Positions 1 to 64,000 of a DNA stretch of 64,000 bases are shown here, one piece after another. Under the pieces are notes generated by a model. That model saw only the letters and a program-made list of their open reading frames with translations. It had not been told where the DNA came from and ran no database searches. Position 1 is the stretch's first letter. The number at the start of each line of letters is the position of its first letter. Origin of the DNA: Alphaproteobacteria bacterium (lineage in GTDB: Bacteria; Pseudomonadota; Alphaproteobacteria; MPNO01); the NCBI GenBank assembly GCA_964291675.2, contig OZ219866.1, positions 3,592,461 through 3,656,460 on the forward strand, in the 5' to 3' direction. The position numbers and the translations under genes are program-made.

Positions 1-699
1 GCGGCCGCGCGAGAAGCGGCGGGCCAGGATTATGGTCCCGCCGGCCACCAGCATCGGCATCACGGTCAGCATGTGGGTCGAGGGCCAGCTTATCGAGCGG
101 TATTCGAGGACCCGGTCGCCCGGCCCGAGCTTCCACATGTCGATCGTCTGGTCGGCGATCCAGAAATAGTTGCCGTGGTTGTGGATCATCCCCTTGGGCG
201 CGGCGGAGGTGCCGGAGGTGAAGCCGATCACCGCCACCCCGTCCTCGCCGATTTCGGGCAGCGCCGCGGGCGGGTGCGAGGCGGCCTCGTGGTAGAGCGA
301 ATCCAGCGCCACCGCGCCTCGCGCAGGATCGAGCGCCTCCGCGCCCTCGCCCCGCACGACGAGCCGGGGATCGAGGCGGCGGGTCATCTCCCCGATATGC
401 GCCGCGTTCACCTCCACGTTGATCGTGCAATAGGCGACGCCGGTCGCCAGGCAGGCCATGAACAGCGCCATCTGCTCCAGCCCGTTCTCGCTCAGCACCA
501 GCAAGCGGTCGCCCGGCGCCAGCCCGCGTTCGGCGAAGACCCCGGCGAATCCCTCGCAGAGCGCCAGCGTCCCGGCATGGGTCAGCGCCCTTCCGTCTTC
601 CGCCGATTGCAGGAAGACCTTGTCGGGATCGGCCTCGGCGTGGCGGCGCAGCAGGGTCGAGACGGGGCGGAACCTTGTGCGGTCGGGGACCTGTTCCAT
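1..699 (-). CDS. AMP-binding acyl-CoA synthetase/ligase (CaiC-like), 3' part outside window
   Basis: Manual translation from ATG at 699 (MEQVPDRTRF...) is open to the window edge and contains the AMP-binding motif GFTSGTSAAPKG; lies 13 nt downstream of the UbiD gene. Confidence 0.85.
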   Translation of the reverse strand, partial: MEQVPDRTRFRPVSTLLRRHAEADPDKVFLQSAEDGRALTHAGTLALCEGFAGVFAERGLAPGDRLLVLSENGLEQMALFMACLATGVAYCTINVEVNAAHIGEMTRRLDPRLVVRGEGAEALDPARGAVALDSLYHEAASHPPAALPEIGEDGVAVIGFTSGTSAAPKGMIHNHGNYFWIADQTIDMWKLGPGDRVLEYRSISWPSTHMLTVMPMLVAGGTIILARRFSRGR

Positions 700-712
700 C
701 GTCGCCGAAGCG

Positions 713-2194
713 TCAGCCGGCGCCGTCCGAGCCGTCCAGCAGATGGCCGAAGCGCCGCCTGGCGGCCTCCGCCTCGGCGGGGCTCGGCGCGTTGACCCTG
801 GGGAAGTCGTCCTTCCAGTGGAACGGCCGGCAGGCGTCGATCACCGCGCGCCCCATCGAGAGATCGCCCGAGCCGCGCCGGTCCGGGTGCAGCAGGGGGT
901 CGGCGGGCGACGTCCGGGCGCCGGCGATGATGTCGATCGAGCTCGCCGGGTCGCTGCGCGTCAAGAGCGCCCACCAGAGCTCTTCCAGGTCGGTCACGTC
1001 GATGTCGTCGTCGACCACCACGACATAGCGGTTGGCGTAGTTGGCGGCATGGCAGGTGGCGGCGATGTGGCCGGCCTGCTTGGCGTGTCCCGGATAGCGC
1101 TGCCTGATGGCGACGCCGTGCAGCAGCCGCGACGAGCCGATCTCGTAGCACCACACGCCGGTCACGTCCGGCACCCCGGCCGAGGCCAGCGCCTCCTTGA
1201 CCATCGCCGAGCGCAGCACCGCGCGGTAGCGGCCCATCTCGTCCGACCCGCCGCCCATCGGCGGCACGCCGAGGATGATCGGATCGTTGCGGTGGTAGAG
1301 GCGCTCGATCTGCAGCACCGGCTCCGGATGCTCGCCGCTCGCGTAGTACCCCGTCCACTCGCCGAACGGGCCCTCCATCCTGTCGTGGCCGGCAACCAGG
1401 TACCCCTCGACGGCGATCTCGCAATTGGCCGGGAAGGGGAGGCCGGTGAGCTCGCCCCGCACGCACTGCACCGGCGCGCCGCGGATACCGCCCACCAGGT
1501 CGAGCTCGCAGGTGCCCGACGGCGCCTCGGTGCAGGCGGCGTAGAACGCCATCGGGTCCGAGCCCAGCACCATCACGATCGGGCATTTCTCGCCCCGGGC
1601 GAAGTACTTCTCGCGATGCACGTGGCCGTGCTTGCCGGGCACCATGAGGACGCCGATGGAGGATCTGTCGTGCACCATCGCGCGGTAGGTGCCGACATTG
1701 AGCCAGCCGTCGTCGGGATCGCGGGTAACGGTGAGGCAGCCGGTGCCGATATAGCGCCCGCCGTCCTCGACATGCCAGATCGGGGTGGGGAACTTCATCA
1801 GGTCGATGTCGTCGCCCGCGAGCACGTTCTCCAGCACCGGGCCGGTGTCCACGATCTCGTGCGGGACCGTCTTGCGGTCCTTGACGAAGCCCTCGTAGCA
1901 GGCATCCGACAGCTCGGACTTGCTGAGGTCGTCGGGGAAGCCGAGGGTCATGTTGCGCCGCTTGCCGGCGAAGACGTTCATGATCACCCGGTAGCCCGGC
2001 GGGCAGCCCTCGACGTCGTCGAACAGCACCGCCGGCCCGTCGTCCTGCTTGATCACCGCCTCGGCGGCGAGCCCGATATCCTCCTCCCAGGACGCGCCGC
2101 GCACGACGCGCAGCTCGCCCAGCCGGTCGGCTTCGGCGATCCATTCCCTGAGATCGTCGTATGGCAGCACGCAGCGCAGATTGCTTCGGTCCAT
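713..2194 (-). CDS. UbiD-family prFMN-dependent (de)carboxylase
   Basis: DGGRYIGTG, NVGTYR, EGPFGEWTGYY and VVVDDDID motifs; start set at MDRSNLR. Confidence 0.92.
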   Translation of the reverse strand: MDRSNLRCVLPYDDLREWIAEADRLGELRVVRGASWEEDIGLAAEAVIKQDDGPAVLFDDVEGCPPGYRVIMNVFAGKRRNMTLGFPDDLSKSELSDACYEGFVKDRKTVPHEIVDTGPVLENVLAGDDIDLMKFPTPIWHVEDGGRYIGTGCLTVTRDPDDGWLNVGTYRAMVHDRSSIGVLMVPGKHGHVHREKYFARGEKCPIVMVLGSDPMAFYAACTEAPSGTCELDLVGGIRGAPVQCVRGELTGLPFPANCEIAVEGYLVAGHDRMEGPFGEWTGYYASGEHPEPVLQIERLYHRNDPIILGVPPMGGGSDEMGRYRAVLRSAMVKEALASAGVPDVTGVWCYEIGSSRLLHGVAIRQRYPGHAKQAGHIAATCHAANYANRYVVVVDDDIDVTDLEELWWALLTRSDPASSIDIIAGARTSPADPLLHPDRRGSGDLSMGRAVIDACRPFHWKDDFPRVNAPSPAEAEAARRRFGHLLDGSDGAG

Positions 2195-2285
2195 CGCACC
2201 CTCCGTCGCGCCCGTTATAGCCGCTCGTCCGCCAAGTGGACATTGCCGGGCGGCTGCGACACACTCGAACGAGCAGGAGCCAGCC

Positions 2286-3611
2286 ATGACACAACCGGCC
2301 TTCGACGCATCGCCCTTCATCGACGACCGCCCCGACGAGCGCGTCTTCCGCATCGACCGGCGGGCGTTCCACGACGCCGCGCTGTACGAGGCGGAGATGG
2401 CGCAGATCTTCGAGCGGCAGTGGAACTATCTCTGCCACGAGAGCCAGATCCCGAACCACGGCGATTATTTCGCCACCCATATCGGGCGCCAGCCGGTCTA
2501 TGCGATCCGCCGCAAGGACGGGTCGGTCGGCTGCTACATCAACGCGTGTTCCCATCGCGGCGCGCTGTTGACGCCGTTCCGCCAGGGCAATGCGCGGGTG
2601 ATCACCTGCCGGTTCCACGGCTGGGCCTACGATTCGGACGGGCGCTGCATCAAGATCAAGAACCAGGAGGCGGGATTCCCGGCGCCCGATTTCGACCGCG
2701 CGCGGTTCGACCTCAAGCCGGTGCCGCTCGCCGACAGCTATCGCGGCTTCGTGTTCGGCTGCCTCGACCGCGCCGCCCCGCCGCTCGCGGACCATCTCGG
2801 CGAGGCGCGCCATTTCATCGACATGTTCGCCGACCAGGCCCCCGACGGGCTCGAGATCCTGCCCGGCTCGCAGACCTATGTCTGCGACCACAACTGGAAG
2901 TACCAGGCGGAGAACGTGACCGACGGCTACCATGTCGGCACGGTGCACCGGAACTTCGCCAACACCATGCTGGCGCGCGAGGCGAGGGACGGCACCGAGG
3001 GGCTGCTCAAGACCGAGACCGGGCGGATGAAGGGTAACGTCGCCAACGGCGCGTTCTATCTCGGCCACGGCCATATCGCGCTCTGGGCCGACCGGGCGAG
3101 CCCGGAGGCGGCGCCGCTGGCGCCCGCGACCGAGCGGATCGAGCGCGACTTCCCCGGCGCCCGCGCCGACTGGATGCTGCGGCGCGGGCGCAACGTGCTG
3201 GTGTTCCCCAACATGGTCTTGAACGACCTCGCCTCGACGCATCTCAGGACCCACCGCCCGCTGGGGCCGGAACGGACGGAGGTCACGATCTGGTGCATCG
3301 CGCCGAGGAACGAGCCGAAGGAGGCCCGCTTCGCGCGGCTCCGGAAGTTCGAGGATTTCTTCCTGGTCACCGGGCTCGCCACCTCGGACGACGTGATCTC
3401 GCTCGATGTCGCCCAGGCCGGCTGCCACGGCAGAGAGGCCGGGTGGAACGACTACGCGCGCGGGCTGGAGCAGGCGGTGGACGGCGCCGACGGGATGGCC
3501 GAGGGGCTCGGCATGAAACCCGTCACCTCATCGCCGAGCTGGGACCACGAGGCCGAATATGTCGGCTTCTACCGCCACTGGAGGGACCTGCTCGCCGATC
3601 GGCCGGGGTAG
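2286..3611 (+). CDS. Rieske aromatic ring-hydroxylating oxygenase, alpha subunit (benzoate/anthranilate-dioxygenase-like)
   Basis: Rieske ligands CSHRG...CRFHGW; mononuclear Fe motif ENVTDGYHVGTVH; RBS-like GAGCAGGAG before ATG 2286. Confidence 0.92.
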   Translation: MTQPAFDASPFIDDRPDERVFRIDRRAFHDAALYEAEMAQIFERQWNYLCHESQIPNHGDYFATHIGRQPVYAIRRKDGSVGCYINACSHRGALLTPFRQGNARVITCRFHGWAYDSDGRCIKIKNQEAGFPAPDFDRARFDLKPVPLADSYRGFVFGCLDRAAPPLADHLGEARHFIDMFADQAPDGLEILPGSQTYVCDHNWKYQAENVTDGYHVGTVHRNFANTMLAREARDGTEGLLKTETGRMKGNVANGAFYLGHGHIALWADRASPEAAPLAPATERIERDFPGARADWMLRRGRNVLVFPNMVLNDLASTHLRTHRPLGPERTEVTIWCIAPRNEPKEARFARLRKFEDFFLVTGLATSDDVISLDVAQAGCHGREAGWNDYARGLEQAVDGADGMAEGLGMKPVTSSPSWDHEAEYVGFYRHWRDLLADRPG

Positions 3612-3616
3612 CGGGC

Positions 3617-3728
3617 CGTCCCTCGATACGGCGCTGGCGCGCCTACTCGGGATGAGGGGGAGGGTCTTGGGCCGCGCCCCACCCACCTCATCCTGAGTAG
3701 CCCCCGTCAGGGGGCGTATCGAAGGGCG
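3617..3728. repeat. Inverted pair of REP-like palindromic elements (CGTCCYTCGATACG...CTACTCRGGATGAGG family)
   Basis: 3617-3657 and the reverse complement of 3686-3728 share both ends; partial third copy at ~9170-9190. Confidence 0.75.
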
Positions 3729-5172
3729 CGTCGTAGCCCGCCATCAGCCCGTCGACGATCCCGGCCAGCGAGTCCCAGTCGCAGGCGCCGTAGCTGTAGC
3801 CGCTCATCACGAAGCCCGGCCCGGCATAGAACTTCTCGTACTGGGCGTGGCGGCCGGCGAATTCGGAGCTCAGCAGATCCCAGGCGAGGCGCAGCAGCTT
3901 CATGCGCTCCTTCGCCGTCTCGTCCGGGGTCGACCAGTAGGTCTCGAATTTTTGCGCCAGCGCCGGGTCTTCGAGGACCGAGGAATCGGCCGGCATCTGG
4001 ATCGGCCCGCCGCCCAGCAGCTCGCGCACCGTGTCGCAGATATCCGCGTAGCTGTTGGAGCACCAGTGGAGCGCGGCGTACATGTAGCGCCGGTTCACGG
4101 TCACGAAGCCCGGCACCATCTCCTCGCAGGAATGGAGCTGGCCCATCAGCATCCCTTCCAGCGCCGCGAGCCGGGCCGCGAGGTCGCCGAGCGTGGCGGC
4201 GACCGCCGGGATGCCGATCGTGCGGTTGGAGACGCAGACCCGGTGGGCCACCGCGACGATCAGCTTGAGCTTCTCGAGGAAGCGGATATTGGCCTGGTGG
4301 TTGGCGAGCGAGTGCCCCGGGGTGCGCACGTAGATCTCGCGCGTCATCGCCACGTCGTCGTGCAGGAACACGTCCTCCCACGGCACCCGCACATCCTCGA
4401 ACAGCACCGCGGCGTCGGTCTCGTCGAAGCGCCAGGTAAGCGGCATGTCGAACTCCGAGGTGGCGAATTTCTCGTAGGGCTTGCGCGCCCATATCGAGAC
4501 ACCGGGAGCGTTCAGCGGCACCGCGCAGGTGATCGTCTCGGCCTCGTTGCCGGGCGGCACGGGCTGCAAATTGCCGACCCAGGTGTCGTGGCAGAACACG
4601 GCCGACGTGCCGATCATCTTGAGGCCGTTGAGGGTCACCCCCCGGTCGTCCTCCGCCGTCACCCTGAGCGTGGGCGAAGTCGCGCCCGGCTCGCCCCGGC
4701 GCGTCCCCTGCGGGTTGGTGACGGTGTGGGTGGTGAACAGGTCGTCGCGCCGGGCGCGGCGGTAGTAGCGCATCAGGTTCTCGCCGGTGCCCGGACGCAG
4801 CTCCTCGAACAGCTCCGGCCGCGTGGCGAGCCCCGACAGGTAGCTCGGGAAGTTGTCGGGCGAGCGGCCCAGCAGGCCGTAGCTCCAGGACGCGATCCGC
4901 CGGTGGGTCTCGTAGCGGCGTTCGAGGTCGGCGCGGCTGCGCGGGCGCAGGAAATAGGTCGAGAACGCCTCCCCGTCCTCCTCGCAGACCATCAGCGACC
5001 GGTTCTCCGGCGCCCGCTTGCGGTCGTAGATCGCGGCGAAGGAGCGGGCGGCGTTGCGGAAGGCGGCATGCGCGGTCACGTCGTCCACAAGCTCCTTGCC
5101 GATATAGACGACCCGCCCGTCGCGCAGGCTTTTCAGGTATTCCTCGCCGGTCAGCAAACGCCCGCTCCCCAA
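3688..5172 (-). CDS. 4-hydroxyphenylacetate 3-hydroxylase family flavin monooxygenase, oxygenase component (HpaB-like)
   Basis: TGEEYLKSLRDGR, GRSPD, RFDETDA and GRHAQYEKFYAG motifs; TTG start. Confidence 0.9.
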   Translation of the reverse strand: MGSGRLLTGEEYLKSLRDGRVVYIGKELVDDVTAHAAFRNAARSFAAIYDRKRAPENRSLMVCEEDGEAFSTYFLRPRSRADLERRYETHRRIASWSYGLLGRSPDNFPSYLSGLATRPELFEELRPGTGENLMRYYRRARRDDLFTTHTVTNPQGTRRGEPGATSPTLRVTAEDDRGVTLNGLKMIGTSAVFCHDTWVGNLQPVPPGNEAETITCAVPLNAPGVSIWARKPYEKFATSEFDMPLTWRFDETDAAVLFEDVRVPWEDVFLHDDVAMTREIYVRTPGHSLANHQANIRFLEKLKLIVAVAHRVCVSNRTIGIPAVAATLGDLAARLAALEGMLMGQLHSCEEMVPGFVTVNRRYMYAALHWCSNSYADICDTVRELLGGGPIQMPADSSVLEDPALAQKFETYWSTPDETAKERMKLLRLAWDLLSSEFAGRHAQYEKFYAGPGFVMSGYSYGACDWDSLAGIVDGLMAGYDAPFDTPPDGGYSG

Positions 5173-5205
5173 GGGTGATCCGGCTCATGTACGCTAAGCC
5201 CCGGC

Positions 5206-6564
5206 ATGAGTCGAGAAACCACCCAGCAGCTCGCCGGGTTCGCCGCCACGCTGCGGCTCGATGCGGTTCCCGAAGACGTGCGCCGGTCGGCCAAGGCCCT
5301 GCTGCTCGATGCGCTCGCCTGCGCGTTTGCCGGGCACCGGGGGGAGGAGACCGGCCAGGTCCGGGCGCTCGCCTCCGCGCTCGGCGCCTCCGGGGAGAGC
5401 GCGGCGATCGGCGGCGGGCCGATGTCGCTTGCCGGCGCCACGTTGATGAACGGCTATCTCATCACGGCCGTCACCATGTGCGACGTGCACCGCGCGACGC
5501 TCACCCATGTGACGCCCGAGATCGTCCCCCCGGCGCTCGCCATCGCCGCGCGCGACGACGCCTCGGGCGCCGACCTCCTGGCCGCGTTGGTCGCCGGGCT
5601 GGAGGTGACGACGCGGGTGGGCCTCGGGCTCGACTACGCGGCGTTCCGCGCCAAGGGGTGGCACGGCCCCGGGGTCACCGGCCCGTTCGGCGCGGCGGCG
5701 GCTTGCGGCAGGCTGCTCGGCTTCGATGCCGACGCCATGGCACGCGCCTTCGGCCTCGCCGGCAGCCAGTCCGCCGGTACCTTCGCCGCCTGGGGCACGC
5801 CGACGGTCAAGTGGCACCAGTGCCGCGCCGCGCTGTCCGGGCTGATGGCGGCGCTGCTCGCCGGGCAGGGCTTTGTCGCCGCGCGAAACTTTCTAACCGC
5901 GCCCGATGGCGGGCTCTACGCGACCTATGCCGATGGCGGGCTGCCCGAGCTGGCGACGCGGGATCTCGGGCGGCGCTGGGAGTTGCAGGAGATCGCGCTC
6001 CGCCTGTGGCCGGCCGCGACCGCGCTGCAGGACGTGTTGACGGCGCTTGCCGACCTCCCCGACGACATCGCCTTCGACGACATCGCGTGGGTTCGGCTCG
6101 CCCTGCCGAAAACCGCGTTCGACATGCATGGCGGGTTCGCGACATACAGGGCCAAGTTCGAGGCCCTGCTTTCGGCGCATTACGTGGCCGCGGTCTATCT
6201 GCGCGACCGGAGGCTGACCCTCGACCAGTTCGAGCCCGCCTGCTACGACGACCCGGCGCTCAGGCGGTTCGCCGCCGAACGGGTCGAGGTCGCGCGCGAC
6301 CCCGCGCTCCAGGGCGGCCAGGCTGCCGCCGAGATCGAGACCGCGACCGGCGCGCGCGTTTCGGCGCGGTGCGACCACGCGCTGGGGACGCCGCAGAACC
6401 CGCTGTCATGGGCGCAGGTGGAGGAAAAGTTCAGGACCTACGCGGAGCCCGCGCTCGGCTCGCAGCAGACCGACCGGACGATCGCCGCGGTCGATGGGCT
6501 GGAGAGACTCGCGTCGTCGCGCGAGTTGATGTCCTGGCTCGGCGCGCGGGAAGAGACGCCCTGA
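5206..6564 (+). CDS. MmgE/PrpD family protein
   Basis: N-terminal LLLDALACAFAG, CDVH...H, GWH, and C-terminal GTPQNPLS...EKF pattern. Confidence 0.88.
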   Translation: MSRETTQQLAGFAATLRLDAVPEDVRRSAKALLLDALACAFAGHRGEETGQVRALASALGASGESAAIGGGPMSLAGATLMNGYLITAVTMCDVHRATLTHVTPEIVPPALAIAARDDASGADLLAALVAGLEVTTRVGLGLDYAAFRAKGWHGPGVTGPFGAAAACGRLLGFDADAMARAFGLAGSQSAGTFAAWGTPTVKWHQCRAALSGLMAALLAGQGFVAARNFLTAPDGGLYATYADGGLPELATRDLGRRWELQEIALRLWPAATALQDVLTALADLPDDIAFDDIAWVRLALPKTAFDMHGGFATYRAKFEALLSAHYVAAVYLRDRRLTLDQFEPACYDDPALRRFAAERVEVARDPALQGGQAAAEIETATGARVSARCDHALGTPQNPLSWAQVEEKFRTYAEPALGSQQTDRTIAAVDGLERLASSRELMSWLGAREETP

Positions 6565-6610
6565 CGTTCGGCTTCCCGGTTTCGTGCGCTCTCGCACCGC
6601 GTTCCCACCT

Positions 6611-6920
6611 CGTCATGGCCGGCCCCCGGATCGAGTCCGGGGTGATCCGGCCATCCATGCGGCCTCCCGGCAGGCAGGGCAATCCGACCGGAGCGATGGC
6701 GATGGGGGCGGACCGCACCCGGCTCTCCATGCACCGCCCATGGATGCCCGGATCAAGTCCGGGCATGACGGGAGGGAGGACGATGGCGCTTCCCCAACCA
6801 CGTCATGGCCGGCCCCCGGATCGAGTCCGGGGGTGATCCGGCCATCCATGCCGCGCCTCCACCCGCGAGGCGATGGGTCGGAAGGGGTGCCGGCGCCCGG
6901 ATCGAGTCCCGGCATGGCGG
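6611..6920. repeat. Cluster of CGTCATGSCCGG...GATCCGGSCATCCA REP-like hairpins (about 4 units)
   Basis: Near-identical units at 6611-6660 and 6801-6850; inverted units at 6741-6770 and ~6893-6920; lies between convergent genes. Confidence 0.85.
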
Positions 6921-6928
6921 CTTGGGGG

Positions 6929-7381
6929 CTAGCGCCGCACCTCGCATTCGATGGTCCAGCTCACCGCGCCGGCCTGCTCGCGGCGCGCGAGGTTGAGCCG
7001 GGATCTGGCCTTGAGGGCCGACCCGGCGGCCTTGCGCAGCTCGTCCCGCACCGCCTCCGGCAGGTCGTCGAAGGCCAGCGTGAGGCGGACCGGCGGTTTC
7101 GCCCGCGCCGGTCGCGCCGCGGCGCGCTCCCGCCGGGCTCCGTTCGCCTTGCTGCCGCCCCAGATACTGTCCCAGCCGGAGCGGTACTCGGGCGTCTTGA
7201 CGTTGCTGAAATAGCCGTAATGGACTTCTGTCTTGCCGCCCACGGATTCGCGGGCCGACTTTTGTGCGGGCGCGGTCGAGGATTCGCTGGACGTCGACGG
7301 CTTGGCGCTCTCCGTCGAGCTCTTGGACTCGGCTTTTTCCGCGACCGGTTTGGCGGTCGAGGCGTCACTCATCGCTTGCAT
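6929..7381 (-). CDS. Hypothetical protein (Ser/Lys-rich N-terminus, HYGYFS...YRSGWDSIW core)
   Basis: 150-aa ORF that fills the gap and has plausible composition; start may be 7372. Confidence 0.6.
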   Translation of the reverse strand: MQAMSDASTAKPVAEKAESKSSTESAKPSTSSESSTAPAQKSARESVGGKTEVHYGYFSNVKTPEYRSGWDSIWGGSKANGARRERAAARPARAKPPVRLTLAFDDLPEAVRDELRKAAGSALKARSRLNLARREQAGAVSWTIECEVRR

Positions 7382-7488
7382 CGGTCTCCGGGTTGCAAAA
7401 ACGGCGCATCCTGTTACATCGACCCACGCCTCGATGCAAGACGTGCGGGGACCGTCGATCGCTGTAAGATGGACCCGGAAAGAGGAGC

Positions 7489-8717
7489 ATGGCGATGGAC
7501 GGATCGGGTGGGCAAAAGTTCAATGTCGGCGGGGTGCTGCTCGACCGGCCGTTCAAGATCCGCAGGCTCGGGCATTTCGGCTTCAACGTCTGCAATTTCG
7601 ACGCCTGCCTAAAGTTCTATTCGGAGCTGCTCGGCTTCGCGCTGTCCGATCCGCTCGATTTCAGCCCCCGCGTGGCGGACGACGAAGAGCGCGGGCGGTT
7701 CGACGCCACCGTCGGCTGGTTCATGCGCCACGGCGGCGACCACCATTCCTTCGTGCTGTTCCCCAAGCCCATCCTGGACCATATCGGCGGACGGTCGACC
7801 CGGCCGGACATCACCGTCAACCAGATCACCTGGCAGGTCGGCAGCCTGCGCGAGGTCGCCGAGGCGGAGAGCTGGCTGCGCGGGCACGACGTCCGGATCA
7901 GGCGTTCGGGGCGCGACCAGCCGGGCTCCAACTGGCATGTCTACCCGTTCGATCCCGACGAGCACATCAACGAGCTCTATTACGGCATCGAGCAGATCGG
8001 CTGGGACGGGCGCTCCAAGCCCCCGCGCTGCACGAGGAGGAGTTCCGCGAGCAGCCCGGCCTGCCGCAGATCCCGGAATACGCCGAGGTCGACCGAGCGC
8101 GGGACAAGGGCACCGATCTCGGCTCCGGCTACCGCCACGAGACCGGGCTCGAAGCGCGCTACGACGTGGGCGGCGTGCTGCTGCCGCGGCCCTTCAAGGT
8201 CGTGCGGGTCGGCCCGGTGCGGCTGTTCACCGACGACCTCGACGCGGCGGTCGGCTTCTACCGCGACCGGCTCGGCATGACGGTCACCGAGGAGATCGCG
8301 TGGAACGGGCATCGCTGCGCGTTTCTCAGGGTCAACACCGAGCACCACTCGCTCGCGCTATATCCGATCGCGCTGCGCGCGGAGCTGGGCTTGAGCGACC
8401 ACACCACCTGCATGGCCTTCGGGGTGCAGCTCGGCGACTACGCCCAGCTTCGCGCCTCGCTCGGCTTTCTCGAGGAGCGCGGCGTGGACATCGTCCGCCT
8501 GCCGCCGGAGCTGTCGCCCGGGATCGACTACGCCGCCTTCGCCATCGACCCCGACGGCCACGCGATCCAGCTTTATTACTACATGGAGCAGATCGGCTGG
8601 GACGGCAGGCCGCGCGACGCGGCCGAGCGCCGCAAGGCGGGCGAGGACTGGCCCGAGGCGCTGGACCCGCTGCCCGACACCTTCGCCGGCGAGCCCTTCC
8701 TCGGGCCGCTGGGGTAG
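7489..8717 (+). pseudogene. Two-domain VOC/glyoxalase (extradiol-dioxygenase-like) protein split by a 1-nt frameshift at the C5 run 8020-8024
   Basis: Two homologous halves (VGGVLLxRPFK...EQIGWDGR) are in different frames; one extra C restores KPPALHEEEFR. May be a sequencing error. Confidence 0.8.
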
Positions 8718-8751
8718 GCGGGTCGGTTCGGAAGAAAAGGGAGAAATTTCG

Positions 8752-9168
8752 ATGAGCGATTCGAAGGAAACGGCGCTCGGCTTCTATCACGCCTGCGAGA
8801 GCGGCGCGGGCTGGGCGGGTTGCGCCGAATTCTGCACGCCCGACGCTGGGTTCTCCGCGCAGGCGGGGGCCATCGCTGAGATGGAGACCCTGGAAGCCTA
8901 TTGCGACTGGATGCAGGGCGTGGTGACGATCCTGCCGGACGCGAGCTATGTCCTGAAGGCGGTCGGGGCCGACGAAGAGAACGACAGGGTGACGATCTTC
9001 GGCGTCTTTTCCGGAACCCATACCGGCGAGGGCGGGCCGGTTCCGCCGACCGGCAAGAAGACCGAGTCCGACTATGTCTACGTGGCGGACATGCAGGACG
9101 GCAAGATCGCGCATGTCACCAAGATCTGGAACGACGGCTGGGCCTTCGGCCAGCTCGGCTGGGGATAG
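8752..9168 (+). CDS. SnoaL-like / ester cyclase (NTF2 fold) protein
   Basis: FSGTHTGEGGPVPPTGK motif; RBS GGGAGA upstream. Confidence 0.85.
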   Translation: MSDSKETALGFYHACESGAGWAGCAEFCTPDAGFSAQAGAIAEMETLEAYCDWMQGVVTILPDASYVLKAVGADEENDRVTIFGVFSGTHTGEGGPVPPTGKKTESDYVYVADMQDGKIAHVTKIWNDGWAFGQLGWG

Positions 9169-9188
9169 CCCGTCCTTCGATACGCCCC

Positions 9189-10910
9189 TCACCCCGCCCG
9201 GTCGGCGATCAGCGCATCGGCGATCTTCTCGGCGCACATGATGGTGGGGATGTTGGTGTTGGCGCGCGGCACGCAGGGGAACAGCGAGGCGTCGCAAACG
9301 GTCAGCCCGTCGACGCCGTAGACCGCGCCCGACGGGTCGGTCACCGCCATCGGATCGTCGGCCGCGCCCATCCGGCAGGTGCCGGACGGGTGCCAGCAGC
9401 CGGTGACGTTCCCGCGCACGTAGTCCTCCATCCGCTTCTCGTCGCCGAGCAGGTCGGCGAGGGTATCGCCCATGGTGATCAGGTTGCGGATCGCCGAGCG
9501 CCGCACCGGGCCGGGCAGGTCGAGAATGGCGCCGAGGATGGTGGTGAGGATGTGGTTCCTGGTCGTCACCGCGCCGATCTTCTTGACCCGCTCCGAATAG
9601 GCGCTCGGGAACGGGTCGCGGGCGATGCGCCGGAGCGCCGGATGGTCGAAATACCCCGCGAGCCGCCTTATCCCCTGGGTCAGGCGGTCATAGTCCCGCC
9701 GGTCGGACAGCATGTTGAAATCGACGTCCGGCTCGGCCCCGGGCTCGGCGCTCGCCAGCTTCAGCCGGCCGCGCGAATAGGGCTTGTTGCACCACATCAG
9801 GAAGGAGCCGAGCCGCACCCCCACGGGATGCCAGCCCGACTTAGCGGTCACCGAGACATACATGTCGCCCGGCCCGCATTCGGCCACCCCGGAAGAGTAG
9901 CGGAAGGCGATATGGGCGTGCCGCCGATCCGGCGCGTTCAGCCGCGCGCCGCTCGAAAGATAGGCGGAGACCGCGAGCGTCGGGTGCTCGTTCAGATTGG
10001 CGCCGACGCCCGGCCGGTCGGCGAGGACCTCGATGCCGAGCTCGCGCAGATCGCCCGCCGGGCCGACGCCCGAGCGCATCAGCAGCGGCGGCGTGTGCAG
10101 CGCGCCCGACGAGACGACGATGCGCTGGCCGCGGATCTCGTGGGCCGCGCCGCGATGCCGCACGCGCGCGCCGACCGCGCGCCTGCCCTCGAAGACCAGC
10201 CGCTCGACCGTGGTCTCCGGCACGATGTGGAGGTTGGGCCGATCGCGCGTCCCGGCGTCGAGGAACCCCATCGCCGCCGACGCGCGCTGCTCGTTCTTGT
10301 TGGAGATCGCGCAGGCGAACCAGCCGTCCTCGAAACGCCCGTTCTGGTCGGGCAGCGGCTTGAGGCCGTCATCGGTCAGGGCCCGCGAGACCGCGCGCGA
10401 GAAATCGGTCCATTGCGGCTCCGGCACCCGGCGGACCGGGATCGGCCCGTCTTTGCCGTGGAATTCGTCGTCGATGTCCTGGTCGGTCTCGAGCTTCCTG
10501 AAATAGGGCAGCACGTCGTCCCAGCCCCAGCCCCGCGCGCCGAGCCGCTCCCACTCGTCGTAGTCGAGCGGCGAGCCGCGATTGGCCATCTGGGCGTTGA
10601 TCGACGAGCCGCCGCCGACCACGCGAGCCTGCTCCATGAAGCGGGGGGTGCGCCGGTCCGGCCGGTTGCTCGGGCTGTGCGAGAGCCGCACCCGCAGATC
10701 GCTCCAGTGATAGGCCGGGTTGAAGGCCGCGCCCAGCGCGTAGGAGCTGCGGATGTCCGCGGGCTCGGTTCCCGGCGGGTGGTCCTTGCCCGCCTCGATC
10801 AGCGCGACCTCGCTCCCGCAGTCCGCCGACAGCCGGTTGGCCAGTGTGCAGCCGGCCGAGCCGCCGCCGAGGATCACGTAGTCGAAGCGTCTGGAAAAAA
10901 TCTCGGACAC
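9189..10910 (-). CDS. GMC-family FAD oxidoreductase (choline-dehydrogenase-like)
   Basis: DYVILGGGSAG, GGGSSINAQ, WHPSGTCRMG and ANTNIPTIM motifs. Confidence 0.93.
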   Translation of the reverse strand: MSEIFSRRFDYVILGGGSAGCTLANRLSADCGSEVALIEAGKDHPPGTEPADIRSSYALGAAFNPAYHWSDLRVRLSHSPSNRPDRRTPRFMEQARVVGGGSSINAQMANRGSPLDYDEWERLGARGWGWDDVLPYFRKLETDQDIDDEFHGKDGPIPVRRVPEPQWTDFSRAVSRALTDDGLKPLPDQNGRFEDGWFACAISNKNEQRASAAMGFLDAGTRDRPNLHIVPETTVERLVFEGRRAVGARVRHRGAAHEIRGQRIVVSSGALHTPPLLMRSGVGPAGDLRELGIEVLADRPGVGANLNEHPTLAVSAYLSSGARLNAPDRRHAHIAFRYSSGVAECGPGDMYVSVTAKSGWHPVGVRLGSFLMWCNKPYSRGRLKLASAEPGAEPDVDFNMLSDRRDYDRLTQGIRRLAGYFDHPALRRIARDPFPSAYSERVKKIGAVTTRNHILTTILGAILDLPGPVRRSAIRNLITMGDTLADLLGDEKRMEDYVRGNVTGCWHPSGTCRMGAADDPMAVTDPSGAVYGVDGLTVCDASLFPCVPRANTNIPTIMCAEKIADALIADRAG

Positions 10911-10929
10911 CGCCCGGGCTCCTTCCTGT

Positions 10930-12327
10930 TCAGTCGAGAAAATCGCGCGGATCGACCTCCGCCAGGTTGAGCGGCATCGCCGGCGCGAAACGGCCGCGCG
11001 CCGCCTCGTCCGCCGGCATGGTCGCGTCGATGACGGTCTTGGTGCCGATCCGGTACATCGGGCTCATCCCCGGCACGATGTCGGAGACGTTGTCGAGCGA
11101 CCAGATGCGGGTGTTGGGGATGCGGATCACGTCGCGTTCGGCATGGACGCGCGTGGTCAGCGACCAGAACACCTGGCGCAGATCGCCCGCGTCGATGTCC
11201 TCGTCGACCGCGATCGCGAGCTTGGGGTGGAGATAGGGGCTCGACAGCGCCGCCATCAGCGCCGTCTTGGCCTGTCCCTCGACCCTGGGCCGGAGCTTGA
11301 GCACCACCGCCATCAGCCCCGAGATGCCGAGCAGCCGCACGTCCTTGAGGTCGAGCCCGCCTTCGACCGAGCGCAGATGGTCGGTCACCACGGTCTCGAT
11401 GCAGGTGCCGGTGATCGACTGGGTGTCGGTCATCGGGATGCCGCACTGCATCGAATAGAACATCGGCTCGCTGCGGTGGGTGACCGCCTTGACCCGAAAG
11501 ATCTCGGTCGAGCCCTCCATGGCATAGGTGCCGGTGGCCTCGCCGAACGGGCCTTCCGGCGTCATGCCGGTCGGCGCGACCTCGCCTTCGAGGACGATCT
11601 CCGCCTCCGCCGGGACCTCCATGTCGATGGTCTCGCACTTGACCAGCCGCACCGGGTCGCCGAGCAGCGCGCCCGCGACGGTGAGCTCGTCGAGCCCGTA
11701 GGACGAGGTGAACCCGGCGGCGTAGTAGAGCGCGGGATGCGCGCCGATCACCATCGCCACCGGCATCGGCTCGCCCCGCGCCTGGTACATCTGGTAGATG
11801 CGCAGCGCGTGGCGCGGGCAGATCAGGAACCCGGTCGTGTCGGGACCGAGGATCTGCATCCGGTGGATCGACATGTTGCGGATCCCGGTCTCGGGGTCCT
11901 TGATGATCGCCATGCCGGACGCGATGTAGGGGCCGGGGTCGCGTTCCGAGTGCCAGACCGCCGGCAGCGCCGTCAGGTCGACCGCGCCGCCGCGCTTGAC
12001 GACCTCCCTGACCGGCGCGCCCGCCGGGTCGATGACGACCGGCTCGACGGGTTCTCTTATCCGTTCGCCGAGGGTCGGGATCAGGGTGTCGGGCTCGACG
12101 CCGAGCGCGATCGCCCATTTGCGCCGGTCGGCGATCACCTGGGCGCAGATCCGCCAGCCCGGGAAGCCTTCGAGGTTGGAGAACAGCGCCGACTTGCCGA
12201 GCCGGTCGTAGGTCTTCCACGACAGCGCCGAGACGTTGCCGTGCGGATCGACCGGGCTGGTGAAATGGATCAGCTCGCCCTGCTGCTCGAGATTCCGGAC
12301 ATGCCCCCGTATCGACTGGTCGCGCAT
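10930..12327 (-). CDS. UbiD-family (de)carboxylase, second paralogue
   Basis: DPGPYIASG, RNMSIHR, EGPFGEATGTY and AVDEDID motifs; start set at MRDQSIR because the upstream ORF extension runs through REP DNA. Confidence 0.9.
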   Translation of the reverse strand: MRDQSIRGHVRNLEQQGELIHFTSPVDPHGNVSALSWKTYDRLGKSALFSNLEGFPGWRICAQVIADRRKWAIALGVEPDTLIPTLGERIREPVEPVVIDPAGAPVREVVKRGGAVDLTALPAVWHSERDPGPYIASGMAIIKDPETGIRNMSIHRMQILGPDTTGFLICPRHALRIYQMYQARGEPMPVAMVIGAHPALYYAAGFTSSYGLDELTVAGALLGDPVRLVKCETIDMEVPAEAEIVLEGEVAPTGMTPEGPFGEATGTYAMEGSTEIFRVKAVTHRSEPMFYSMQCGIPMTDTQSITGTCIETVVTDHLRSVEGGLDLKDVRLLGISGLMAVVLKLRPRVEGQAKTALMAALSSPYLHPKLAIAVDEDIDAGDLRQVFWSLTTRVHAERDVIRIPNTRIWSLDNVSDIVPGMSPMYRIGTKTVIDATMPADEAARGRFAPAMPLNLAEVDPRDFLD

Positions 12328-12419
12328 CGCCCCTCCCGCCCGGCGGCCGATCCTAGAGCATTTGCGGATCGAGTCGAGGCGGGGCGGCGCGTCCCCTTTC
12401 GACGCCGTGGCACATCGCC

Positions 12420-12860
12420 CGTCATGCCCGGACTTGATCCGGGCACCCACTGGCGCCGCCGCCTCTCCCGACGGGGCGTTGTACCGGTGGCGCCAGTGGT
12501 TGCGCGGATCAAGTCCGCGCATGGGTGGCCGGATCAAGTCCGGCCATGACGGGGTGGTGGTGGCGGTGGAGGAGTACGGGAGCCGGGGGCGGACCGCCCC
12601 GCCCGTGGGTGCCCAGAACGAGGCCGGCGTGACAACGGAGGGGCAGGGACGGCGAGTGCGGGCGTGCGCCGATCCGTGTCCCGATCCGGCGGATGCGCCG
12701 ATATCCCGCCCGGAACAAGGCTTTGCGCCCGGTCCAGCGCATCTAAACGGACAGCAGTGGACTTGATCCGGGCATCCATGGGCGGTACAGGAAGAGCCGG
12801 GTGCGGCCCGCGTCGAGAATCCAAACCGGACAGCGGTGGACCAAGCCCGGCCATGACGCG
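12420..12860. repeat. Second REP-like cluster (GTCATGCCCGGACTTGATCCGGGCA family)
   Basis: Units at ~12420-12450, 12505-12552, 12748-12780 and 12827-12859 in alternating orientation. Confidence 0.82.
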
Positions 12861-12912
12861 GTTGGGAAGGGTGCGAAGGCACGCGAACTTCGACGCCGGA
12901 CAGGAGGCGGGC

Positions 12913-13224
12913 ATGGTTGCGGCTCAGGGCATTCGGATGAAGAACCCGGCGCATCCGGGCGGGTTCGTCAAGAGCGAGATCGTCGAGGCTCCCGGACTGT
13001 CGGTGACCGACGCTGCGCGGATGCTGGGAGTCACCCGGCCCGCGCTGTCGGCGCTGCTCAACGAGCGGGCGAGTCTTTCGCCCGAAATGGCGCTCAGGAT
13101 CGAGAAGGTCTTCGGCGTATCCATGGATACGCTGCTGCGGATGCAGACCAGTCACGACATCGCCCGAATTCGCCGGCGCGAGGGCGAAATCCAGCTTGCA
13201 CCGTTCGCGGAGCGGACCGGCTGA
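12913..13224 (+). CDS. higA: HigA-family antitoxin (Xre HTH), orphan
   Basis: MKNPAHPG...LSVTDAARMLGVTRPALSALLNERASLSPEMALRIEK signature; GGAGG RBS at 12903. Confidence 0.88.
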   Translation: MVAAQGIRMKNPAHPGGFVKSEIVEAPGLSVTDAARMLGVTRPALSALLNERASLSPEMALRIEKVFGVSMDTLLRMQTSHDIARIRRREGEIQLAPFAERTG

Positions 13225-13303
13225 GCACGAACCGGCGCGGGGCCGGAGCGAGGCTCGCGACTTCCCGTCTATTCGCTCGACAAGGTGCTTGAGAGGGCGT
13301 TGC

Positions 13304-14320
13304 CTAGCGGAAGGTGAGCGTCACCATCAGCGGCCGGTGGTCGGAGACGCCCCTGTCCGGAGTCGGGCCGGTGCTGGCGCGGATGCCGCCCCGCTTGGCC
13401 GCAGTGACGATCGACCGGGAGAGCAGGATGTGGTCCAGCTGTTCGCGAAGTCCCCGGAATTCCACCGTCCAGCGTTCGCCGTCGTCCCGGAAATATCGGT
13501 GGTGGCCGGTCTGCACCAGGTCGGGCCAGATGTCGTCGAGCCCGCGCACGCGGCGGATCGCCGGATCGCCCCTGCGGTCGTTGAGGTCGCCGGCGACGAT
13601 GACGTGCTCGCCCGCGTTGATCGCCGCAAGCGTGAGGCGGCGCAGGATCGACGCCTGGGCGATGCGTTGCGCGTCCTGCCAGTGGCCGCCGCGCTCGCTC
13701 GCGAAGTGAACGGCATAGAGCCGGAACGCCCGCCCGGCCACTTCCAGGCGCACGGCGAGACCCTTGGAAATCCCCGTCTCCGCCTCGGACTCCGGGTCGT
13801 CGAGCTCCTCGAAATAGCCCTCGCGGCCCGGCAGGCGGCGCATCGCATCGGTCAGCGGGAAGCGCGAGAAGACCGCGACATGCTGCGCCGTCCGCCGCGC
13901 CGTGCAGTCGCAGATCTCGACATGCGGGAAATCCGCCCCTTCGGCGGCCAGGCGGTCCCTGAGCTCCAGCACGTCGCGCCTGCCGCCCACCTCGGTCAGC
14001 GCCAGCACGTCGGCCGGGACGCGACGGGCGAGGTAGCGCGCGACCCGCGCCGTCGCCTCGGCGAATTTTCCGTCCCGGTAGCCGGGCGCGTCCCAAATCT
14101 CCCGGTCCCGCTTGCGCAGGTCGAAGGGGTAGCCGAACTTCAGGTGCACTTTCGGGCGGGTGAGGAACTCCGCGTTGAAGGTCGCCACGGTAAGGGTGCC
14201 CGCCCCGGCAGGCGCGGAGAGCAACAGCGCCGCGCTAGCGCCAACGATGCGCGCGCCCCGGGCGAACCCGCCCGGGGCGAGAAAGAAAGAATGCGCCCGG
14301 ATGTCGGCAAACATCCTCAT
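13304..14320 (-). CDS. Secreted endonuclease/exonuclease/phosphatase (EEP) family protein
   Basis: Signal-peptide-like N-terminus; VATFNAEFL, LALTEV, AGDLND, LDHIL and SDHRP motifs. Confidence 0.9.
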   Translation of the reverse strand: MRMFADIRAHSFFLAPGGFARGARIVGASAALLLSAPAGAGTLTVATFNAEFLTRPKVHLKFGYPFDLRKRDREIWDAPGYRDGKFAEATARVARYLARRVPADVLALTEVGGRRDVLELRDRLAAEGADFPHVEICDCTARRTAQHVAVFSRFPLTDAMRRLPGREGYFEELDDPESEAETGISKGLAVRLEVAGRAFRLYAVHFASERGGHWQDAQRIAQASILRRLTLAAINAGEHVIVAGDLNDRRGDPAIRRVRGLDDIWPDLVQTGHHRYFRDDGERWTVEFRGLREQLDHILLSRSIVTAAKRGGIRASTGPTPDRGVSDHRPLMVTLTFR

Positions 14321-14733
14321 GTTCCCAAAATTGATCTGCGCCGATTGGAAATAGTATCGACAGTCCTTGCTATGGAATCCATGTTGGATATTGGAGAAAG
14401 GAATTCGAACATTAGCCTAATACTGTATCCCCCCTGCAAGTCGACGGGAGATCGCGGCCCGGCCATGACATCGCCCTGCGGATCGGGGCGTGCGCCCGGA
14501 CCTGAATTGTACTCTATTTTGTAACAACCGATCAAAAGTGCAAGTACAAAAGAGGAACATTAATCAAACGGAGCAATTTCTGCGCGCCAAGGGGCACCAT
14601 CCCGGTCGGTTTGCCGCGGTCGCGCGGTGAAGCTGCGGGGAGGTTGCACCGCCGTCTATCGTGGCCGCGCGGATATCTGGCCGTGCCGCGCGCGGGTGTC
14701 GTATAGTCGGCGAAAGCGGGGAGGGGAGGCGTC

Positions 14734-15771
14734 GTGGAGCCCAGGATTCTGCCGACCACCGTGGTCGGAAGTCACGTTCAGCCCGACTGGCTGGTCGACC
14801 GCGAGAATTTGAAGAGCCGGCTGCCGCCAAGGGTGCGGGCGCGCGAGATCTGGAAGGTGCCGGAAGACGCGCTGGAGGAGGCGCAGGACACCGCGACGCT
14901 CGCCGCGATCCACGACTTCGAGCATGCCGGCATCGACATCATCACCGACGGCGAGATGCGCCGCGAGAGCTATTCCAACCGCGTCGCCACCGCGCTCGGC
15001 GGAGTCGACATCGACACGCCTGGCACCGCGATCGACCGCACCGGCCACCCCAACCCGGTGCCCCGCATCGCGGGCCCGATCCACCGGGCGCGGCCCATCG
15101 AGGTGCGCGACGCCGAGTTCCTGGTCGCCAACACCGACCGGATGACCAAGATCACCGTGCCCGGGCCGTTCACCATGACCCAGCAGGCGCAGAACGACCA
15201 TTACGACACCGACGAGGCGGCGGCGATGGATTATGCCGCCGCGATGAACGAGGAGATCAAGGCGCTGTTCGCCGCCGGGGTCGACGTGGTCCAGCTCGAC
15301 GAGCCCTATATGCAGGCGAGGCCGGAGATCGCCAGGTCATACGCGGTCAAGGCGATCGACCGCGCGCTGGAGGGCGTCGAGGGGACGACGGCGGTGCATC
15401 TCTGCTTCGGCTACGCCCACATCGTGCACGAGAAGGGGAGCGCGTACTCGTTCCTGCCGGAGCTGGAGAACGCGGCGGTCGACCAGGTCTCGATCGAGGC
15501 CGCGCAGCCCGGGCTCGACCTCGGGATCCTGGAAAGACTTCCGTCGAAGACCGTGATCCTCGGCGTGCTGAATCTCGGCGACCCCGAAGTGGAGACGGCC
15601 GAGACGGTGGCCGCGCGCATCCGCCGGGCGCTCGAAGTCCTGCCGCCGGAGCGCATCGTGGTGGCGCCCGATTGCGGGATGAAGTATCTCGACCGCGACA
15701 CCGCGCTCGGCAAGCTCAGGGCGATGGTCGCCGGCGCCGACATCGTGCGCCGCGAGATCGGCGGCGAGTAA
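14734..15771 (+). CDS. Cobalamin-independent methionine synthase-like protein (single-barrel MetE core, Zn thiol-alkyl transferase family)
   Basis: TTVVGS, DIITDGEMRRES, QLDEP; Zn ligands HLCFG...E...APDCG; only 345 aa. Confidence 0.87.
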   Translation: MEPRILPTTVVGSHVQPDWLVDRENLKSRLPPRVRAREIWKVPEDALEEAQDTATLAAIHDFEHAGIDIITDGEMRRESYSNRVATALGGVDIDTPGTAIDRTGHPNPVPRIAGPIHRARPIEVRDAEFLVANTDRMTKITVPGPFTMTQQAQNDHYDTDEAAAMDYAAAMNEEIKALFAAGVDVVQLDEPYMQARPEIARSYAVKAIDRALEGVEGTTAVHLCFGYAHIVHEKGSAYSFLPELENAAVDQVSIEAAQPGLDLGILERLPSKTVILGVLNLGDPEVETAETVAARIRRALEVLPPERIVVAPDCGMKYLDRDTALGKLRAMVAGADIVRREIGGE

Positions 15772-15782
15772 GGGGGAGGACG

Positions 15783-16088
15783 ATGCAGAGACAGCACGAC
15801 ATGGGGGGCATGCCGGCCGGCCCGGTCGACCCCGAGAGCCCGCCGACCAGGCCGTGGGCCAAGCTGCTCACCGCGACGGTGAACGCGCTCCGCGAGGAGA
15901 AGCTGATGACCGTCGACGAGATGCGCCGCGCGCTGGAGGACCTGCCGGAGGAGCAGTACGACCTCTACTATTTCGAGCGCTGGGCCGAGGCGCTGAGCGA
16001 TCTGCTGGAGGAGAAGGGGCTGGCGACCCACGCCGAGATCGAGTCCCGGATGGAAGCGATACGGCGCCGGCTGGAGGGCGGGACATGA
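15783..16088 (+). CDS. Nitrile hydratase beta N-terminal-half homologue (thiocyanate hydrolase ScnB-like)
   Basis: HDMGG, DEMRRALE and YYFERW motifs; strong RBS; 11 nt after the MetE-like gene. Confidence 0.85.
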   Translation: MQRQHDMGGMPAGPVDPESPPTRPWAKLLTATVNALREEKLMTVDEMRRALEDLPEEQYDLYYFERWAEALSDLLEEKGLATHAEIESRMEAIRRRLEGGT

Positions 16089-16387
16089 CCGGCCCAACCC
16101 CCGAGGAGCGCCGCTTCGAGGTCGGCGACACGGTCAGGATCGCGCTCAGCCACCCGCCCGGCCATCGGCGGACGCCGTTCTATATCCGCGGCAAGACCGG
16201 GATCATCGAGCGCTATTGCGGCGCCTTCCCGAACCCCGAGGAGCTCGCCTACGGGTTCGACGGCGAGCCGAGGCGGCACCTCTACCGGGTGCGGTTCCGG
16301 CAGCACGACATCTGGGACCGCTATGACGGTCCGGAGCGGGACACGCTCGATCTGGAAATCTTTCAGCACTGGCTGGAACGGGTCTAG
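16085..16387 (+). CDS. Nitrile hydratase beta C-terminal SH3-like homologue (ScnA-like)
   Basis: FEVGDTVR...GHRRTPFYIRGKTG...YRVRF...W...EIFQHWLE; ATGA overlap with the upstream gene. Confidence 0.87.
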   Translation: MTGPTPEERRFEVGDTVRIALSHPPGHRRTPFYIRGKTGIIERYCGAFPNPEELAYGFDGEPRRHLYRVRFRQHDIWDRYDGPERDTLDLEIFQHWLERV

Positions 16388-16397
16388 GAGACAGGAG

Positions 16398-17048
16398 ATG
16401 GCGGAAGACGAAAGGGGCCACGCGGAGGTCCACCACCACGACCACGAGGTCGCGCCGGAGAACCGCGATGTCGAGGAGACCGGCCATTACGAGCTGATGG
16501 CGACCGCGATCCGCGACCTGCTGGTCGAGAAGGGGGTGGTCACGCCCGAGCAGATCCGCACCCAGCTCGAATTCATGGACTCGCGGGGGCCCGCGGTCGG
16601 CGCACGGATCGTCGCCAAGGCCTGGACCGACCCGGCGTTCAGGGAGCGGCTGCTCGACGACGGCACCGCGGCGGTCGCCGAGCTCGGCATCCCGATGGCC
16701 GGGACCGAGCTGGTGGTGGTCGAGAACACGCCCGATGCGCACAACATGATCGTGTGCACGCTGTGCTCGTGCTACCCGCGGACCATCCTCGGCCTGCCGC
16801 CCGACTGGTACAAGTCGAAGTCCTACCGCTCGCGCGCGGTCATCGAGCCGCGCGCGGTGCTGAAGGAGTTCGGCACCGAGATCCCCGACGGCGTCACCGT
16901 CCGGGTGCATGACAGCAACGCCGACATGCGCTACCTCGTCCTGCCGATGCGCCCCGGGGGAACGGAAGGCTGGGACGCCGAGCGCCTCGCCGGCATCGTC
17001 ACCCGCGACTGCATGGTGGGAACCGCGCTTCCCGACGCGGCGGGCTGA
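16398..17048 (+). CDS. Co-type nitrile hydratase alpha / thiocyanate hydrolase gamma subunit
   Basis: Metal-binding motif VCTLCSCYP; GARIVAKAWTDP; PPDWYKS. Confidence 0.92.
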   Translation: MAEDERGHAEVHHHDHEVAPENRDVEETGHYELMATAIRDLLVEKGVVTPEQIRTQLEFMDSRGPAVGARIVAKAWTDPAFRERLLDDGTAAVAELGIPMAGTELVVVENTPDAHNMIVCTLCSCYPRTILGLPPDWYKSKSYRSRAVIEPRAVLKEFGTEIPDGVTVRVHDSNADMRYLVLPMRPGGTEGWDAERLAGIVTRDCMVGTALPDAAG

Positions 17049-17074
17049 TCGGCGGCGCGGCGGCGGCGTGACGG

Positions 17075-20000
17075 CTACCAGGAGAGCCTGGAGCGCAGCA
17101 TGAATCCGTGGGCCGCGCGGTTGTCGTTGGCGGCCCTGCGGCGCGTCGCCTCGAGCCCCAGGTCGAAGGACATCCGGGCGGGTCGCGCCGGCGACAGGGT
17201 CCAGCCGATGCTGTAGTCGCGGCCCGTCCGGGAGAGTCCGAAACCCAGCCTCGGCGTCGCGGTGAAGCGGCTGCCGAAGGCGGGCAGGCCGTACCCGATC
17301 TCGCCGTCCAGCCGGCCCTCCGGACGGATGCCGGCATCGGCCGCGAGCGCCGCCGCGTCGCGCGCCGACCGCAACCGCCCCAACCCGCCCGGCGCGGGAC
17401 CCCAGCTCGGCGTCATGGTGAGGGACACCCCCCTTCCCGAGTCGTCCGGCGCGACGTGGAACGAGCCGCCGGCACGCCACTCCCGGTAGCCGCTCCGGCC
17501 GCGCAGCGCCAGCGTCTCCACCCGGCCCGAGGCCGAGATCCGGTTGGCGGCGAAGCGCAGGCCGGCGCCGATTTCCACGCCCAGCCCGTCACGCGCATCC
17601 GCGCCGTCATAGCGCAGCCCCATCTCGACGGAGGGGGTGAGCGTCGCGCCTTCGGCGACCCGAACGGCGCTCTCGCTCTCTACGCTGAGCCGGACCTGGG
17701 TCGCTTCGCCTTCCTCCCGCCGCAGGTGGGCGGTGGCATCCGATTGGATCCGCATCCACATCGCGTCGGATTTCAGCGTCACCTCCGTGCCGAGCGGTCC
17801 GGACGGTTCGAGAATTGCGCCTTCCAGCCCGGCGGCGCCCATCTGCATCCTGAGATCCGCGCGAAACGCGGGCATGCCCTCGGGGCGAAGCGAGACCTCG
17901 CCCCGGGCGGCGCCGGCCGTGCCCCAGGCGGACAGCCCCTCGCCGAGACGGAAACGCAGATAGGGGTAGGCGCCGGTCAAGTGGCCTTGCAGGTCGCCGC
18001 GGGGTCTGACCATGTCGGTTTTCGCGGAATAGGTTCCCTCGCCCTTGCTGAGCGAGACCAGCACCCCGGCGAGCGTTCGCGACCAGGCCAAGTCGACGCC
18101 GATCAGCCCGGTGACCGCCGCGCTGTCCAGATCGACGCCGTCGGACCGCTCGTCGATCCAATCGCCGACCGCGACGTTGCCCCATGCGGCGAACGCGGCG
18201 CCGTCGCCGGGGTCCCCGGCCGATGCGGCGTGGAAGCTGCTGCCGCGCAGAAACTCGCGCATGGTGGCGGTGCCCGTGCTGCGCCGCGGCTCGTTCTCCT
18301 CGTCCCGTCCGAGCCGGGCGTCGGGTTCCGGCGCGCGCGGGCCGGAGGATTCCGGGGTACCGCCGACCCGCGCGCCGCCCATGGTCACGTGCGACCCGCT
18401 GCGCTCGAACCTGTCGGCCAGCGCCTCCACGATCTGGCTCCCGACCATCCGTCCGAACCGGACGATCCAGACACGCAGCAGCGAGTCCCGGTCCTCGATC
18501 GTGCCGGTCGCCACGCCGTCGACGATGCGGGCGCCCGGAGACGGGTTGGACAGCGTGAACGTCATCGTCTCGCGGTGTTCGTGCTGGACGTCGTCGAGCA
18601 CCGGGACCTGCACGACCCGCGAGGTCACCCCGGCGGCGAAGTCGAGCGTGCCGCTCGCGGCCACATAGTCCTCCCCGGCCGTGGCGCTTCCGTCGCCCGT
18701 CGCGTATTCGACCGTCGTCGCGACGGTCCGCGACTGGCTCAGGGTCACCACGAAGCCGAGCGTCGCGCCCGGCGCTTCCCGGGTTTCCGCATCGGCGACG
18801 GAAAACGCGGCCTCGTCGGGCGTGTTCGGCGCCAGGGAGAGAGCCAACTCCGGCACCAAGTCGTCGTCCTGTATGGTGAGCGGTCCCTGGCCGGACGCGG
18901 TGCCGACCGCGAGATTGGCCGACGTGCCGGAGATGGAGACGGTCTCGTCGTCCTCGACGAGCGTGTCGTCCACGGGCGTGAGGGTGAACGTGGCGCTGCC
19001 CGAGGCCTGGCCGGCGGTCACCGTCAGGTCGAAATCCGCGACCTCGTCGAAATCGGTCCCCTCGATCGCCGTGCCGGAGCCGACCGAGACCCGGACCGTG
19101 GTGTCCTCCGACCGCGCGGCGCCGACCAGGGTCCCGGTCACCGTGACCCGCTGCGCGCCGCCGCCCTCGTCCAGCGTGTCCGGCGACCAGGAGAGCCTCA
19201 GCCCCAGCGTCGTGTCGTCGTCCTGAATGGTCAGCGGCCCCTGGCCGGACGCGGTGCCGACCGCGAGATTGTCCGTCGTGCCGGCGATGGCGACGGTCTC
19301 GTCGGCCTCTTCGAGCGTGTCGTCGACCGGCGTGAGGGTGAAGCTGGCGCTGCCCGAGGCCTGGCCGGCGGTCACCGTCAGGTCGAAATCCGCGACCTCG
19401 GCGAAATCGGTCCCTTCGATCGCCGTGCCGGAGCCGACCGAGACCCGGACCGTGACGTTCTCCGTCTGCGTGGCGCCGACCAGGGTCCCGGTCACCGTGA
19501 CCTGCTGCGCGCCGCCGCCCTCGTCCAGCGTGCTCGGCGACCAGGAGAGCCTCAGCCCCAGCGCCGTGTCGTCGTCCTGAATGGTCAGCGGCCCCTGGCC
19601 GGACGCGGTGCCGACCGGGAGGCCTCCCGCCGCGCCGGAGATGGCGACCGTTTCGTCGCCCTCTTCGAGCGTGTCGTCGACTGGGGCGAGGGTGACGCTG
19701 GCGCTGCCCGAGGCCTGGCCGCCGGTCACGGTGATGTCGAAATCCGCGACCTCGGCGAAATCGGTCCCCTCGATCGCCGTGCCGGAGCCGACCGAGACCC
19801 GGACCGTGACGTCCTCCGGCAGGGTGGCGCCGGTGAGCGTCGCGGTCACCGTGACCTGCTGCGCGCCGCCGCCCTCGTCCAGCGTGTCCGGCGACCAGGA
19901 GAGCTCGACCTGCGCCGTGTCGTCGTCCTCGATGGTCAGCGCAGCCTGGCCGGACACGGTGCCGACCGCGAGACCGTCCGCCGTGCCGGCGATGGCGACG

Positions 20001-22777
20001 GTCTCGTTGTCCTCGTCCAGCGTGTCGTCGACCGGGGTGAGGGTGAAGGCGGCGCTGCCCGAGGTCTGGCCGCCGGTCACCGTGATGTCGAAATCCGCGA
20101 CCTCGGCGAAGTCGGTCTCCTCGATCGCCGTGCCGGAGCCGACCGAGACCCGGACCGTGGTGTCCTCCGACCGGGTGGCGCCGGTGAGCGTCGCGGTCAC
20201 CGTGACCTGCCGCGCGCCGCCGCCCTCGCTCAGCGTGTCCGGCGACCAGGAGAGCGCGACCTGCGCCGTGTCGTCGTCCTGTATCGTCAGCGGCCCCTGG
20301 CCGGACGCGGTGCCGACCGCGAGATTGTCCGCCGTGCCGGAGACGGCGACGGTCTCGTCGGCCTCGTCCAGCGTGTCGTCGACCGGGGTGAGGGTGAAGC
20401 TGGCGTTGCCCGAGGTCTGGCCGCCGGTCACGGTGAGGTCGAAATCCGCGACGTCGTCGAAATCGGTCCCCTCGATCGCCGTGCCGGAGCCGACCGAGAC
20501 CCGGACGGTGACGTCCTCCGTCTGCGTGGCGCCGACCAGCGTCCCGGTCACCGTGACCTGCCGCGCGCCGCCGTCCTCGTCCAGCGTGCTCGGCGTCCAG
20601 GAGAGCCTCAGCCCCAGCGTCGTGTCGTCGTCCTGAATGGTCAGCGGCCCCTGGCCGGACGCGGTGCCGACCGCGAGGCCTCCCGCCGCGCCGGAGATGG
20701 CGACCGTCTCGTCGCCCTCCTCGTGCGTGTCGTCGACCGGGGTGAGGGTGAAGCTGGCGCTGCCCGAGGCCTGGCCGCCGGTCACCGTGATGTCGAAATC
20801 CGCGACCTCGTTGAAGTCGGTCCCCTCGATCGCCGTGCCGGAGCCGACCGAGATCCGGACCGTGGTGTCCCCCGGCCGGGTGGCGCCGGTCAAGGTCGCG
20901 GTCACCGTGACCTGCCGCGCGCCGCCGTCCTCGTCCAGCGTGTCCGGCGTCCAGGAGAGCTCGACCCGCGCCGTGTCGTCGTCCTCGATGGTCAGCGCGG
21001 CCTGGCCGGACGCGGTGCCGACTTCGAGACCGCCGGCGTCGCCGGCGATGGCGACGGTCTCGTTGTCCTCGTCCAGCGTGTCGTCGACCGGGGTGAGGGT
21101 GAAGCTGGCGCTGCTCGAGGTCTGGCCGCTCGCCACCGTGATGTCGAAATCCGCGACCTCGGCGAAGTCGGTCCCCTCGATCGCCGTGCCGGAGTCGACC
21201 GAGACCCGGACGGTGGTGTCCTCCGGCCGGGTGGCGCCGGTCAAGGTCGCGGTCACCGTGACCTGCCGCGCGCCGCCGCCCTCGTCCAGCGTGTCCGGCG
21301 TCCAGGAGAGCGCGACCCGCGCCGTGTCGTCGTCCGCGATGGTCAGCGCAGCCTGACCGGACGCGGTGCCGACTTCGAGACCGCTGGCGGCGCCGGAGAT
21401 GGCGACGGTCTCGTTGTCCTCGTCCAGCGTGTCGTCGACCGGGGTGAGGCTGAAGCTGGCGCTGCCCGAGGTCTGGCCGCCGGTCACCGTCAGGTTGAAA
21501 TCCGCGACCTCGGCGAAGTCGGTCCCCTCGATCGCCGTGCCGGAGCCGACCGAGACCCGGACCGTGGTGTCCTCCGGCCGGGTGGCGCCGACCATCGTCC
21601 CGGTCACCGTGACCTGCCGCGCGCCGCCGTCCTCGTCCAGCGTGTCCGGCGACCAGGAGAGATCCACCCGGGGTATGTCGTCGTCCTGTATGGTGAGCGG
21701 GCCCTGGCCGCTGGCGGTCCGGACCTCGAGGTCGTCCTCCGCGCCGGTGATGGAGACCGTCTCGTCGTCCTCTTCCAGCGTGTCGTCGACCGGGGTGAGG
21801 GTGAAGCTGGCGCTGCCCGAGGTCTGGCCGGCGGTCACGTTCAGGTCGAAATCCGCGACCTCGTCGAAATCGGTCCCTGCGATCGCCGTGCCGGAGCCGA
21901 CCGAGACCCGGATTGTGGTGTCGTGCGCCCGCGCGCCGTCGATCATGGTCGCGGTCACCGTGATCTGCCGCGCGCCGCCGCCCTCCTCCACCGCGCTCGG
22001 CGACCAGGAGAGCCTCACCCGGCTGGGGATGCAGAGCACAGCGGAGAGCCCGTAGAGATGCTTGGCGTTGTCGTTCTCGTAGAGGCTGCCTCCGGAGTAA
22101 ATCCCCGAATTGTACCAGGGGCGTCCGATGGAGACGTGACGTTGGCCCAGGGCCCGGCTCACGCCGTCCTGGACATTCTCGGTGCCGTTGGCCGTGCTCC
22201 CGGTCCAGACATGGACATTCTGCAGCTCGTAGACCAGGTCGCCGCGCTCGTTCCTGGCGATGAAGCTGTCCCAGCTTCCGTCGTAGAAGTCCTCATAGTC
22301 GTCGGCGATCCTGTGGCCGTTGAGCCAGTAGATCGGGACGCCCTTGTCTTCGTCCGTGTAGGTGGAGACCGTGTTGTCCCGCGCGTCGACCAGCGTGGTG
22401 CTCGCCACCGCGTTGAACTTCTTCCAGTAGCTGCGGATCGACCTGTGTCCGAACCACTTCATGTCGAGCCTTACCCTCCCGTTGTACCACAATATGTCGG
22501 ATCGCGTACCCGGCACGGTGGTTCTGGAGGTGATGAACATCAGCCGGAAGCTGTCGCCCCTGCCGATCGCGGACGGTTTCAGCGGCCAATCGAGCGGGAA
22601 CTCGATGCACGCCTGCGCGGGCGCGTGTCCGGCGGCGGCGAGAACGGCGGGCGCCAGCACCAGGAGCAGCGCCAGACGCCTGCCCCATGCCCGCCGACAT
22701 CCACCGGGACGAACGCCGCCGCGCGTGGCGCCGTGTGAGACTGCTGCGCCGCCGAACCCGAACCGAAGCCTCCCCAT
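17075..22777 (-). CDS. 1900-aa Calx-beta-repeat surface protein with C-terminal autotransporter-like beta-barrel
   Basis: Signal peptide (...APAQA); nine ~117-aa repeats plus one divergent Calx-beta; barrel-like C-terminus ending in Trp. Confidence 0.88.
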   Translation of the reverse strand: MGRLRFGFGGAAVSHGATRGGVRPGGCRRAWGRRLALLLVLAPAVLAAAGHAPAQACIEFPLDWPLKPSAIGRGDSFRLMFITSRTTVPGTRSDILWYNGRVRLDMKWFGHRSIRSYWKKFNAVASTTLVDARDNTVSTYTDEDKGVPIYWLNGHRIADDYEDFYDGSWDSFIARNERGDLVYELQNVHVWTGSTANGTENVQDGVSRALGQRHVSIGRPWYNSGIYSGGSLYENDNAKHLYGLSAVLCIPSRVRLSWSPSAVEEGGGARQITVTATMIDGARAHDTTIRVSVGSGTAIAGTDFDEVADFDLNVTAGQTSGSASFTLTPVDDTLEEDDETVSITGAEDDLEVRTASGQGPLTIQDDDIPRVDLSWSPDTLDEDGGARQVTVTGTMVGATRPEDTTVRVSVGSGTAIEGTDFAEVADFNLTVTGGQTSGSASFSLTPVDDTLDEDNETVAISGAASGLEVGTASGQAALTIADDDTARVALSWTPDTLDEGGGARQVTVTATLTGATRPEDTTVRVSVDSGTAIEGTDFAEVADFDITVASGQTSSSASFTLTPVDDTLDEDNETVAIAGDAGGLEVGTASGQAALTIEDDDTARVELSWTPDTLDEDGGARQVTVTATLTGATRPGDTTVRISVGSGTAIEGTDFNEVADFDITVTGGQASGSASFTLTPVDDTHEEGDETVAISGAAGGLAVGTASGQGPLTIQDDDTTLGLRLSWTPSTLDEDGGARQVTVTGTLVGATQTEDVTVRVSVGSGTAIEGTDFDDVADFDLTVTGGQTSGNASFTLTPVDDTLDEADETVAVSGTADNLAVGTASGQGPLTIQDDDTAQVALSWSPDTLSEGGGARQVTVTATLTGATRSEDTTVRVSVGSGTAIEETDFAEVADFDITVTGGQTSGSAAFTLTPVDDTLDEDNETVAIAGTADGLAVGTVSGQAALTIEDDDTAQVELSWSPDTLDEGGGAQQVTVTATLTGATLPEDVTVRVSVGSGTAIEGTDFAEVADFDITVTGGQASGSASVTLAPVDDTLEEGDETVAISGAAGGLPVGTASGQGPLTIQDDDTALGLRLSWSPSTLDEGGGAQQVTVTGTLVGATQTENVTVRVSVGSGTAIEGTDFAEVADFDLTVTAGQASGSASFTLTPVDDTLEEADETVAIAGTTDNLAVGTASGQGPLTIQDDDTTLGLRLSWSPDTLDEGGGAQRVTVTGTLVGAARSEDTTVRVSVGSGTAIEGTDFDEVADFDLTVTAGQASGSATFTLTPVDDTLVEDDETVSISGTSANLAVGTASGQGPLTIQDDDLVPELALSLAPNTPDEAAFSVADAETREAPGATLGFVVTLSQSRTVATTVEYATGDGSATAGEDYVAASGTLDFAAGVTSRVVQVPVLDDVQHEHRETMTFTLSNPSPGARIVDGVATGTIEDRDSLLRVWIVRFGRMVGSQIVEALADRFERSGSHVTMGGARVGGTPESSGPRAPEPDARLGRDEENEPRRSTGTATMREFLRGSSFHAASAGDPGDGAAFAAWGNVAVGDWIDERSDGVDLDSAAVTGLIGVDLAWSRTLAGVLVSLSKGEGTYSAKTDMVRPRGDLQGHLTGAYPYLRFRLGEGLSAWGTAGAARGEVSLRPEGMPAFRADLRMQMGAAGLEGAILEPSGPLGTEVTLKSDAMWMRIQSDATAHLRREEGEATQVRLSVESESAVRVAEGATLTPSVEMGLRYDGADARDGLGVEIGAGLRFAANRISASGRVETLALRGRSGYREWRAGGSFHVAPDDSGRGVSLTMTPSWGPAPGGLGRLRSARDAAALAADAGIRPEGRLDGEIGYGLPAFGSRFTATPRLGFGLSRTGRDYSIGWTLSPARPARMSFDLGLEATRRRAANDNRAAHGFMLRSRLSW
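18860..22020 (-). repeat. Nine tandem 351/354-bp Calx-beta coding repeats
   Basis: LSW(S/T)P...GSGTAIEGTDF...LTPVDDTL...LTIxDDD repeated 9 times, near-identical at DNA level. Confidence 0.9.
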
Positions 22778-22965
22778 ATCGGCGTCTCCCCAACACCGTC
22801 AGATATCAGACATAACAATTTATGAATACTAAGACAACCAAAAGTAATCGCAGGCGAGCGTGCGCGAGGCGTCCACACAGGATTGTGAAGGATTCCCGGG
22901 ACGCCGGCGGGTTGGGCCGGGTTCGGCCGGCTTCAGCGAAACGCGCGGCCGAAGCGACCGGCGCT

Positions 22966-23883
22966 TCACCCCGCCGGGCGGCGCCGCAGCGTACCGGCGG
23001 GGACGGTTGCGAGGTAGATGCCGCCGAGCACCAGGAGGCCGCCCGCCGCGTGGTACCAGGCGATGGCCTCGCCGAGGAAGACGACGGCGAGCAGGGCGCT
23101 GAACACCGGGTACAGGTTGCCGAAATAGCCGGCGCTCGCGGAGCCGACGCGGATGACGCCGGCGTTGTAGAGGCTGAAGGCGATGACGCTCGCGAACAGC
23201 CCGAGATAGCCGACCATGAGCAGCGTGTCCCGGTCGAAGCGCATCGCGCCGCCGAGCGCGATCTCGACCGCGTAGATCGGTAGCAAAGCGAGCCAGCCGA
23301 GCCCCATCGAGGCCGTCACCAGGGCCATGATGTCCATCTCGGGCGGCTTGTAGCGCAGCATGAAGGTCTGCACCGCCCAGCACAGCACGGCGGCGAGGCA
23401 CCAGAAATCGCCCGGGTTGAGCCGAAGCGTCCGCAGCACCGCGACATCGCCGTGGACGACGACCAGCGCCGCGCCGCCGATCGACAGGACGAGGCCGCCC
23501 ACCTGCCGCCCGGTGATGCCGGTGCCGGCGTAGACCGCGCCGAGGACGAGGATCATCAGCGGCAGGAGGGCGGCGATCAGCGAGCCCTGGACGGCGGTCG
23601 TGCTCTGCAGCCCGACATAGAAGAAGGCGTTGAAGAAGGTCACCCCGGACAGGCCCAGACCGAGGCAATAGACCCGGTGGCGCCAGAGCAGCGCGCGCTG
23701 GCGCCACAGTGTGCGGGCGGTCAGCGGCGCGAGGATCGCGAAGGCCACCGTCCAGCGCCAGAAATTCACCCCGATCGGCGGCAGCTCGGCGGTCATCGCG
23801 TAGCGGCCGATCGTGGCGTTGCCGCCCCAGAACAGCATCGCGACCACGATAAAGGCGGCGCCGAGCAGCGCGTTCCGTTTCAT
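22966..23883 (-). CDS. DMT/EamA family transporter
   Basis: About 10 hydrophobic segments; FWGGN and NLYPVFSALLAVVFLGE motifs. Confidence 0.9.
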   Translation of the reverse strand: MKRNALLGAAFIVVAMLFWGGNATIGRYAMTAELPPIGVNFWRWTVAFAILAPLTARTLWRQRALLWRHRVYCLGLGLSGVTFFNAFFYVGLQSTTAVQGSLIAALLPLMILVLGAVYAGTGITGRQVGGLVLSIGGAALVVVHGDVAVLRTLRLNPGDFWCLAAVLCWAVQTFMLRYKPPEMDIMALVTASMGLGWLALLPIYAVEIALGGAMRFDRDTLLMVGYLGLFASVIAFSLYNAGVIRVGSASAGYFGNLYPVFSALLAVVFLGEAIAWYHAAGGLLVLGGIYLATVPAGTLRRRPAG

Positions 23884-24472
23884 GACGCAGCTTCGCGGCC
23901 CGGTTCCGCGCCTTCCGGTTCGTCAGGGGGTACAGGCCGGCCACCCGGTCCTGTCGTCGTGGCTTCTTCGAGCAATCTATCCGGGTTCCACAGCGGGTCC
24001 AATGCACGGCCCGCTCGCCCGTCTGCACGGCGCCCGCACCGTCAATGGGGAGCCGCGGGCGCTCCGCATCCGCGCCGCCGCGGTCCGTCCGGTCCGGTGC
24101 GACCTTCTATCGCAACGCCACGCGGCGAAGCGGGCAGGCCCGGCGCCGGCCGAGCGGCCTCCAGGCCATGGCGGGCAAGGGTTTAGGAGGAAATTTCGGC
24201 GCGGTCCGCCGGTCGCATCGCGATCTCCCCGAAGGCACGCCGCCCCGGCCGAACACAATAATTTGTTCGGAGGCCGATAACTATTCCTCATATACGGCGC
24301 CCGTTGTGACTCGACGCCTGAAACAGACTTTTCGTGGCTGTTCGTCGTCCGAACTCGCTGGCGGGTTCGCCTCGACGCAGCCTCGCAATCGTCCGTCCGG
24401 CAGGACGATCGCTCTTCGATCGACGGTCCGGACACCGCAGGCGGCGAGCCGTTTTTTGGAGGTAGTTGCATC

Positions 24473-27400
24473 ATGCGTGGGCTGAAGGGCCGAGTCTCAG
24501 GAGTTGCGAATCGTGCACCGGGGAACGCCGCTGCGCGGCGCCGGGGCGGCGGCGCGTTGCGGAAGTCGCCCACGGCGGCGGTTCTGCTGATTTCGGCGTC
24601 CATCGCGTGGGTCGCCCCGGCGGAGGCCCAGAACGCCGCTCCGGTCTTCGGCAGCGGCGCGGAGACGCGGAGCTTCAGGGAGACGCCCCCCGACAGACAG
24701 GAGACCCAGGCCCGCCCGGTGGGCGCGCCGGTGGTCGCGACGGATGCGGATGGCCACGCGATTGCCTACAGCCTCGAGGGATCGCACGCGTCCGCGTTCG
24801 CGATCGACGGGACAACCGGTCAGATCAGCACCAGGACCGGCCGCTCCTACAGGATCACCGACAGCTCCAGATATTCGGTGACGGTCAAGGCGGCGGACGG
24901 CCAGGGCGGCGAGGCGACGGTACCGGTCACGATCCGCGTAACCGAGCTGAAGCCACCGGAGGTCCGGGGCAGGCCCCGGGTGGGCGGCGCCGGCCGCAGC
25001 GCCCGCTGGGGCTATCGCGACACCGTCGAGGTGACGCTGACCTTCAGCGAGGCGGTGGATGTGGACACGAGCGGCGGCAGGCCGACGATCGTCATCCGGC
25101 TCGGGGGCTTCACCAACCGGGTGCGCAGCGCCCGCTACCTGAGCGGCAGCGGGACGACGGAGCTGGTCTTCGGCTACACGCTCGCGCGGAGAGACCGCAG
25201 ACACTCCACGATCTATGTGCAGCACAACAGCCTGGCGCTGAGCGGAGGGATCATCCGCAGCTCGGAGAGCGGATTGCCTGCCGTGCTGAGTCACCTGCAC
25301 CGGACGGCGCGGGCCAGCTCGACGTCCGGCGCGGCAGCGACGGCGAGCCTTCGGAACGTGCCGAGCAGCCATGACGGGGAGACGGCGTTCACCATGCGCG
25401 TCAATTTCAGCGGCGCGCCCGCGGGGCTCTCGCCGGCTACGGACGCGGCCTCGGTGCTGGAGCTGACCGGGGGGAGCGTGACCAGCGCACGGCAGGCGCC
25501 CGGTGGCGGGAGCAATGCCTGGGAGGTGACGGTCACGCCGGACGGCGTCGCAGACGTGGCGATACGGCTCCCGGCGCGGCGCTGCGCGGAGCCGCACGCG
25601 GTCTGCATCGGCGGCCAGCGGCTCCGCGAGGCGGTCATGGCGAGCGTGCGGGGGCCGGCGATCACGGCGTCCTTCCCGTGGTCGAAATCCGAGCATAACG
25701 GTTCGAGGCGCTTCCGGGCTCATTTCGAGTTCAGCCACGAGCCGCGGAGTTTCAGCTTCGTCACGGTGCGCGACGCGCTGTTCGACGTCGAGGGCGGGCG
25801 AATCGTGAAGGCGCGCCGGCTCAGGCGCGGCCGCAGCCTGCGGTGGGAGGTAACCGTTGACCCGGCCGGGGTCGGCGACGTGACGTTGACGGCGCGCGCG
25901 ACGACCGACTGCGCGGCGGCGCACGCCGTCTGCGACGCGCAGGGGCGGAAGTTCGGCGGCGGGACCAGCCTGACGATCCCCGGGCCGCCCAGCCTCTCGG
26001 TGGCGAACGCGACGGCGGCGGAGGCGGCGGGCGCGACCCTGGACTTCGTCGTGACGCTGAATCGGCAGCTTTCGCGGCGGGTATGGGTCAACTACTCGAC
26101 GTCCAACGGCACCGCCCGGGCCGGGTCGGACTACACCGCGGTCTCGGGGAGGCTCGCCTTCCGGGCGTACGAGACCCGGAAGACGGTTTCGGTGCCGGTG
26201 CGGAACGACAGCCACAACGAATCTTCGGAGACCATGACCCTCACCCTCGCGAACCCGTACCCGTCGCGGGTGAGGCTGGCGGATGCGACCGCGACCGGGA
26301 CGATCACCAACACCGATCCCATGCCCCAGGCGTGGATGGCGCGCTTCGGGCGGACGGTGGCGGACCAGGCGCTGGCCGCGGTGGAGGGGCGCATGCGGGC
26401 CGCCCGGCAGCCGGGCTCGGAGGTCAATCTCGCGGGCGAACGGCTCGGAGCCGTTGCCGACGCGCCGTCCGGGGCCGCCGGCGATCCGGCGATCGGGTCG
26501 GGCCTGGAGCAAGGCTTCGGTGCGCCGACCGGGTCGAAGCAAACGATACGGACGATGGCCGGGCGCGAGCTGCTGCTCGGCTCGTCCTTCTCGCTGGCGG
26601 CGGAGAGCGCGGGCGAGGGCTCCGTGTCGCTCTGGGGCCGGGGCGCGGTGACGCGCTTCGACGGCCGCGAGGGCACGCTGACGCTCGAAGGCGAGGTGGC
26701 GAGCGCGCTTTTCGGGACCGACTGGTCGCGGGGGCGCTGGACCACCGGGCTTCTGCTCTCGCACAGCCTGGGCGAGGGCGGCTACCGCGACGGCGCGGAC
26801 GACGGCACGGTGTCGGCGACGGCGACCGGGATCTGGCCGTGGCTGCGTCATGCGCTGAGCGAGCGGCTGGAGGTCTGGGGCATGGCGGGCTTCGGCGGGG
26901 GCGGGCTGACGCTCAAGCCCGGCGGCAGTCCGGCGCTTCGGACCGACCACGACCTGTGGATGGCGGCGACGGGTCTGCGCGGAGCCCTGCACGAGGGCGG
27001 CAAGGACGGGCCGACGCTGACCGGGAAGACGGACGCCATGATCGTGTCCAGCTCGACGGACGCGGTGTCCGGCGCGCGCGGCGGCAACCTGGCGGCGGCG
27101 GAGGCCGAGGTGACGCGGCTGCGTCTCGGGCTGGAGGGCGCGCTGCCGGTGGTGCTGGCGCCTGGCTCGGTTGTGACGCCGGACTTCGAGATCGGGATGC
27201 GTCATGACGGAGGCGACGCCGAGACCGGGTTCGGGGCGGATATCGGCGCGGGGCTGACCGCGGTATATCCGCGGCGCGGCCTGTCGGCGGAGTTGCGCGG
27301 GCGCGGGCTGCTGACCCACGAAGCGCAGGGCTTCCGGGAGCGCAGCCTGTCGGGCTCGATTTCCTGGGACCCGGTATCGGGCGATCGGGGGCCGAAGCTG

Positions 27401-27763
27401 AGCCTGACGCAGACCTTCGGCGGTCCGTCCTCGGGCGGCGCCGAGGCGCTGCTCCGAGGCGCCACGCCGGCGGGTCTTGCCGGGAACGACGATGGCGACC
27501 TCGACAGAAGCCGGCTGGACGCGACGTTCGGCTACGGTTTGTCGGCGTTCGGCGGCCGCTTCACCTGGATACCGGAAGGCGGCATCGGTCTGTCGGACAC
27601 CGGGCGGAGCTACAGCACGGGCTGGCGGCTGGTGAACGACGGGCCGGGGGCGTCCGAAGGCGCCTCGTTCAGCCTGTCCTTCGAGGTCCGGCGGCGCGAG
27701 GACGCCGCCGACGATCCGCCGCGGGAGCACGAGGTCGACCTTCGGCTGACGGCCATTTACTGA
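24473..27763 (+). CDS. Autotransporter-like adhesin with cadherin-like, Ig-like and Calx-beta domains
   Basis: Signal peptide (...PAEAQ); NAAPVF...ATDADG cadherin motif; Calx-beta GTARAGSDY; AWMARFGRTV linker; barrel ending in Tyr. Confidence 0.85.
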   Translation: MRGLKGRVSGVANRAPGNAAARRRGGGALRKSPTAAVLLISASIAWVAPAEAQNAAPVFGSGAETRSFRETPPDRQETQARPVGAPVVATDADGHAIAYSLEGSHASAFAIDGTTGQISTRTGRSYRITDSSRYSVTVKAADGQGGEATVPVTIRVTELKPPEVRGRPRVGGAGRSARWGYRDTVEVTLTFSEAVDVDTSGGRPTIVIRLGGFTNRVRSARYLSGSGTTELVFGYTLARRDRRHSTIYVQHNSLALSGGIIRSSESGLPAVLSHLHRTARASSTSGAAATASLRNVPSSHDGETAFTMRVNFSGAPAGLSPATDAASVLELTGGSVTSARQAPGGGSNAWEVTVTPDGVADVAIRLPARRCAEPHAVCIGGQRLREAVMASVRGPAITASFPWSKSEHNGSRRFRAHFEFSHEPRSFSFVTVRDALFDVEGGRIVKARRLRRGRSLRWEVTVDPAGVGDVTLTARATTDCAAAHAVCDAQGRKFGGGTSLTIPGPPSLSVANATAAEAAGATLDFVVTLNRQLSRRVWVNYSTSNGTARAGSDYTAVSGRLAFRAYETRKTVSVPVRNDSHNESSETMTLTLANPYPSRVRLADATATGTITNTDPMPQAWMARFGRTVADQALAAVEGRMRAARQPGSEVNLAGERLGAVADAPSGAAGDPAIGSGLEQGFGAPTGSKQTIRTMAGRELLLGSSFSLAAESAGEGSVSLWGRGAVTRFDGREGTLTLEGEVASALFGTDWSRGRWTTGLLLSHSLGEGGYRDGADDGTVSATATGIWPWLRHALSERLEVWGMAGFGGGGLTLKPGGSPALRTDHDLWMAATGLRGALHEGGKDGPTLTGKTDAMIVSSSTDAVSGARGGNLAAAEAEVTRLRLGLEGALPVVLAPGSVVTPDFEIGMRHDGGDAETGFGADIGAGLTAVYPRRGLSAELRGRGLLTHEAQGFRERSLSGSISWDPVSGDRGPKLSLTQTFGGPSSGGAEALLRGATPAGLAGNDDGDLDRSRLDATFGYGLSAFGGRFTWIPEGGIGLSDTGRSYSTGWRLVNDGPGASEGASFSLSFEVRRREDAADDPPREHEVDLRLTAIY

Positions 27764-27797
27764 GCGGCGGCGTGCCCCGGTCGCCGAGCCGGCGCGC

Positions 27798-28973
27798 CTA
27801 CTGCGCGGCCGTGGCGGCGATCGGGGCCTCCCCGAGATGGCGGAGCCTGGGCATGACCTCTTTGGCGAACAGGGTCATGCTCTTCTCCGTCAGCTCGCCC
27901 GGCAGGGTGCCGAACTGGAGCATGCAGACGAGGTTGCCGTAGCCCATCTCGTCGAAGCGCCGGGCGAGGATCTCGCTCACCGTCTCCGGGCTGCCGCAGA
28001 CGAACATGCCGTTGCCGGTCAGCGCCTCGTGGCTGAGGAACTGCTCGCGCACCTTGAACTTGGTCTCCATGACGTATTTGTAGGACGCCATCGAGGAGTA
28101 GCCCGGCGGCAGCTTGTACTCCGCCGGCGAGTTGATGAACTTGTTGAAGAACACCTCGATATGGTTCGCCGCCTCGCGGTTGGCGGCCTCGTCGGTCTCC
28201 GCGACGTAGATCGGCAGCGCCCAGCCGAGCTGGTCCGGGCTGCATTCGTAGCCGTAGGTCTCGCACTGGCGGGCATAGGCGTCGAGATTGCGCTTCACCG
28301 CCTCGGCCGGGTTGAAGGTGATCAGATAGGTGTATTTACGGTCCGGGTGGGCGGCCCATTCATAGGTCTCGCGCGAGCCCTGGGAGGGAATCCAGATCGG
28401 CGGGTGCGGCGTCTGGTAGGGCCGGGGCCAGATATTGACGTAGCGGTAGCGGTAGTGCCTGCCGTCGAAGGCGAAGGGGCCGGTCTCGCTCCACGCCCGG
28501 ACGATCAGGTCGTGCGCCTCGTGGAAGCGGGCGTGGCTGAACGAGGGGTTCGCCATCGAGGCGTGGTACTCGGTGCCCAGCCCGCGCACGAAGCCGGCGA
28601 TGAAGCGCCCCTCCGCCAGATTGTCGAGCATCGCGAACTCTTCGGCGATGGAGAGCGGGTTGTCGGTGATCGGCAGCGCCCGGCCGAGCACGCAGATCTT
28701 CGCGTTCCTGACGCTGCGGGTGAGCGCGCCGGCCAGCAGGTTGGGCGCCGGCATCAGCCCGTAGGCGGTCTGGTGGTGCTCGTTGACGCACACCCCGTCG
28801 AAGCCGAGCCGGTCCGCGAGCTCCAATTCGTCGAGATAGCGGTGGTAGAGCGCCGATCCCTTCTTCGGGTCGTAGTAGCTGTTGGGGAGCGTCAGATAGG
28901 CGCCCGGATAGGTCTTGTCGTAGTCGAGGTCGAGATGCGCATAGGGCATCAGGTGGAAGAAGAAGAACTTCAT
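27798..28973 (-). CDS. LLM-class (luciferase-like) flavin-dependent oxidoreductase
   Basis: NEHHQTAYG, AEEFAMLD and PRPYQTPHPPIW motifs; start MKFFFFH overlaps the upstream stop. Confidence 0.9.
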   Translation of the reverse strand: MKFFFFHLMPYAHLDLDYDKTYPGAYLTLPNSYYDPKKGSALYHRYLDELELADRLGFDGVCVNEHHQTAYGLMPAPNLLAGALTRSVRNAKICVLGRALPITDNPLSIAEEFAMLDNLAEGRFIAGFVRGLGTEYHASMANPSFSHARFHEAHDLIVRAWSETGPFAFDGRHYRYRYVNIWPRPYQTPHPPIWIPSQGSRETYEWAAHPDRKYTYLITFNPAEAVKRNLDAYARQCETYGYECSPDQLGWALPIYVAETDEAANREAANHIEVFFNKFINSPAEYKLPPGYSSMASYKYVMETKFKVREQFLSHEALTGNGMFVCGSPETVSEILARRFDEMGYGNLVCMLQFGTLPGELTEKSMTLFAKEVMPRLRHLGEAPIAATAAQ

Positions 28974-29752
28974 GCGGCTTGCTCCGCGATGGCGGCGACG
29001 GCGTCGAGAAACGCGTCGGTCTTTTCCTGGTGCGGCAGGTGGCCGCATTGCGGGACGATGCGGAGCTCCGAGCCCGGGATCGACGCCGCATAGGCCTCGC
29101 CATAGGCGGGCGGAAAAATCCTGTCCTCGGCGCCCCAGACGATCATCGTCGGAATCCGGATGCGGTGCAGCCATTTCGGCAAATCCGGGTTGCAGAAGCG
29201 CGGGTTCCAGGCGAGCCGCGAGGTGGTGAAGTAGTTTTTTAGCGCGATGTCCGCCTCCTCCTCGCTCGGGTTCCGGGCGAGCCGGGCGTCCGCGAGCGAC
29301 TGGTCGCAATAGACGTTGCGCACCCGGTCTTCGGGGCTCCACAGGAAGAGGTCGCCCATCGGCACGCCGTCCACCGGGATGCCGGCCGCCCCCACCAGCG
29401 TGAGCGAGCGCATCGAACGGGTCGATCGCACCGCGATCTCGCAGGCGAGCCAGCCGCCGAGCGAATTGCCGACGACATGGACGTCATGGAGCCCCAGCGC
29501 CTCGAACGCATCGAGGTAGAAATAGGCGAGGTCCGACATGGAATCGAGCCACTCGGGCGTGTCCGACCGGCCGAAACCGGGATGGCTCGGCACCGTCACC
29601 GCGAAGCGCTCGGCGAGGCGGTCCATATAGGGCGCCCAGTCGCTCGCCCCGCCGGCGCCGTGCAGGAACACCAGCCCCGGACCCGACCCGCCGCGCAGCA
29701 CCTCGATCGCGCAGCCGCCGACATCGACCGTTTCGCGCACATGATCGACCAT
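28970..29752 (-). CDS. Alpha/beta hydrolase
   Basis: FLHGAGG, nucleophile elbow GNSLGG, WGAED and CGHLPH. Confidence 0.9.
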   Translation of the reverse strand: MVDHVRETVDVGGCAIEVLRGGSGPGLVFLHGAGGASDWAPYMDRLAERFAVTVPSHPGFGRSDTPEWLDSMSDLAYFYLDAFEALGLHDVHVVGNSLGGWLACEIAVRSTRSMRSLTLVGAAGIPVDGVPMGDLFLWSPEDRVRNVYCDQSLADARLARNPSEEEADIALKNYFTTSRLAWNPRFCNPDLPKWLHRIRIPTMIVWGAEDRIFPPAYGEAYAASIPGSELRIVPQCGHLPHQEKTDAFLDAVAAIAEQAA

Positions 29753-29886
29753 GCCCGGATTGTTGTGAGGCACCGCCGGCGCGTCAACGTCCCCCCGGCC
29801 GTGTCACGCCTCGCCGAAGAAAGACCGGCGACTCGACCGGCACGATCGTGGTGCACCGCCATCCGGGTTCGACTGCATTGCTATCG

Positions 29887-29904
29887 ATGCTTAATTTTAA
29901 GCAT
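29887..29904. promoter_or_regulatory. Perfect inverted repeat ATGCTTAA-TT-TTAAGCAT, probable FitA operator
   Basis: AT-rich palindrome 15 nt upstream of the fitA-like start codon. Confidence 0.65.
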
Positions 29905-29919
29905 TCGGAGGAACCCGAC

Positions 29920-30162
29920 ATGGCAAGCATCACCATTCGCAACCTGGATGACGGGGTAAAGCGCCGCCTGCGCGTGCGCGCCGCGGAGAACGGCCGGTCG
30001 ATGGAGGAGGAGGCCCGCGACATCCTGCGCCGCGCCGTCGGCGAGCCGGTGCCGCCGAAGGATCTGGGCCGCGCCATCCACGCCCGCTTCGCCGCGCTCG
30101 GCGGGGTGGAGCTCGTGCTTCCCGAACGCGGGCCGATGCGACAGCCGCCCGCGTTCGGGTGA
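29920..30162 (+). CDS. FitA-like ribbon-helix-helix antitoxin
   Basis: MASITIRNLDD...RAAENGRSMEEEAR signature; GGAGG RBS. Confidence 0.9.
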   Translation: MASITIRNLDDGVKRRLRVRAAENGRSMEEEARDILRRAVGEPVPPKDLGRAIHARFAALGGVELVLPERGPMRQPPAFG

Positions 30163-30172
30163 GGCGACGATC

Positions 30173-30214
30173 GTGATCGTCGTGGACACGCAAATCGTAG
30201 AAAACGCTCAGTAA
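30173..30214 (+). pseudogene. Truncated VapC/FitB PIN toxin (only MIVVDT remains)
   Basis: GTG ATC GTC GTG GAC ACG matches a PIN-domain start directly after fitA; unrelated AT-richer sequence and a stop follow. Confidence 0.65.
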
Positions 30215-30617
30215 CGCCGTAAGTTACCGTTATACCGTAGTTTATTCGACCTTCCTGCTGGACTGATTCCAGCCCCGTAAGCATCCAGAGAGCGATCTGA
30301 CTCCGAAACCGCGCGCCGCGGTGAACGCGTATGCCGCGGGCGTGGAGGACTCCTCCCAATTCCGGAATTTCTCCGCCGCACTGACCTGGGCCGGGGCCTT
30401 CGCGGACGCGGCAGGCGGGCGCCGGACGGGCTGACGACGGCCTCCAGTCGCGCGGTGCCGGCGCTGTCGTGCGGGAGCGCGCGCATTGGTCCGGACGGCG
30501 GGAGGTCGCCGGATTTCTCCTTACCGTGCGCTTTGCAAACCCAGGCGGCGCCTCCTACGGTCGCTGCGTCGGTGCGCGGCAGCTCCGGCACATCCGGCAA
30601 TCGGACGGGGGGGTAGC

Positions 30618-30836
30618 ATGGGCAACGACGACAGAGGCTTTTTCGATACCCGGCGCGCTGCGATCTACCTCGGCCTCTCGCACCGTACGCTGGACGGTTA
30701 CCGCGTGAGCGGCGACGGGCCTGCTTTCCACCGCTTCGGGAACCGGGTGCGCTATTGCAGGTCGGATCTCGACGCGTGGGCTGCGAAGCGCAGGGCGACC
30801 ACCACGGCGGAGGCCGACAGGCTCAGCGCGGCATAA
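30618..30836 (+). CDS. Excisionase/AlpA-like helix-turn-helix protein
   Basis: TRRAAIYLGLSHRTL...GPAFHRFGNRVRY...DLDAW pattern. Confidence 0.85.
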   Translation: MGNDDRGFFDTRRAAIYLGLSHRTLDGYRVSGDGPAFHRFGNRVRYCRSDLDAWAAKRRATTTAEADRLSAA

Positions 30837-31162
30837 GCGCGGATGCGATCGTGGGCAATGTGTCCGCGTGACCGTTCGTGCGAATGATCTTAGGGCAGAA
30901 GTCGAGGCGATTCCTCGCTTTGGGCATCCGGCGTCCCTGTCTGGTTGCTTCGTATGTTCCCGGCCCCAAAATTCCCGACGTGAACGGGAGATTCGTGTAG
31001 ACACGGTCTTACGGCCAGAGTTCCCGGCAGTAATCGGCACCGAACTTCAAGCCGACTACCAGTGAATTCATCGCAAGCGGCCCCGTTCAATGCGCCGCGT
31101 GTTACGTCGTAGATTTGCACAAGGTAGCATAAGCATCTTTCCGACGGCTCTTGGGAGGTATC

Positions 31163-31882
31163 GTGGAGATCGAAGTACTCGAATGCGACTGGGGCGTGGC
31201 GCGGCGCGATGACATCCGGGTACTGTTGATGGACGTCGCATCGCACATCGTACGCGAGCTGCGAGATCCGCTCGACGAAACGATTCGCGTCATGAACCTG
31301 CCCGGGGAACCCCCGAGAGCCTTCTTCAGGAGACCGGGCGATACCGCCTACGAAGTGAACCTCACGGCGAAGGATCGGAAGTGGAGTCAATTCGCCTACC
31401 AGTTCGGGCACGAGTCTTGCCATGTCCTTTCGGGACACGACAAGTTGCGATGCGGTCCGAACAACTGGTTCCATGAGTCGCTCTGCGAGCTCTCCTCGTT
31501 CTTCGTGCTTCGCCGGATGGCAGAACGCTGGCCAACCGATCCGCCGTACTCCACGTGGGCAGGCTACTCTGCGTCGCTGGCCGACTACGCTGAGTCTACG
31601 GCGAGCAAGTACAGTGAAGCCGCGCCGACCGGCTCTTTTCACGCATGGTTGTTCGCGAACGAAATCCACATGCGAGATGACCCCTATCTTCGCGAACGGA
31701 ACGGCGTCGTGGCTCTCAGGCTTCTCCCGTTGTTCGAGGAGACCCCGCAAGGGTGGAACGCCGTAAGGCATCTTCCGGTGTCCACGGGGATGATCGGTGA
31801 ATACATCGAGGCGTGGAGGGCCGACGTGCAAGCTGTCGACCGCCTGTTCGTCGAACGTGTCGGCGAAGCCTTAGCAGACTAA
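31163..31882 (+). CDS. Hypothetical HEXXH zinc-metallopeptidase-like protein
   Basis: QFGHESCH followed by WFHESLCE; GGGAGG RBS before GTG 31163. Confidence 0.7.
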   Translation: MEIEVLECDWGVARRDDIRVLLMDVASHIVRELRDPLDETIRVMNLPGEPPRAFFRRPGDTAYEVNLTAKDRKWSQFAYQFGHESCHVLSGHDKLRCGPNNWFHESLCELSSFFVLRRMAERWPTDPPYSTWAGYSASLADYAESTASKYSEAAPTGSFHAWLFANEIHMRDDPYLRERNGVVALRLLPLFEETPQGWNAVRHLPVSTGMIGEYIEAWRADVQAVDRLFVERVGEALAD

Positions 31883-32282
31883 AAAGTTCCGGTCGTAGGA
31901 TCATGTTTGAGTGAATGGAACTCGAACACGTGCACCTCCAAGACGAGGAGATTGCCGCCGTCGAAGTCTGGGGAGCCGTCGCGTCCCCGGACTGTGAAAG
32001 GCCAATCGGGATTGTGCCGCACACCTCGAGGCCCGGGGGTGGCGACTCGTTCCTGAACTGCATTGACGGTTCGGCGGCTTCCGACTTCTGCCCGCCCCCC
32101 CGAGGGCTGAAGCTCAGCTCTTAGCGTGAATATCTACACGAATGTTGTCGTACCCGTACAAGTTGAAACGAGTCTTGGCAGAGTTTGATCCGATTGGCGA
32201 GGCGCGGCCTCGCGATGCCTGATTCTCGCGGCGGTCTGGTTCGGAAGGGGCGCGTTCTCTGGACACGGGCAAACCCGTCCAT

Positions 32283-33305
32283 CTACTGAGTGACCAAGGA
32301 GAACACGAACCGCACCTGCAGAAAGTCGTCGGGGCCAGTTTCCAGCAGCTCACCGCGTTCGGAGAGGGTCAGTTGAGCAATTCGTTCGTGCGCAAGCGTG
32401 TCGAACCCGAGCGGAAGGCGTGCATTCGGATTGTGGATGACGTAGAGGCCGTCAAGGAGATGTTCGGTGTATTCGGACTTGGGTGTTCTTCGGACGCGCG
32501 GTTCGATGGAGTCGGGATTGGGGTGGACGGTCGTGAACACGAGATGGTCGACTGGGTCTTCGGCGAGCGCACGGATCTTCCCCATACCGGCGATAGGACT
32601 GTAAATCACGGCGCTGACGTGAGCATAGCGGTCGTCGCAGAAGAAACCGACCGGCAGGTCAACCGAATCGGACTTTGGAACTGTTGACAACGGATAGCGG
32701 ATGACACGAGAGGACCGCGTCGCCATGCTCTGTTCTTCGTCAAAGTAGAGACCGAACAGGGCGGCGATGATCGGACGATTGTGCGCAAGCTGTGCGGCGG
32801 GTCGGTCGAAGGGCGCGAGCGCGATCACGAACGGTTTGTCCTTGACGTGGGCAAGCGTCGAGTGCCTATGGAGGTAGAGGTCGGATTTCGCGGTGAAGCG
32901 ACTGCTGATCCGCACGATGGAATCTCGGTTGAACTCGTTGAGATCGACCGGAATCTCCGGCGGGCCCTCGCCAAATGCCGGCGGGCCGCCGGCGGGGGGC
33001 TGGGCGACGGTAGCTTCGACACACAGGTCGACTCCACGCAGGCTGGCCACGAAGTCGGGTCGGGAGTGCTTGAACTCGACGCCGCCGCCGAGCTCTCGGA
33101 TGCAAGCGTGCACGTACAGCTCCCACATCGACGACTCGAAAGTGGTCTGGAACTCCTTGACGAACTTACCGTCGCGATCGACGAATCCTTGGCTCCAGTC
33201 GCGCAGCACGTCTCGCTCGGCGGCCTGTCGAGGGCCGCAAAGCCGACGGAAGATCGGATGCTGCTGCTGATCTTCGATCACTGGCGAAAACAGATCCACA
33301 GTCAC
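32283..33305 (-). CDS. Putative PD-(D/E)xK nuclease-fold protein
   Basis: FVKEFQTTFESSMWELY followed by RPDF...VEAT; lower GC than the host genes. Confidence 0.65.
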   Translation of the reverse strand: MTVDLFSPVIEDQQQHPIFRRLCGPRQAAERDVLRDWSQGFVDRDGKFVKEFQTTFESSMWELYVHACIRELGGGVEFKHSRPDFVASLRGVDLCVEATVAQPPAGGPPAFGEGPPEIPVDLNEFNRDSIVRISSRFTAKSDLYLHRHSTLAHVKDKPFVIALAPFDRPAAQLAHNRPIIAALFGLYFDEEQSMATRSSRVIRYPLSTVPKSDSVDLPVGFFCDDRYAHVSAVIYSPIAGMGKIRALAEDPVDHLVFTTVHPNPDSIEPRVRRTPKSEYTEHLLDGLYVIHNPNARLPLGFDTLAHERIAQLTLSERGELLETGPDDFLQVRFVFSLVTQ

Positions 33306-33615
33306 TAACCTCTCCGCTCTACCGTTGGCCTAGCACCATTGATCGACACAGGGCCTGTTTGCAAGCCACCAACCTGATTACGTAAAGGTGATACCTGTGG
33401 CGAACCGACAAGGTTACGGCTCCGCGACGGTGCTCGGCTGCGATGTTCTCGTCGGACCGGCACGTTGTGAGCTGCTCCGGGACGCAAACGTCGTGAGTGG
33501 GTCCGCGGGCGTCGGACAAAGTGCCATTCACAGGCGACAACCGAACACGAACTGAGTGGTTTAGCCATTTCCTCGAGACAGAGACGTAATCAGGCGATTT
33601 CGTTCTTCGCGATTT

Positions 33616-34269
33616 CTAGTGACCGCGGGCCATTGGCTTGTGTTGCGCGAGGGCCCATCCCCGGTTCTCTGGCCAAGCTACGCCCTGATAGGCCACATCC
33701 AGCTCCTTCGCCGTAGGCAAGAAGCACTTTTCGTCAACGGTTCGAATATCTCCATAGAGTTGCGAGAGAAAATTCCTGTCAACACAGCGAAACACTAGGG
33801 AGAGAGGTTCCGTTGCATTTTCGTGTTTGCATTTGCAGTCCTTGAGCCTGCTCAGGCATTTGGAGCATCTCATGAACTCACGAATTGATTTTAGTGCAGT
33901 TGTCGTTGGAGTATATAGAAGATATTGTCTGAAGGGCTGTACCTGTGCATGGCCAAATCCATTGCGATAGATCACTAACCGTTCAATAGCATCGTGTATT
34001 TTCGTATCCGCTTTCCATTTTGGCCAAGCGGACAAGAATTCGTTCTTGATTCTGCCGAAAGTAAGACGACCGATTTCGAGTCTTCGTCTCGCAAATTCCG
34101 GTGGATGATTGCTCGCTCCGTACGCCTTGTTGTAATTCGCCCGTAGAGCGCAGCTACCTTCGTGTAGGACCAACAAATCCCGCATTGTGCTTTCGACCCA
34201 ACACAGAAACATGAAGCACTCGCCTGCGGACTGCAGATGGTTATCCGTTTCTACCCGCTTAGATGGCAT
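33616..34269 (-). CDS. Hypothetical protein with HEPN-like RxxxxH motif and Cys cluster
   Basis: Low GC; helical N-terminus with VE; RNGFGH; CSKC...CKC. Confidence 0.6.
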   Translation of the reverse strand: MPSKRVETDNHLQSAGECFMFLCWVESTMRDLLVLHEGSCALRANYNKAYGASNHPPEFARRRLEIGRLTFGRIKNEFLSAWPKWKADTKIHDAIERLVIYRNGFGHAQVQPFRQYLLYTPTTTALKSIREFMRCSKCLSRLKDCKCKHENATEPLSLVFRCVDRNFLSQLYGDIRTVDEKCFLPTAKELDVAYQGVAWPENRGWALAQHKPMARGH

Positions 34270-34695
34270 GTCAAAGGGACTCCTAGTTGGAAAGGTTCTT
34301 CATGATCACGTGCCAAGCTCATCCGGATCACCACCCCGGAGGATGTTCGACGACGATCTCGTCGGAACCGCGCGGTTCCGGCACTTGAACGACGGTTGCC
34401 GTCGACACCGTAAGCGGGCGGATACCGGGTGGTGCATCAGCCGCGCGCACTGGCCCGCAGCGTCGTCGTCGGAGCAATCCTGCGTCTCGCCATATAAGGA
34501 TTCCCGCGCGCGAGGGAGCCGATGTCTGCCGCTGCTCTGCGCAGGCGTTCGCGCCGGTGGCGAATTTCAACGTTTCTCCCCAACTCCTCCCTGCCACAAA
34601 CGCCCCGGACCCCCGGGTGGGCCTGGCGATGGTGCGCATCTGCGGCATGGGCGTTGCCGGGGCGAGCGGCAAGACGCGGGCCGGTTGGGCCGACT

Positions 34696-34971
34696 CTAGC
34701 CGTTGACCGCGTCGCGGAGGGCCTTCGCCGCCTTGAACGAAGGCGCCTTCGAGGCCGCGATGTCGACGGGCTCTCCGGTTCGGGGATTGCGGGCCGTTCG
34801 CGCCGCCCGGATGCGGGTCGTGAATTTCCCGAACCCCGCGATGGTCACCGGCTCGTCGTTCGCCAGGGCGTCGGCGATGGTGGAGAACACGGCGGCGACC
34901 GTGCGCTCGGCGGAGGCCCTGGTCACCGACGTCTCGGCGGCAATACGCGCGGCGAGTTCGTTCCTGGTCAT
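34696..34971 (-). CDS. hup: HU-family DNA-binding protein
   Basis: GFGKF...RAARTARNPRTGE...PSFKAAKALRDAV. Confidence 0.93.
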   Translation of the reverse strand: MTRNELAARIAAETSVTRASAERTVAAVFSTIADALANDEPVTIAGFGKFTTRIRAARTARNPRTGEPVDIAASKAPSFKAAKALRDAVNG

Positions 34972-36042
34972 TTTCGATTCCCCTGGACTTCGATCTCAGT
35001 GTGGGACACGGCGCGAGCTCGGATCAAGCGCGTCGGCGGCGTGACCATGTCCCAACCGGCATTTGGAACGCTGCCGGACCGAACGGACCTGCTCAAGCTC
35101 GGCCGGGTCTCGCCCGGCAGCGGCGACGCTGGCGTGGGGCGCCACGGGAAGGCAGAGAAGACTCGCGCGTCGCCTGTGCGCCGGAAGCCGCCGAAAGAGG
35201 TCGCGTGCCGGCGAGAGCCCAATGGCCATGGCCGCTTGAATGGCGCAGCGGCCGCCTCACTTCGATCGGTAGAGAAGTTGCGGCCCGCCGAGCCTGATCG
35301 GGACGGCGGTATGTTCCAGAGCAGAAGTCACGTCATCGGCTGTCCCACCGTCGCCCGGACGCGAAGGACCGGAAAGGCGGCGGGGCCACCCACCCCCGAC
35401 GAGCGTTCGCTCGCAATCGCGCCGGACAGGTTGAGGAGCGCCGGGCGCACTGTACAGAAGGTGCGCCCGGCAGAGTCCGCGCCCATCCCCACGGAAGTGT
35501 ATCTGGCGCCGGCGGGAAGGCCGGCCGTACGGTCCGCCCCTCAGGCGACATGGTGCGCCACGGCGCCGGGAAAGATCGAACCGCGAAGCGGCCGACGGCG
35601 GCCGGGCGCATGCGGCACGGGCATGAATTTGGTGCGCAAAGGCATTTTCTTCCCGCTTGCGATGGCGGTAGTGGAATCGGTCCGGCACGCGGTGACGGAA
35701 GGGTCCGCCGCGGGAGGCGGGACCATGAGGGTAGAGCGAACGAGCGAGACGCGGTCGTACGGGGCCGCCCGGCCGCCTCCGGACCTGCGGCGGCGGGGTC
35801 CCGCGAGCGGTTCTCCGGCCCGCGCGGAGGCGGCGGCAAGTGCGCCCCGGGCCCGGGGACGGCCCCGTGAGACGGCCTGGCGCGGAGCGCCGGGATGGGG
35901 CACGGAGCGGCGCGCGCGGGGCGGTGAAGGGACCGTCGGCACCCGGTGCGTACCGGACGGCCTTCCGGGGCCGGATAGTCCAGCAATACCAAGAAGTTAC
36001 AGCGAAGGACAGGCGTCGCGGGGCGGGTCTGCCGGGGGCCGT

Positions 36043-36076
36043 TTGGCTCGCGATAACTATTGTTATCAGGAGCCAA
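36043..36076. other. lox-like recombination site A: TTGGCTCGCGATAAC-TATT-GTTATCAGGAGCCAA
   Basis: 15-bp arms with 2 mismatches; arm core identical to the site at 37368. Confidence 0.75.
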
Positions 36077-36360
36077 CCCGCCAATTCCACCGTTTCCGAC
36101 GGGCGGCCCCGAGGCCGCCCGGTCACGCGGCGGCAATCCTAGTTACCCTCGAAATCAATTGCAACCTGCTGGATTGTCAACGGGTTATCCGCGTCGGAGC
36201 GCCAGCGCGGCGCCATCCGGGCCCTCGGCGCGTGGACACCGGCCCAGCGCCAAGCGGCGAATTTGGCTCGCGATAACACTTTGTGGAAAACCGCCCCCTT
36301 GCACCGGTTCGGGACGGATCGACGCCAGCGGGGCAGGCCCCATCATAAGCCATCGCGCAC

Positions 36361-37332
36361 TCACGCACGACGCTGAAGACGCGCGAGCTGCGCCGCCCCG
36401 CTGCGCCGCGCCAGGAGCCGCTCGCCGTAGCGGTGCACCATCGCCGTCGTCTTCCAGCGCCCCGCGTCCAGGATGGCCGGCATCCCGATGCCTTCGGCCA
36501 CCATGTCCTGCGCCGCGCCCACCCGGGTGCTGTGCCCGGAGATGCGCGCGACAACGTCGCCCGGCAGCCCCGCGCGCTCGGCCATCGTCTTGAAGATGCG
36601 CGGCACCTGGCTCGCGTCGAGCCGCTCGCCGAGCGCGCCGCGGTTGAGCGAGCGGAACACCCTCCCCCCGGTCACACCGCTCCGCTCGCACCATGCGCGC
36701 ACCAGCGCCACACTGTCGGGGGCGAGGTACAGGGTTGCGCCGCACCCCTCCGCGTCGGTCTTTGAGCGGCGCACCAGCACCGTCCCCGAGCCGTCCGCAT
36801 CCACCACGATATCAGACACTTGCAGCGCGACGAGCTCGCCCCGGCGCAGCAGCGTGTCGTAGGCGACGGCGAGCAGGGCGCGGTTGCGCGCGTCGATGAG
36901 CGTGTCGCCGGTGGCGCCCATCAGGCGCTCGAGCAGCGCCCAGTTGAGCCCCTCGGCCTGCGCCTGGCGCCGCCCCTTGCGCCGGTGCATGCGCGCGAGC
37001 GCGCGGCGCACCGGCTCGCTTCGCGTCGTCTTCTCGAACCCCACCGCGCGGTGCGCGGCCGCGATGCTCGCCACGTAGCGGCGCACCGTCGCGGGCGCGC
37101 GCTCCTTCGCCATGGCGTCGACGAAGGCCGCGACCGTCTTCGGCGCCGCCGGCAGCGCGGTCAGTCCATGCGCCCCGCACCAGTCCTCGTAGATGGCGAG
37201 GTCCGAGCGCATCGCCCGCTCGGTGTTGTCGGCGAGCGCCCCGCGCGCGGACGCCGCGCAAGCGGTCCGCGGGCTCCGCTCGACGCAGCTTGCGCTCGTC
37301 TGCGCCGGCCGGTTCAGCGGTTCGACAAGCAT
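36361..37332 (-). CDS. Cre-like tyrosine recombinase
   Basis: SAM-like N-terminal domain; catalytic LLRRGE, RSKTD, SGHSTRVG, GRWK and HRY (Trp in place of the second His, as in Cre); GGAGG RBS at 37340-37344. Confidence 0.9.
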   Translation of the reverse strand: MLVEPLNRPAQTSASCVERSPRTACAASARGALADNTERAMRSDLAIYEDWCGAHGLTALPAAPKTVAAFVDAMAKERAPATVRRYVASIAAAHRAVGFEKTTRSEPVRRALARMHRRKGRRQAQAEGLNWALLERLMGATGDTLIDARNRALLAVAYDTLLRRGELVALQVSDIVVDADGSGTVLVRRSKTDAEGCGATLYLAPDSVALVRAWCERSGVTGGRVFRSLNRGALGERLDASQVPRIFKTMAERAGLPGDVVARISGHSTRVGAAQDMVAEGIGMPAILDAGRWKTTAMVHRYGERLLARRSGAAQLARLQRRA

Positions 37333-37367
37333 CGATAAGCCTCCAGGTCCGTGAAACACGGCCCGGA

Positions 37368-37405
37368 GATCGGCTCGCGATAACAATAGTTATCGCGAGC
37401 CGATC
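37368..37405. other. lox-like recombination site C: GATCGGCTCGCGATAAC-AATA-GTTATCGCGAGCCGATC
   Basis: Perfect 17-bp inverted arms just upstream of the recombinase gene. Confidence 0.8.
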
Positions 37406-37690
37406 GACAGCGTCAGGGGGGTGGTCGATGGGCAATCCCGGGGACGGATACGGGTCTTCCTTCCTGCGGTTGGCAGGCAGACCCGGTGCACTCCGCGGCG
37501 GCGTCTCCACAGGCGCGGGTGCGCCGGCGAGGGATGCCGCATGGCGACGTCGAGGGCGTCCATCTCCGGGCATCCATCCGAACCATAGGGCCAGGTCTTT
37601 CCCGGCGCGTCCCCAGTCCTGGGGAGGCGCGCGGGCGCGCGGCTCGGCTGCCGCCTGCGGCTTCGTCGGGGAAATCTTTGTGCGAACGCG

Positions 37691-40600
37691 ATGACGGGGG
37701 GTTCAGTGAGCGTATTCCGGAACGCATTCAATCGCGGCGGTTGCCGGTCGGCGGTCGCGGCGGCATCGGTGAGGTTCGGCTTCGGCGACGGGCCGGTAAC
37801 GGGCGCGGAGGCGCCGGCGGAGGACCGGGCGGCCGCTCCCGAATTCTCCCCGGGCGGGGCCGAGGCGCGCGCGGACCGGCGGGCGCGGAACGCCGGGCCG
37901 GAGTCCGGGGCCGGAGCGGGGCGTCGCCAACGAGGACCGCGCCGGTCGGCCGGGGCATTCGCGGGGCGGGCGAACGCGGGCCGTCGTTCTTCCGACGACG
38001 GGCCGGCCCGCCCGAGGGCGACGCCGGCCGGTGCGCTGGCCACGGCCCGCCGCGCCGGGACGGCCGCGCTGCTGCTGGCCTGTCTCGCGCTGCCGCTCGC
38101 GGCGCTCTTCTCCACGCCGGCCCACGCGCAGACCGAGAAGACGCGGGTCACCAACCACAGCGGGGCCAACGCGACCTCGAACGGCACCGTCGGCGGGCCG
38201 AGCGGGAGCCAGTGGGGCCAAGCGCAGCAGTTCACAACCGGCGCCGGCAGCCACACCCTCGGCTCGGTGGTCGCGCATCTGAGGTCTGTCGGCTCGCAGG
38301 CGGCTGTGAAGGTGAGCATCTACACCTCCACGTCCGGCAACAAGCCCGACACCAGCCTCTACGTGCTGAACAATCCGACGACGATCGCCGCGACGTCGGA
38401 CAACACCTTCACCGCGCCGAACAATGCGACGCTGGCAGCGAACACGAAGTACTTCGTGGTGTTCGAGAACACGGCCATGGGCAGCGGGAGCAGCTACACC
38501 TACAGCGTGCGGCGGACGACCTGGAACTCCGCGACCGCGAATACCGGGTGGAGCATCGCCGACACATCCAGGAGTCGGACCAGTGAGACCGATAACTGGA
38601 CCTCAACCATCAACGATTCCATCAAGATCGCCGTCAAGACGTCCCACAACGCCGCGACGGGCCAGCCGGCGATTTCCGGCACGGCGCAGGTCGGAAACAC
38701 GCTGACGGCCAACAAGGGCACCATCGCGGACTCCGACGGGCTGCCCTCGTTCCCGGGCGGCTTCACCTTCCAGTGGGTGCGCGGCGGCACCAACATCTCG
38801 GGGGCGACGTCGCGCGAATACACGCTGACGGACGACGACCAGGGCAACACCCTCAAGGTGAGGGTCTCCTTTACCGACAATGAGGGGTTTTCCGAGGGAC
38901 CGCTCGAGAGCGTCGCGACGTCGTCGGTCGCGGCGATGCCGGCGAACGGCTGCACGCCGGACGACCTGCGGCTCGTCGGCGGCGACAACGACCGCGAGGG
39001 CGAGGTGGAGATCTGCCACAACAACCAGTGGCGGAACGTGTGCGACGACGATTGGGAGAAGGTGGACGCCAACGTCGCGTGCAAGCAGCTCGGCTACACC
39101 CAGGGCGCCCGGCGGGCCACGATACTCTCCGAGTTCACTACTTTGATCTCCGTCCAATTCTGGCTTGACGATGTCGCGTGCACCGGCAGCGAGACGAAGC
39201 TGGCGGAGTGCGAGCATGCGGGCTGGGGCGTGAACAACTGCACCCACGCCGAACGGGCCGGCGTGGTCTGCAAGGCGAATGCCAACGTCGCCGCCACGGG
39301 CCAGCCGGCGATATCCGGCACGGCCGTCACCGGCGAGGACCTGACGGCGTCGACCGACGGGATCTCGGACGACAACGGCAACACCAAGGCGGAGGACGGC
39401 GATACCGGCTTCGCCTACACCTACCAGTGGTTCCGGGTCGATTCCGACGGCACCTCGAACAAGACCCAGATCACGGGCGAGACGGCATCGACCTACACCC
39501 TGGTCGCGGCCGACGTGGGCAAGAAGGTCATCGTGGAGGTGAGCTTCACCGACGACGAGAGCAACGCCGAGGGGCCGCTCGCGAGCGACGCCTATCCCGC
39601 CGGGACCGGCACGGTCGAGTCGGCCGACTCGACGCCGCCGGAGGTGGACTCGGCGACGGTGGACGGCACGTCGCTGGCGATCACCTTCAACGAGGACCTC
39701 GCCGCCGCGGCCAACCTCGCGAACGATGCCTTCGAGGTGAAGCGGACGCCGCCGGGCGAGGCCGAGGAGACGGTGACGCTCACCGGCTCGCCGGCGATCA
39801 GCGGCATGACCGTGACGCTGACGCTGGATGCCGCGGTGATTGCGGGCGACGCGGTGACGGTGGGCTACACCAAGCCGACCTCGGGCACCGACAACGTGCT
39901 CGAGGACGCGGCGGGCAACGAGGTGGCGGATTTCACGGAGACGGTCACGAACGACACCGAGGTCGTCAACAACCCCGCGACGGGTGTGGCCATCGACGGC
40001 CCGGCGCAGGTGGGCATGACGCTGACGGCGGACACCTCCGGCATCGAGGACGCCGACGGTCTGACCGGCGCGACGTTCGAATACCAGTGGTTCAGCGGCG
40101 GCACCGAAATCCCGGGCGAGACCGGGTCCACCTACACGGTGCGGCCCGCGGACGTCCTCAAGCGGATCAAGCTGCGGGTGACGTTCAAGGACGACGCCGG
40201 CAACGACGAGGCGCCGGAGAGCCCCGCCATAGCGCCGGCCGTGCCGGCGGCGGCCGACCACTGCGACTCCCTGACCGTCTGGTGCGCCACGCTGACCGCG
40301 GGTGCAGACGATGCAATTCTTGACGACGCTGGCAGACTACTAGACGCTGACGAAACGGGTTACCTGCGCGCTACGCGTTCCGGGCGTGGCAGGGCGCCTG
40401 CGGTTCCGCGGCGCATCCGGCGAAGACTCTTGGCGGACGTCATCGAACCATTCGAGGAGCAGAAGGCAGAACGTGGCGAGTCTGACTGGAACGATGTCGC
40501 TATCGAAGCCGCAGCTACGCATAGCCATGGCTACGATGTGGTCGTGGTCGATGAAGCCCAGGACCTCTCAGCAAACCAAGTAAGAACCATCCTCGCGCAC

Positions 40601-41290
40601 TTGAGGGAAGACCACTCGACGACCTTCATCATGGATGCCGTGCAGCGAATCTACCCGCAGGGCTTCCAATGGAGAGAAGTGGGCATCGATATGCGTCCGC
40701 AAATGGTGTTCGCCCTAACTCGCAACCATCGCAATACAGGGGAGATCGCCAGGTTTGCGGCGTCATTAGTACGGGACCTCCCGCTAGAGGAGGATGGTTT
40801 GGTGCCTGACGCAAACGCGTGCGAGCGTTCGGGTCCACTTCCTCGTGTGGTGGTAGGAAGATACGCTGCTCAGGTCAACTACATGCTGAACGAGGTTCAA
40901 GAAGCTATAGAATCCGAGGAAACGATCGCTATCCTCCACCCCAAGGGGTGGTTCGATTACGCAAGGGGGACGCTTGACCGACGCGGCATCGACTACTGTG
41001 AGCTGACACGACAGCGCGAATGGCCGACCGGGCCGGAGCTGGTCGCGTTGTCAACGTTTCATTCCGCAAAAGGTCTCGAATTCGATCATGTGCTTATGCC
41101 TGGCCTAAATCAGGAGGTCACCCCTCATGGTGACGAAGACGGAGACGGCACGCTCGACTCTCTTCGCCGCTTGGTGGCTATGGGTATCGGGCGCGCCAGA
41201 CGCTCCGTCATGGTCGGTTGCAAACCTGGAGAAGAATCGACGTTGATTGAGATGTTTGATCCCGAAACCTACGAACTCGTTCGGGTTTGA
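37691..41290 (+). CDS. Chimeric ORF: secreted Ig-like/SRCR/SwmB-like adhesin (to ~40310) fused in frame to the C-terminal part of a UvrD-like SF1 helicase
   Basis: Signal peptide ...PAHAQ; SRCR LRLVGG...VCDDDW...CTGSE; codon/GC shift at ~40305-40365; then VDEAQD, RNHRN and STFHSAKGLEFD with no Walker A. Confidence 0.8.
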   Translation: MTGGSVSVFRNAFNRGGCRSAVAAASVRFGFGDGPVTGAEAPAEDRAAAPEFSPGGAEARADRRARNAGPESGAGAGRRQRGPRRSAGAFAGRANAGRRSSDDGPARPRATPAGALATARRAGTAALLLACLALPLAALFSTPAHAQTEKTRVTNHSGANATSNGTVGGPSGSQWGQAQQFTTGAGSHTLGSVVAHLRSVGSQAAVKVSIYTSTSGNKPDTSLYVLNNPTTIAATSDNTFTAPNNATLAANTKYFVVFENTAMGSGSSYTYSVRRTTWNSATANTGWSIADTSRSRTSETDNWTSTINDSIKIAVKTSHNAATGQPAISGTAQVGNTLTANKGTIADSDGLPSFPGGFTFQWVRGGTNISGATSREYTLTDDDQGNTLKVRVSFTDNEGFSEGPLESVATSSVAAMPANGCTPDDLRLVGGDNDREGEVEICHNNQWRNVCDDDWEKVDANVACKQLGYTQGARRATILSEFTTLISVQFWLDDVACTGSETKLAECEHAGWGVNNCTHAERAGVVCKANANVAATGQPAISGTAVTGEDLTASTDGISDDNGNTKAEDGDTGFAYTYQWFRVDSDGTSNKTQITGETASTYTLVAADVGKKVIVEVSFTDDESNAEGPLASDAYPAGTGTVESADSTPPEVDSATVDGTSLAITFNEDLAAAANLANDAFEVKRTPPGEAEETVTLTGSPAISGMTVTLTLDAAVIAGDAVTVGYTKPTSGTDNVLEDAAGNEVADFTETVTNDTEVVNNPATGVAIDGPAQVGMTLTADTSGIEDADGLTGATFEYQWFSGGTEIPGETGSTYTVRPADVLKRIKLRVTFKDDAGNDEAPESPAIAPAVPAAADHCDSLTVWCATLTAGADDAILDDAGRLLDADETGYLRATRSGRGRAPAVPRRIRRRLLADVIEPFEEQKAERGESDWNDVAIEAAATHSHGYDVVVVDEAQDLSANQVRTILAHLREDHSTTFIMDAVQRIYPQGFQWREVGIDMRPQMVFALTRNHRNTGEIARFAASLVRDLPLEEDGLVPDANACERSGPLPRVVVGRYAAQVNYMLNEVQEAIESEETIAILHPKGWFDYARGTLDRRGIDYCELTRQREWPTGPELVALSTFHSAKGLEFDHVLMPGLNQEVTPHGDEDGDGTLDSLRRLVAMGIGRARRSVMVGCKPGEESTLIEMFDPETYELVRV

Positions 41291-41295
41291 TCCCC

Positions 41296-41988
41296 ATGTC
41301 GAGGGACAACTTCATTCCGGCTCGTCCAAGAAGATCGGACGAAATCGAACTTCTGCCGACATGTCCGGAAGTCCTCGCGGCGGCGGAAGAGCGGGAAGTG
41401 CGGAACGTGATGCATTTCACAACGATGACCGGCGCGGTCGGGGTTTTGGCCGCTGGCGCCGTCAAGAGTCGAGAGCGGCTACCCGAAGACAAGTATCTTG
41501 AATACGTCTATCAACCGAACGCAGCATACCGCAAGGACACTGCCTGGCTGGACTATGTGAATCTCTCCGTGGAGCGCATCAACGCCTGGATGTTCGATGC
41601 ATCTCAGCGTTGGCATGCGGCCGAGGGAAATCCTTGGGTTTTGCTGTCGTTTTGCCCGGAGATATTGGCGCATCCGGGGGTGGTGTTTACGACGACAAAC
41701 AACATTTATCCAGCGTGTACTCGCGCCGAAGGCTTACCGGGATTCGAGCGGATGTTCGCAGAGACGGTTGTTGGTCGTTACAACAGCGTTCATGGCCGTG
41801 ATGGAAAGCATTCCGCATGGCCCACCGACCGACAGGCGGAAGTTCTGTATCCAGGCGAGCTGTCGTGCGAGTATCTGCAACGGATTGATGCCCAAACAGA
41901 AGATGCTGCTGACGGGATTCATGGCATGTTGAGTGGTCTCCAATTGGATGAGATTACCGTTCGTCATGCACCGGAGGCGTTCGAATGA
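41296..41988 (+). CDS. darT: DarT-family (DUF4433) DNA ADP-ribosyltransferase, DarT1-like
   Basis: MHFTT, DYVNLS and PTDRQAEVL (catalytic Glu); alternative TTG start at 41287 overlaps the helicase stop. Confidence 0.8.
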   Translation: MSRDNFIPARPRRSDEIELLPTCPEVLAAAEEREVRNVMHFTTMTGAVGVLAAGAVKSRERLPEDKYLEYVYQPNAAYRKDTAWLDYVNLSVERINAWMFDASQRWHAAEGNPWVLLSFCPEILAHPGVVFTTTNNIYPACTRAEGLPGFERMFAETVVGRYNSVHGRDGKHSAWPTDRQAEVLYPGELSCEYLQRIDAQTEDAADGIHGMLSGLQLDEITVRHAPEAFE

Positions 41989-43721
41989 CTGTTTCGGAAT
42001 CGCTTCGTGGGGCTCCGCCACCGGATACCGGGGAGGTTCCACAGCCTAGCAATGTGGCTTCAACTCAGTTTGCAGCGCGTGCCGCGATGACCCACCGTTC
42101 CGCTCTGTGGGCGGCTTACGGGGACGCATTGGGCTGGATCAGTGAACTGACCGATTCGAGAGGACTGAAGCGAAGGACGGGAGGTGAGCCGCTTTGCCGT
42201 CCCATCGCATGGAATAGGAGGATCGGTGGGCGGGGGGGAATCACCGTAACGTTGCCGGTGGGTTGCTACTCAGATGATTCCCAGTTGCGTCTCGCCACCG
42301 GCCGGGCGATTGGGCCTAGTGGTTTCGATGTTGAAGCGTTCGCAAAGGTCGAACTCCCAGTCTGGCTAAGCTATGGGCTCGGGGGAGGCAAATCTACGAG
42401 CGCTGCTGCGGGGAACCTGTCTAGACAGACAGTCCCTTGGTTCGCCAACACGTTCAAGGGATGGAGTAACTCCGGCGGAAACGGCGCGGCGATGCGCATC
42501 CAACCCCACGTCTGGGCGAGCTCGGATTTGGACGACGCTCGCACGTACCTGCCCGACGTTGTGCGCAACTCGATCTGTAGCCATTCCCATCCCATCGGAT
42601 TGCTCGGGTCGGTGGTTCATGCACTGACGCTCGCACAAACCATGTCCACCGGCCATCAACCATCGGTCAGTGACGTAATGGAGGCTGTCAAGAAAGCGGC
42701 TGAACTCCCCGAGTTGATGAGGAGCGATACCGAGGTAGGAAGCTATTGGCGCGGAGCTTTTGAACGGGAGTCAGGAAGTTTCGATGACGCATGGAGGCGT
42801 GCAATCGAAGAATGCAGGGAAGCGGTGTCAGTTGCTGGAGCAAGCCCTTCGAATGCGAATGGAGCTGAACGCTATGGCGCTTTGATCCAGGGCCTTAGAC
42901 TTCGCGAGCCAGCGCGGAGAGGCAGCGGAATGCTGACTGCAGTCGCGGCGGTCGGTTTGTTGTGGTGCGAAGCTGAACCGGAAAAGGCCATGCGTATCGC
43001 AGCAAACGAACTAGGGACAGATACTGATACGATTGCGTCGATGGCCGGCGCGATCGCCGGTGCGGTCGCTGAAGCCGAGCCGCAAGTGCAGGTGCTGGAT
43101 GCGGAGCTATTCCGTTCTGAGGCTAATCGGTTGGTAAGGGTTGCCTTTGGCGAACGTCCGGTTGGCCATCGTTATCCCGATCTGCTGCGCTGGTCGGCGC
43201 CGTCCAGACGCGCCGATACTTTGGTGCGCACGAAAGACGAGGGTCTCTACGTTCGGGGTCTAGGCCTCGCTAAAACTGCGAGCGATCCGATAACGTCGCC
43301 GAGTGGCGATTTCCAATGGCAGTGGTTGACGCTTGAATCTGGTCAGACCTTGCTAATCAAGCGCAGGGCTGACCTGATGCTCATCGAAGATGAAATTGAG
43401 ACATCGCCGGCGCAACGGTCTCTGCATCCGATGCCGCCCAGGGTCGATGCCGGCCAGGAGCCATCTGCGGTGGAGCGTCGAGCAACCGATTCGGATTGTC
43501 CGGTGGAAGCGCCTCCCGAGGAAGCAAGGGATGCTACCTCAAGAACTGAGTCGTCCTTGGATCTGCAGGTCGCGCTCCACTATATCGAGGAGCACAAGGA
43601 TGATGACAGAGCTGTCGGGGCCGCCTTGCGGCGCGTCGTCAACAAGGGGACTCCAGGCCAAATTGCAGCATTCACCTCCGCCTTGATCGATCATCTGGGA
43701 AAGACTGAGAGGAGGAGGTGA
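41985..43721 (+). CDS. ADP-ribosylglycohydrolase (ARH/DraG family) with C-terminal extension
   Basis: AYGDALG, YSDDSQL, GNGAAMR, SHSHP and GTDTDTIASMAGAIAGA; ATGA overlap with darT. Confidence 0.88.
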   Translation: MTVSESLRGAPPPDTGEVPQPSNVASTQFAARAAMTHRSALWAAYGDALGWISELTDSRGLKRRTGGEPLCRPIAWNRRIGGRGGITVTLPVGCYSDDSQLRLATGRAIGPSGFDVEAFAKVELPVWLSYGLGGGKSTSAAAGNLSRQTVPWFANTFKGWSNSGGNGAAMRIQPHVWASSDLDDARTYLPDVVRNSICSHSHPIGLLGSVVHALTLAQTMSTGHQPSVSDVMEAVKKAAELPELMRSDTEVGSYWRGAFERESGSFDDAWRRAIEECREAVSVAGASPSNANGAERYGALIQGLRLREPARRGSGMLTAVAAVGLLWCEAEPEKAMRIAANELGTDTDTIASMAGAIAGAVAEAEPQVQVLDAELFRSEANRLVRVAFGERPVGHRYPDLLRWSAPSRRADTLVRTKDEGLYVRGLGLAKTASDPITSPSGDFQWQWLTLESGQTLLIKRRADLMLIEDEIETSPAQRSLHPMPPRVDAGQEPSAVERRATDSDCPVEAPPEEARDATSRTESSLDLQVALHYIEEHKDDDRAVGAALRRVVNKGTPGQIAAFTSALIDHLGKTERRR

Positions 43722-44035
43722 TGCGGCGGCCGAAGCATCGAGTATGGGCTAGTGGTTATAGCGCCCGAGCGGGGATCTTTGCTGGTCGCGGGTCCTCGGG
43801 CGACTGCGCGAACGCATCGGTGAGTGCGTCCGCGCCGCGGGACTGCTCTTGCTCGCAGAGAGTCCCTGGCTTTCTTGGTTTCCCTTCGCGTTCTTGACTT
43901 GCCCTACCCGCACCCGAAGTCGCACCGTTACCGTTCGGCTGGGGCGCTTGCGCAGGTGCGGCTGTTCGCGGAGATCGTGCGCGATATCGCGCCCTTCAAC
44001 AAGAAAACATTCATACTTACTATTGACCTTCGAAC

Positions 44036-45355
44036 ATGACCGTCAAAGGCGACGACACAAATACAATGACAAAACAGAAACAAGACTTTTTGGCTGAACA
44101 ACAAGAACGATATGAATGGTTGCGTCGTGTCACTGACGAAGCAATTGCTGCGCGCACGAAGGAGGTAGAATTCCACGGCCTAGAGGAAGAGTTGCGGAAT
44201 TTACAGAAAGCAATTCTGGATAGTTACAATCACACAAAACCAATAAAACATCCTCGCGACAAAGGCGATCATCGCGAAGAGATATTGAGACATTTTCTCA
44301 CCAAACACGGCCTCCTGCCCAACAGTGTCAGTATACCATCTGTCAGCACACGAGTAGTTTCCCCATCAGGCCACATCAGTCCGGAGCTTGATATTCTTTT
44401 TGTCAACGCGAACGATTCAATAGTTCTTAAGAGATATGAAAACACGCTTGAATACTATCCCGTAGAATCTGTGCTTGGTACGATACAAGTGAAGTCGAAA
44501 CTAACGAAAAAGGAGTTGGCATCTGGGCTAAAGCATATACAGGCTTTCAAGAACATAAGACCAATCCGCTCGCTAAGGCGTCAAATGGGCGGCTTCACAA
44601 TGGAGGCAGGTCTCTACCGGAGGTTTGGCATTCTATTCGCATACGAGCGTGCCTTACGGTGGGAGAAAATGGTTGAGGTCATTCGTGAGCATTTAGCTGA
44701 GTGCCCAAACAGCCTTTGGCCAAACATGATAGTGATTCTGGACGCGGGTTATTTTCTTATTGGTGACAAGTCGCGTTATGCGTGGAATCAGAGAACTCTT
44801 GAGGACATATCAAATCCAGAAATTCATGGTTCTCCGGACTATTCTGGGCACTGTCTACAGCAATTCTATTCTTATCTGATTGCTCTCGTGAAGGAAGCAA
44901 ATAGTGGTTGGCCGGATACGAACGATTACTTGCGTATGCCGATTGCTGTGGGGGAACACTCTCTCGAATTTGCGCATGGCGGGTTTTCTGAATTCGCCAA
45001 ATGTCCTCAACATGGAAACTACTTGAAAAAGATTAAGGTGGAGAATATCAAGATAATACTAGATAAGACCAAAAATAGTGAACCAATTAATTGGATTAAG
45101 GCGTTGGACCTGGCAGCGGGCAAACCCGGCACGGACTCTGAACGTTATGCGAAACAACCTGGCGACGTTATTGTGTATGATCCGGATAGTCTTGGTCTAG
45201 AGAATGTATTGTTGAGCGCGGAGGGGTTCATTACGCACGAACAGGTTATCATTGACGGCCGTCAATACTGGCTTCCTTGGCACTACGTTGTTGCTCACGA
45301 GCTTATTGATCCGTGTCCGCAGTGCCGAGATGGTGCGAAAGATGCGAAGTCATAG
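44036..45355 (+). CDS. NucC-like (DUF6602) endonuclease domain protein with C-terminal extension
   Basis: HPRDKGDHRE...SPELDILF...YPVESVLGTIQVKSKL; low GC; CPQH and CPQC pairs; start may be 44066. Confidence 0.7.
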   Translation: MTVKGDDTNTMTKQKQDFLAEQQERYEWLRRVTDEAIAARTKEVEFHGLEEELRNLQKAILDSYNHTKPIKHPRDKGDHREEILRHFLTKHGLLPNSVSIPSVSTRVVSPSGHISPELDILFVNANDSIVLKRYENTLEYYPVESVLGTIQVKSKLTKKELASGLKHIQAFKNIRPIRSLRRQMGGFTMEAGLYRRFGILFAYERALRWEKMVEVIREHLAECPNSLWPNMIVILDAGYFLIGDKSRYAWNQRTLEDISNPEIHGSPDYSGHCLQQFYSYLIALVKEANSGWPDTNDYLRMPIAVGEHSLEFAHGGFSEFAKCPQHGNYLKKIKVENIKIILDKTKNSEPINWIKALDLAAGKPGTDSERYAKQPGDVIVYDPDSLGLENVLLSAEGFITHEQVIIDGRQYWLPWHYVVAHELIDPCPQCRDGAKDAKS

Positions 45356-45532
45356 CATGTGGATCCCCGGTTACGGCATGTCCAAAAGTCAGTTCTGTTG
45401 CCGCTGTAGCCCTGCGTAAAGGTAATGGGGTTGCGAGGGAACAGCTAGACGAGGAAATGGGGGCTTTTTTCACAAGGTACAGGGTCTCGCACAGGCATAT
45501 GGATGGGATTTGCCGCAAGAGAGTGGTTTAGA

Positions 45533-46735
45533 TCACATGGCGGCGGCAACCTCTGGCGGCGTGTCCATGTCGGCTTCGAGACTGTCGGAAATCCGAACGG
45601 CAGCGACCTTGACCGAGTGCTGGCCAAGGTGTGCATAGCGCGCGGTCGTCTGCACCTTAGTGTGACCGAGCAGCTTCCCGATCATCGGGAGACCCTCCCC
45701 GAGGGCGAGCAATCGCGAGGCGAAGCTGTGACGCAAATCATGCAGGCGGACGTCTTCGAGCCCCGCCTCCCTGCGGACGAGCTGCCACGACGCGTTCAGC
45801 GTCCGCAGGCGGGAGCCGCGCACGCGGCCGGGAAACACCCACGGGTTGTCGGGCCGGCGCGGCAGCGCGATCAGGACCTGCTTCGCCGCGGGCGAGAGCG
45901 GCACGGCCCGCGCCCCGGTCTTCGCATCCCGGAGCCGCAACTCGTCGTGTTCGAGGTCGACATGCTCCCATTTCAGGGTCACGATCTCGTTGCGTCGGCA
46001 GCCGGTCAGCATCAGCAGGCGCAGCGCCCCGGCGGCGCTCGTTGAGACCGTGCCCGCGGCTTCGAGCTCGGCGAGCACGCGGCCCAACCGGTCGAACTCC
46101 TGCTCCGACAGGAAGCGCTCGCGCCCGCGCGTGGGGTATTTCTGGATGAACCGGCAGGGATTGCCGCCGGCCGGCGCCGCGCCCGACTTGGCGGCGGTGT
46201 AGAACAGTCGGGAAAGCAGCGAGACCGCCTGGTTCGCCATGGTCGGCGTCGCGCGCATCCGGTAGTGTAGCGCCGCAATATGGTCGGGCGTGACCTCGCT
46301 CAGGCGCAGGGCCCCGAACTTCGGCAGCAGGAACCTGTCCAGGATGTAGCGGCATCCCCGCTGCGTCGTCGGCTTGCAGCGCACGGCGACATGTTCGGTC
46401 ATGTAGCGCTCGGCCATCTCGGCGATCGTCGGCCCGTTGGCCGAGGGGGAATCGGCGCCCGGGCGGCTCGGCGTCTCGCCCGCCTTCAGGCTGGCAAGCA
46501 GCCGTCCCGCCTCGCGCCGCGCCCGCTCGGGCGTCCACACTCCGTGGCGGCCGATGGTGACGCGGCGTGTTTTCCCCCGGGCGCGGGTCTGCACCATGTA
46601 GACCTTCGAGCCCGAGGGATGGACGCGCACCCCGAAGCCGGTGAGGTCGCGGTCCCAGAACAGGGCTTCGCGCTCGGCGACCGGCAGGGCGTCCACCGCG
46701 CGCCGGGAAAGGACGAGCTTGTTCGGGCTTGGCAT
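45533..46735 (-). CDS. Tyrosine integrase with arm-binding (DUF4102-type) domain
   Basis: WDRDLTGFGVRV; TGCRRNE, DAKTG, HDLRH, LLGH and TARY. Confidence 0.92.
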   Translation of the reverse strand: MPSPNKLVLSRRAVDALPVAEREALFWDRDLTGFGVRVHPSGSKVYMVQTRARGKTRRVTIGRHGVWTPERARREAGRLLASLKAGETPSRPGADSPSANGPTIAEMAERYMTEHVAVRCKPTTQRGCRYILDRFLLPKFGALRLSEVTPDHIAALHYRMRATPTMANQAVSLLSRLFYTAAKSGAAPAGGNPCRFIQKYPTRGRERFLSEQEFDRLGRVLAELEAAGTVSTSAAGALRLLMLTGCRRNEIVTLKWEHVDLEHDELRLRDAKTGARAVPLSPAAKQVLIALPRRPDNPWVFPGRVRGSRLRTLNASWQLVRREAGLEDVRLHDLRHSFASRLLALGEGLPMIGKLLGHTKVQTTARYAHLGQHSVKVAAVRISDSLEADMDTPPEVAAAM

Positions 46736-46755
46736 GGCGGTCTCCCGTGAGAAGT

Positions 46756-47436
46756 TCATTTGACGCCGACGTGCTGGGAGCCGTCCGGCGGCACGAGCCT
46801 GGGGCCGAGGTCGTCGCCGATGTTGGCCGTGGCATGGCGCACCGAGTCGCGGGCGAGATGCGCGTACCGCGCGGTCGTGGTCACCATGCGATGACCGAGC
46901 AGGTCGCCAATCATCGGCAGCCCCTCGCCGAGCGCGAGCGCCCGGGAGGCGAACGTATGTCGCAAGTCATGCAGGCGGACGTCTTCGAGCCCGGCCTCCT
47001 TGCGCACGCGGTCCCACGAGTCGTTGAGGTTGACCAGCCGGGTGCCCTTCTTCTTGCCCGGGAACACCCACGGATTGCCGGGCGTGCGGGCGAGGCCATC
47101 GAACACTCTCGCGGCGGCGGGGGTGAGCGGGACCATGCGGGTACCAGTCTTCGTGTCGGGGAGCCGCATTTCGCCGGTGTGGAAGTTGAGGTCGTCCCAC
47201 CGAAGCCCGAGGATTTCGTTACGGCGGCACCCGGTCAGCACCAGGAGCCGGATGGCCGCCGCCGCGTGGGTGGAGGCGAGCCGCTTTCCCGGGGCCGCCC
47301 GCAGCGTCTCGCCGAGCCGGAAGAGCTCCTCGCGGGTCAGGAACCGCTCGTGCTTCTCGACCCGGAAGCGGGGCACGCTCCGGGCCGGGTTGCTGCCGGA
47401 GGGCCGCCAGCCCCAAGCGTCCGCCAGGTTGAACAT
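46756..47436 (-). pseudogene. 5'-truncated tyrosine integrase (catalytic half only), paralogue of the adjacent integrase
   Basis: TGCRRNE, DTKTG, HDLRH and TARY present; frame closed just upstream, so no arm-binding domain. Confidence 0.8.
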
Positions 47437-47590
47437 CTTCGTAAGACCTATTATCGGGGCATGGCCGCAAGTGCCTGCGCTTGTCTATGCGTTACTTTTC
47501 TTGCGTGTTTAGAATGCTCTAGGGAGATCAGGCCTTGCCTGCCCGTATCTGCGCAGGGCTTCCAGTGATCGCCGGGTGTTGGCGAATGTG

Positions 47591-47620
47591 TTGACATATG
47601 GGTGGCCATTCCGCCACAAT
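47591..47620 (+). promoter_or_regulatory. Sigma70-like promoter TTGACA-N18-CACAAT, probably leaderless
   Basis: Perfect -35; the -10 ends 6 nt before ATG 47627; no RBS. Confidence 0.55.
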
Positions 47621-47626
47621 CCCCCC

Positions 47627-48910
47627 ATGACCGGAAAACGCGTCGCTCGCCACAAGCTCACCCTCACCAAGCGCGCCGTCGAGGCCATGAAGCCCGCCGA
47701 CAGGCCCTGGATCGCATGGGACGTCAAGGTCACCGGATTCGGCGTCCAGGTCCAGCCCACCGGCACCAAGTCCTTCCTGGTCAACTACCGCACCGACGGC
47801 GGCGGCAGGAAGGCCCCCAACAAGCGCGTCGTCATCGGCAGGTTCGACAGGATGTCGGTCGATGACGCACGCAAGATGGCCTACCAGATGCTGGGCAGGG
47901 CCGCGGGCGGGGACGATCCTGCGGTCGAGCGCGCCGTGGCGCGCGGCATGCCCCTGCTTGAGGAGGCCTTCGAGGACTACATGGCGGTCAATCCCAAGCG
48001 GGCCGCCAGCTCCAACCGGATGTACCGCGCCGAGTTCGACAACATGCTGGGCGACTGGCGCAGGCGCCCGCTCGACAGCATCACCCGGCGCGACGTGGAG
48101 GAGCGGTTCAACCGGCTCAGCCGGGATCACGGCTGGGCGCCTGCCAACCGGGCGATCGCGCAGTTGCGCTCGGTCTACCGCCGTCCCTGCGTCGATCTGG
48201 AGGGCTTGCGCAACCCGGTCGATCTCTGGCTCGCCGGCGGGGGCGAGTACCACACGCCCAGGCGGCGCAAGATCTCCACCCCGGCGGACGTGCTGCCGCG
48301 CTGGCGGGCCGGGATCGAGGCGGTGGTGGTCACGCCCGGGGCGCGGGACGCCTTCCACTTCGGGCTCTACACCGGCATGCGCATTCAGGAGGTGCTGCCG
48401 CTGCGCTGGGAGCGCGTGGACATGGCGGGCCTCTTCTTCCGGGTCGAGGAAACCAAGACGGGGGAGCCTCTGGAGCTGCCCGTCACCCGCCAGCTCGCCG
48501 CCATCCTGGAGCGCCGCCGCTCGGAGTGCGACGGCCTGGAAGGCGGTCTCCGGGACTGGATCTTCCCTTCCGCCCTGAGCGGCTCGGGGCATATCGCCAG
48601 TCTGAGCCATCTCTACGCGCGGATCGGCAAGGCCGCCGGCACGAAGTTCTGGTATCACGGCCTGCGCAACTGCTTCATCACCGTGGCCGAGCGCGACCTG
48701 CTGCTGCCCAGGGCCCTGACCAAGCGTCTGGTCAACCACGCCCGGCCGGCGGACGTCACCGAGGGCTACGCCGCCGACTGGACCATCGAGCAGCTTCGCG
48801 GCCCGGCGCAACTCATCGCCGACAGGATCGAGCTGCTGATGAACGGGGGCGAGGTCTCGCCGGCTGACAGTGGTGACGACCGAGCGGCGCACGCGGCGGC
48901 AGCGAAATGA
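47627..48910 (+). CDS. Tyrosine integrase with arm-binding domain (copy 1)
   Basis: WDVKVTGFGVQV; TGMR, ETKTG, HGLR, LVNH and TEGY. Confidence 0.92.
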   Translation: MTGKRVARHKLTLTKRAVEAMKPADRPWIAWDVKVTGFGVQVQPTGTKSFLVNYRTDGGGRKAPNKRVVIGRFDRMSVDDARKMAYQMLGRAAGGDDPAVERAVARGMPLLEEAFEDYMAVNPKRAASSNRMYRAEFDNMLGDWRRRPLDSITRRDVEERFNRLSRDHGWAPANRAIAQLRSVYRRPCVDLEGLRNPVDLWLAGGGEYHTPRRRKISTPADVLPRWRAGIEAVVVTPGARDAFHFGLYTGMRIQEVLPLRWERVDMAGLFFRVEETKTGEPLELPVTRQLAAILERRRSECDGLEGGLRDWIFPSALSGSGHIASLSHLYARIGKAAGTKFWYHGLRNCFITVAERDLLLPRALTKRLVNHARPADVTEGYAADWTIEQLRGPAQLIADRIELLMNGGEVSPADSGDDRAAHAAAAK

Positions 48911-50142
48911 CCGACCCCTCCGGCAAGCGGGTCGCGCGGACCAGGCTGACCCTGAACCGGCGCAGCGTGAAGGCGCTGAAGCCCGCCGACAAATCCTGGA
49001 TCGCCTGGGACGACAGGCTGACCGGCTTCGGCGTCCGGGTGCAGCCCACCGGCCTCAAGTCCTTCATCGTCAACTACCGCGCAGGCGACGGCGGGCGGAA
49101 GGCGCCCAACCGGCGCGTCGTGCTCGGCCGCCACGGCGCGATATCGGTGGCTCACGCCAGGCGCGAGGCGCGCGAGCTGTTGAACAAGGCGGCCCGCGGC
49201 GAGGACCCGGCGGGAGCACGTTCCGAGGCGCGCCGCATGCCGACGCTGGAGCAGGCCTTCACGGATTTCATGGACGCCAACACCAAGCGGGCGGCGGGGA
49301 CCGACAGGCTCTACCGCGAGGAGTTCGCCCGCCACTTCTCCGAGTGGCACGAGCGTCCGCTCGACACCATCTCGCGGCGCGACGTGGAGGCCCACTTCAA
49401 CCGGCTCACCGAGGACAGCGGCTGGTCTCCGGCCAACCGGGCGATCTCGCTGCTGCGCTCGATCTACCGCCGCCCCTGCGTCGATCTCGACGGCCTGCGC
49501 AACCCGGTCGATCTGTGGCTTGCGGGCGGCGGCAAGTACCACCGCCAACGGCGGCGCAAGATCTCCACCCCGGCGGAGGTGCTGCCGCGCTGGAAGAAGG
49601 GGATCGTGGAGACGGTGAGCACGCCGTGCGTGCGCGACGCCTTCTGGTTCGGCTTCTACACCGGCATGCGCCTGAGGGAGGTGCTGCCGTTGTGCTGGGA
49701 CCGAGTGGAGAAGACGAACATGGTCTTCCGGGTCGAGGAGACCAAGACGGGCGCACCTCTGGAGCTGCCGATCACCCGGCAGCTTGCCGCGATCCTGCAA
49801 CGCCGATTGGCAGACAGCGGGGCGTCATCGGACGATGACGACGACTGGGTGTTTCCGTCCGCCCTGCCTGGCGCCGTGGGCCACATCGCGGACCTGTCGC
49901 ACCACTACAAATGCATCGGCGAGGCGGGCGGGGCGCGGTTCTGGTACCACGGCCTGCGCAACTGCTTCATCACCGTCGCTGAGCGCGACCTGCTGCTGCC
50001 CCATGCGCTGACCAAGCGGCTGGTGAACCACGCGCCCGCTAGCGACATCACCGAGGGCTACGCGGCCGACTGGACCATCGAGCAGCTCCGCGAGCCGGCG
50101 CAGAGGATCGCGGACCGCATCGAGGAATTGATGAACTCCTGA
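48907..50142 (+). CDS. Tyrosine integrase (copy 2, tandem paralogue)
   Basis: Same motifs, long stretches identical to copy 1; ATGA overlap. Confidence 0.92.
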   Translation: MTDPSGKRVARTRLTLNRRSVKALKPADKSWIAWDDRLTGFGVRVQPTGLKSFIVNYRAGDGGRKAPNRRVVLGRHGAISVAHARREARELLNKAARGEDPAGARSEARRMPTLEQAFTDFMDANTKRAAGTDRLYREEFARHFSEWHERPLDTISRRDVEAHFNRLTEDSGWSPANRAISLLRSIYRRPCVDLDGLRNPVDLWLAGGGKYHRQRRRKISTPAEVLPRWKKGIVETVSTPCVRDAFWFGFYTGMRLREVLPLCWDRVEKTNMVFRVEETKTGAPLELPITRQLAAILQRRLADSGASSDDDDDWVFPSALPGAVGHIADLSHHYKCIGEAGGARFWYHGLRNCFITVAERDLLLPHALTKRLVNHAPASDITEGYAADWTIEQLREPAQRIADRIEELMNS

Positions 50143-50582
50143 GGCTGGCGGGTCGTCGAGGCATGCGCCGCGGTCCCCGCTCGTCCGGAACCATTGGCAA
50201 GCCTGTCCCGATGGAGCGCGGCATGATCTTCATGCATGCGCGGCACCGTGCCATCATGTGAGATCGCCGAGCCTCTGTGGCATCCACCTTGCGGGCCCTC
50301 GCGGACTACGCCAAGGCCGCATCTTCTTTAGCCTGCGATCAATACGACTGGCTTCGCTGACGACCCGGAAGCGAAAACTCGGTTGAGAAGAGACTCGGAC
50401 CTGCGTCTGGCTTAGTCCCCACTGGAATCGCGCCCGATTGTTCAATATGAAAGCCGAGGCCGACTACACTGCATTGTACAGTTCAATTTGAGGTCCGCTA
50501 TCTTTCAGGATTTGAAAAGAGACGCCTGTCTACTCCCCCGCTATCCTCAGCTCGCCATGCGGCGATAACCCGACACGGCAGC

Positions 50583-53500
50583 GTGCAAGATCCGTCCGAT
50601 CCTCGCAGTAATTCACCTCCCGCAGAATCAGCCCCCGCGACCACAGTGACCAAGCAGGACGAGCCCCTACGCTGCCTCTCGCTTGACCTTGAGGTCAGCA
50701 AAGAAACCGGCCGCATCCAAGCCTTCGGTGCGGTGTGCGCCAATACCGGACAGGGTTATTCCGGCGGCGGCTCTGCATCGGAGCTCTCGAAGCTCGACGA
50801 ACTCGCCTCCGACGCGTCCTTCGTTCTCGGCCACAACCTGATTGCCTTCGACCTGCCCCACCTCAAGGCGGCGAAGCCCGATCTGCATCTGCTCACGCTG
50901 CCGGCGATAGACACGCTGCGTCTCAACCCCCTCGCCTTCCCCCGCAATCCGTATCACCACCTCGTCAAGCACTATCAGGACGGGGGGCTCAAACGCGGCC
51001 AGATCAACGACCCGGAGCTCGATTCCCGTCTTGCGCTCGAGGTTTTCGACGATCAGCGGGAAGCACTGCGGAAAACCGCGCCCGATCTGCTCACCGCCTG
51101 GCACCGGTTGACCACACCGGCACCGCAGGGTGCGGACCGTGCTCTCGACGATTTCCTTTCCGAGCTAAGGGGGGCACGCCGCCCGTCGGACGCGGAGGCC
51201 CTCGCGGCGACTTTTAGGCTTCTGGAGGGCAACGCCTGCGGATCCAATGGACACGAGGCCTGGCCGGTCGCGGAGAGTTCAGGCTGGCCGCTGGCCTACG
51301 CACTGGCCTGGCTGTCGGTCGCCGGTGGTAACTCTGTAATGCCGCCCTGGGTTCGTCACCAGTTCCCGGAGGCAGGACGCCTCGTGCGCCGGCTCAGGGA
51401 CACGGCCTGTGCCGACCCCTCTTGCGGCTGGTGCCGCGAGCGCCACGACGCCCGCAAGCAGCTGAAGCGCTGGTTCGGCTTCGACGACTTCCGTCCCAAA
51501 CCGGCGAACGCCGACGGACATCCCATGCAGCACGCCATCGTCGAGGCGGCCATGCAGGGCAACCATGTGCTGGGCATCCTGCCCACCGGCACAGGCAAGT
51601 CGCTCTGCTACCAGATCCCGGCGCTATCGCGCTACGACAACACCGGTGCGCTGACAGTGGTGATCTCGCCCCTGGTAGCGCTCATGGCAGACCAGGTGGC
51701 GGGACTGGAAGCGAGGGGGATCGTCTCGTGCGTGACGATCAACGGTCTTCTGTCGATGCCCGAGCGGGCCGACGCATTGGATCGGGTACGCCTCGGGGAT
51801 GCGGCAATCCTGCTGATCTCGCCGGAGCAGCTCCGCGCCCGCTCCCTGCGCCGGATTCTCGACCAGCGCGAGATCGGCGCCTGGGTCTTGGACGAGGCTC
51901 ATTGCCTGTCGCGCTGGGGTCACGACTTTCGTCCCGACTACCGCTATGTCGGCCGCTTCATCCGGGAGAAGGCCGGTGAAGAGCCTGTGCCGCCGGTGCT
52001 GTGCTTGACCGCCACCGCCAAGCCGGACGTTACCGAGGACATCGCGCGGCACTTTCGAGACAAGCTCGGCATCGAGCTCATGGTCTTCGATGGCGGCGCC
52101 GAACGCAGCAATCTGACTTTCGAAGTGATGCCGACGTCGGGCGGTGAGAAGTTCGGGCACATCCATCAGGTCCTGACCTCGCACCTTCCGCCGCACACGC
52201 CCGGCGGTGCCATCGTCTATTGCGCGACGCGTCGCCAAAGCGAGGAGGTGGCGGAGTTCCTGCAACTGAAGGACCTCGCGGCAGAGTATTTCCACGCCGG
52301 CGTGCCGCCGGAAACCAAGAAGGACGTGCAGCGGCGCTTCATCGGCGGCGAGTTGCGCGCCATCGCGGCGACCAATGCCTTCGGCATGGGCATCGACAAG
52401 CCGGACGTGCGCCTCGTGGTCCACGCCGACATCCCCGGCTCTCTGGAGAACTACCTTCAGGAGGCGGGACGTGCCGGACGGGACCGGCAATCGGCGCGCT
52501 GCGTCCTGCTCTATGCAGCGGACGACGTGGAACGCCAATTCGGCATGTCCGCCCGCTCGCGGCTTACGCGCCAGGAGATACACGGCGTGCTGAGGGCGCT
52601 CCGCAATCTGCACCGCAAGAGGCGGTGCAACGGCGCGGTCGTTGCCACAACCGCCGAAATCCTCGGCGAGGACGACGAGCAGGCGTTCGAACGCGACACG
52701 GCGACGGACGACACGCGCGTTCGCACCGCCATCGCCTGGCTGGAGGAGGCCTCGCTCCTGCAACGCGAGGAAAACGTGGTTCAGGTGTTCCCCTCGTCGC
52801 TCCGGGTAAACTCGGTCGGGGAGGCTCGCAAGCAGCTCGCACGAGCCGACATTGCGGACTCCTATCGCCGGCAGTTGCTGCGCATCGCCGAAGCGCTGAT
52901 ACAGGCCGGTGCGGACGAGGGTCTCAGCACCGACGAGTTGATGGCGGTCTCGGGCCTGGGCCCCAAGGCCGTAGTCGGCGCCCTGTACGATCTCGAGCGG
53001 CTCGGCATCGCCAGCAACGACACGATGCTTACCGCGTTCGTGCATACCGGCGTGGAGCGCTCGTCCTCCAAGCGTCTCGGCCAGGCGGCCGAGCTGGAGA
53101 CCGCCCTGATCGCGCACATGCGCGAGGCGGCATGGGATCAGGGCAAGGGAGACACGGCATTGCTGCACCTGCGCATCGCCGCGCAGGAACTGCGGGACCA
53201 GGGATTGCCCGATCCGCTTCCCGAGCGCCTGTGGCGCATCGTTCGCAGCATCGCCTACGACGGCCGCGGCGAGGACGGCGCTGCCGGCAGTCTTTCGGTC
53301 AGAAAGCAGGATGCGGAAACCGCACGAATAACCTTGCAGCGGGAATGGTCAGCGCTTGAGGAGACGGCGCAGATCCGGCGCGAGGCAGCCGGACGCCTGC
53401 TGGAGCATCTCTTGTCCTGTTTGCCCTCAGGAACCCGTGGCACGGACCTCCTGGCGGAGACGACACTCGGCAAGCTGATGCAAGCGATCGAATCGGACAT

Positions 53501-55745
53501 CGTTCTGAGGAGCAGAGTGAGGTATCCCGACAAACTTCTGGACCGCGCCCTGCTTTGGCTCCACGAGCAGGAGGTCATCCGCCTCAACAAGGGGCTGACG
53601 GTATTCCGACCGGCCATGACCGTCCACTTGGAACAGCGGGAACGGACTGGCTTCACCAAGGCCGACTTCGAACCTCTCGCTCTCCATTACAAGGGCCAGG
53701 TCCTGCAGATCCATGTCATGGTGGCGTTCGCGGAGCATGGCCTCGCTTCCATGAGGGACGCGCATCGTCTTGCGATGGACTACTTCACGCTCAACGAGGA
53801 GGGGTTCCTCGACCGCTGGCTCGCCGGCCGGGACAAGGAAATCGGCCGGGAAACCACGCCGGAATCCTGGCATGCCATCGTCGAGAGTCTGCGGGACACC
53901 GTGCAGCAGAGGATCGTGGCTGACGACCGCGATCAGACCAACGTTCTCGTGCTCGCCGGGCCCGGGTCCGGCAAGACGCGGGTGCTGGTGCACCGCATCG
54001 CCTATCTGATCCGGGCACGCCGCGAGAATCCCAGAGGCATCCTCGCGCTCGCCTACAACCGCCATGCGGCGGTCGATATCCGCCGCCGCCTGCACGAGTT
54101 GATCGGCGACGACGCGCGAGCCGTCACCGTGCTCACCTGCCATGCCCTTGCCATGCGGCTCGCCGGTGCCAGTTTCACGGGCCGGTCGGAGCAGCCCGAC
54201 GACGAGGTCTTCCGCGAAGTCTTGCGCCGCGCGGTCGAGCTGCTGCGCGGCGAGGGCCTTCCGCCGGACGAGGCCGACGACCAGAGGGAGCGGCTTCTGG
54301 CCGGGTTCCGCTGGATCCTGGTGGACGAGTACCAGGACATCGGTGCGGATCAGTACGAGCTGATCTCCGCACTGGCCGGCCGGACCCTCGAGGACGAGGC
54401 CGGCAAGCTCACCCTGTTCGCCGTCGGCGACGACGACCAGAACATCTACGCCTTCAACGGCGCCTCGGTTGAGTTCATCCGCCGTTTCGAGGCGGACTAC
54501 GGACCAACGCCCACTTATCTCGTCGGCAACTACCGCTCCACCGGTCATATCATCGCGGCGGCCAACGCGATGATCGCGCCGGCCCGCGAGCGAATGAAAG
54601 CACAGCATCCGATCCACATCGACAGGGCGCGCGCGAAGGACCCGCCGGGCGCAGCGTGGAAGGAGCTCGACCCGGTCGGGCAAGGGCGTGTGCAAATCCT
54701 GCCGGCCGGAAGCGATCCGGTTTCCCAGGCGCAGACCGTGATGGCGGAGTTCCTGCGCCTTGCCACTCTACCGGGCTGGGACTGGTCGCGATGCGCAGTG
54801 ATCGCGCGCGAGTGGAAATACTTGGCGCCGGTGCGTGCCTTCTGCGAAGCGCACGATATTCCGGCTCAGATGGGGAACGAGGAAATCCCGAGCTTCTGGC
54901 GTCTACGAGAGACCCAAACATTCGTCGATTGGCTGCGCGCGCGGGAGCCCCGCGTCGTGGACGGCGCGGCACTGGCAGGCTGGGTCGAAGCATGCCCGCC
55001 CGGTCCCTGGCACGACCTCCTGCGTCAAGCTATCGAAGAGCACGCACTCGAGACCGGCGGTGGTGAAGCGCCAGCGGACCACGTAATCGAATGGCTGGCC
55101 GAGTGGGGTCGGGACATACGCCGGCGCCAGCAAGGCCTGTTGCTGTTGACCGGACACCGGGCCAAAGGTTTGGAGTTCGACCACGTCGCCGTGCTCGACG
55201 GCGGCTGGGGCCGCGTCGGACGGGACGAGGATCCAGACGCACCCCGCAGGCTCTACTATGTAGCCATGACCCGCGCTCGACAGACCCTCGCGCTCGCGCG
55301 TTTCGAGGGGCGTCACCCGCTACAGGATGTCCTGCGCGATCATCCTTCGGTGCTCAATCGCGCCCGGGCTGAGCTTCCGCCACCATCCGCCGAGCTTCTC
55401 TATCATCACGTTCGCGCTCGTTTGCGGGACGTGCACTTGAGCTTTGCCGGACGCCGGCACGAACATCAACCCATACACCGCGCGATCGCCGCTCTTTCGC
55501 CCGGCGACGGGCTACAGACGCGTGTCAAGGACAGCGGGCGCTGGGAGCTGCTGGACCGAGGCGGGACAGTGGTCGGTCGCCTCGCGAAGGGCTTCCAGCC
55601 TCCGGCCGGCATGCGTTGCCGCTCGGCCCAGGTGATGGCCATCGTCCACTGGAGCCGCGAGGCGTCGGAGCCTGAGTTCCGCGATGGTATCCAATGCGAG
55701 TCCTGGGAAGTGGTGGTGCCGGAATTGGTGTTCGAGCCGCACTAA
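50583..55745 (+). CDS. Exonuclease-like domain + RecQ SF2 helicase + UvrD SF1 helicase fusion protein
   Basis: SLDLE...GHNLIAFD; PTGTGKSLCYQ, DEAHC and QEAGRAGRD; AGPGSGKT, DEYQD, GDDDQNIY, AKGLEF and YVAMTRA; start may be 50646. Confidence 0.92.
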   Translation: MQDPSDPRSNSPPAESAPATTVTKQDEPLRCLSLDLEVSKETGRIQAFGAVCANTGQGYSGGGSASELSKLDELASDASFVLGHNLIAFDLPHLKAAKPDLHLLTLPAIDTLRLNPLAFPRNPYHHLVKHYQDGGLKRGQINDPELDSRLALEVFDDQREALRKTAPDLLTAWHRLTTPAPQGADRALDDFLSELRGARRPSDAEALAATFRLLEGNACGSNGHEAWPVAESSGWPLAYALAWLSVAGGNSVMPPWVRHQFPEAGRLVRRLRDTACADPSCGWCRERHDARKQLKRWFGFDDFRPKPANADGHPMQHAIVEAAMQGNHVLGILPTGTGKSLCYQIPALSRYDNTGALTVVISPLVALMADQVAGLEARGIVSCVTINGLLSMPERADALDRVRLGDAAILLISPEQLRARSLRRILDQREIGAWVLDEAHCLSRWGHDFRPDYRYVGRFIREKAGEEPVPPVLCLTATAKPDVTEDIARHFRDKLGIELMVFDGGAERSNLTFEVMPTSGGEKFGHIHQVLTSHLPPHTPGGAIVYCATRRQSEEVAEFLQLKDLAAEYFHAGVPPETKKDVQRRFIGGELRAIAATNAFGMGIDKPDVRLVVHADIPGSLENYLQEAGRAGRDRQSARCVLLYAADDVERQFGMSARSRLTRQEIHGVLRALRNLHRKRRCNGAVVATTAEILGEDDEQAFERDTATDDTRVRTAIAWLEEASLLQREENVVQVFPSSLRVNSVGEARKQLARADIADSYRRQLLRIAEALIQAGADEGLSTDELMAVSGLGPKAVVGALYDLERLGIASNDTMLTAFVHTGVERSSSKRLGQAAELETALIAHMREAAWDQGKGDTALLHLRIAAQELRDQGLPDPLPERLWRIVRSIAYDGRGEDGAAGSLSVRKQDAETARITLQREWSALEETAQIRREAAGRLLEHLLSCLPSGTRGTDLLAETTLGKLMQAIESDIVLRSRVRYPDKLLDRALLWLHEQEVIRLNKGLTVFRPAMTVHLEQRERTGFTKADFEPLALHYKGQVLQIHVMVAFAEHGLASMRDAHRLAMDYFTLNEEGFLDRWLAGRDKEIGRETTPESWHAIVESLRDTVQQRIVADDRDQTNVLVLAGPGSGKTRVLVHRIAYLIRARRENPRGILALAYNRHAAVDIRRRLHELIGDDARAVTVLTCHALAMRLAGASFTGRSEQPDDEVFREVLRRAVELLRGEGLPPDEADDQRERLLAGFRWILVDEYQDIGADQYELISALAGRTLEDEAGKLTLFAVGDDDQNIYAFNGASVEFIRRFEADYGPTPTYLVGNYRSTGHIIAAANAMIAPARERMKAQHPIHIDRARAKDPPGAAWKELDPVGQGRVQILPAGSDPVSQAQTVMAEFLRLATLPGWDWSRCAVIAREWKYLAPVRAFCEAHDIPAQMGNEEIPSFWRLRETQTFVDWLRAREPRVVDGAALAGWVEACPPGPWHDLLRQAIEEHALETGGGEAPADHVIEWLAEWGRDIRRRQQGLLLLTGHRAKGLEFDHVAVLDGGWGRVGRDEDPDAPRRLYYVAMTRARQTLALARFEGRHPLQDVLRDHPSVLNRARAELPPPSAELLYHHVRARLRDVHLSFAGRRHEHQPIHRAIAALSPGDGLQTRVKDSGRWELLDRGGTVVGRLAKGFQPPAGMRCRSAQVMAIVHWSREASEPEFRDGIQCESWEVVVPELVFEPH

Positions 55746-55769
55746 CACCAGCATCGCGCCGATCCATTC

Positions 55770-56050
55770 AGTTCCGACTGGCCACCTGGACCAAAATTCG
55801 GACCTGTCGCAATACTACGGGTGCATCTACGAGGCGGGCGGAGCGCGGTTCTGCTATCTGTTACCGCGGGCTGCGCAGCTGCTTCATCACCGTCGCCGGG
55901 CGCGACCCGTTACCGCCCCATGCGCTGATCAAGCGGCCGGTCAACCATGCTCGACCCAACGACATCATGGAGGGCTACGCGGCCGACTGGACGATTGAGC
56001 AGCTCCGCGAGCCGGCGAAGATGATCACCGACCGCATCAAGAACACGACG
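55770..56050 (+). pseudogene. Degenerate copy of the 3' end of the tandem integrases
   Basis: GLRSCFITVA...VNHARP.DIMEGYAADWTIEQLREPA with frameshifts; matches ~49870-50140. Confidence 0.85.
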
Positions 56051-56444
56051 ATGGCCGAACCCACATCCGGCGCGGAGGCTGCGTCGCGCCGGCTGTGCGC
56101 CAGGAACGCGAACCATTTCGGAGCCTGCGCGGCACCGCGCGGTGGCACTCCGGCCGGTTGATCGGCCATCGGCATCCACACCCGACCCATCTTCGGGTCC
56201 GAAGGGTCCGCTCTCACCAACCCTCCGCTACCGCGCCTCTTTAGCGATCTAGCGCCAACGGCGCCACGAGCCGGCGCGCCCCACCGGCGCCCACCGGTCT
56301 GCCAACCGCCCCCATCCGGTCTCTGCGCCGCGGTTCCATCCCTGCGCCGGCGGGAGCGAGCGGTTGGCCGGGAGCGGGGCGGTCGGGCGGCGCTGCGGAG
56401 AGAGCCCCCGGCCTTCGCCATCGCACACCAATGGGAGGCACGCC

Positions 56445-56771
56445 ATGCGGATTCGCCGGCCGTCACATCGCAACGCGCACACGTTTCTGATCCACGTATT
56501 CGGGCGCGGGCTCGACGGGGAGCGCTACGTGGTCGAGCGTTTTCGCTCCCGGCCCGACGGCCAAATCGACCCGGTCGAGGCCGAGCGGCCGAAGGCGAAG
56601 ACGGGCGGACGCAAGCCGCGTCGCACGATCGTCAGCGCGGGCGAGGTCAAGAAGATGAAGCCCGAGCGCGACGAGATCATCGTCTGCACCGCCCTCGACC
56701 TGAAGGCCTCCGGGGTGCAGATCTGGGGTTTGGCCGCCTCCGGGCTCCTCGCCCTCCGCCACGCCCGCTGA
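56445..56771 (+). CDS. Hypothetical protein
   Basis: GGGAGG RBS; host-like codon usage; 14 nt before the next gene. Confidence 0.6.
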   Translation: MRIRRPSHRNAHTFLIHVFGRGLDGERYVVERFRSRPDGQIDPVEAERPKAKTGGRKPRRTIVSAGEVKKMKPERDEIIVCTALDLKASGVQIWGLAASGLLALRHAR

Positions 56772-56785
56772 ACGGGGCGCCGGTC

Positions 56786-56935
56786 ATGGCCCACCAGGCT
56801 CCCGCGGAGGAGAGCGCCAGCGCTCGCCTGCGCCGGCGCCACGCCGCCCGCGTTGCGAGCGGTTTGTGCACCAGATGTGGAAGGTTTCCGCCCGAGCCCG
56901 GCCTCAAGGTTTGCGGGGGCTGCGGCGAGAAGCGG
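56786..56935 (+). pseudogene. 5' part of a Cys-rich (CxxC repeat) protein gene interrupted by an insertion
   Basis: GLCTRCG...CGGC matches the repeats in 60311-60976 and joins them in frame. Confidence 0.75.
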
Positions 56936-56949
56936 AGCTATGCTTCATA

Positions 56950-59004
56950 CTACACCTCATTGTGCCGATCGACGGGGGGCTGTCGTTGCGACAGCAACCG
57001 GCCCGGTTGTTTCGTTGGCGGAGGGTCGGGGATCTCGAACAAGCGGCGACCCTTGTCGCCGTATGTATCCGCGCGCAGAAGTCCAGCCTTGTGCCATGCG
57101 TGGACCGTATCTTCCGACACGGCGAGACGCTCGCCGGCCTCGCGAGCCGTCAACAGCCCGCGGTCCCGCAGGCGTTCATAACGTGACTTGAGACCGCGGT
57201 GATGGCGGGTTGCCTTTACCAAGTTCTGAGTAAAGGCAAGACCGTGTGCGGTTCGGCAGCCGCGCCTGTTGAGGATGTCCGCGACCTCGCCTTCGGTGTG
57301 ATCGTTCAACAGCCTGTCGATCTCGGCGACGATCTCGTCCTTGGTCCTGAAGCGCTCATAGATGGGTGGGTCCGGCGTCCAGGTCAGCTCTCGTATCGCG
57401 CCGCCGCGCAGACGCACCCCCAGGCTCCGGGTGGCCTTGGTGAGCGTCACGTCGTCGATCAGCAGCCGCGCCAGCCGCTTGCGCTCACGGTGCGGCGTCG
57501 CCGGATCGTTCCACAGGCGGGGGAAGTCGCTGGCCAGCGCGAGGATCCGCTGGCGTTGCCCGTCGTCCACCCCCTGGCCCGGCTCGGCGCGGTTGCGCTC
57601 GAGCTCGTGCTGAGCTTCGTTCAGCGCCCGGAGCTTCGCGTTCCACTCCGCCTCCAGCACGTCGGCGACCATGCGGTTGTCGGGATGGGTCTGCATGAAC
57701 CTCTGCCGCGCCAGGTTCGCTTCCTCGCGGGCGCGCTGCACCCGCTGGGTGCGCCACAGATCGGCCTCATCGGCGCGCGCCGTGAGTTCGTCCTGCACCT
57801 GCAACGCCACCTCCAGCGTGAGCGGTGTCACCAACTCCACCAGCAGCTCGCCGACCGCCCGGTCGATAGCGGCGCCGGACATGTTCTGGCACCTGGCGCT
57901 TGCCGTCTCGATGCCTTCGCGACTGCACTCATAATGAGGGAACCGCAGCCCTTTACGGGTGTAGTAGTGCACCGTCATGCTCCGGCCGCAAACGCCGCAG
58001 GTGGCCAGACCCTGCAGCAGCGCCGGTCCCTCGCGCGGAGGGCTGCGGCGCTTCGCTTCGTAGGATCGGGCATTGTCCCGGAGCTGACGTTCGTTCTCCT
58101 CGAACCGCCGCCAGTCGATGTAGCCCGGGTGCGCGTCGCGCAGCAGCACCGTCCATTCCTCGCGCGCCAGGCGCCTGTGCTCGACACCGCCGCCGGGCCG
58201 CCGGCGGCGTCGGGTGCGCCCGTACGCGAAGGCGCCCGCGTATCGCGGATTGTGAAGTACCTGGAGCACCCGCGAGAACTTCAGGGGCTTCCAGTGCAGC
58301 TCGCCCTTGTGCGATCCGCCGGGAGGACGATGCGGGAACAGAAGCTTCTCGCTGTTGAAGTGCTTTACCGTGGCCTGCGCCGAGCCGGTCCGCGTGAAGG
58401 TGTCGAACAGCAGGCGCAGGCTGTGCTGCACTTGTTCGTCGGGGTCGAGCACCACGTCGCCGAGCGGATCGTAGACCAGCCCCACCGGCAGCGGGATCTT
58501 CAGCTCCCCGCGCCTGGCCGCATTCAGAGTCCCCCCGCGCAGCCGGGCACGCATCATGTGCAGTTCCGCCTCGCTCATGGTCCCTTTCAGTCCCAGGAGG
58601 AGCCGGTCGTTGAACTCGCCGGGGTCGTAGACGCCGTCCTCGTCGAGGATCAGCGTCTCGCTCAGGGCGCATATCTCGAGCAGCCGATGCCAGTCGGTGG
58701 AGTTGCGCGCGAGCCGACTGACCTCGAGCCCGAGCACGATCCCGGCCCGTCCCAAGCCGACCTCGGCGACCAGGTGCTGGAACCCCTCGCGGTCGCTGTC
58801 GGCGCCGGAGAGGCCCTGATCGCTGTCGATCACGACGATGTTCTCGGTCGGCCAGCCCAGCGCCACGGCCCGATCCCGCAGCGCGTACTGGCGGCGCGTG
58901 CTCTCGCCATGGTCGAACACCTGCTGCAGGCTGGACTGGCGCACATACAGGTAGGCATCGCGGCTCAGATGGCCCGTATCCACCTTCTGATGGGCAGTGC
59001 TCAT
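56950..59004 (-). CDS. Large serine recombinase (resolvase + recombinase + Zn ribbon, C-terminal HTH)
   Basis: YLYVRQSS, DQGLSG, EVSRLARN, NPRYAG and LQGLATCGVCG. Confidence 0.92.
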   Translation of the reverse strand: MSTAHQKVDTGHLSRDAYLYVRQSSLQQVFDHGESTRRQYALRDRAVALGWPTENIVVIDSDQGLSGADSDREGFQHLVAEVGLGRAGIVLGLEVSRLARNSTDWHRLLEICALSETLILDEDGVYDPGEFNDRLLLGLKGTMSEAELHMMRARLRGGTLNAARRGELKIPLPVGLVYDPLGDVVLDPDEQVQHSLRLLFDTFTRTGSAQATVKHFNSEKLLFPHRPPGGSHKGELHWKPLKFSRVLQVLHNPRYAGAFAYGRTRRRRRPGGGVEHRRLAREEWTVLLRDAHPGYIDWRRFEENERQLRDNARSYEAKRRSPPREGPALLQGLATCGVCGRSMTVHYYTRKGLRFPHYECSREGIETASARCQNMSGAAIDRAVGELLVELVTPLTLEVALQVQDELTARADEADLWRTQRVQRAREEANLARQRFMQTHPDNRMVADVLEAEWNAKLRALNEAQHELERNRAEPGQGVDDGQRQRILALASDFPRLWNDPATPHRERKRLARLLIDDVTLTKATRSLGVRLRGGAIRELTWTPDPPIYERFRTKDEIVAEIDRLLNDHTEGEVADILNRRGCRTAHGLAFTQNLVKATRHHRGLKSRYERLRDRGLLTAREAGERLAVSEDTVHAWHKAGLLRADTYGDKGRRLFEIPDPPPTKQPGRLLSQRQPPVDRHNEV

Positions 59005-59306
59005 GCCGACTTCCCTTCTCCATGGCCGTTGAGCATGGCGACCAAAATGTCGATCGCCGACGTCTCGACCCCTGTGGGCAACGGCCCGGGCGACGCCCCC
59101 GCGCACACGGCGGGCGGCGGGGCGGGCAGCTCGGCGAAGGCGTGCAGCCAGGCCGCGACGCCGCGCAGCGCCACCACGGCGCTTCCGTGGCGGTCGTGGA
59201 CGGCGCCGGGCTCGACGGCATGACGGCGCATCCGTTCGTACCCATGTCCGTAGGCCGAAGGCTCCGCCGCCGGGAGCGCGGCGCAGGGCGGGCTGTGCAT
59301 CGTCAT
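59001..59306 (-). CDS. Small hypothetical protein of the element
   Basis: ATGA overlaps with both neighbours; YERMRRHAV...LRGVAAW. Confidence 0.65.
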   Translation of the reverse strand: MTMHSPPCAALPAAEPSAYGHGYERMRRHAVEPGAVHDRHGSAVVALRGVAAWLHAFAELPAPPPAVCAGASPGPLPTGVETSAIDILVAMLNGHGEGKSA

Positions 59307-59761
59307 CGTTTTTTTCCCCGCGCCAGGGCGCGGTCGATGCTGCTGCGATGGACCGAGACGCCGAATCGATCGCGTACCAGCTCGACCAGATCGGCGGCGG
59401 TGAGATCCGGCCGTTCGTTCTTCGCCGCCCGCAGCGCCTCGACCACCTCGTCGCTGAGCTTGTGGGGCCGGCGCGGTCCGGGCCGGTCGGGCACCAGGCC
59501 CGGCAGCCCGCCCGCTTCGTAGGCGCGCTGCGCCTGATACCAGGTCGGCCGCGAGACGCCGAAGCTGGCGGCGGCGTGGCTCACCGGCACGCCGTCCTCG
59601 CGCACGCGGCGCAGCATCTCGTACCTGACCTGGAGCAGATCGCGCGCGTCGAAGAACGGGTTCGACAGGAACAACTCGTCGCGTACCGCCTCCGCGTGCG
59701 GGTTCAGGCAGCCGTGCTCCTTGAGGGAGCGGGTCTTGGCGTCGGCGGGCCGTCTGGCCAT
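59303..59761 (-). CDS. Helix-turn-helix protein
   Basis: FFDARDLLQVRYEMLR...AASFGVSRPTWY...GLPGL...HKL. Confidence 0.85.
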   Translation of the reverse strand: MARRPADAKTRSLKEHGCLNPHAEAVRDELFLSNPFFDARDLLQVRYEMLRRVREDGVPVSHAAASFGVSRPTWYQAQRAYEAGGLPGLVPDRPGPRRPHKLSDEVVEALRAAKNERPDLTAADLVELVRDRFGVSVHRSSIDRALARGKKR

Positions 59762-59948
59762 TGCGCGGGCTCCATCGGAAAAGGAATGTAATTATATTTA
59801 TGCACACTTCCAACGCAGCATCAACCCCCTTCTTCCTCTCTATGACTGGAAACCCCATGATATACTTCGCACAATGGCCAAAGAACGCTGTCTTCCCGGC
59901 AGTCAAGATGCTCTGTCTTCGTCAGCGCGCCTATGTGCAAAAACATTC

Positions 59949-60275
59949 TTACACATTCGGCAAAATCTCCTTTACAGCCTCCGCTCCGCCGTCGCTCTCC
60001 CGCCCGGTGCAGGCGTCTCCGTCGAGGCTCTCCAGCAATGCCGCCAACACAAGCAGGTCCGAGACGCGGAACGCCGAGCGGCCCGCCGACATCCTGACAA
60101 ACGGATCCACCGCCGCAGCGCTGGTAAACGCCTGACGAATCGTGCGCAGCGTCCCGTCGTCAGCCGTGTAATGAACCTGCCCCACCCCCAGTATCGACGT
60201 GATCTCGATCAGCTCGAACTCACGTCCATGAAGAGGATGAAACGGATGCGTCACCCGAAAGCGCTCCTTCTTCAT
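59949..60275 (-). CDS. DUF5372 (Y4bD/Y4pK-like) small protein
   Basis: VTHPFHPLHG...DPFV...GRSAFRVSDL. Confidence 0.7.
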   Translation of the reverse strand: MKKERFRVTHPFHPLHGREFELIEITSILGVGQVHYTADDGTLRTIRQAFTSAAAVDPFVRMSAGRSAFRVSDLLVLAALLESLDGDACTGRESDGGAEAVKEILPNV

Positions 60276-60310
60276 GCACGGAGGATGTGCAGTTGAATGC
60301 CTATTCCCGG

Positions 60311-60976
60311 CGGGCCGCCGACAGGGCTCGCCGCGCCAGGGCCAGAGCCCGGGGCGCGGCTTACGCCGGGCGTGATCCGGTCAAGTGCCGCCGCGCCAAC
60401 CGCGACGGCGACAGGCGCCGCCGCCGGGCGCGGCGCGAAGCGGGGCTGTGCACGGATTGCGGCCGCAACCCGCCTGCGGAGGGCCGTTCGGTCTGCGAGC
60501 CCTGCCGCGAGGCACAGCGGGCAGCCGAACGCGTGCGCTATGCCGCGCGGCGGGCTGCCGGGGTCTGCGTGCGCTGCGCCGAGCCGGCGATCGGAGGCAC
60601 GTCCCGCTGCGCCCGGCACGCCGCGCTGGAGGCGGAACGGGTCTCTCCCGAGCGGCGCAGCGCCGTCAGGAAGAAGCGATATGCCCGGCGGCGCGCGCGG
60701 CGGCGATGTGTGGATTGCAACGGCTTCGCGGCCGGCGCTGCCCGCTGCCCGGCGTGCGCGTACCGCTCCAATACCCGCGCGCCCGCCTGGCACGCCGCGC
60801 AGGTGGGGCCGCCGTTCTACACCGTGATCGAGCTGGCGACCGGTGAGGACCACGGCACGTATGACACCGAGGCCGAGGCGGCGGCCTGCCTGGCCTTCCT
60901 CGGGCTCCGCTTCGACCAGGTGGAGATCCTCTCCAACATGCCGCTCATGGCCCCATCGCTCACCGGCGTGCCGTAG
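60311..60976 (+). pseudogene. 3' part of the interrupted Arg-rich, CxxC-repeat protein
   Basis: Repeated G(L/V)CxxC...CxxC/H units; in frame with 56786-56935. Confidence 0.72.
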
Positions 60977-61452
60977 CCCTTCCGCAACCGGGAGCGGGCC
61001 ACCCGCCCAAACGCGGAGACGCGCGGGAACCCTGGGCTCCGGCGCCCGCACGTCCGACCAGGGAGATCGCACCATGAAGGCGACCGGGCTGCATCGCGAT
61101 CGCCACGCCCCTCGAGACCCGCGGGGGCCCCACCCGGGCTGCCTCGTGGATGCCGGCTCCGACCCGGCTTCCACGCCGGGCGCTTCGCGCCGCGCGGGTG
61201 CGGTCTTGCCGGCATCCATCGTCTCCATCAGCGGCACCGCGCCCGCGGCACCGGCGCCACGGCCGTGCTCTGCGCCGTGCCCACCATCCGGTGCGGTAGG
61301 CAAAGCTGGCGGCCTCGCGGCAGGCACCGGGGCTGACGGCAGGCGAGAGGAGGTGAGGAGCTTTTGGAGGGGCGAACGGGAAGGGGATCGAGAGGGTCTC
61401 CTCGCCGTTCGTCAACCATCGTCAGCAACCTGGAAAGATAGGAGACACGATC

Positions 61453-61914
61453 ATGGCGTTTGGACTCAACTCCGCGCAGATCATTGGCCGCCTCGGCGAC
61501 GACGTCAGCATCAACCACCTTGCCTCCGGCGGGCGCGTGGCCAACATGAGCATCGCCACCGACGAGAGCTACATCGACCGGAACGGCGGGGGCGAACGGA
61601 TCGACAAGACCGAGTGGCACCGCGTCGTGACGTTCCAGAGCGGTCTGGTCGACATGCTCGCCAAGCACGCCAAGAAGGGCCGCCTCGTCTACGTCGCGGG
61701 CAAGCTGCAGACCCGCAGGTGGCGCAAGGACGGCGAGGACTCGGACCGCTTCTCCACCGAGATCCTCCTGGTCCCCGGCGGGCGCGTACAGTTCCTGGAC
61801 AAGCCCGTCGGCACCAACGGCAACGCCGCGCCTGCGTCCGATGGCGAAGCGATGCCCGCCGACGCGAACGGCTCGGCCGATCCGTCCGATACTGCGGATC
61901 CGATTCCTTTCTGA
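61453..61914 (+). CDS. ssb: Single-stranded DNA-binding protein
   Basis: IIGRLG, TEWHRV, KGRLVYVAGKLQTRRW and C-terminal DPIPF. Confidence 0.93.
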   Translation: MAFGLNSAQIIGRLGDDVSINHLASGGRVANMSIATDESYIDRNGGGERIDKTEWHRVVTFQSGLVDMLAKHAKKGRLVYVAGKLQTRRWRKDGEDSDRFSTEILLVPGGRVQFLDKPVGTNGNAAPASDGEAMPADANGSADPSDTADPIPF

Positions 61915-61944
61915 GCACCAACTTCGGCATCCTCCCTGCAACTC

Positions 61945-61974
61945 GGGCCGGCGCCTCGCGCGCCGGTCTTTTTT
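61945..61974 (+). terminator. Rho-independent terminator after ssb
   Basis: Stem-loop GGCCGGCGC-CTCGC-GCGCCGGTC followed by T6. Confidence 0.75.
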
Positions 61975-62172
61975 GCTGCGGGGCCAGAGTCCCCGGCCGG
62001 GCCGTGCGGTGCGGCTCGCGCTTCGCACGCCGCCCGCCGTCCCGGCGCCGCCGGGAGGCCGGGTGCCGGCCGGGACCGGGCGCATCCCACGCAGCATCCG
62101 GAGAGGTATTGCCATGCGTCCCATCCCCGCTCACGGTCCCGGCTCCGCCGGCCCGCTCGCGAGACGTGCGCG

Positions 62173-63168
62173 GTGAACGCCGCGCGCGTCGCCGCCGCCC
62201 TTGCCGAGCGCGCAGAGGAGGTCTGCCGGCGCTACCTGCCCAACGGCCGCAGGAGCGGCCGCTACTGGGTCGCCGGCGACATCCATGGCGCCAGGGGCCG
62301 CTCGCTCTTCGTCCGCCTGGTCCCGCCCGGCACGCGCGGCAAGTGGACCGATTCCGCCGAGGGCACGCACGGCGATCTGCTCGACCTCGTCCGCATCGCC
62401 TCCGGCGCGGGCTCGCTCCGCGCGGCGATGGCCGAGGCACGTGCCTTCCTCTCGCTGCCACCCACGCTCACCTCGGCCGGCCCCGACATCTATGATCGGA
62501 CCGAGGCGGCACGCCGCCTGTGGCGGCGCTGCCGCGCCATCGACGGCACCCACGCCGAGGCGTACCTGCGCGCCAGGGCGATCCACCGCTCCCGCTTCCC
62601 CGCGCTCCGCTTCCATCCCGCGCTGCTCCATCGCGACGACGGCGGCGTGCGCCGCCTGCCGGCGCTGGTCGCCGCCGTCACCGGCGGTGACGGCACGCTC
62701 ACCGGCGTGCACCGCACATGGCTGGACCCGCAGCGGCCTGCCAAGGCGGCCGTGGCGCGCCCGCGCAAGGCGCTGGGCCGCGTCCACGGCCATGCCGTCC
62801 ACTTCGGCGATCCGGCTACCCGCACGCTCCTCGTGGGCGAGGGGATCGAAACGGTGCTGTCGGTCGTCACGGCGCTGCCCGACACCGTCGCGGCCGCCGC
62901 GCTCTCGGCCGGCAGCCTCGGCGCGTTCTCGCCTCCGCCCGGCCTCGCGCGGCTGATCGTCGCACGAGACAACGATCCCGAAGGCGAGCGCGCGGCGGAA
63001 CGCCTCGCCCGGCGCTGCGCCCGGGCGGGCGTCGCCCCACTCGTGATCGTCCCCCAGGGGGACGACTTCAACGACGACCTGGTCTCGCTCGGTCCCGCCG
63101 CGCTTCGCGCGCGTCTCGCTCCCCTCTTCCGCCGCGCGGGAGAAGAGGGAGGGCATGAGTCCGTGTGA
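62173..63168 (+). CDS. Plasmid/ICE-type Toprim primase-like protein
   Basis: GKWTD...GDLLDL; AEAYLRAR; GVHRTWL; Toprim GEGIET...ARDND...DFNDDL. Confidence 0.88.
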   Translation: MNAARVAAALAERAEEVCRRYLPNGRRSGRYWVAGDIHGARGRSLFVRLVPPGTRGKWTDSAEGTHGDLLDLVRIASGAGSLRAAMAEARAFLSLPPTLTSAGPDIYDRTEAARRLWRRCRAIDGTHAEAYLRARAIHRSRFPALRFHPALLHRDDGGVRRLPALVAAVTGGDGTLTGVHRTWLDPQRPAKAAVARPRKALGRVHGHAVHFGDPATRTLLVGEGIETVLSVVTALPDTVAAAALSAGSLGAFSPPPGLARLIVARDNDPEGERAAERLARRCARAGVAPLVIVPQGDDFNDDLVSLGPAALRARLAPLFRRAGEEGGHESV

Positions 63169-63458
63169 GCGAAGCGCGGGATGGAGAGAGCCCGCCGCAA
63201 CCGCCGAACGGGAGCAATCCGATGGGACGCTACAGAACCGACCTCGCCTTCAAGCTCGCCGCCCCCGACGAGGTGAGAATCTACCGCGACGGCCAGCACA
63301 TCGGCGACATCTTCAAGGACGAGGACATCCTCAATGCGGGCCGGTTCCACTACCTGATCTGGCTCGTCGAGGACTGGCGCGGGTGGAAGCGCGTGACCGA
63401 GCGCAGCCGGCTCCGCGAGACCGTCGAGCGCTGGGTCGAGACCCACCCCCTGCTGTGA
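63165..63458 (+). CDS. Hypothetical protein
   Basis: GTGA overlap with the primase gene; host-like codon usage. Confidence 0.6.
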   Translation: MSEARDGESPPQPPNGSNPMGRYRTDLAFKLAAPDEVRIYRDGQHIGDIFKDEDILNAGRFHYLIWLVEDWRGWKRVTERSRLRETVERWVETHPLL

Positions 63459-63565
63459 GCCAGCGCCGTTCCCGCCGCCCGTACCGCACCCTTCATTGCC
63501 GCCGCCCGCGCGGAAGAGACCTCGCGACGGGGCATCCCGCCCCGCCGGACCAGGGAGAAATCGTC

Positions 63566-64000
63566 ATGATCGTCGCCAACGCAACCCCCACCGCTTCGCC
63601 GACCGCAGCCGTCTGCGAGAGCATGGCGCTCCACGGCGCGGTACCCGAGCGCGGCGAGCTCGACAGCCGCGACGTCTGGGACGAGGACGACGCCATCGAG
63701 GCTCTGTCGGAAGCCATCCGCGTCATCGTGGACGGAGTCACCGTCGAGGGGACGCAGATGGCCGACGAGCGCGAGGCCCTGCTGTGGGGCTTCGTCAACT
63801 GCCTCCATTCCCAGATCGCCCGCCTCGACCGGACCATCGACCGCATCGTCCCGGAGATGAAGGACCTGGAGCGCGCCCAGGACGGCACAGAGGTGAAGGC
63901 GCACGAGCTGGAGACCCTGACCGATCGCGCGAAAAGCCTCGGCGACCGGCGGGACGCGTTCGAGAAGATGCGCGACGTCGCCGCCGACGCCTACCGCGTC
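63566..64000 (+). CDS. DUF2493-type ICE/plasmid protein, N-terminal part (runs off window)
   Basis: Manual translation: SPTAAVCESMALHG...LLWGFVN...QDGTEVKAHELE; GGGAG RBS; family usually lies beside Toprim genes. Confidence 0.7.
   Translation, partial: MIVANATPTASPTAAVCESMALHGAVPERGELDSRDVWDEDDAIEALSEAIRVIVDGVTVEGTQMADEREALLWGFVNCLHSQIARLDRTIDRIVPEMKDLERAQDGTEVKAHELETLTDRAKSLGDRRDAFEKMRDVAADAYRV

Follow-up and report, generated by a model that had tools for sequence, protein, structure and literature searches.

A Cre-type recombinase gene between inverted lox-like sites: a probable self-inverting promoter switch beside a surface-protein gene

The DNA analysed belongs to Alphaproteobacteria bacterium GCA_964291675.2 (contig OZ219866.1, positions 3,592,461-3,656,460, forward strand), and the window is this whole stretch of 64,000 nt. 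Within it, one recombinase gene lies between two lox-like palindromes, with a surface-protein gene diverging from the head end of the bracketed segment and a stretch of apparently non-coding DNA, followed by a gene for an HU-type protein, beyond its tail end. The features of the locus are the following:

34699-34971, minus strand: gene for an HU/IHF-type DNA-binding protein (Pfam Bac_DNA_binding, E 1.6e-32), co-directional with the outward promoter-like elements
34972-36040, minus strand: gap beyond site A (about 1.07 kb), lacking a credible ORF
36041-36078: site A, the tail-end ('D') lox-like site, GTTTGGCTCGCGATAAC TATT GTTATCAGGAGCCAACC; outer arm 36041-36057, centre TATT 36058-36061, inner arm 36062-36078
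36084-36056, minus strand: P2, promoter-like, reading out through site A; TTGGCG (36084-36079), 17 nt, AATAGT (36061-36056)
36164-36136, minus strand: P1, promoter-like, pointing to site A; TTGCAA (36164-36159), 17 nt, TAGGAT (36141-36136)
36180-36175, minus strand: TTGACA hexamer singled out in the sequence-only reading
36262-36277, plus strand: half-site B, one accessory arm with the sequence TTTGGCTCGCGATAAC; it lies some 200 nt further into the segment than site A
36361-37332, minus strand: Cre-type tyrosine recombinase gene, 323 aa; ATG 37332-37330, stop 36363-36361
37368-37405: site C, the head-end ('U') lox-like site, GATCGGCTCGCGATAAC AATA GTTATCGCGAGCCGATC, with AATA at 37385-37388
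37691-41290, plus strand: divergent surface-protein ORF, 1199 aa, candidate target of the switch

The two palindromes and the half-site are present as the sequence-only reading had described them, site A extending to 36041-36078. The arms of site C are perfect over 17 nt (inverted-repeat I10), and the inner arm of site A carries 2 mismatches against the perfect arm. Read with 15-bp arms, site A has the 8-bp spacer ACTATTGT, and site C, as 15-bp arms and an 8-bp spacer, gives ACAATAGT, which is the arm/spacer format of the targets of Cre-type enzymes. In the window sites GATA adjoins the 8-bp spacer, as is reported for active Cre-type sites in the survey PMC10250229. The central TATT of site A and AATA of site C are reverse complements of each other, so the sites stand in the inverted orientation expected of an inverton, as had been claimed, and they bracket one ORF plus a 285-nt tail containing half-site B, again in agreement with the first description. 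The exact 13-mer GGCTCGCGATAAC occurs four times in the window, to which the 2-mismatch arm of site A has to be added, all of them at this locus; in the whole 4.8-Mb genome the exact 13-mer is confined to these four places, the 8 further matches elsewhere having 1 mismatch each. When up to 2 mismatches are allowed, the arm gives 5 matches in the window, where 2.98 are expected and 20 out of 100 shuffled sequences have 5 or more, so that this count is not above chance.

By its domain match and its closest solved relatives, the enclosed gene is that of a Cre-type tyrosine recombinase, which bears out its earlier assignment as Cre-like. The sole Pfam match is Phage_integrase PF00589 (E 2e-18; 67 bits, cutoff 27), and among solved structures Cre and Tre come closest (E ~1e-21 over residues 30-308, covering both domains), with XerD next at 2e-6. 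The residues aligned to the Cre catalytic set, namely R163/R164, K191, H267, R270, W293 and Y302, are all present and invariant in 5/5 sequences of alignment A1; the set is numbered R173, K201, H289, R292, W315 and Y324 in Cre, according to PMC10250229. A serine invertase of the Hin/Gin/Cin/Pin kind is ruled out, the sole Pfam match being of the tyrosine type. XerC/XerD dimer resolution was also rejected, with 47.6 bits for TIGR02224 (cutoff 335) and 43.1 bits for TIGR02225 (cutoff 330); moreover, that system uses a single terminus-located dif site, whereas the sites here come in pairs on either side of the gene and recur at multiple loci. The recombinase gene is preceded by a GGAGG ribosome-binding site (37344-37340), and its ATG lies about 35 nt from the inner edge of site C, a distance which includes the ribosome-binding site and leaves no space for a promoter at the head end of the segment, a point in favour of a switch. 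No promoter for the recombinase was identified inside the segment, which, as regards expression of the gene after inversion, counts against a switch.

The divergent surface protein combines choice-of-anchor R, SRCR, Ig-like, SWM repeat and ZirU-like domains. Its C-terminal 300 aa contain UvrD-like fragments. The leader between site C and the ORF measures 285 nt, enough for a promoter of its own, which also counts against a switch; the gene may nevertheless depend on a promoter of the segment. On the other side, none of the ORFs of 34972-36040 has a codon-position GC pattern, a 584-aa plus-strand ORF in this gap has no Pfam match, and a LysR remnant was searched for there and none was found. 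Homologues of the HU gene lie on the same side and strand in four related loci (L015, L017, L020 and L029). The tail-side 'ORFs' of the Proteobacterial loci are probably not coding as called, because their conservation shifts from frame to frame and none has a Pfam match. A conserved hairpin lies about 200 nt beyond the tail-end site in the Proteobacterial loci, and no Rfam family, this hairpin included, was found in the window or in 6 related loci.

In order to place the locus in its family, 84 loci were examined, those on genome contigs being the best 79 of 364 matches; habitat and spread across phyla were taken from record titles. Both sites are found in 64 of these 84 best-matching loci, and in 63/64 two-site loci the upstream and downstream spacers are reverse complements of each other, with 13 distinct spacer pairs. 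The spacers are inverted and asymmetric in 61/64, two loci having symmetric spacers (TATA, TGCA), and when the whole 38-mers are compared the better match is inverted in 59/64 and direct in 3. The sites are spaced 1.1-1.4 kb apart, the head-end site lies about 54 nt ahead of the start codon across the family, and the tail-end site lies 259-402 nt past the stop codon in the other long-type loci. The third half-site had been noted in the sequence-only reading and is kept, with matching orientation and comparable distance, in about 39/42 long-type loci and in 0/22 short-type loci. Against a switch, 20/84 loci lack one or both detectable sites, some of them having single arms only. On these comparisons, the inverted two-site layout is a trait of the family, and the check for the same flanking sites in homologues that had been proposed came out in favour of the earlier note. 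According to the record titles, the loci span Alpha- and Gammaproteobacteria, Acidobacteriota, Gemmatimonadota and Chloroflexi, and the recombinase family comprises at least 3041 protein clusters. A scan of metagenome contigs with a single protein gave 1 locus (L094), with no detectable sites, and the relatives on viral contigs were no closer than 26-31% identity, any sites detected there being single and upstream.

Outgroup relatives on Methylobacterium plasmids, about 50% identical, carry a single site in the equivalent place ahead of the gene, with no second one within 3 kb. The second, inverted site is therefore a derived trait of the cassette family. These single sites, at the same distance from the start codon, also speak for a reading without any programmed rearrangement, where site C would be an autoregulatory operator or a single resolution site in the style of plasmid Cre-type systems, and site A and half-site B would be either additional binding sites or relics. 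Site C indeed overlaps the sole possible place for a recombinase promoter, and orientation is near-uniform across assemblies. Nevertheless, the second site is kept with a compensating spacer in 63/64 two-site loci and with mirror symmetry of the whole site in 59/64, and a relic would not hold perfect arms across phyla. Furthermore, exchange of the arms at the site centres, as seen between the paralogous loci L041 and L042, requires strand exchange at the sites. We therefore regard this reading as very improbable.

The comparison of L041 with L042 deserves a closer description. The inner 1.9 kb is 96.7% identical and colinear, and the flanks have changed places in inverted form (94.6% and 80.9% identity); the arms of the two L042 sites are combined exactly as a crossover at the site centres would predict (34/38 and 36/38 positions). 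As judged from these alignments, the two paralogous loci differ by exactly the predicted inversion with the arms exchanged, an evolutionary footprint of crossover at the centres of the sites. Between L028 and L092 a subtilase gene lies on opposite sides of the segment, and L028, L030 and L092 show flank exchange other than simple inversion. Opposite orientations are thus seen between paralogues and between species only. At the window locus itself, the Logan contigs of four runs are short pieces, none spanning a site and none with strand-switch joints, and they carry no orientation information. Depth in run X1 is 500-700 over the recombinase gene vs 20-30 in the flanks, which shows only that the sample holds many related copies. 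Contigs of the RNA-library run X13 cover 37388-37578; contigs cannot reveal a transcript start.

The sequence-only reading had proposed the TTGACA at 36180-36175 as the -35 of an outward promoter. The hexamer is present; it is absent as a conserved element in the 7 nearest loci, the conserved candidates being P1 and P2. Both hexamers of P1 are aligned in 7/8 sequences of near relatives (alignment A2). In P2, the 17-nt spacer is the inner arm of site A, and the -10 consists of the 4 nt of the crossover plus 2 nt of the outer arm. Across the family, the -35 lies directly against the tail-end site on its inner side, with 17 nt between it and the crossover hexamer; TTGACA is matched there at up to 1 mismatch in 42 of the 69 tail-end sites of the best-matching loci, mostly with 17-nt spacing, compared with 0/75, 0/75 and 0/69 at control positions. 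The geometry of -35 and -10 for a promoter inside the segment, reading out through one site, is thus kept in the family. In the window copy P1 and P2 are weak, with 8/12 matches each, which, like the 2 mismatches in the inner arm of site A, counts against a switch, and a standard promoter and terminator scan of 35000-38000 gave 0 sites, leaving them unflagged. The conservation of the hexamers suggests that they may form a working promoter.

The neighbours of the cassette are markedly one-sided. Among the best 79 of 364 matches, a divergent gene for a giant adhesin or eukaryotic-like (repeat) protein stands on the head side in 28/79 loci vs 1/75 on the tail side, and in most loci checked the adhesin ORF has a ribosome-binding site and starts 19-150 nt beyond the head-end site. 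The assembled orientation is one-sided too: 28 loci have the adhesin gene at the promoterless end and about 1-4 have it at the promoter end, which fits a strongly OFF-biased switch and a mostly static arrangement equally well. On the tail side, the neighbour is a GAF-PAS-kinase-receiver-OmpR hybrid in 13/75 loci, and LysR and/or HU in the sub-clade of the window.

These tail-side genes allow for a different use of recombination, in which the cassettes would exchange their flanks (surface-protein genes, regulators) with one another, or inversion would toggle the tail-side regulator (hybrid kinase-regulator, LysR, HU) or the recombinase itself. Many copies in the same genome share one spacer, TGTA/TACA being found in 30/64 loci including at least 5 of one contig, and the flank exchange in L028, L030 and L092 goes beyond simple inversion; in addition, the hybrid regulator, LysR and HU genes offer targets, and the conserved promoter as assembled points at the tail-side genes and away from the adhesin gene. 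However, recombination between loci would lead to large chromosomal inversions or deletions, which are costly, and the conserved pairing of sites within 1.1-1.4 kb, together with the L041/L042 pair, indicates intramolecular inversion as the usual event. Moreover, the tail-side genes vary across the family, whereas the type of the head-side adhesin is conserved. Shuffling or toggling of this kind is accordingly considered unlikely as the main function.

Mobility has to be weighed as well. The cassette is present in 3/11 other genomes of the genus and in 0/66 elsewhere in the order, several copies occur per genome, and relatives in other classes and phyla are 72-78% identical, vs 66% for the paralogue in its own genome. 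This paralogue has other arm sequences in the same layout, with reverse-complementary spacers TGTC/GACA and a Calx-beta protein as neighbour. The window locus lies within an island missing from congeners, and L064 and L065 share a 1224-bp unit (98.6% identity) which starts at the outer edge of the head-end site, the flanks being unrelated. The cassette could therefore be seen mainly as a minimal tyrosine-recombinase 'insertion cassette', with the lox-like sites as terminal inverted repeats for movement or integration and the adhesin neighbourhood as a target preference or hitch-hiking; symmetric spacers, as in the two loci with TATA and TGCA, would permit excision besides inversion. Inverted terminal sites, as in insertion sequences, are indeed present, but the unit of L064/L065 overruns the tail-end site by about 88 bp, and shared sequence often continues well past that site into the regulator gene (3.7 kb in L040 vs L047); therefore, the two sites are not the ends of the duplicated unit. 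In addition, the asymmetric inverted spacers of 61/64 loci predict inversion and not excision, target-site duplication is inconsistent (at most 8/64 for 4-mers and 2/64 for 5-mers), and mobility leaves unexplained why a -35 is conserved at one end only and why a divergent adhesin gene has a fixed place. As an account of the main role of the sites, mobility has in our opinion a low probability, although mobility and switching are compatible and not exclusive.

Taken as a whole, the best explanation, and one that we consider rather probable, is that a Cre-type enzyme here drives a Hin-like, self-inverting promoter switch, whose most likely use is to turn host-interaction proteins on and off. Measured from the centre of site A to that of site C, the segment is 1.33 kb long and would be a self-contained invertible element, whose recombinase is predicted to bind the 15-17-bp arms of the two lox-like sites and to swap strands in the central 6-8 bp; since the site centres are reverse complements, the product would be inversion and not excision. 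The tail of the segment would carry outward sigma-70-type promoter elements with the -35 just inside the tail-end site and a -10, formed by the crossover region, that would be rebuilt at whichever end the tail lands. In the assembled orientation the promoter would read left across site A, first over about 1 kb of non-coding DNA and then into the HU-like gene, while the SRCR/choice-of-anchor gene would face the promoterless head of the segment, a state taken as OFF; inversion would place the promoter before this gene, giving the ON state. Half-site B would act as an accessory arm, probably shaping the synapse or biasing the direction, and the window copy may be active. The earlier proposal that inversion aims a promoter at the SRCR adhesin is thus favoured by the comparison (63/64 inverted pairs, L041/L042, 28/79 adhesin neighbours and the tail promoter elements), the particular TTGACA named for it being the part that did not stand.

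Eukaryotic-like proteins are the leading candidates for the means by which sponge symbionts escape digestion or rejection by the host and, to our knowledge, next to nothing has been reported on their regulation. No paper on phase variation or invertons in sponge symbionts, or on such a Cre-type cassette, was found in a full-text literature search; the ~500 predicted recombinase/site pairs of PMC10250229 may include relatives. A broader proposal, to which we give slightly less than an even chance, is that of a previously undescribed, horizontally spreading 'plug-in' phase-variation module, in which a self-flipping Cre-type recombinase and a promoter with the crossover site as its -10 would let symbionts of at least four phyla, many sponge-derived by record titles, switch giant eukaryotic-like surface proteins (SRCR, cadherin, fibronectin-III, LRR, Calx-beta) and so vary what the host sees, the family being at the same time a panel of mutually orthogonal lox-like sites (13 spacer pairs, several arm types). 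A conserved switch beside eukaryotic-like genes in several phyla would make their regulation directly testable, since long-read metagenomes would give the orientation ratio, and hosts, tissues or life stages could be compared by it. If true, the Hin-like design would have been reinvented with a Cre-type enzyme and a promoter split across the crossover site. From a practical point of view, the at least 3041 protein clusters would be a source of many natural candidate Cre/lox-like pairs with differing arms and spacers, on which the accessory arm may confer directionality.

In the Hin/hix system of Salmonella flagellar phase variation, a serine invertase acts with a Fis-dependent enhancer, and the invertible segment contains the recombinase gene and, behind it, a promoter that faces outward from just within the far site. 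The cassette has the same architecture, with a candidate promoter in the corresponding place, where inversion would couple or uncouple a neighbouring surface-protein gene, but differs in its Cre-type tyrosine recombinase, its lox-like sites, its accessory arm and a putative -10 drawn from the crossover region. In fimS (FimB/FimE) and the invertible promoters of the PhaseFinder type, a tyrosine recombinase flips a promoter segment, with OFF bias being common, the recombinase genes are found outside the segment, which measures about 0.2-0.4 kb and is bounded by short inverted repeats of 9-30 bp. A short segment with a promoter (a putative one in the cassette) beside adhesin or surface genes and a tyrosine recombinase are common to these systems and the cassette, whereas the latter has full palindromic lox-like sites, the recombinases of the fimS type belonging to other tyrosine-recombinase subfamilies.

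Cre/loxP of phage P1, Dre/rox, Vika/vox and the YR series, as presented in PMC10250229, share enzyme family, fold and catalytic residues with the window recombinase, whose identity to Cre is low; according to the same survey, inverted arms, an 8-bp spacer, GATA beside the spacer and sites adjoining the gene are also held in common. However, the known Cre-type systems have one site beside the gene, serving plasmid or prophage resolution, whereas in the window cassette, which is chromosomal and lies beside an adhesin gene as its relatives often do, two inverted sites bracket the gene, with an accessory half-site and a candidate outward promoter. The closest relatives in cultured organisms, the Methylobacterium/Methylorubrum plasmid recombinases (e.g. 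WP_012778790.1 on p1METDI), carry their related site, GCGATAAC...TATCGC, about 55 nt ahead of the start codon; plasmid-borne and without an inverted partner, they have toxin-antitoxin, TIR and regulator genes as neighbours, and no adhesins.

The locus is built around a single recombinase gene lying between two lox-like sites, site C at its head end (the start-codon side) and site A at its tail end (beyond the stop codon), with a lone arm, half-site B, between them. The sequence-only reading had described two palindromes with the inverted spacers TATT and AATA, a third half-site, and a bracketed segment holding only the recombinase gene and a short tail; both palindromes and the lone arm were found in place, and the segment indeed comprises one gene and a 285-nt tail between it and site A. 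The two sites are mutually inverted, since their central tetranucleotides are reverse complements.

Features of the locus (window coordinates; strand where it applies)
34699-34971: HU-type gene, E 1.6e-32
36041-36078: site A, GTTTGGCTCGCGATAAC-TATT-GTTATCAGGAGCCAACC, inner arm with 2 mismatches
36084-36079 and 36061-36056, minus: tail-end candidate promoter, TTGGCG and AATAGT
36164-36136, minus: second candidate promoter, TTGCAA-17-TAGGAT, 8/12, aligned in 7 of 8 near relatives
36262-36277: half-site B, lone arm TTTGGCTCGCGATAAC
37332-37330 (ATG) to 36363-36361 (stop), minus: recombinase gene, 323 aa
37344-37340: ribosome-binding site GGAGG of the recombinase gene
37368-37405: site C, GATCGGCTCGCGATAAC-AATA-GTTATCGCGAGCCGATC, perfect palindrome
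37691-41290: head-side surface-protein gene with choice-of-anchor R, SRCR, Ig-like, SWM and ZirU-like domains

The number of arm matches in the window is by itself not remarkable (5 against 2.98 expected at up to 2 mismatches, 20 of 100 shuffles reaching 5). Throughout the 4.8-Mb genome, the exact 13-mer arm is confined to four places at this locus, the eight other matches being scattered and carrying one mismatch each. The sites can also be read with an 8-bp spacer, as 15-bp arms with GATA at their ends around ACAATAGT; a passage of PMC10250229 describes a G-A-T-A motif adjoining the spacer of active Cre-type sites. As regards the enzyme, Phage_integrase is its sole Pfam match (E 2e-18), and the best solved-structure matches are Cre and its engineered derivative Tre (~1e-21) over residues 30-308, a range covering the N-terminal and catalytic domains, with XerD next (2e-6). 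Every member of the Cre catalytic set (R173, K201, H289, R292, W315 and Y324, as numbered in a passage of PMC10250229) has its aligned counterpart in the enzyme, and these counterparts are invariant in an alignment of five recombinases (A1). An identity as XerC/XerD was rejected, the NCBIfam models scoring far under their cutoffs (47.6 vs 335).

Within the window's order, relatives occur in 3 of 77 other genomes, all in its own genus (3 of 11). A scan with one genome per species gave 364 stretches encoding relatives, and the analysis took in the 79 best loci (59-81% identical); the record titles of these 79 name Alpha- and Gammaproteobacteria, Vicinamibacterales, Longimicrobiales/Palauibacter and Chloroflexi, some of them sponge-derived bins, and several of the genomes carry 3-5 cassette copies. 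When 8000 candidates were scored in a protein search, at least 3041 clusters reached E <= 1e-20, all under generic names. When sites were scanned at 84 loci (the best 79 of 364, the window, its paralogue and three congeners), full sites flanked both sides in 64, and in 63 of these the centres of the two sites are reverse complements of each other, locus L018 being the exception; the check proposed earlier, for the same flanking sites in homologues, is thereby positive at most loci. Thirteen distinct spacer pairs were found in the 64 loci (TGTA/TACA in 30, TGTC/GACA in 15, TGTT/AACA in 7, TATT/AATA in 3, and 9 singletons), and arm asymmetry is mirrored too, the 38-mers fitting better inverted in 59/64 and better direct in 3/64. 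One or both sites went undetected in 20 of the 84 loci, some of which keep single arms. Two singleton centres, TATA and TGCA, are self-complementary and stand at both sites of L028 and L073, respectively, where the orientation cue would be lost and excision could occur besides inversion. Two size classes are seen: centre to centre, the sites lie 1058-1115 bp apart in Gemmatimonadota and Acidobacteriota and 1276-1446 bp apart in Proteobacteria, with 1874 bp in L041 and L042. The internal half-site, constant in orientation and ~200 nt inside the tail-end site, occurs in ~39 of 42 loci of the long size class, compared with 0 of 22 of the short one. The paralogue, a 66% identical copy on the genome's other contig, has different arms (GATTACGCGCGATAAC type) in the same layout: a full site ~35 nt upstream of the start codon, a half-site ~120 nt and a full site ~300 nt past the stop, and a downstream centre, GACA, that reverse-complements the upstream TGTC. 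Next to this copy, in divergent orientation, a Calx-beta protein is encoded (E 7.7e-29).

Footprints of inversion were found in L041 and L042, which belong to one assembly. The 1.9 kb between their sites are colinear and 96.7% identical, and their flanks are swapped and inverted (94.6% and 80.9% identity). A crossover model, in which the arms of the outer head-end site and the tail-end site of L041 are exchanged at their centres, gives both L042 sites correctly at 34/38 and 36/38 positions, together with the adjoining 21-nt flanks. A 657-aa gene without Pfam match follows the outward candidate promoter in L042 and stands, in L041, at the end that lacks it. The head-end site is doubled in both loci, as a tandem spaced by 47 nt (L041 2689-2774, L042 2799-2884), the inferred inversion partner being the outer one, not the gene-proximal one. 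L028 and L092 have a subtilase gene on opposite sides of the segment, which is not a simple inversion because the second flank differs. Contig ends lie a few kb or less from the cassette in L041, L046, L068, L083 and L090, and one 4.5-kb sequence appears on two contigs as L064 and L068, which might reflect assembler behaviour at a repeated or invertible segment.

The head-end site lies just ~35 nt from the recombinase ATG, ribosome-binding site included, so that no room is left for a promoter inside the segment at this end. At the tail end, family loci carry a TTGACA-like hexamer directly against the inner arm, which provides the 17-nt spacing (18 nt in the short type) to a candidate -10 made of the 4 central nt and 2 nt of the outer arm (TACAGT, TACAAT, GACAGC, AATAGT and similar). 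Read outward from the tail-end site, the best -35 has at most one mismatch to TTGACA in 42/69 loci (exact in 26, at most two mismatches in 62); the corresponding figures are 0/75 outward and 0/75 inward at the head end, and 0/69 inward at the tail end. Since the site centres are reverse complements, inversion would re-form the same -10 hexamer at the opposite end. Both hexamer pairs of the window copy are weak (8/12 each), which is a weakness of the switch reading, and a standard promoter scan of 35000-38000 (threshold 9/12) found nothing. The TTGACA at 36180-36175, previously named as the switch promoter, is not conserved in near relatives; what comparison supports of the self-inverting switch proposed is the inverted-site layout, family-wide, the third half-site, the outward tail-end elements, the divergent adhesin-type neighbours and the arm exchange of L041/L042.

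In the best 79 of 364 loci, the nearest large head-side ORF encodes an adhesin or eukaryotic-like repeat protein in 28 of 79, always on the opposite strand (Calx-beta, fn3, cadherin, cadherin-like, LRR, SWM repeat and He_PIG types), with TbpB-like lobes in 2 further loci and a subtilase in 1; the remaining ORFs are mostly without Pfam match or probably mis-called. On the tail side such repeats appear in just 1 of 75 neighbours, and GAF-PAS-HisKA-HATPase-receiver-OmpR hybrids in 13 of 75, exclusively at short-type loci. Head-side genes have an in-frame start codon, mostly ATG with a purine-rich ribosome-binding site upstream, 19-161 nt outside the site in 24 of 27 loci examined; in L027, L069 and L090 the first one lies at 310-333 nt. 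In seven Gemmatimonadota loci the gene starts 44-45 nt from the site, too close for a promoter of its own to fit. The leader of the window gene, 285 nt, is long enough for an independent promoter.

The final ~300 residues of the window's 1199-aa surface-protein ORF (40400-41290) match UvrD-helicase/UvrD_C fragments in frame, and may represent a helicase-remnant fusion or a run-on ORF. Directly past it (41287-43721), a gene for a DarT-like ssDNA ADP-ribosyltransferase (E 2e-24) overlaps by 4 nt an ADP-ribosylglycohydrolase gene (E 2e-31), an arrangement suggestive of a DarTG-like toxin-antitoxin or defence pair. On the tail side, ~1.07 kb without credible ORF precede the HU-type gene, whose homologues occupy the same side in L015, L017, L020 and L029. 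Copies 72-89% identical to the HU-like region (34404-34996) occur at other places in the genome and in congeners, some of those in genome G019 lying near its second recombinase paralogue. Moreover, a G+C-rich hairpin (stem gaacgccgcgcacgg, loop CTGT) is conserved ~200 nt past the tail-end site in L044, L049, L051, L054, L055, L057, L059, L077, L079, L082 and others; the stretch that contains it shows nucleotide-level conservation, without a stable reading frame or any match in Rfam.

Mobility of the cassette is evident as well. Cross-phylum relatives are closer to the window recombinase than the paralogue of its own genome (66%), and L064 and L065 have 1224 bp in common at 98.6% identity. The duplicated units end elsewhere than at the two sites, and no target-site duplication was found at cassette loci. 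The window locus lies within an accessory island in the region 29790-46000, as synteny with all 11 congeners is lost at ~29790-30190; G+C is 43-56% at 33600-34400 vs ~70% in the surroundings. The nearest plasmid-borne relatives are Methylobacterium and Methylorubrum proteins (~50% identical), and the two inspected have one related site each, ~55 nt upstream of the start codon, no second arm copy within 3 kb, and unrelated neighbour genes. Relatives on viral contigs are only 26-31% identical, a single upstream site being detected in 7 of 23 loci and none in 16. The inverted second site is thus a derived feature of the family, these outgroups being single-site or site-less.

A full-text literature search found no paper on the cassette, nor on inversion switches in sponge symbionts. 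Orientation is strongly one-sided across assemblies, a weakness of the switch reading in that an OFF-biased switch and a mostly static arrangement would explain it equally well. Judged from its sequence, the window cassette is most likely a self-inverting promoter switch, whose assembled orientation would be OFF for the surface-protein gene. Hin and fimS are the systems with which it is to be compared: its architecture is like that of Hin, although its enzyme is of the Cre type.

Follow-up and report, generated by a model that had tools for sequence, protein, structure and literature searches.

Does the window, the 64,000-nucleotide stretch of alphaproteobacterial DNA analysed here, hold a third type of DarTG system, and what can a copy whose helicase is truncated still do? 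The preliminary description had proposed such a type, made of a UvrD-like helicase, a DarT ADP-ribosyltransferase and an ARH-like hydrolase, encoded in that order. We found that a DarT paired with an ARH protein and accompanied by a helicase is indeed conserved as a family. The claim of novelty did not stand: the system has been catalogued as DarHTG (helicase DarH, DarT and ARH-like antitoxin DarG3; Nucleic Acids Research, April 2026, PMC13069673, consulted in part). For the copy in the window, we put a probability of roughly three in four on its being a degraded locus of the DarHTG anti-phage family that was gained horizontally, is most likely dead in defence and retains its toxin-antitoxin pair.

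Layout of the locus and the truncated helicase

Profile searches recovered all three coupled genes (UvrD_C, E 2.2e-9; DarT domain PF14487, E 2e-24; PF03747 across residues 43-361 of DarG3, E 2e-31), as described previously, and the frames are open across 3.4 kb with 0 stops or frameshifts. The darT and darG3 genes share an ATGA overlap at 41985-41988, which had also been noted. darT could also begin at 41287, with a TTG that overlaps the stop codon of the helicase. The helicase remnant is the last part of a chimeric ORF, following in frame a high-GC surface-protein part with SRCR (E 2.4e-26), SWM_repeat (E 5.7e-13) and Ig-like domains; G+C steps from 0.68 to 0.56 near 40500, inside this ORF.

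Features of the locus, in coordinates of the window
Feature	Position	Strand	Size	Basis
Chimeric ORF, continuous	37691..41290	+	1199 aa	ORF list, Pfam, GC step
Junction of high-GC native-like DNA and acquired DarHTG module	40300..40360			Homology starts, contig spanning
darH remnant, C-terminal part of a UvrD-like helicase of ~467 aa	40331..41290	+	~320 residues	Homology to L002
darT, DarT-family ADP-ribosyltransferase (toxin)	41296..41988	+	230 aa from ATG	PF14487
darG3, ARH-fold ADP-ribosylglycohydrolase (antitoxin)	41985..43721	+	578 aa	PF03747, AlphaFold, Foldseek

The helicase part of the window matched only residues 204-524 of the 524-aa ORF of an intact relative (L002), at 83% identity. 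Other helicase relatives align with L002 from residue ~57 on. Motif II (DEAQD) and the UvrD_C domain remain in the window copy, and ~147 N-terminal residues are missing, among them Walker A (GSGKT, residues 88-92 of L002), in agreement with the missing N-terminus of the preliminary description. The UvrD N-terminal domain matched over profile positions 165-253 of 271 only, below the cut-off. A second copy of the missing part, with Walker A, was sought in the genome and not found. Intact helicase relatives are ~465-470 aa long, a size that fits a missing subdomain (cf. the 2B domain) by length only. Both the remnant and the intact L002 helicase matched the GajB and NERD+UvrD models of PADLOC with modest E values (1e-12 to 1e-17).

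Protein homology to the intact helicase starts at nucleotides 40328-40331 instead of at 40310, where the locus had been taken to begin, and the DNA alignment to L002 and L003 is clear from ~40362. The N-terminus was lost when the locus underwent a deletion or rearrangement, which joined the remnant in frame with the surface-protein gene. The remnant runs for 957 nt without a stop codon and has a dN/dS of 0.16 against L002, equal to the value for darT. As it bears no signs of decay, either little time has passed since the event or the remnant still has a use.

The DarT toxin and the DarG3 antitoxin

The HFT, NLS and PTDRQAEVL motifs, which had been picked out in the translation of darT, fall in invariant columns of an alignment of 17 relatives, and the window DarT keeps all such columns. 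It matched the DarT model of PADLOC (4.1e-6) and no NCBIfam model. When a DarT profile was searched against the PDB, the sole match was E. coli C7 DarT1 (8baq, E 1.1e-7), with no DarT2 chain even at E <= 10. A tree of 35 DarTs placed the ARH-linked and NADAR-linked proteins on one side of a supported split (96/91) and the macro-linked proteins on the other. In the phylum sample, NADAR partners (PF22397) were present at L103, L104 and L105 only, and 17 of 21 other DarT loci had Macro partners. By profile and tree, the window DarT groups with the DarT1 type, which is linked to NADAR, and not with the macro-linked DarT2, which bears out the DarT1 likeness first read from its motifs.

An AlphaFold model of DarG3 (pLDDT 83.8) allowed us to draw a domain map: residues ~23-390 form the ARH domain and 410-465 a small beta domain, after which come a disordered linker (472-522) and a bundle of three helices (527-573). 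Foldseek matched the model to MJ1187, ARH3, Lmo0067 and DraG (E 4e-8 to 2e-6), with a probability of 1.00 for MJ1187, ARH3 and DraG; the NCBIfam search gave DraG alone, at a sub-threshold score. Across 26 orthologues, D47, S96-D97-D98 and D346-T347-D348 do not vary, and the acidic residues (D47, D97, D98, D346 and D348) are intact, as had been described. As in ARH3 and DraG, the conserved acidic and Thr residues are taken to be metal ligands, and the DTDT segment of DarG3 aligns with ARH3 chains.

The tail past the ARH domain measures ~210 aa, close to the ~200 aa estimated before. It was modelled separately (pLDDT 79.3) and compared with 48,161 PDB representatives, which gave generic three-helix-bundle matches only (residues 126-187 of the model, best Z 7.2), the beta domain being barely probed by this comparison. 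A complex prediction for DarG3 and DarT returned no answer (score 0.00) and speaks neither for nor against pairing. For the darT-darG3 pair, dN/dS against close relatives was 0.15-0.24. Both proteins are full-length, keep every family-invariant residue and are under purifying selection.

Conservation of the triad and origin of the locus

We found 103 DarT relatives in genome contigs and examined the best 80 of them. An ARH gene lay directly downstream of darT in 80/80 of these best relatives and a helicase gene directly upstream in 79/80, which upheld the expectation of a conserved UvrD-DarT-ARH triad and suggests that the helicase is not optional. In 51 of the 80 loci, the darT stop and an in-frame ARH start shared 4 nt. 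Homologues of the triad are spread over many phyla, E. coli included, where 21 of 5426 complete genomes carry it, annotated as '3'-5' exonuclease | DarT family | ADP-ribosylglycohydrolase family'. Judging from gene neighbourhoods, the proposed third DarTG type does exist as a three-gene system, one that is widespread and tightly conserved.

Decay was seen among the relatives in 7/78 helicase, 2/80 DarT and 3/80 ARH genes. A preference for helicase loss over loss of the other two genes was considered and dropped: the counts are too small and depend on length, and some frame changes may be assembly errors. The DUF6602 nuclease gene at 44036-45355 was likewise rejected as a fourth component, with homologues in 0/80 related loci.

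Several features point to a foreign origin of the locus. Its G+C (0.54-0.62 at 40500-43999) is below that of both flanks (0.66-0.76 at 37500-40499; 0.67-0.71 after 45500), as had been noted for the three genes. A search of the 19 other genomes from the same family yielded no DarT, and the neighbourhood is a defence island rich in recombinases. A tRNA scan of 28000-56000 found none, hence no tRNA integration site in that interval. Scans for promoters and terminators over 37300-44100 gave nothing exceeding the shuffled expectation, and among the sequencing runs listed as containing 39300-41700 none was of RNA.

Fate of the system and comparison with known systems

In an intact system, DarG3 would restrain DarT by hydrolysing the ADP-ribose that DarT places on its target. 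This target is probably ssDNA, possibly guanine, as DarT1 is the type nearest to the window DarT. Phage infection would act through the helicase ATPase, which would either free DarT or let it reach ssDNA. In E. coli, mutation of the ATP-binding residues of the helicase abolished DarHTG defence (PMC13069673, in the part available), and since the window copy has lost Walker A altogether, its defence has most likely been lost. The darT-darG3 genes probably persist as a live, self-stabilising toxin-antitoxin pair, in which the ATGA overlap would couple translation of the two genes. That defence requires the helicase ATPase is documented in that source for the E. coli homologue only; relatives of this homologue share 36-44% identity with the window proteins.

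An unlikely alternative is that the locus still defends its host, with DarT and DarG3 working as a DarTG-like module of two genes; the helicase would then be dispensable in this lineage, or its function supplied by the remnant or in trans by another UvrD-like helicase of the island. The intact DarT and DarG3 under purifying selection, the open frame of the remnant with its low dN/dS and a 1720-aa DEAD+UvrD helicase encoded 7 kb downstream of the locus are all consistent with this, as is the fact that canonical DarTG1 and DarTG2 function without a helicase (PMC13069673, in part). However, a helicase kept beside darT in all but one of the best 80 of 103 relatives, the loss of defence in the E. 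coli ATP-binding mutants (same partial source) and the missing Walker A speak against it. Less probable again is that the whole module is inert and in the course of being lost, with DarT silent or inactive and the open frames reflecting no more than a recent truncation. The helicase gene has lost its native start together with the upstream stretch in which a promoter would sit, a search for sigma-70-like promoters on the + strand of 37300-44100 gave none (a weak test) and decay does occur among the relatives; yet no frame is broken over 3.4 kb and all invariant residues are kept, and the ORF that begins at 37691 could provide read-through transcription from the surface-protein gene.

The sharp change of G+C at the junction also raised the suspicion of an assembly chimera, in which a surface-protein gene was joined to the intact DarHTG locus of another organism, and the genome is a two-contig assembly with an estimated contamination of 6.67%. 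This we regard as barely credible. The junction is real. It is spanned over 40300-40360, without a single difference, by independent Logan contigs from two runs that belong to different studies, namely X1 (39523-41700), which may come from the source sample, and X2 (39965-41700), which is listed under another study. The degraded DarHTG locus with a persisting toxin-antitoxin pair stays the preferred reading.

DarHTG received its name and its validation in April 2026, so no new kind of system comes with the window. What the window contributes is a natural case of a disabled helicase beside an intact toxin and antitoxin, the grouping of ARH-linked DarTs with the DarT1 type and the domain map of DarG3. 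The more interesting question concerns the family and not the window copy, namely the target of DarT and whether an ARH-fold enzyme removes ADP-ribose from a DNA base. The accessible part of PMC13069673 gives neither a DNA (guanine) substrate nor reversal by the ARH protein. We offer only tentatively, with the odds somewhat against it, the proposal that DarT of the window clade, whose nearest counterpart is the guanine-specific DarT1, attaches ADP-ribose to a DNA base, that DarG3 would be the first ARH-fold enzyme shown to cleave nucleobase-linked ADP-ribose and that the DarT-DarG3 pair outlives the helicase as an autonomous addiction module. If so, helicase-less remnants such as this one would show the pair surviving the loss of its sensor or motor.

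Among known systems, GajB and other defence UvrD-like helicases resemble DarH by PADLOC, but the window has no GajA partner and DarH is short (~467 aa). The DarTG2 systems of Thermus, Mycobacterium and EPEC follow the same logic of an ADP-ribosylating toxin followed by a reversing hydrolase; their antitoxin is a macrodomain DarG, whereas the window proteins have no Macro match. DarTG1 supplies the nearest solved toxin, the E. coli C7 DarT1 found in the PDB search, but its antitoxin is NADAR, while that of the window has an ARH fold (PF03747, no NADAR match) and the window operon includes a helicase gene.

Systems of the Lmo0067 and DraT-DraG types modify proteins. In both Listeria Lmo0067 (PDB 8za7) and DraT-DraG, an ARH-fold hydrolase undoes the modification made by a neighbouring ADP-ribosyltransferase, and both Lmo0067 and DraG rank with the strongest matches to DarG3 in sequence and in fold. 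In contrast, the window transferase belongs to the DarT family, a family that acts on DNA, and DarG3 carries its extra C-terminal part of ~210 aa.

The closest counterpart is DarHTG of E. coli (Liu-DS3), which protects against T4, T7, T5 and SSL_2009a; DarH is UvrD-like and without a 2B domain, DarG3 resembles ADP-ribosylglycohydrolases and a DarG3 mutant could not be constructed (PMC13069673, as far as the available part goes). The strings 'DarT3' and 'DarG3' in PMC10760071 are superscript reference numbers and not system names. Homology to the published system was judged via the sole triad of the same architecture found in E. coli, to which the window proteins are clearly homologous. A Kluyvera triad near-identical to the E. 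coli one matched the window proteins at E 3.7e-87 (helicase part), 1.7e-44 (DarT) and 1.7e-103 (ARH), though the 36-44% identity to the enterobacterial type, measured via L075, is low. DarHTG of E. coli thus has the same gene order and domain content as the window locus, so far as PMC13069673 could be consulted, but its helicase has the ATP-binding residues that defence needs, whereas the helicase of the window is without Walker A and fused to an unrelated ORF.

Architecture and surroundings of the locus

We found profile matches for all three genes that the preliminary description had read as a UvrD C-terminal half, a DarT-like ADP-ribosyltransferase and an ADP-ribosylglycohydrolase (ARH) hydrolase; they are called darH, darT and darG3 here. 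The last third of a chimeric ORF matched UvrD_C (Pfam, E 2.2e-9), and the UvrD N-terminal domain gave a match below the cut-off, confined to positions 165-253 of the 271-position profile. The ART matched DarT (PF14487, E 2e-24), and the third ORF matched ADP_ribosyl_GH (PF03747, E 2e-31, residues 43-361). Five nt lie between the helicase stop and the darT ATG, and the end of darT shares ATGA with the start of the ARH gene, the overlap noted earlier. The genes are also lower in G+C as described (0.54-0.62 in 40500-43999, versus 0.66-0.76 immediately upstream and 0.67-0.71 beyond 45500). The helicase part itself was retained, with its start corrected from 40310 to ~40328-40331.

Features of the locus and its surroundings (window positions; DarG3 parts in residues)
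Feature	Position	Strand	Details
PD-T7-5 homologue, full-length	32283-33305	-	PADLOC E 2.7e-99; another lower-GC stretch
Tyrosine recombinase gene	36361..37386	-	
Chimeric ORF	37691..41290	+	1199 aa, uninterrupted
darT ORF	41287/41296..41988	+	233 or 230 aa
ARH (darG3) ORF	41985..43721	+	578 aa
DUF6602 / PD-(D/E)XK NucC-like nuclease	44036-45355	+	Pfam 6.7e-21; PADLOC PD_DExK 2.1e-22
Tyrosine recombinase gene	45533..46759	-	
Tyrosine recombinase gene, shortened copy	46756..47436	-	
P4-type integrase gene	47576..48910		
P4-type integrase gene	48907..50142		
DpdF/PsyrT-like DEAD-box + complete UvrD-type helicase fusion	50583-55745	+	1720 aa; PADLOC E 1.8e-112, Pfam 3e-38
Large serine recombinase gene	56950..59106		
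DarG3 ARH domain	residues ~23-390		AlphaFold model
DarG3 small beta domain	residues 410-465		AlphaFold model; conserved YPDLL-x-W and GQT-x-L-x-KRR motifs
DarG3 linker, disordered and variable	residues 472-522		AlphaFold model
DarG3 three-helix bundle	residues 527-573		AlphaFold model

The module lies in a mosaic island. A search of the family's 19 other genomes found no DarT like that of the window. This absence, the island and the lower G+C together point to horizontal acquisition. The nuclease gene has very low G+C (0.43-0.48). It was ruled out as part of the unit because none of 80 related loci had a counterpart, and is probably a separate defence gene. A 30-35-nt palindromic element in two copies (36040-36074, 37372-37406) closely brackets the first tyrosine recombinase gene, with which it may form a small recombinase-borne mobile unit. 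The four integrase genes in 45533-50142 form two tandem pairs, 76-81% identical in DNA and spaced by 1229-1289 nt.

Conservation of the triad and truncation of its helicase

Among 3636 candidates, 1001 proteins were related to the window DarT at E <= 1e-3; among these, the 120 listed matches all carried PF14487, at 62-100% identity. Species-representative genomes held 103 loci with a DarT relative, and in the best 80 of these we identified neighbours by tblastn with the window proteins. The neighbourhood survey proposed earlier showed the triad to be conserved: an ARH gene lay directly downstream of darT in 80/80 loci and a UvrD-like helicase gene directly upstream in 79/80. In the sole exception, L030, no more than the last 37 helicase residues remain. 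The darT stop overlapped an in-frame ARH start by 4 nt in 51 of the 80. As labelled in the genome records, the loci span Pseudomonadota, Actinomycetota, Acidobacteriota, Chloroflexota, Planctomycetota, Thermodesulfobacteriota and others.

Several individual loci were distinctive. DarT of L030 (L030:3708-5666) is fused to an unrelated ~430-aa N-terminal region in place of the helicase, and the Syntrophorhabdus antitoxin (L044:5643-8888; 1081 aa) carries a C-terminal SIR2_2 domain. The closest intact triad (L002:208-8826) separates rpoC from rpsL-rpsG, and the 10.7 kb examined there contains no integrase. DarTs 58-69% identical to that of the window (L004-L035) came from genomes labelled Dehalococcoidia, Binatia, Acidobacteriota, Bryobacterales, Spirochaetia and Gammaproteobacteria and formed one supported clade (99/94), which suggests recent cross-phylum transfer.

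The helicase N-terminus was missing, as first described: the remnant aligned only to L002 residues 204-524 (83% identity). It retains motif II (DEAQD) and lacks the Walker A GSGKT (L002 residues 88-92). The L002 ORF has 524 aa, of which other relatives align from residue ~57, so that the intact length is ~467 aa. We did not find the missing part in the window or the rest of the 4.8-Mb genome, where the sole other match was a 28%-identical paralogue. Upstream of the breakpoint, the same frame is high in G+C and codes for a surface protein bearing SRCR, SWM_repeat and Ig-like domains. The SRCR match in 37691-40330 (+) is strong (PF00530, E 2.4e-26), this domain being typically eukaryotic, and the genome has several paralogues that share these repeats.

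Such a junction could be an assembly chimera. This is very unlikely, since Logan contigs from two runs of different studies crossed it with 0 differences (X1, 39523-41700; X2, 39965-41700); X1 may be the source sample. Two further runs, X3 (labelled sponge metagenome) and X4, gave contigs with about 2-8% differences over 40529-41700. A genuine truncation could in turn be read simply as a dead helicase. The main point against this is the dN/dS of the remnant versus L002 (0.16; darT and darG3 versus close relatives, 0.15-0.24). No relaxation left by the truncation was detectable; either it is recent or the remnant is not neutral. Elsewhere, the helicase was damaged in 7 of 78 evaluable loci (80 minus two lying at the ends of contigs): a DDE transposase gene splits it in L001, frame changes affect L003, L017, L028, L036 and L043, some of which may be assembly errors, and the gene is lost in L030. 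Damage to DarT (2/80) and ARH (3/80) was also seen; we claim no bias toward the helicase as the counts are too small.

Toxin and antitoxin

The window DarT keeps every position invariant in 17 relatives, including H40-F41-T42, N89-L90-S91 and the W-P-T-x-R-Q-A-E segment. Its sole solved relative by sequence was E. coli C7 DarT1 (E 3.1e-4 with a single sequence, 1.1e-7 with a profile), and no DarT2 chain among solved structures matched even at E <= 10. PF14487 was present in 21 of 401 sampled Pseudomonadota genomes, the window genome counted. We scanned 56 of 86 flanking ORFs; those set aside were peripheral ones and the ORFs of two loci, L101 (the window genome's own) and L107 (it overlaps L093). 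Partners at the 21 other DarT loci were a macrodomain (17) or a DarT1-type NADAR (PF22397; 3), with one contig-edge locus (L095) unassigned; none had an ARH partner.

In a maximum-likelihood tree of 35 DarTs, the 20 ARH-linked proteins formed one group (90/96). These and the NADAR-linked DarTs lay on one side and the 12 macro-linked DarTs on the other (96/91, with a long-branch warning for L105 and L102). The window DarT is thus nearer to DarT1 than to macro-linked DarTs by tree split and solved match, and "DarT1-like", as its motifs were first read, is a fair label. This likeness does not in itself imply guanine specificity, which is an inference.

Positions invariant in 26 DarG3 orthologues include D47, S96-D97-D98, the GGNG loop (164-167), H175, H200, H212 and D346-T347-D348. 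The AlphaFold model (pLDDT 83.8) has four parts, bearing out the ARH hydrolase with a ~200-aa tail described earlier. Its best Foldseek matches (E 4e-8 to 2e-6) were MJ1187, ARH3, Lmo0067, DraG and ARH1; Lmo0067 is a Listeria ART-ARH immunity protein.

Relation to the DarHTG system

DarT would ADP-ribosylate nucleic acid, probably ssDNA, and DarG3 would take the mark off in uninfected cells. The helicase may couple infection to DarT action: it could make or follow ssDNA, or it could detect phage replication. Because its ATP-binding site is gone, the window copy should be defence-dead; the toxin-antitoxin pair would stay, since a cell that lost only darG3 would die. What DarT modifies, and whether base-linked ADP-ribose can be reversed by an ARH-fold enzyme, are questions for the whole family, to which an intact homologue is better suited than this copy.

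The proposal of a third DarTG type was essentially right as biology; the system is not new. In the available parts of the paper (Nucleic Acids Res, 8 April 2026, PMC13069673), Liu-DS3, named DarHTG, comprises a UvrD-like helicase lacking a 2B domain (DarH), DarT as toxin and, as antitoxin, DarG3, which resembles archaeal and eukaryotic ADP-ribosylglycohydrolases, unlike the two known DarG types. Defence by this homologue is described there as abortive-infection-like, acting against T7, T4, T5 and SSL_2009a and requiring toxin activity and helicase ATPase. The hydrolase was indispensable, and a DarG3 mutant could not be constructed. DarHTG is given as commonest in Thermodesulfobacteriota and Bacteroidota. 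The accessible text of a 2022 survey (PMC9503650) gives only Macro/NADAR as DarT partners, and our full-text literature search found no second paper on the helicase-DarT-ARH architecture. The suggested PADLOC check returned no model matching the ARH protein of the window or of the enterobacterial triad (PADLOC-DB v2.0.0, 2023).

The window proteins matched those of a Kluyvera triad (L075) at E 1.7e-44 to 1.7e-103. Its DNA is 93.8% identical to a triad carried by 21 of 5426 complete E. coli genomes in an integrase/IS island and annotated as '3'-5' exonuclease', 'DarT ... family protein' and 'ADP-ribosylglycohydrolase family protein'. The link to the E. coli system runs through this L075-like triad and the paper's description. 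The Foldseek matches of the window DarG3 agree with the antitoxin as described in the available text of PMC13069673. Architecture, conservation, intact toxin and antitoxin and truncated helicase are established here, and the locus is a damaged member of the published, validated DarHTG family.
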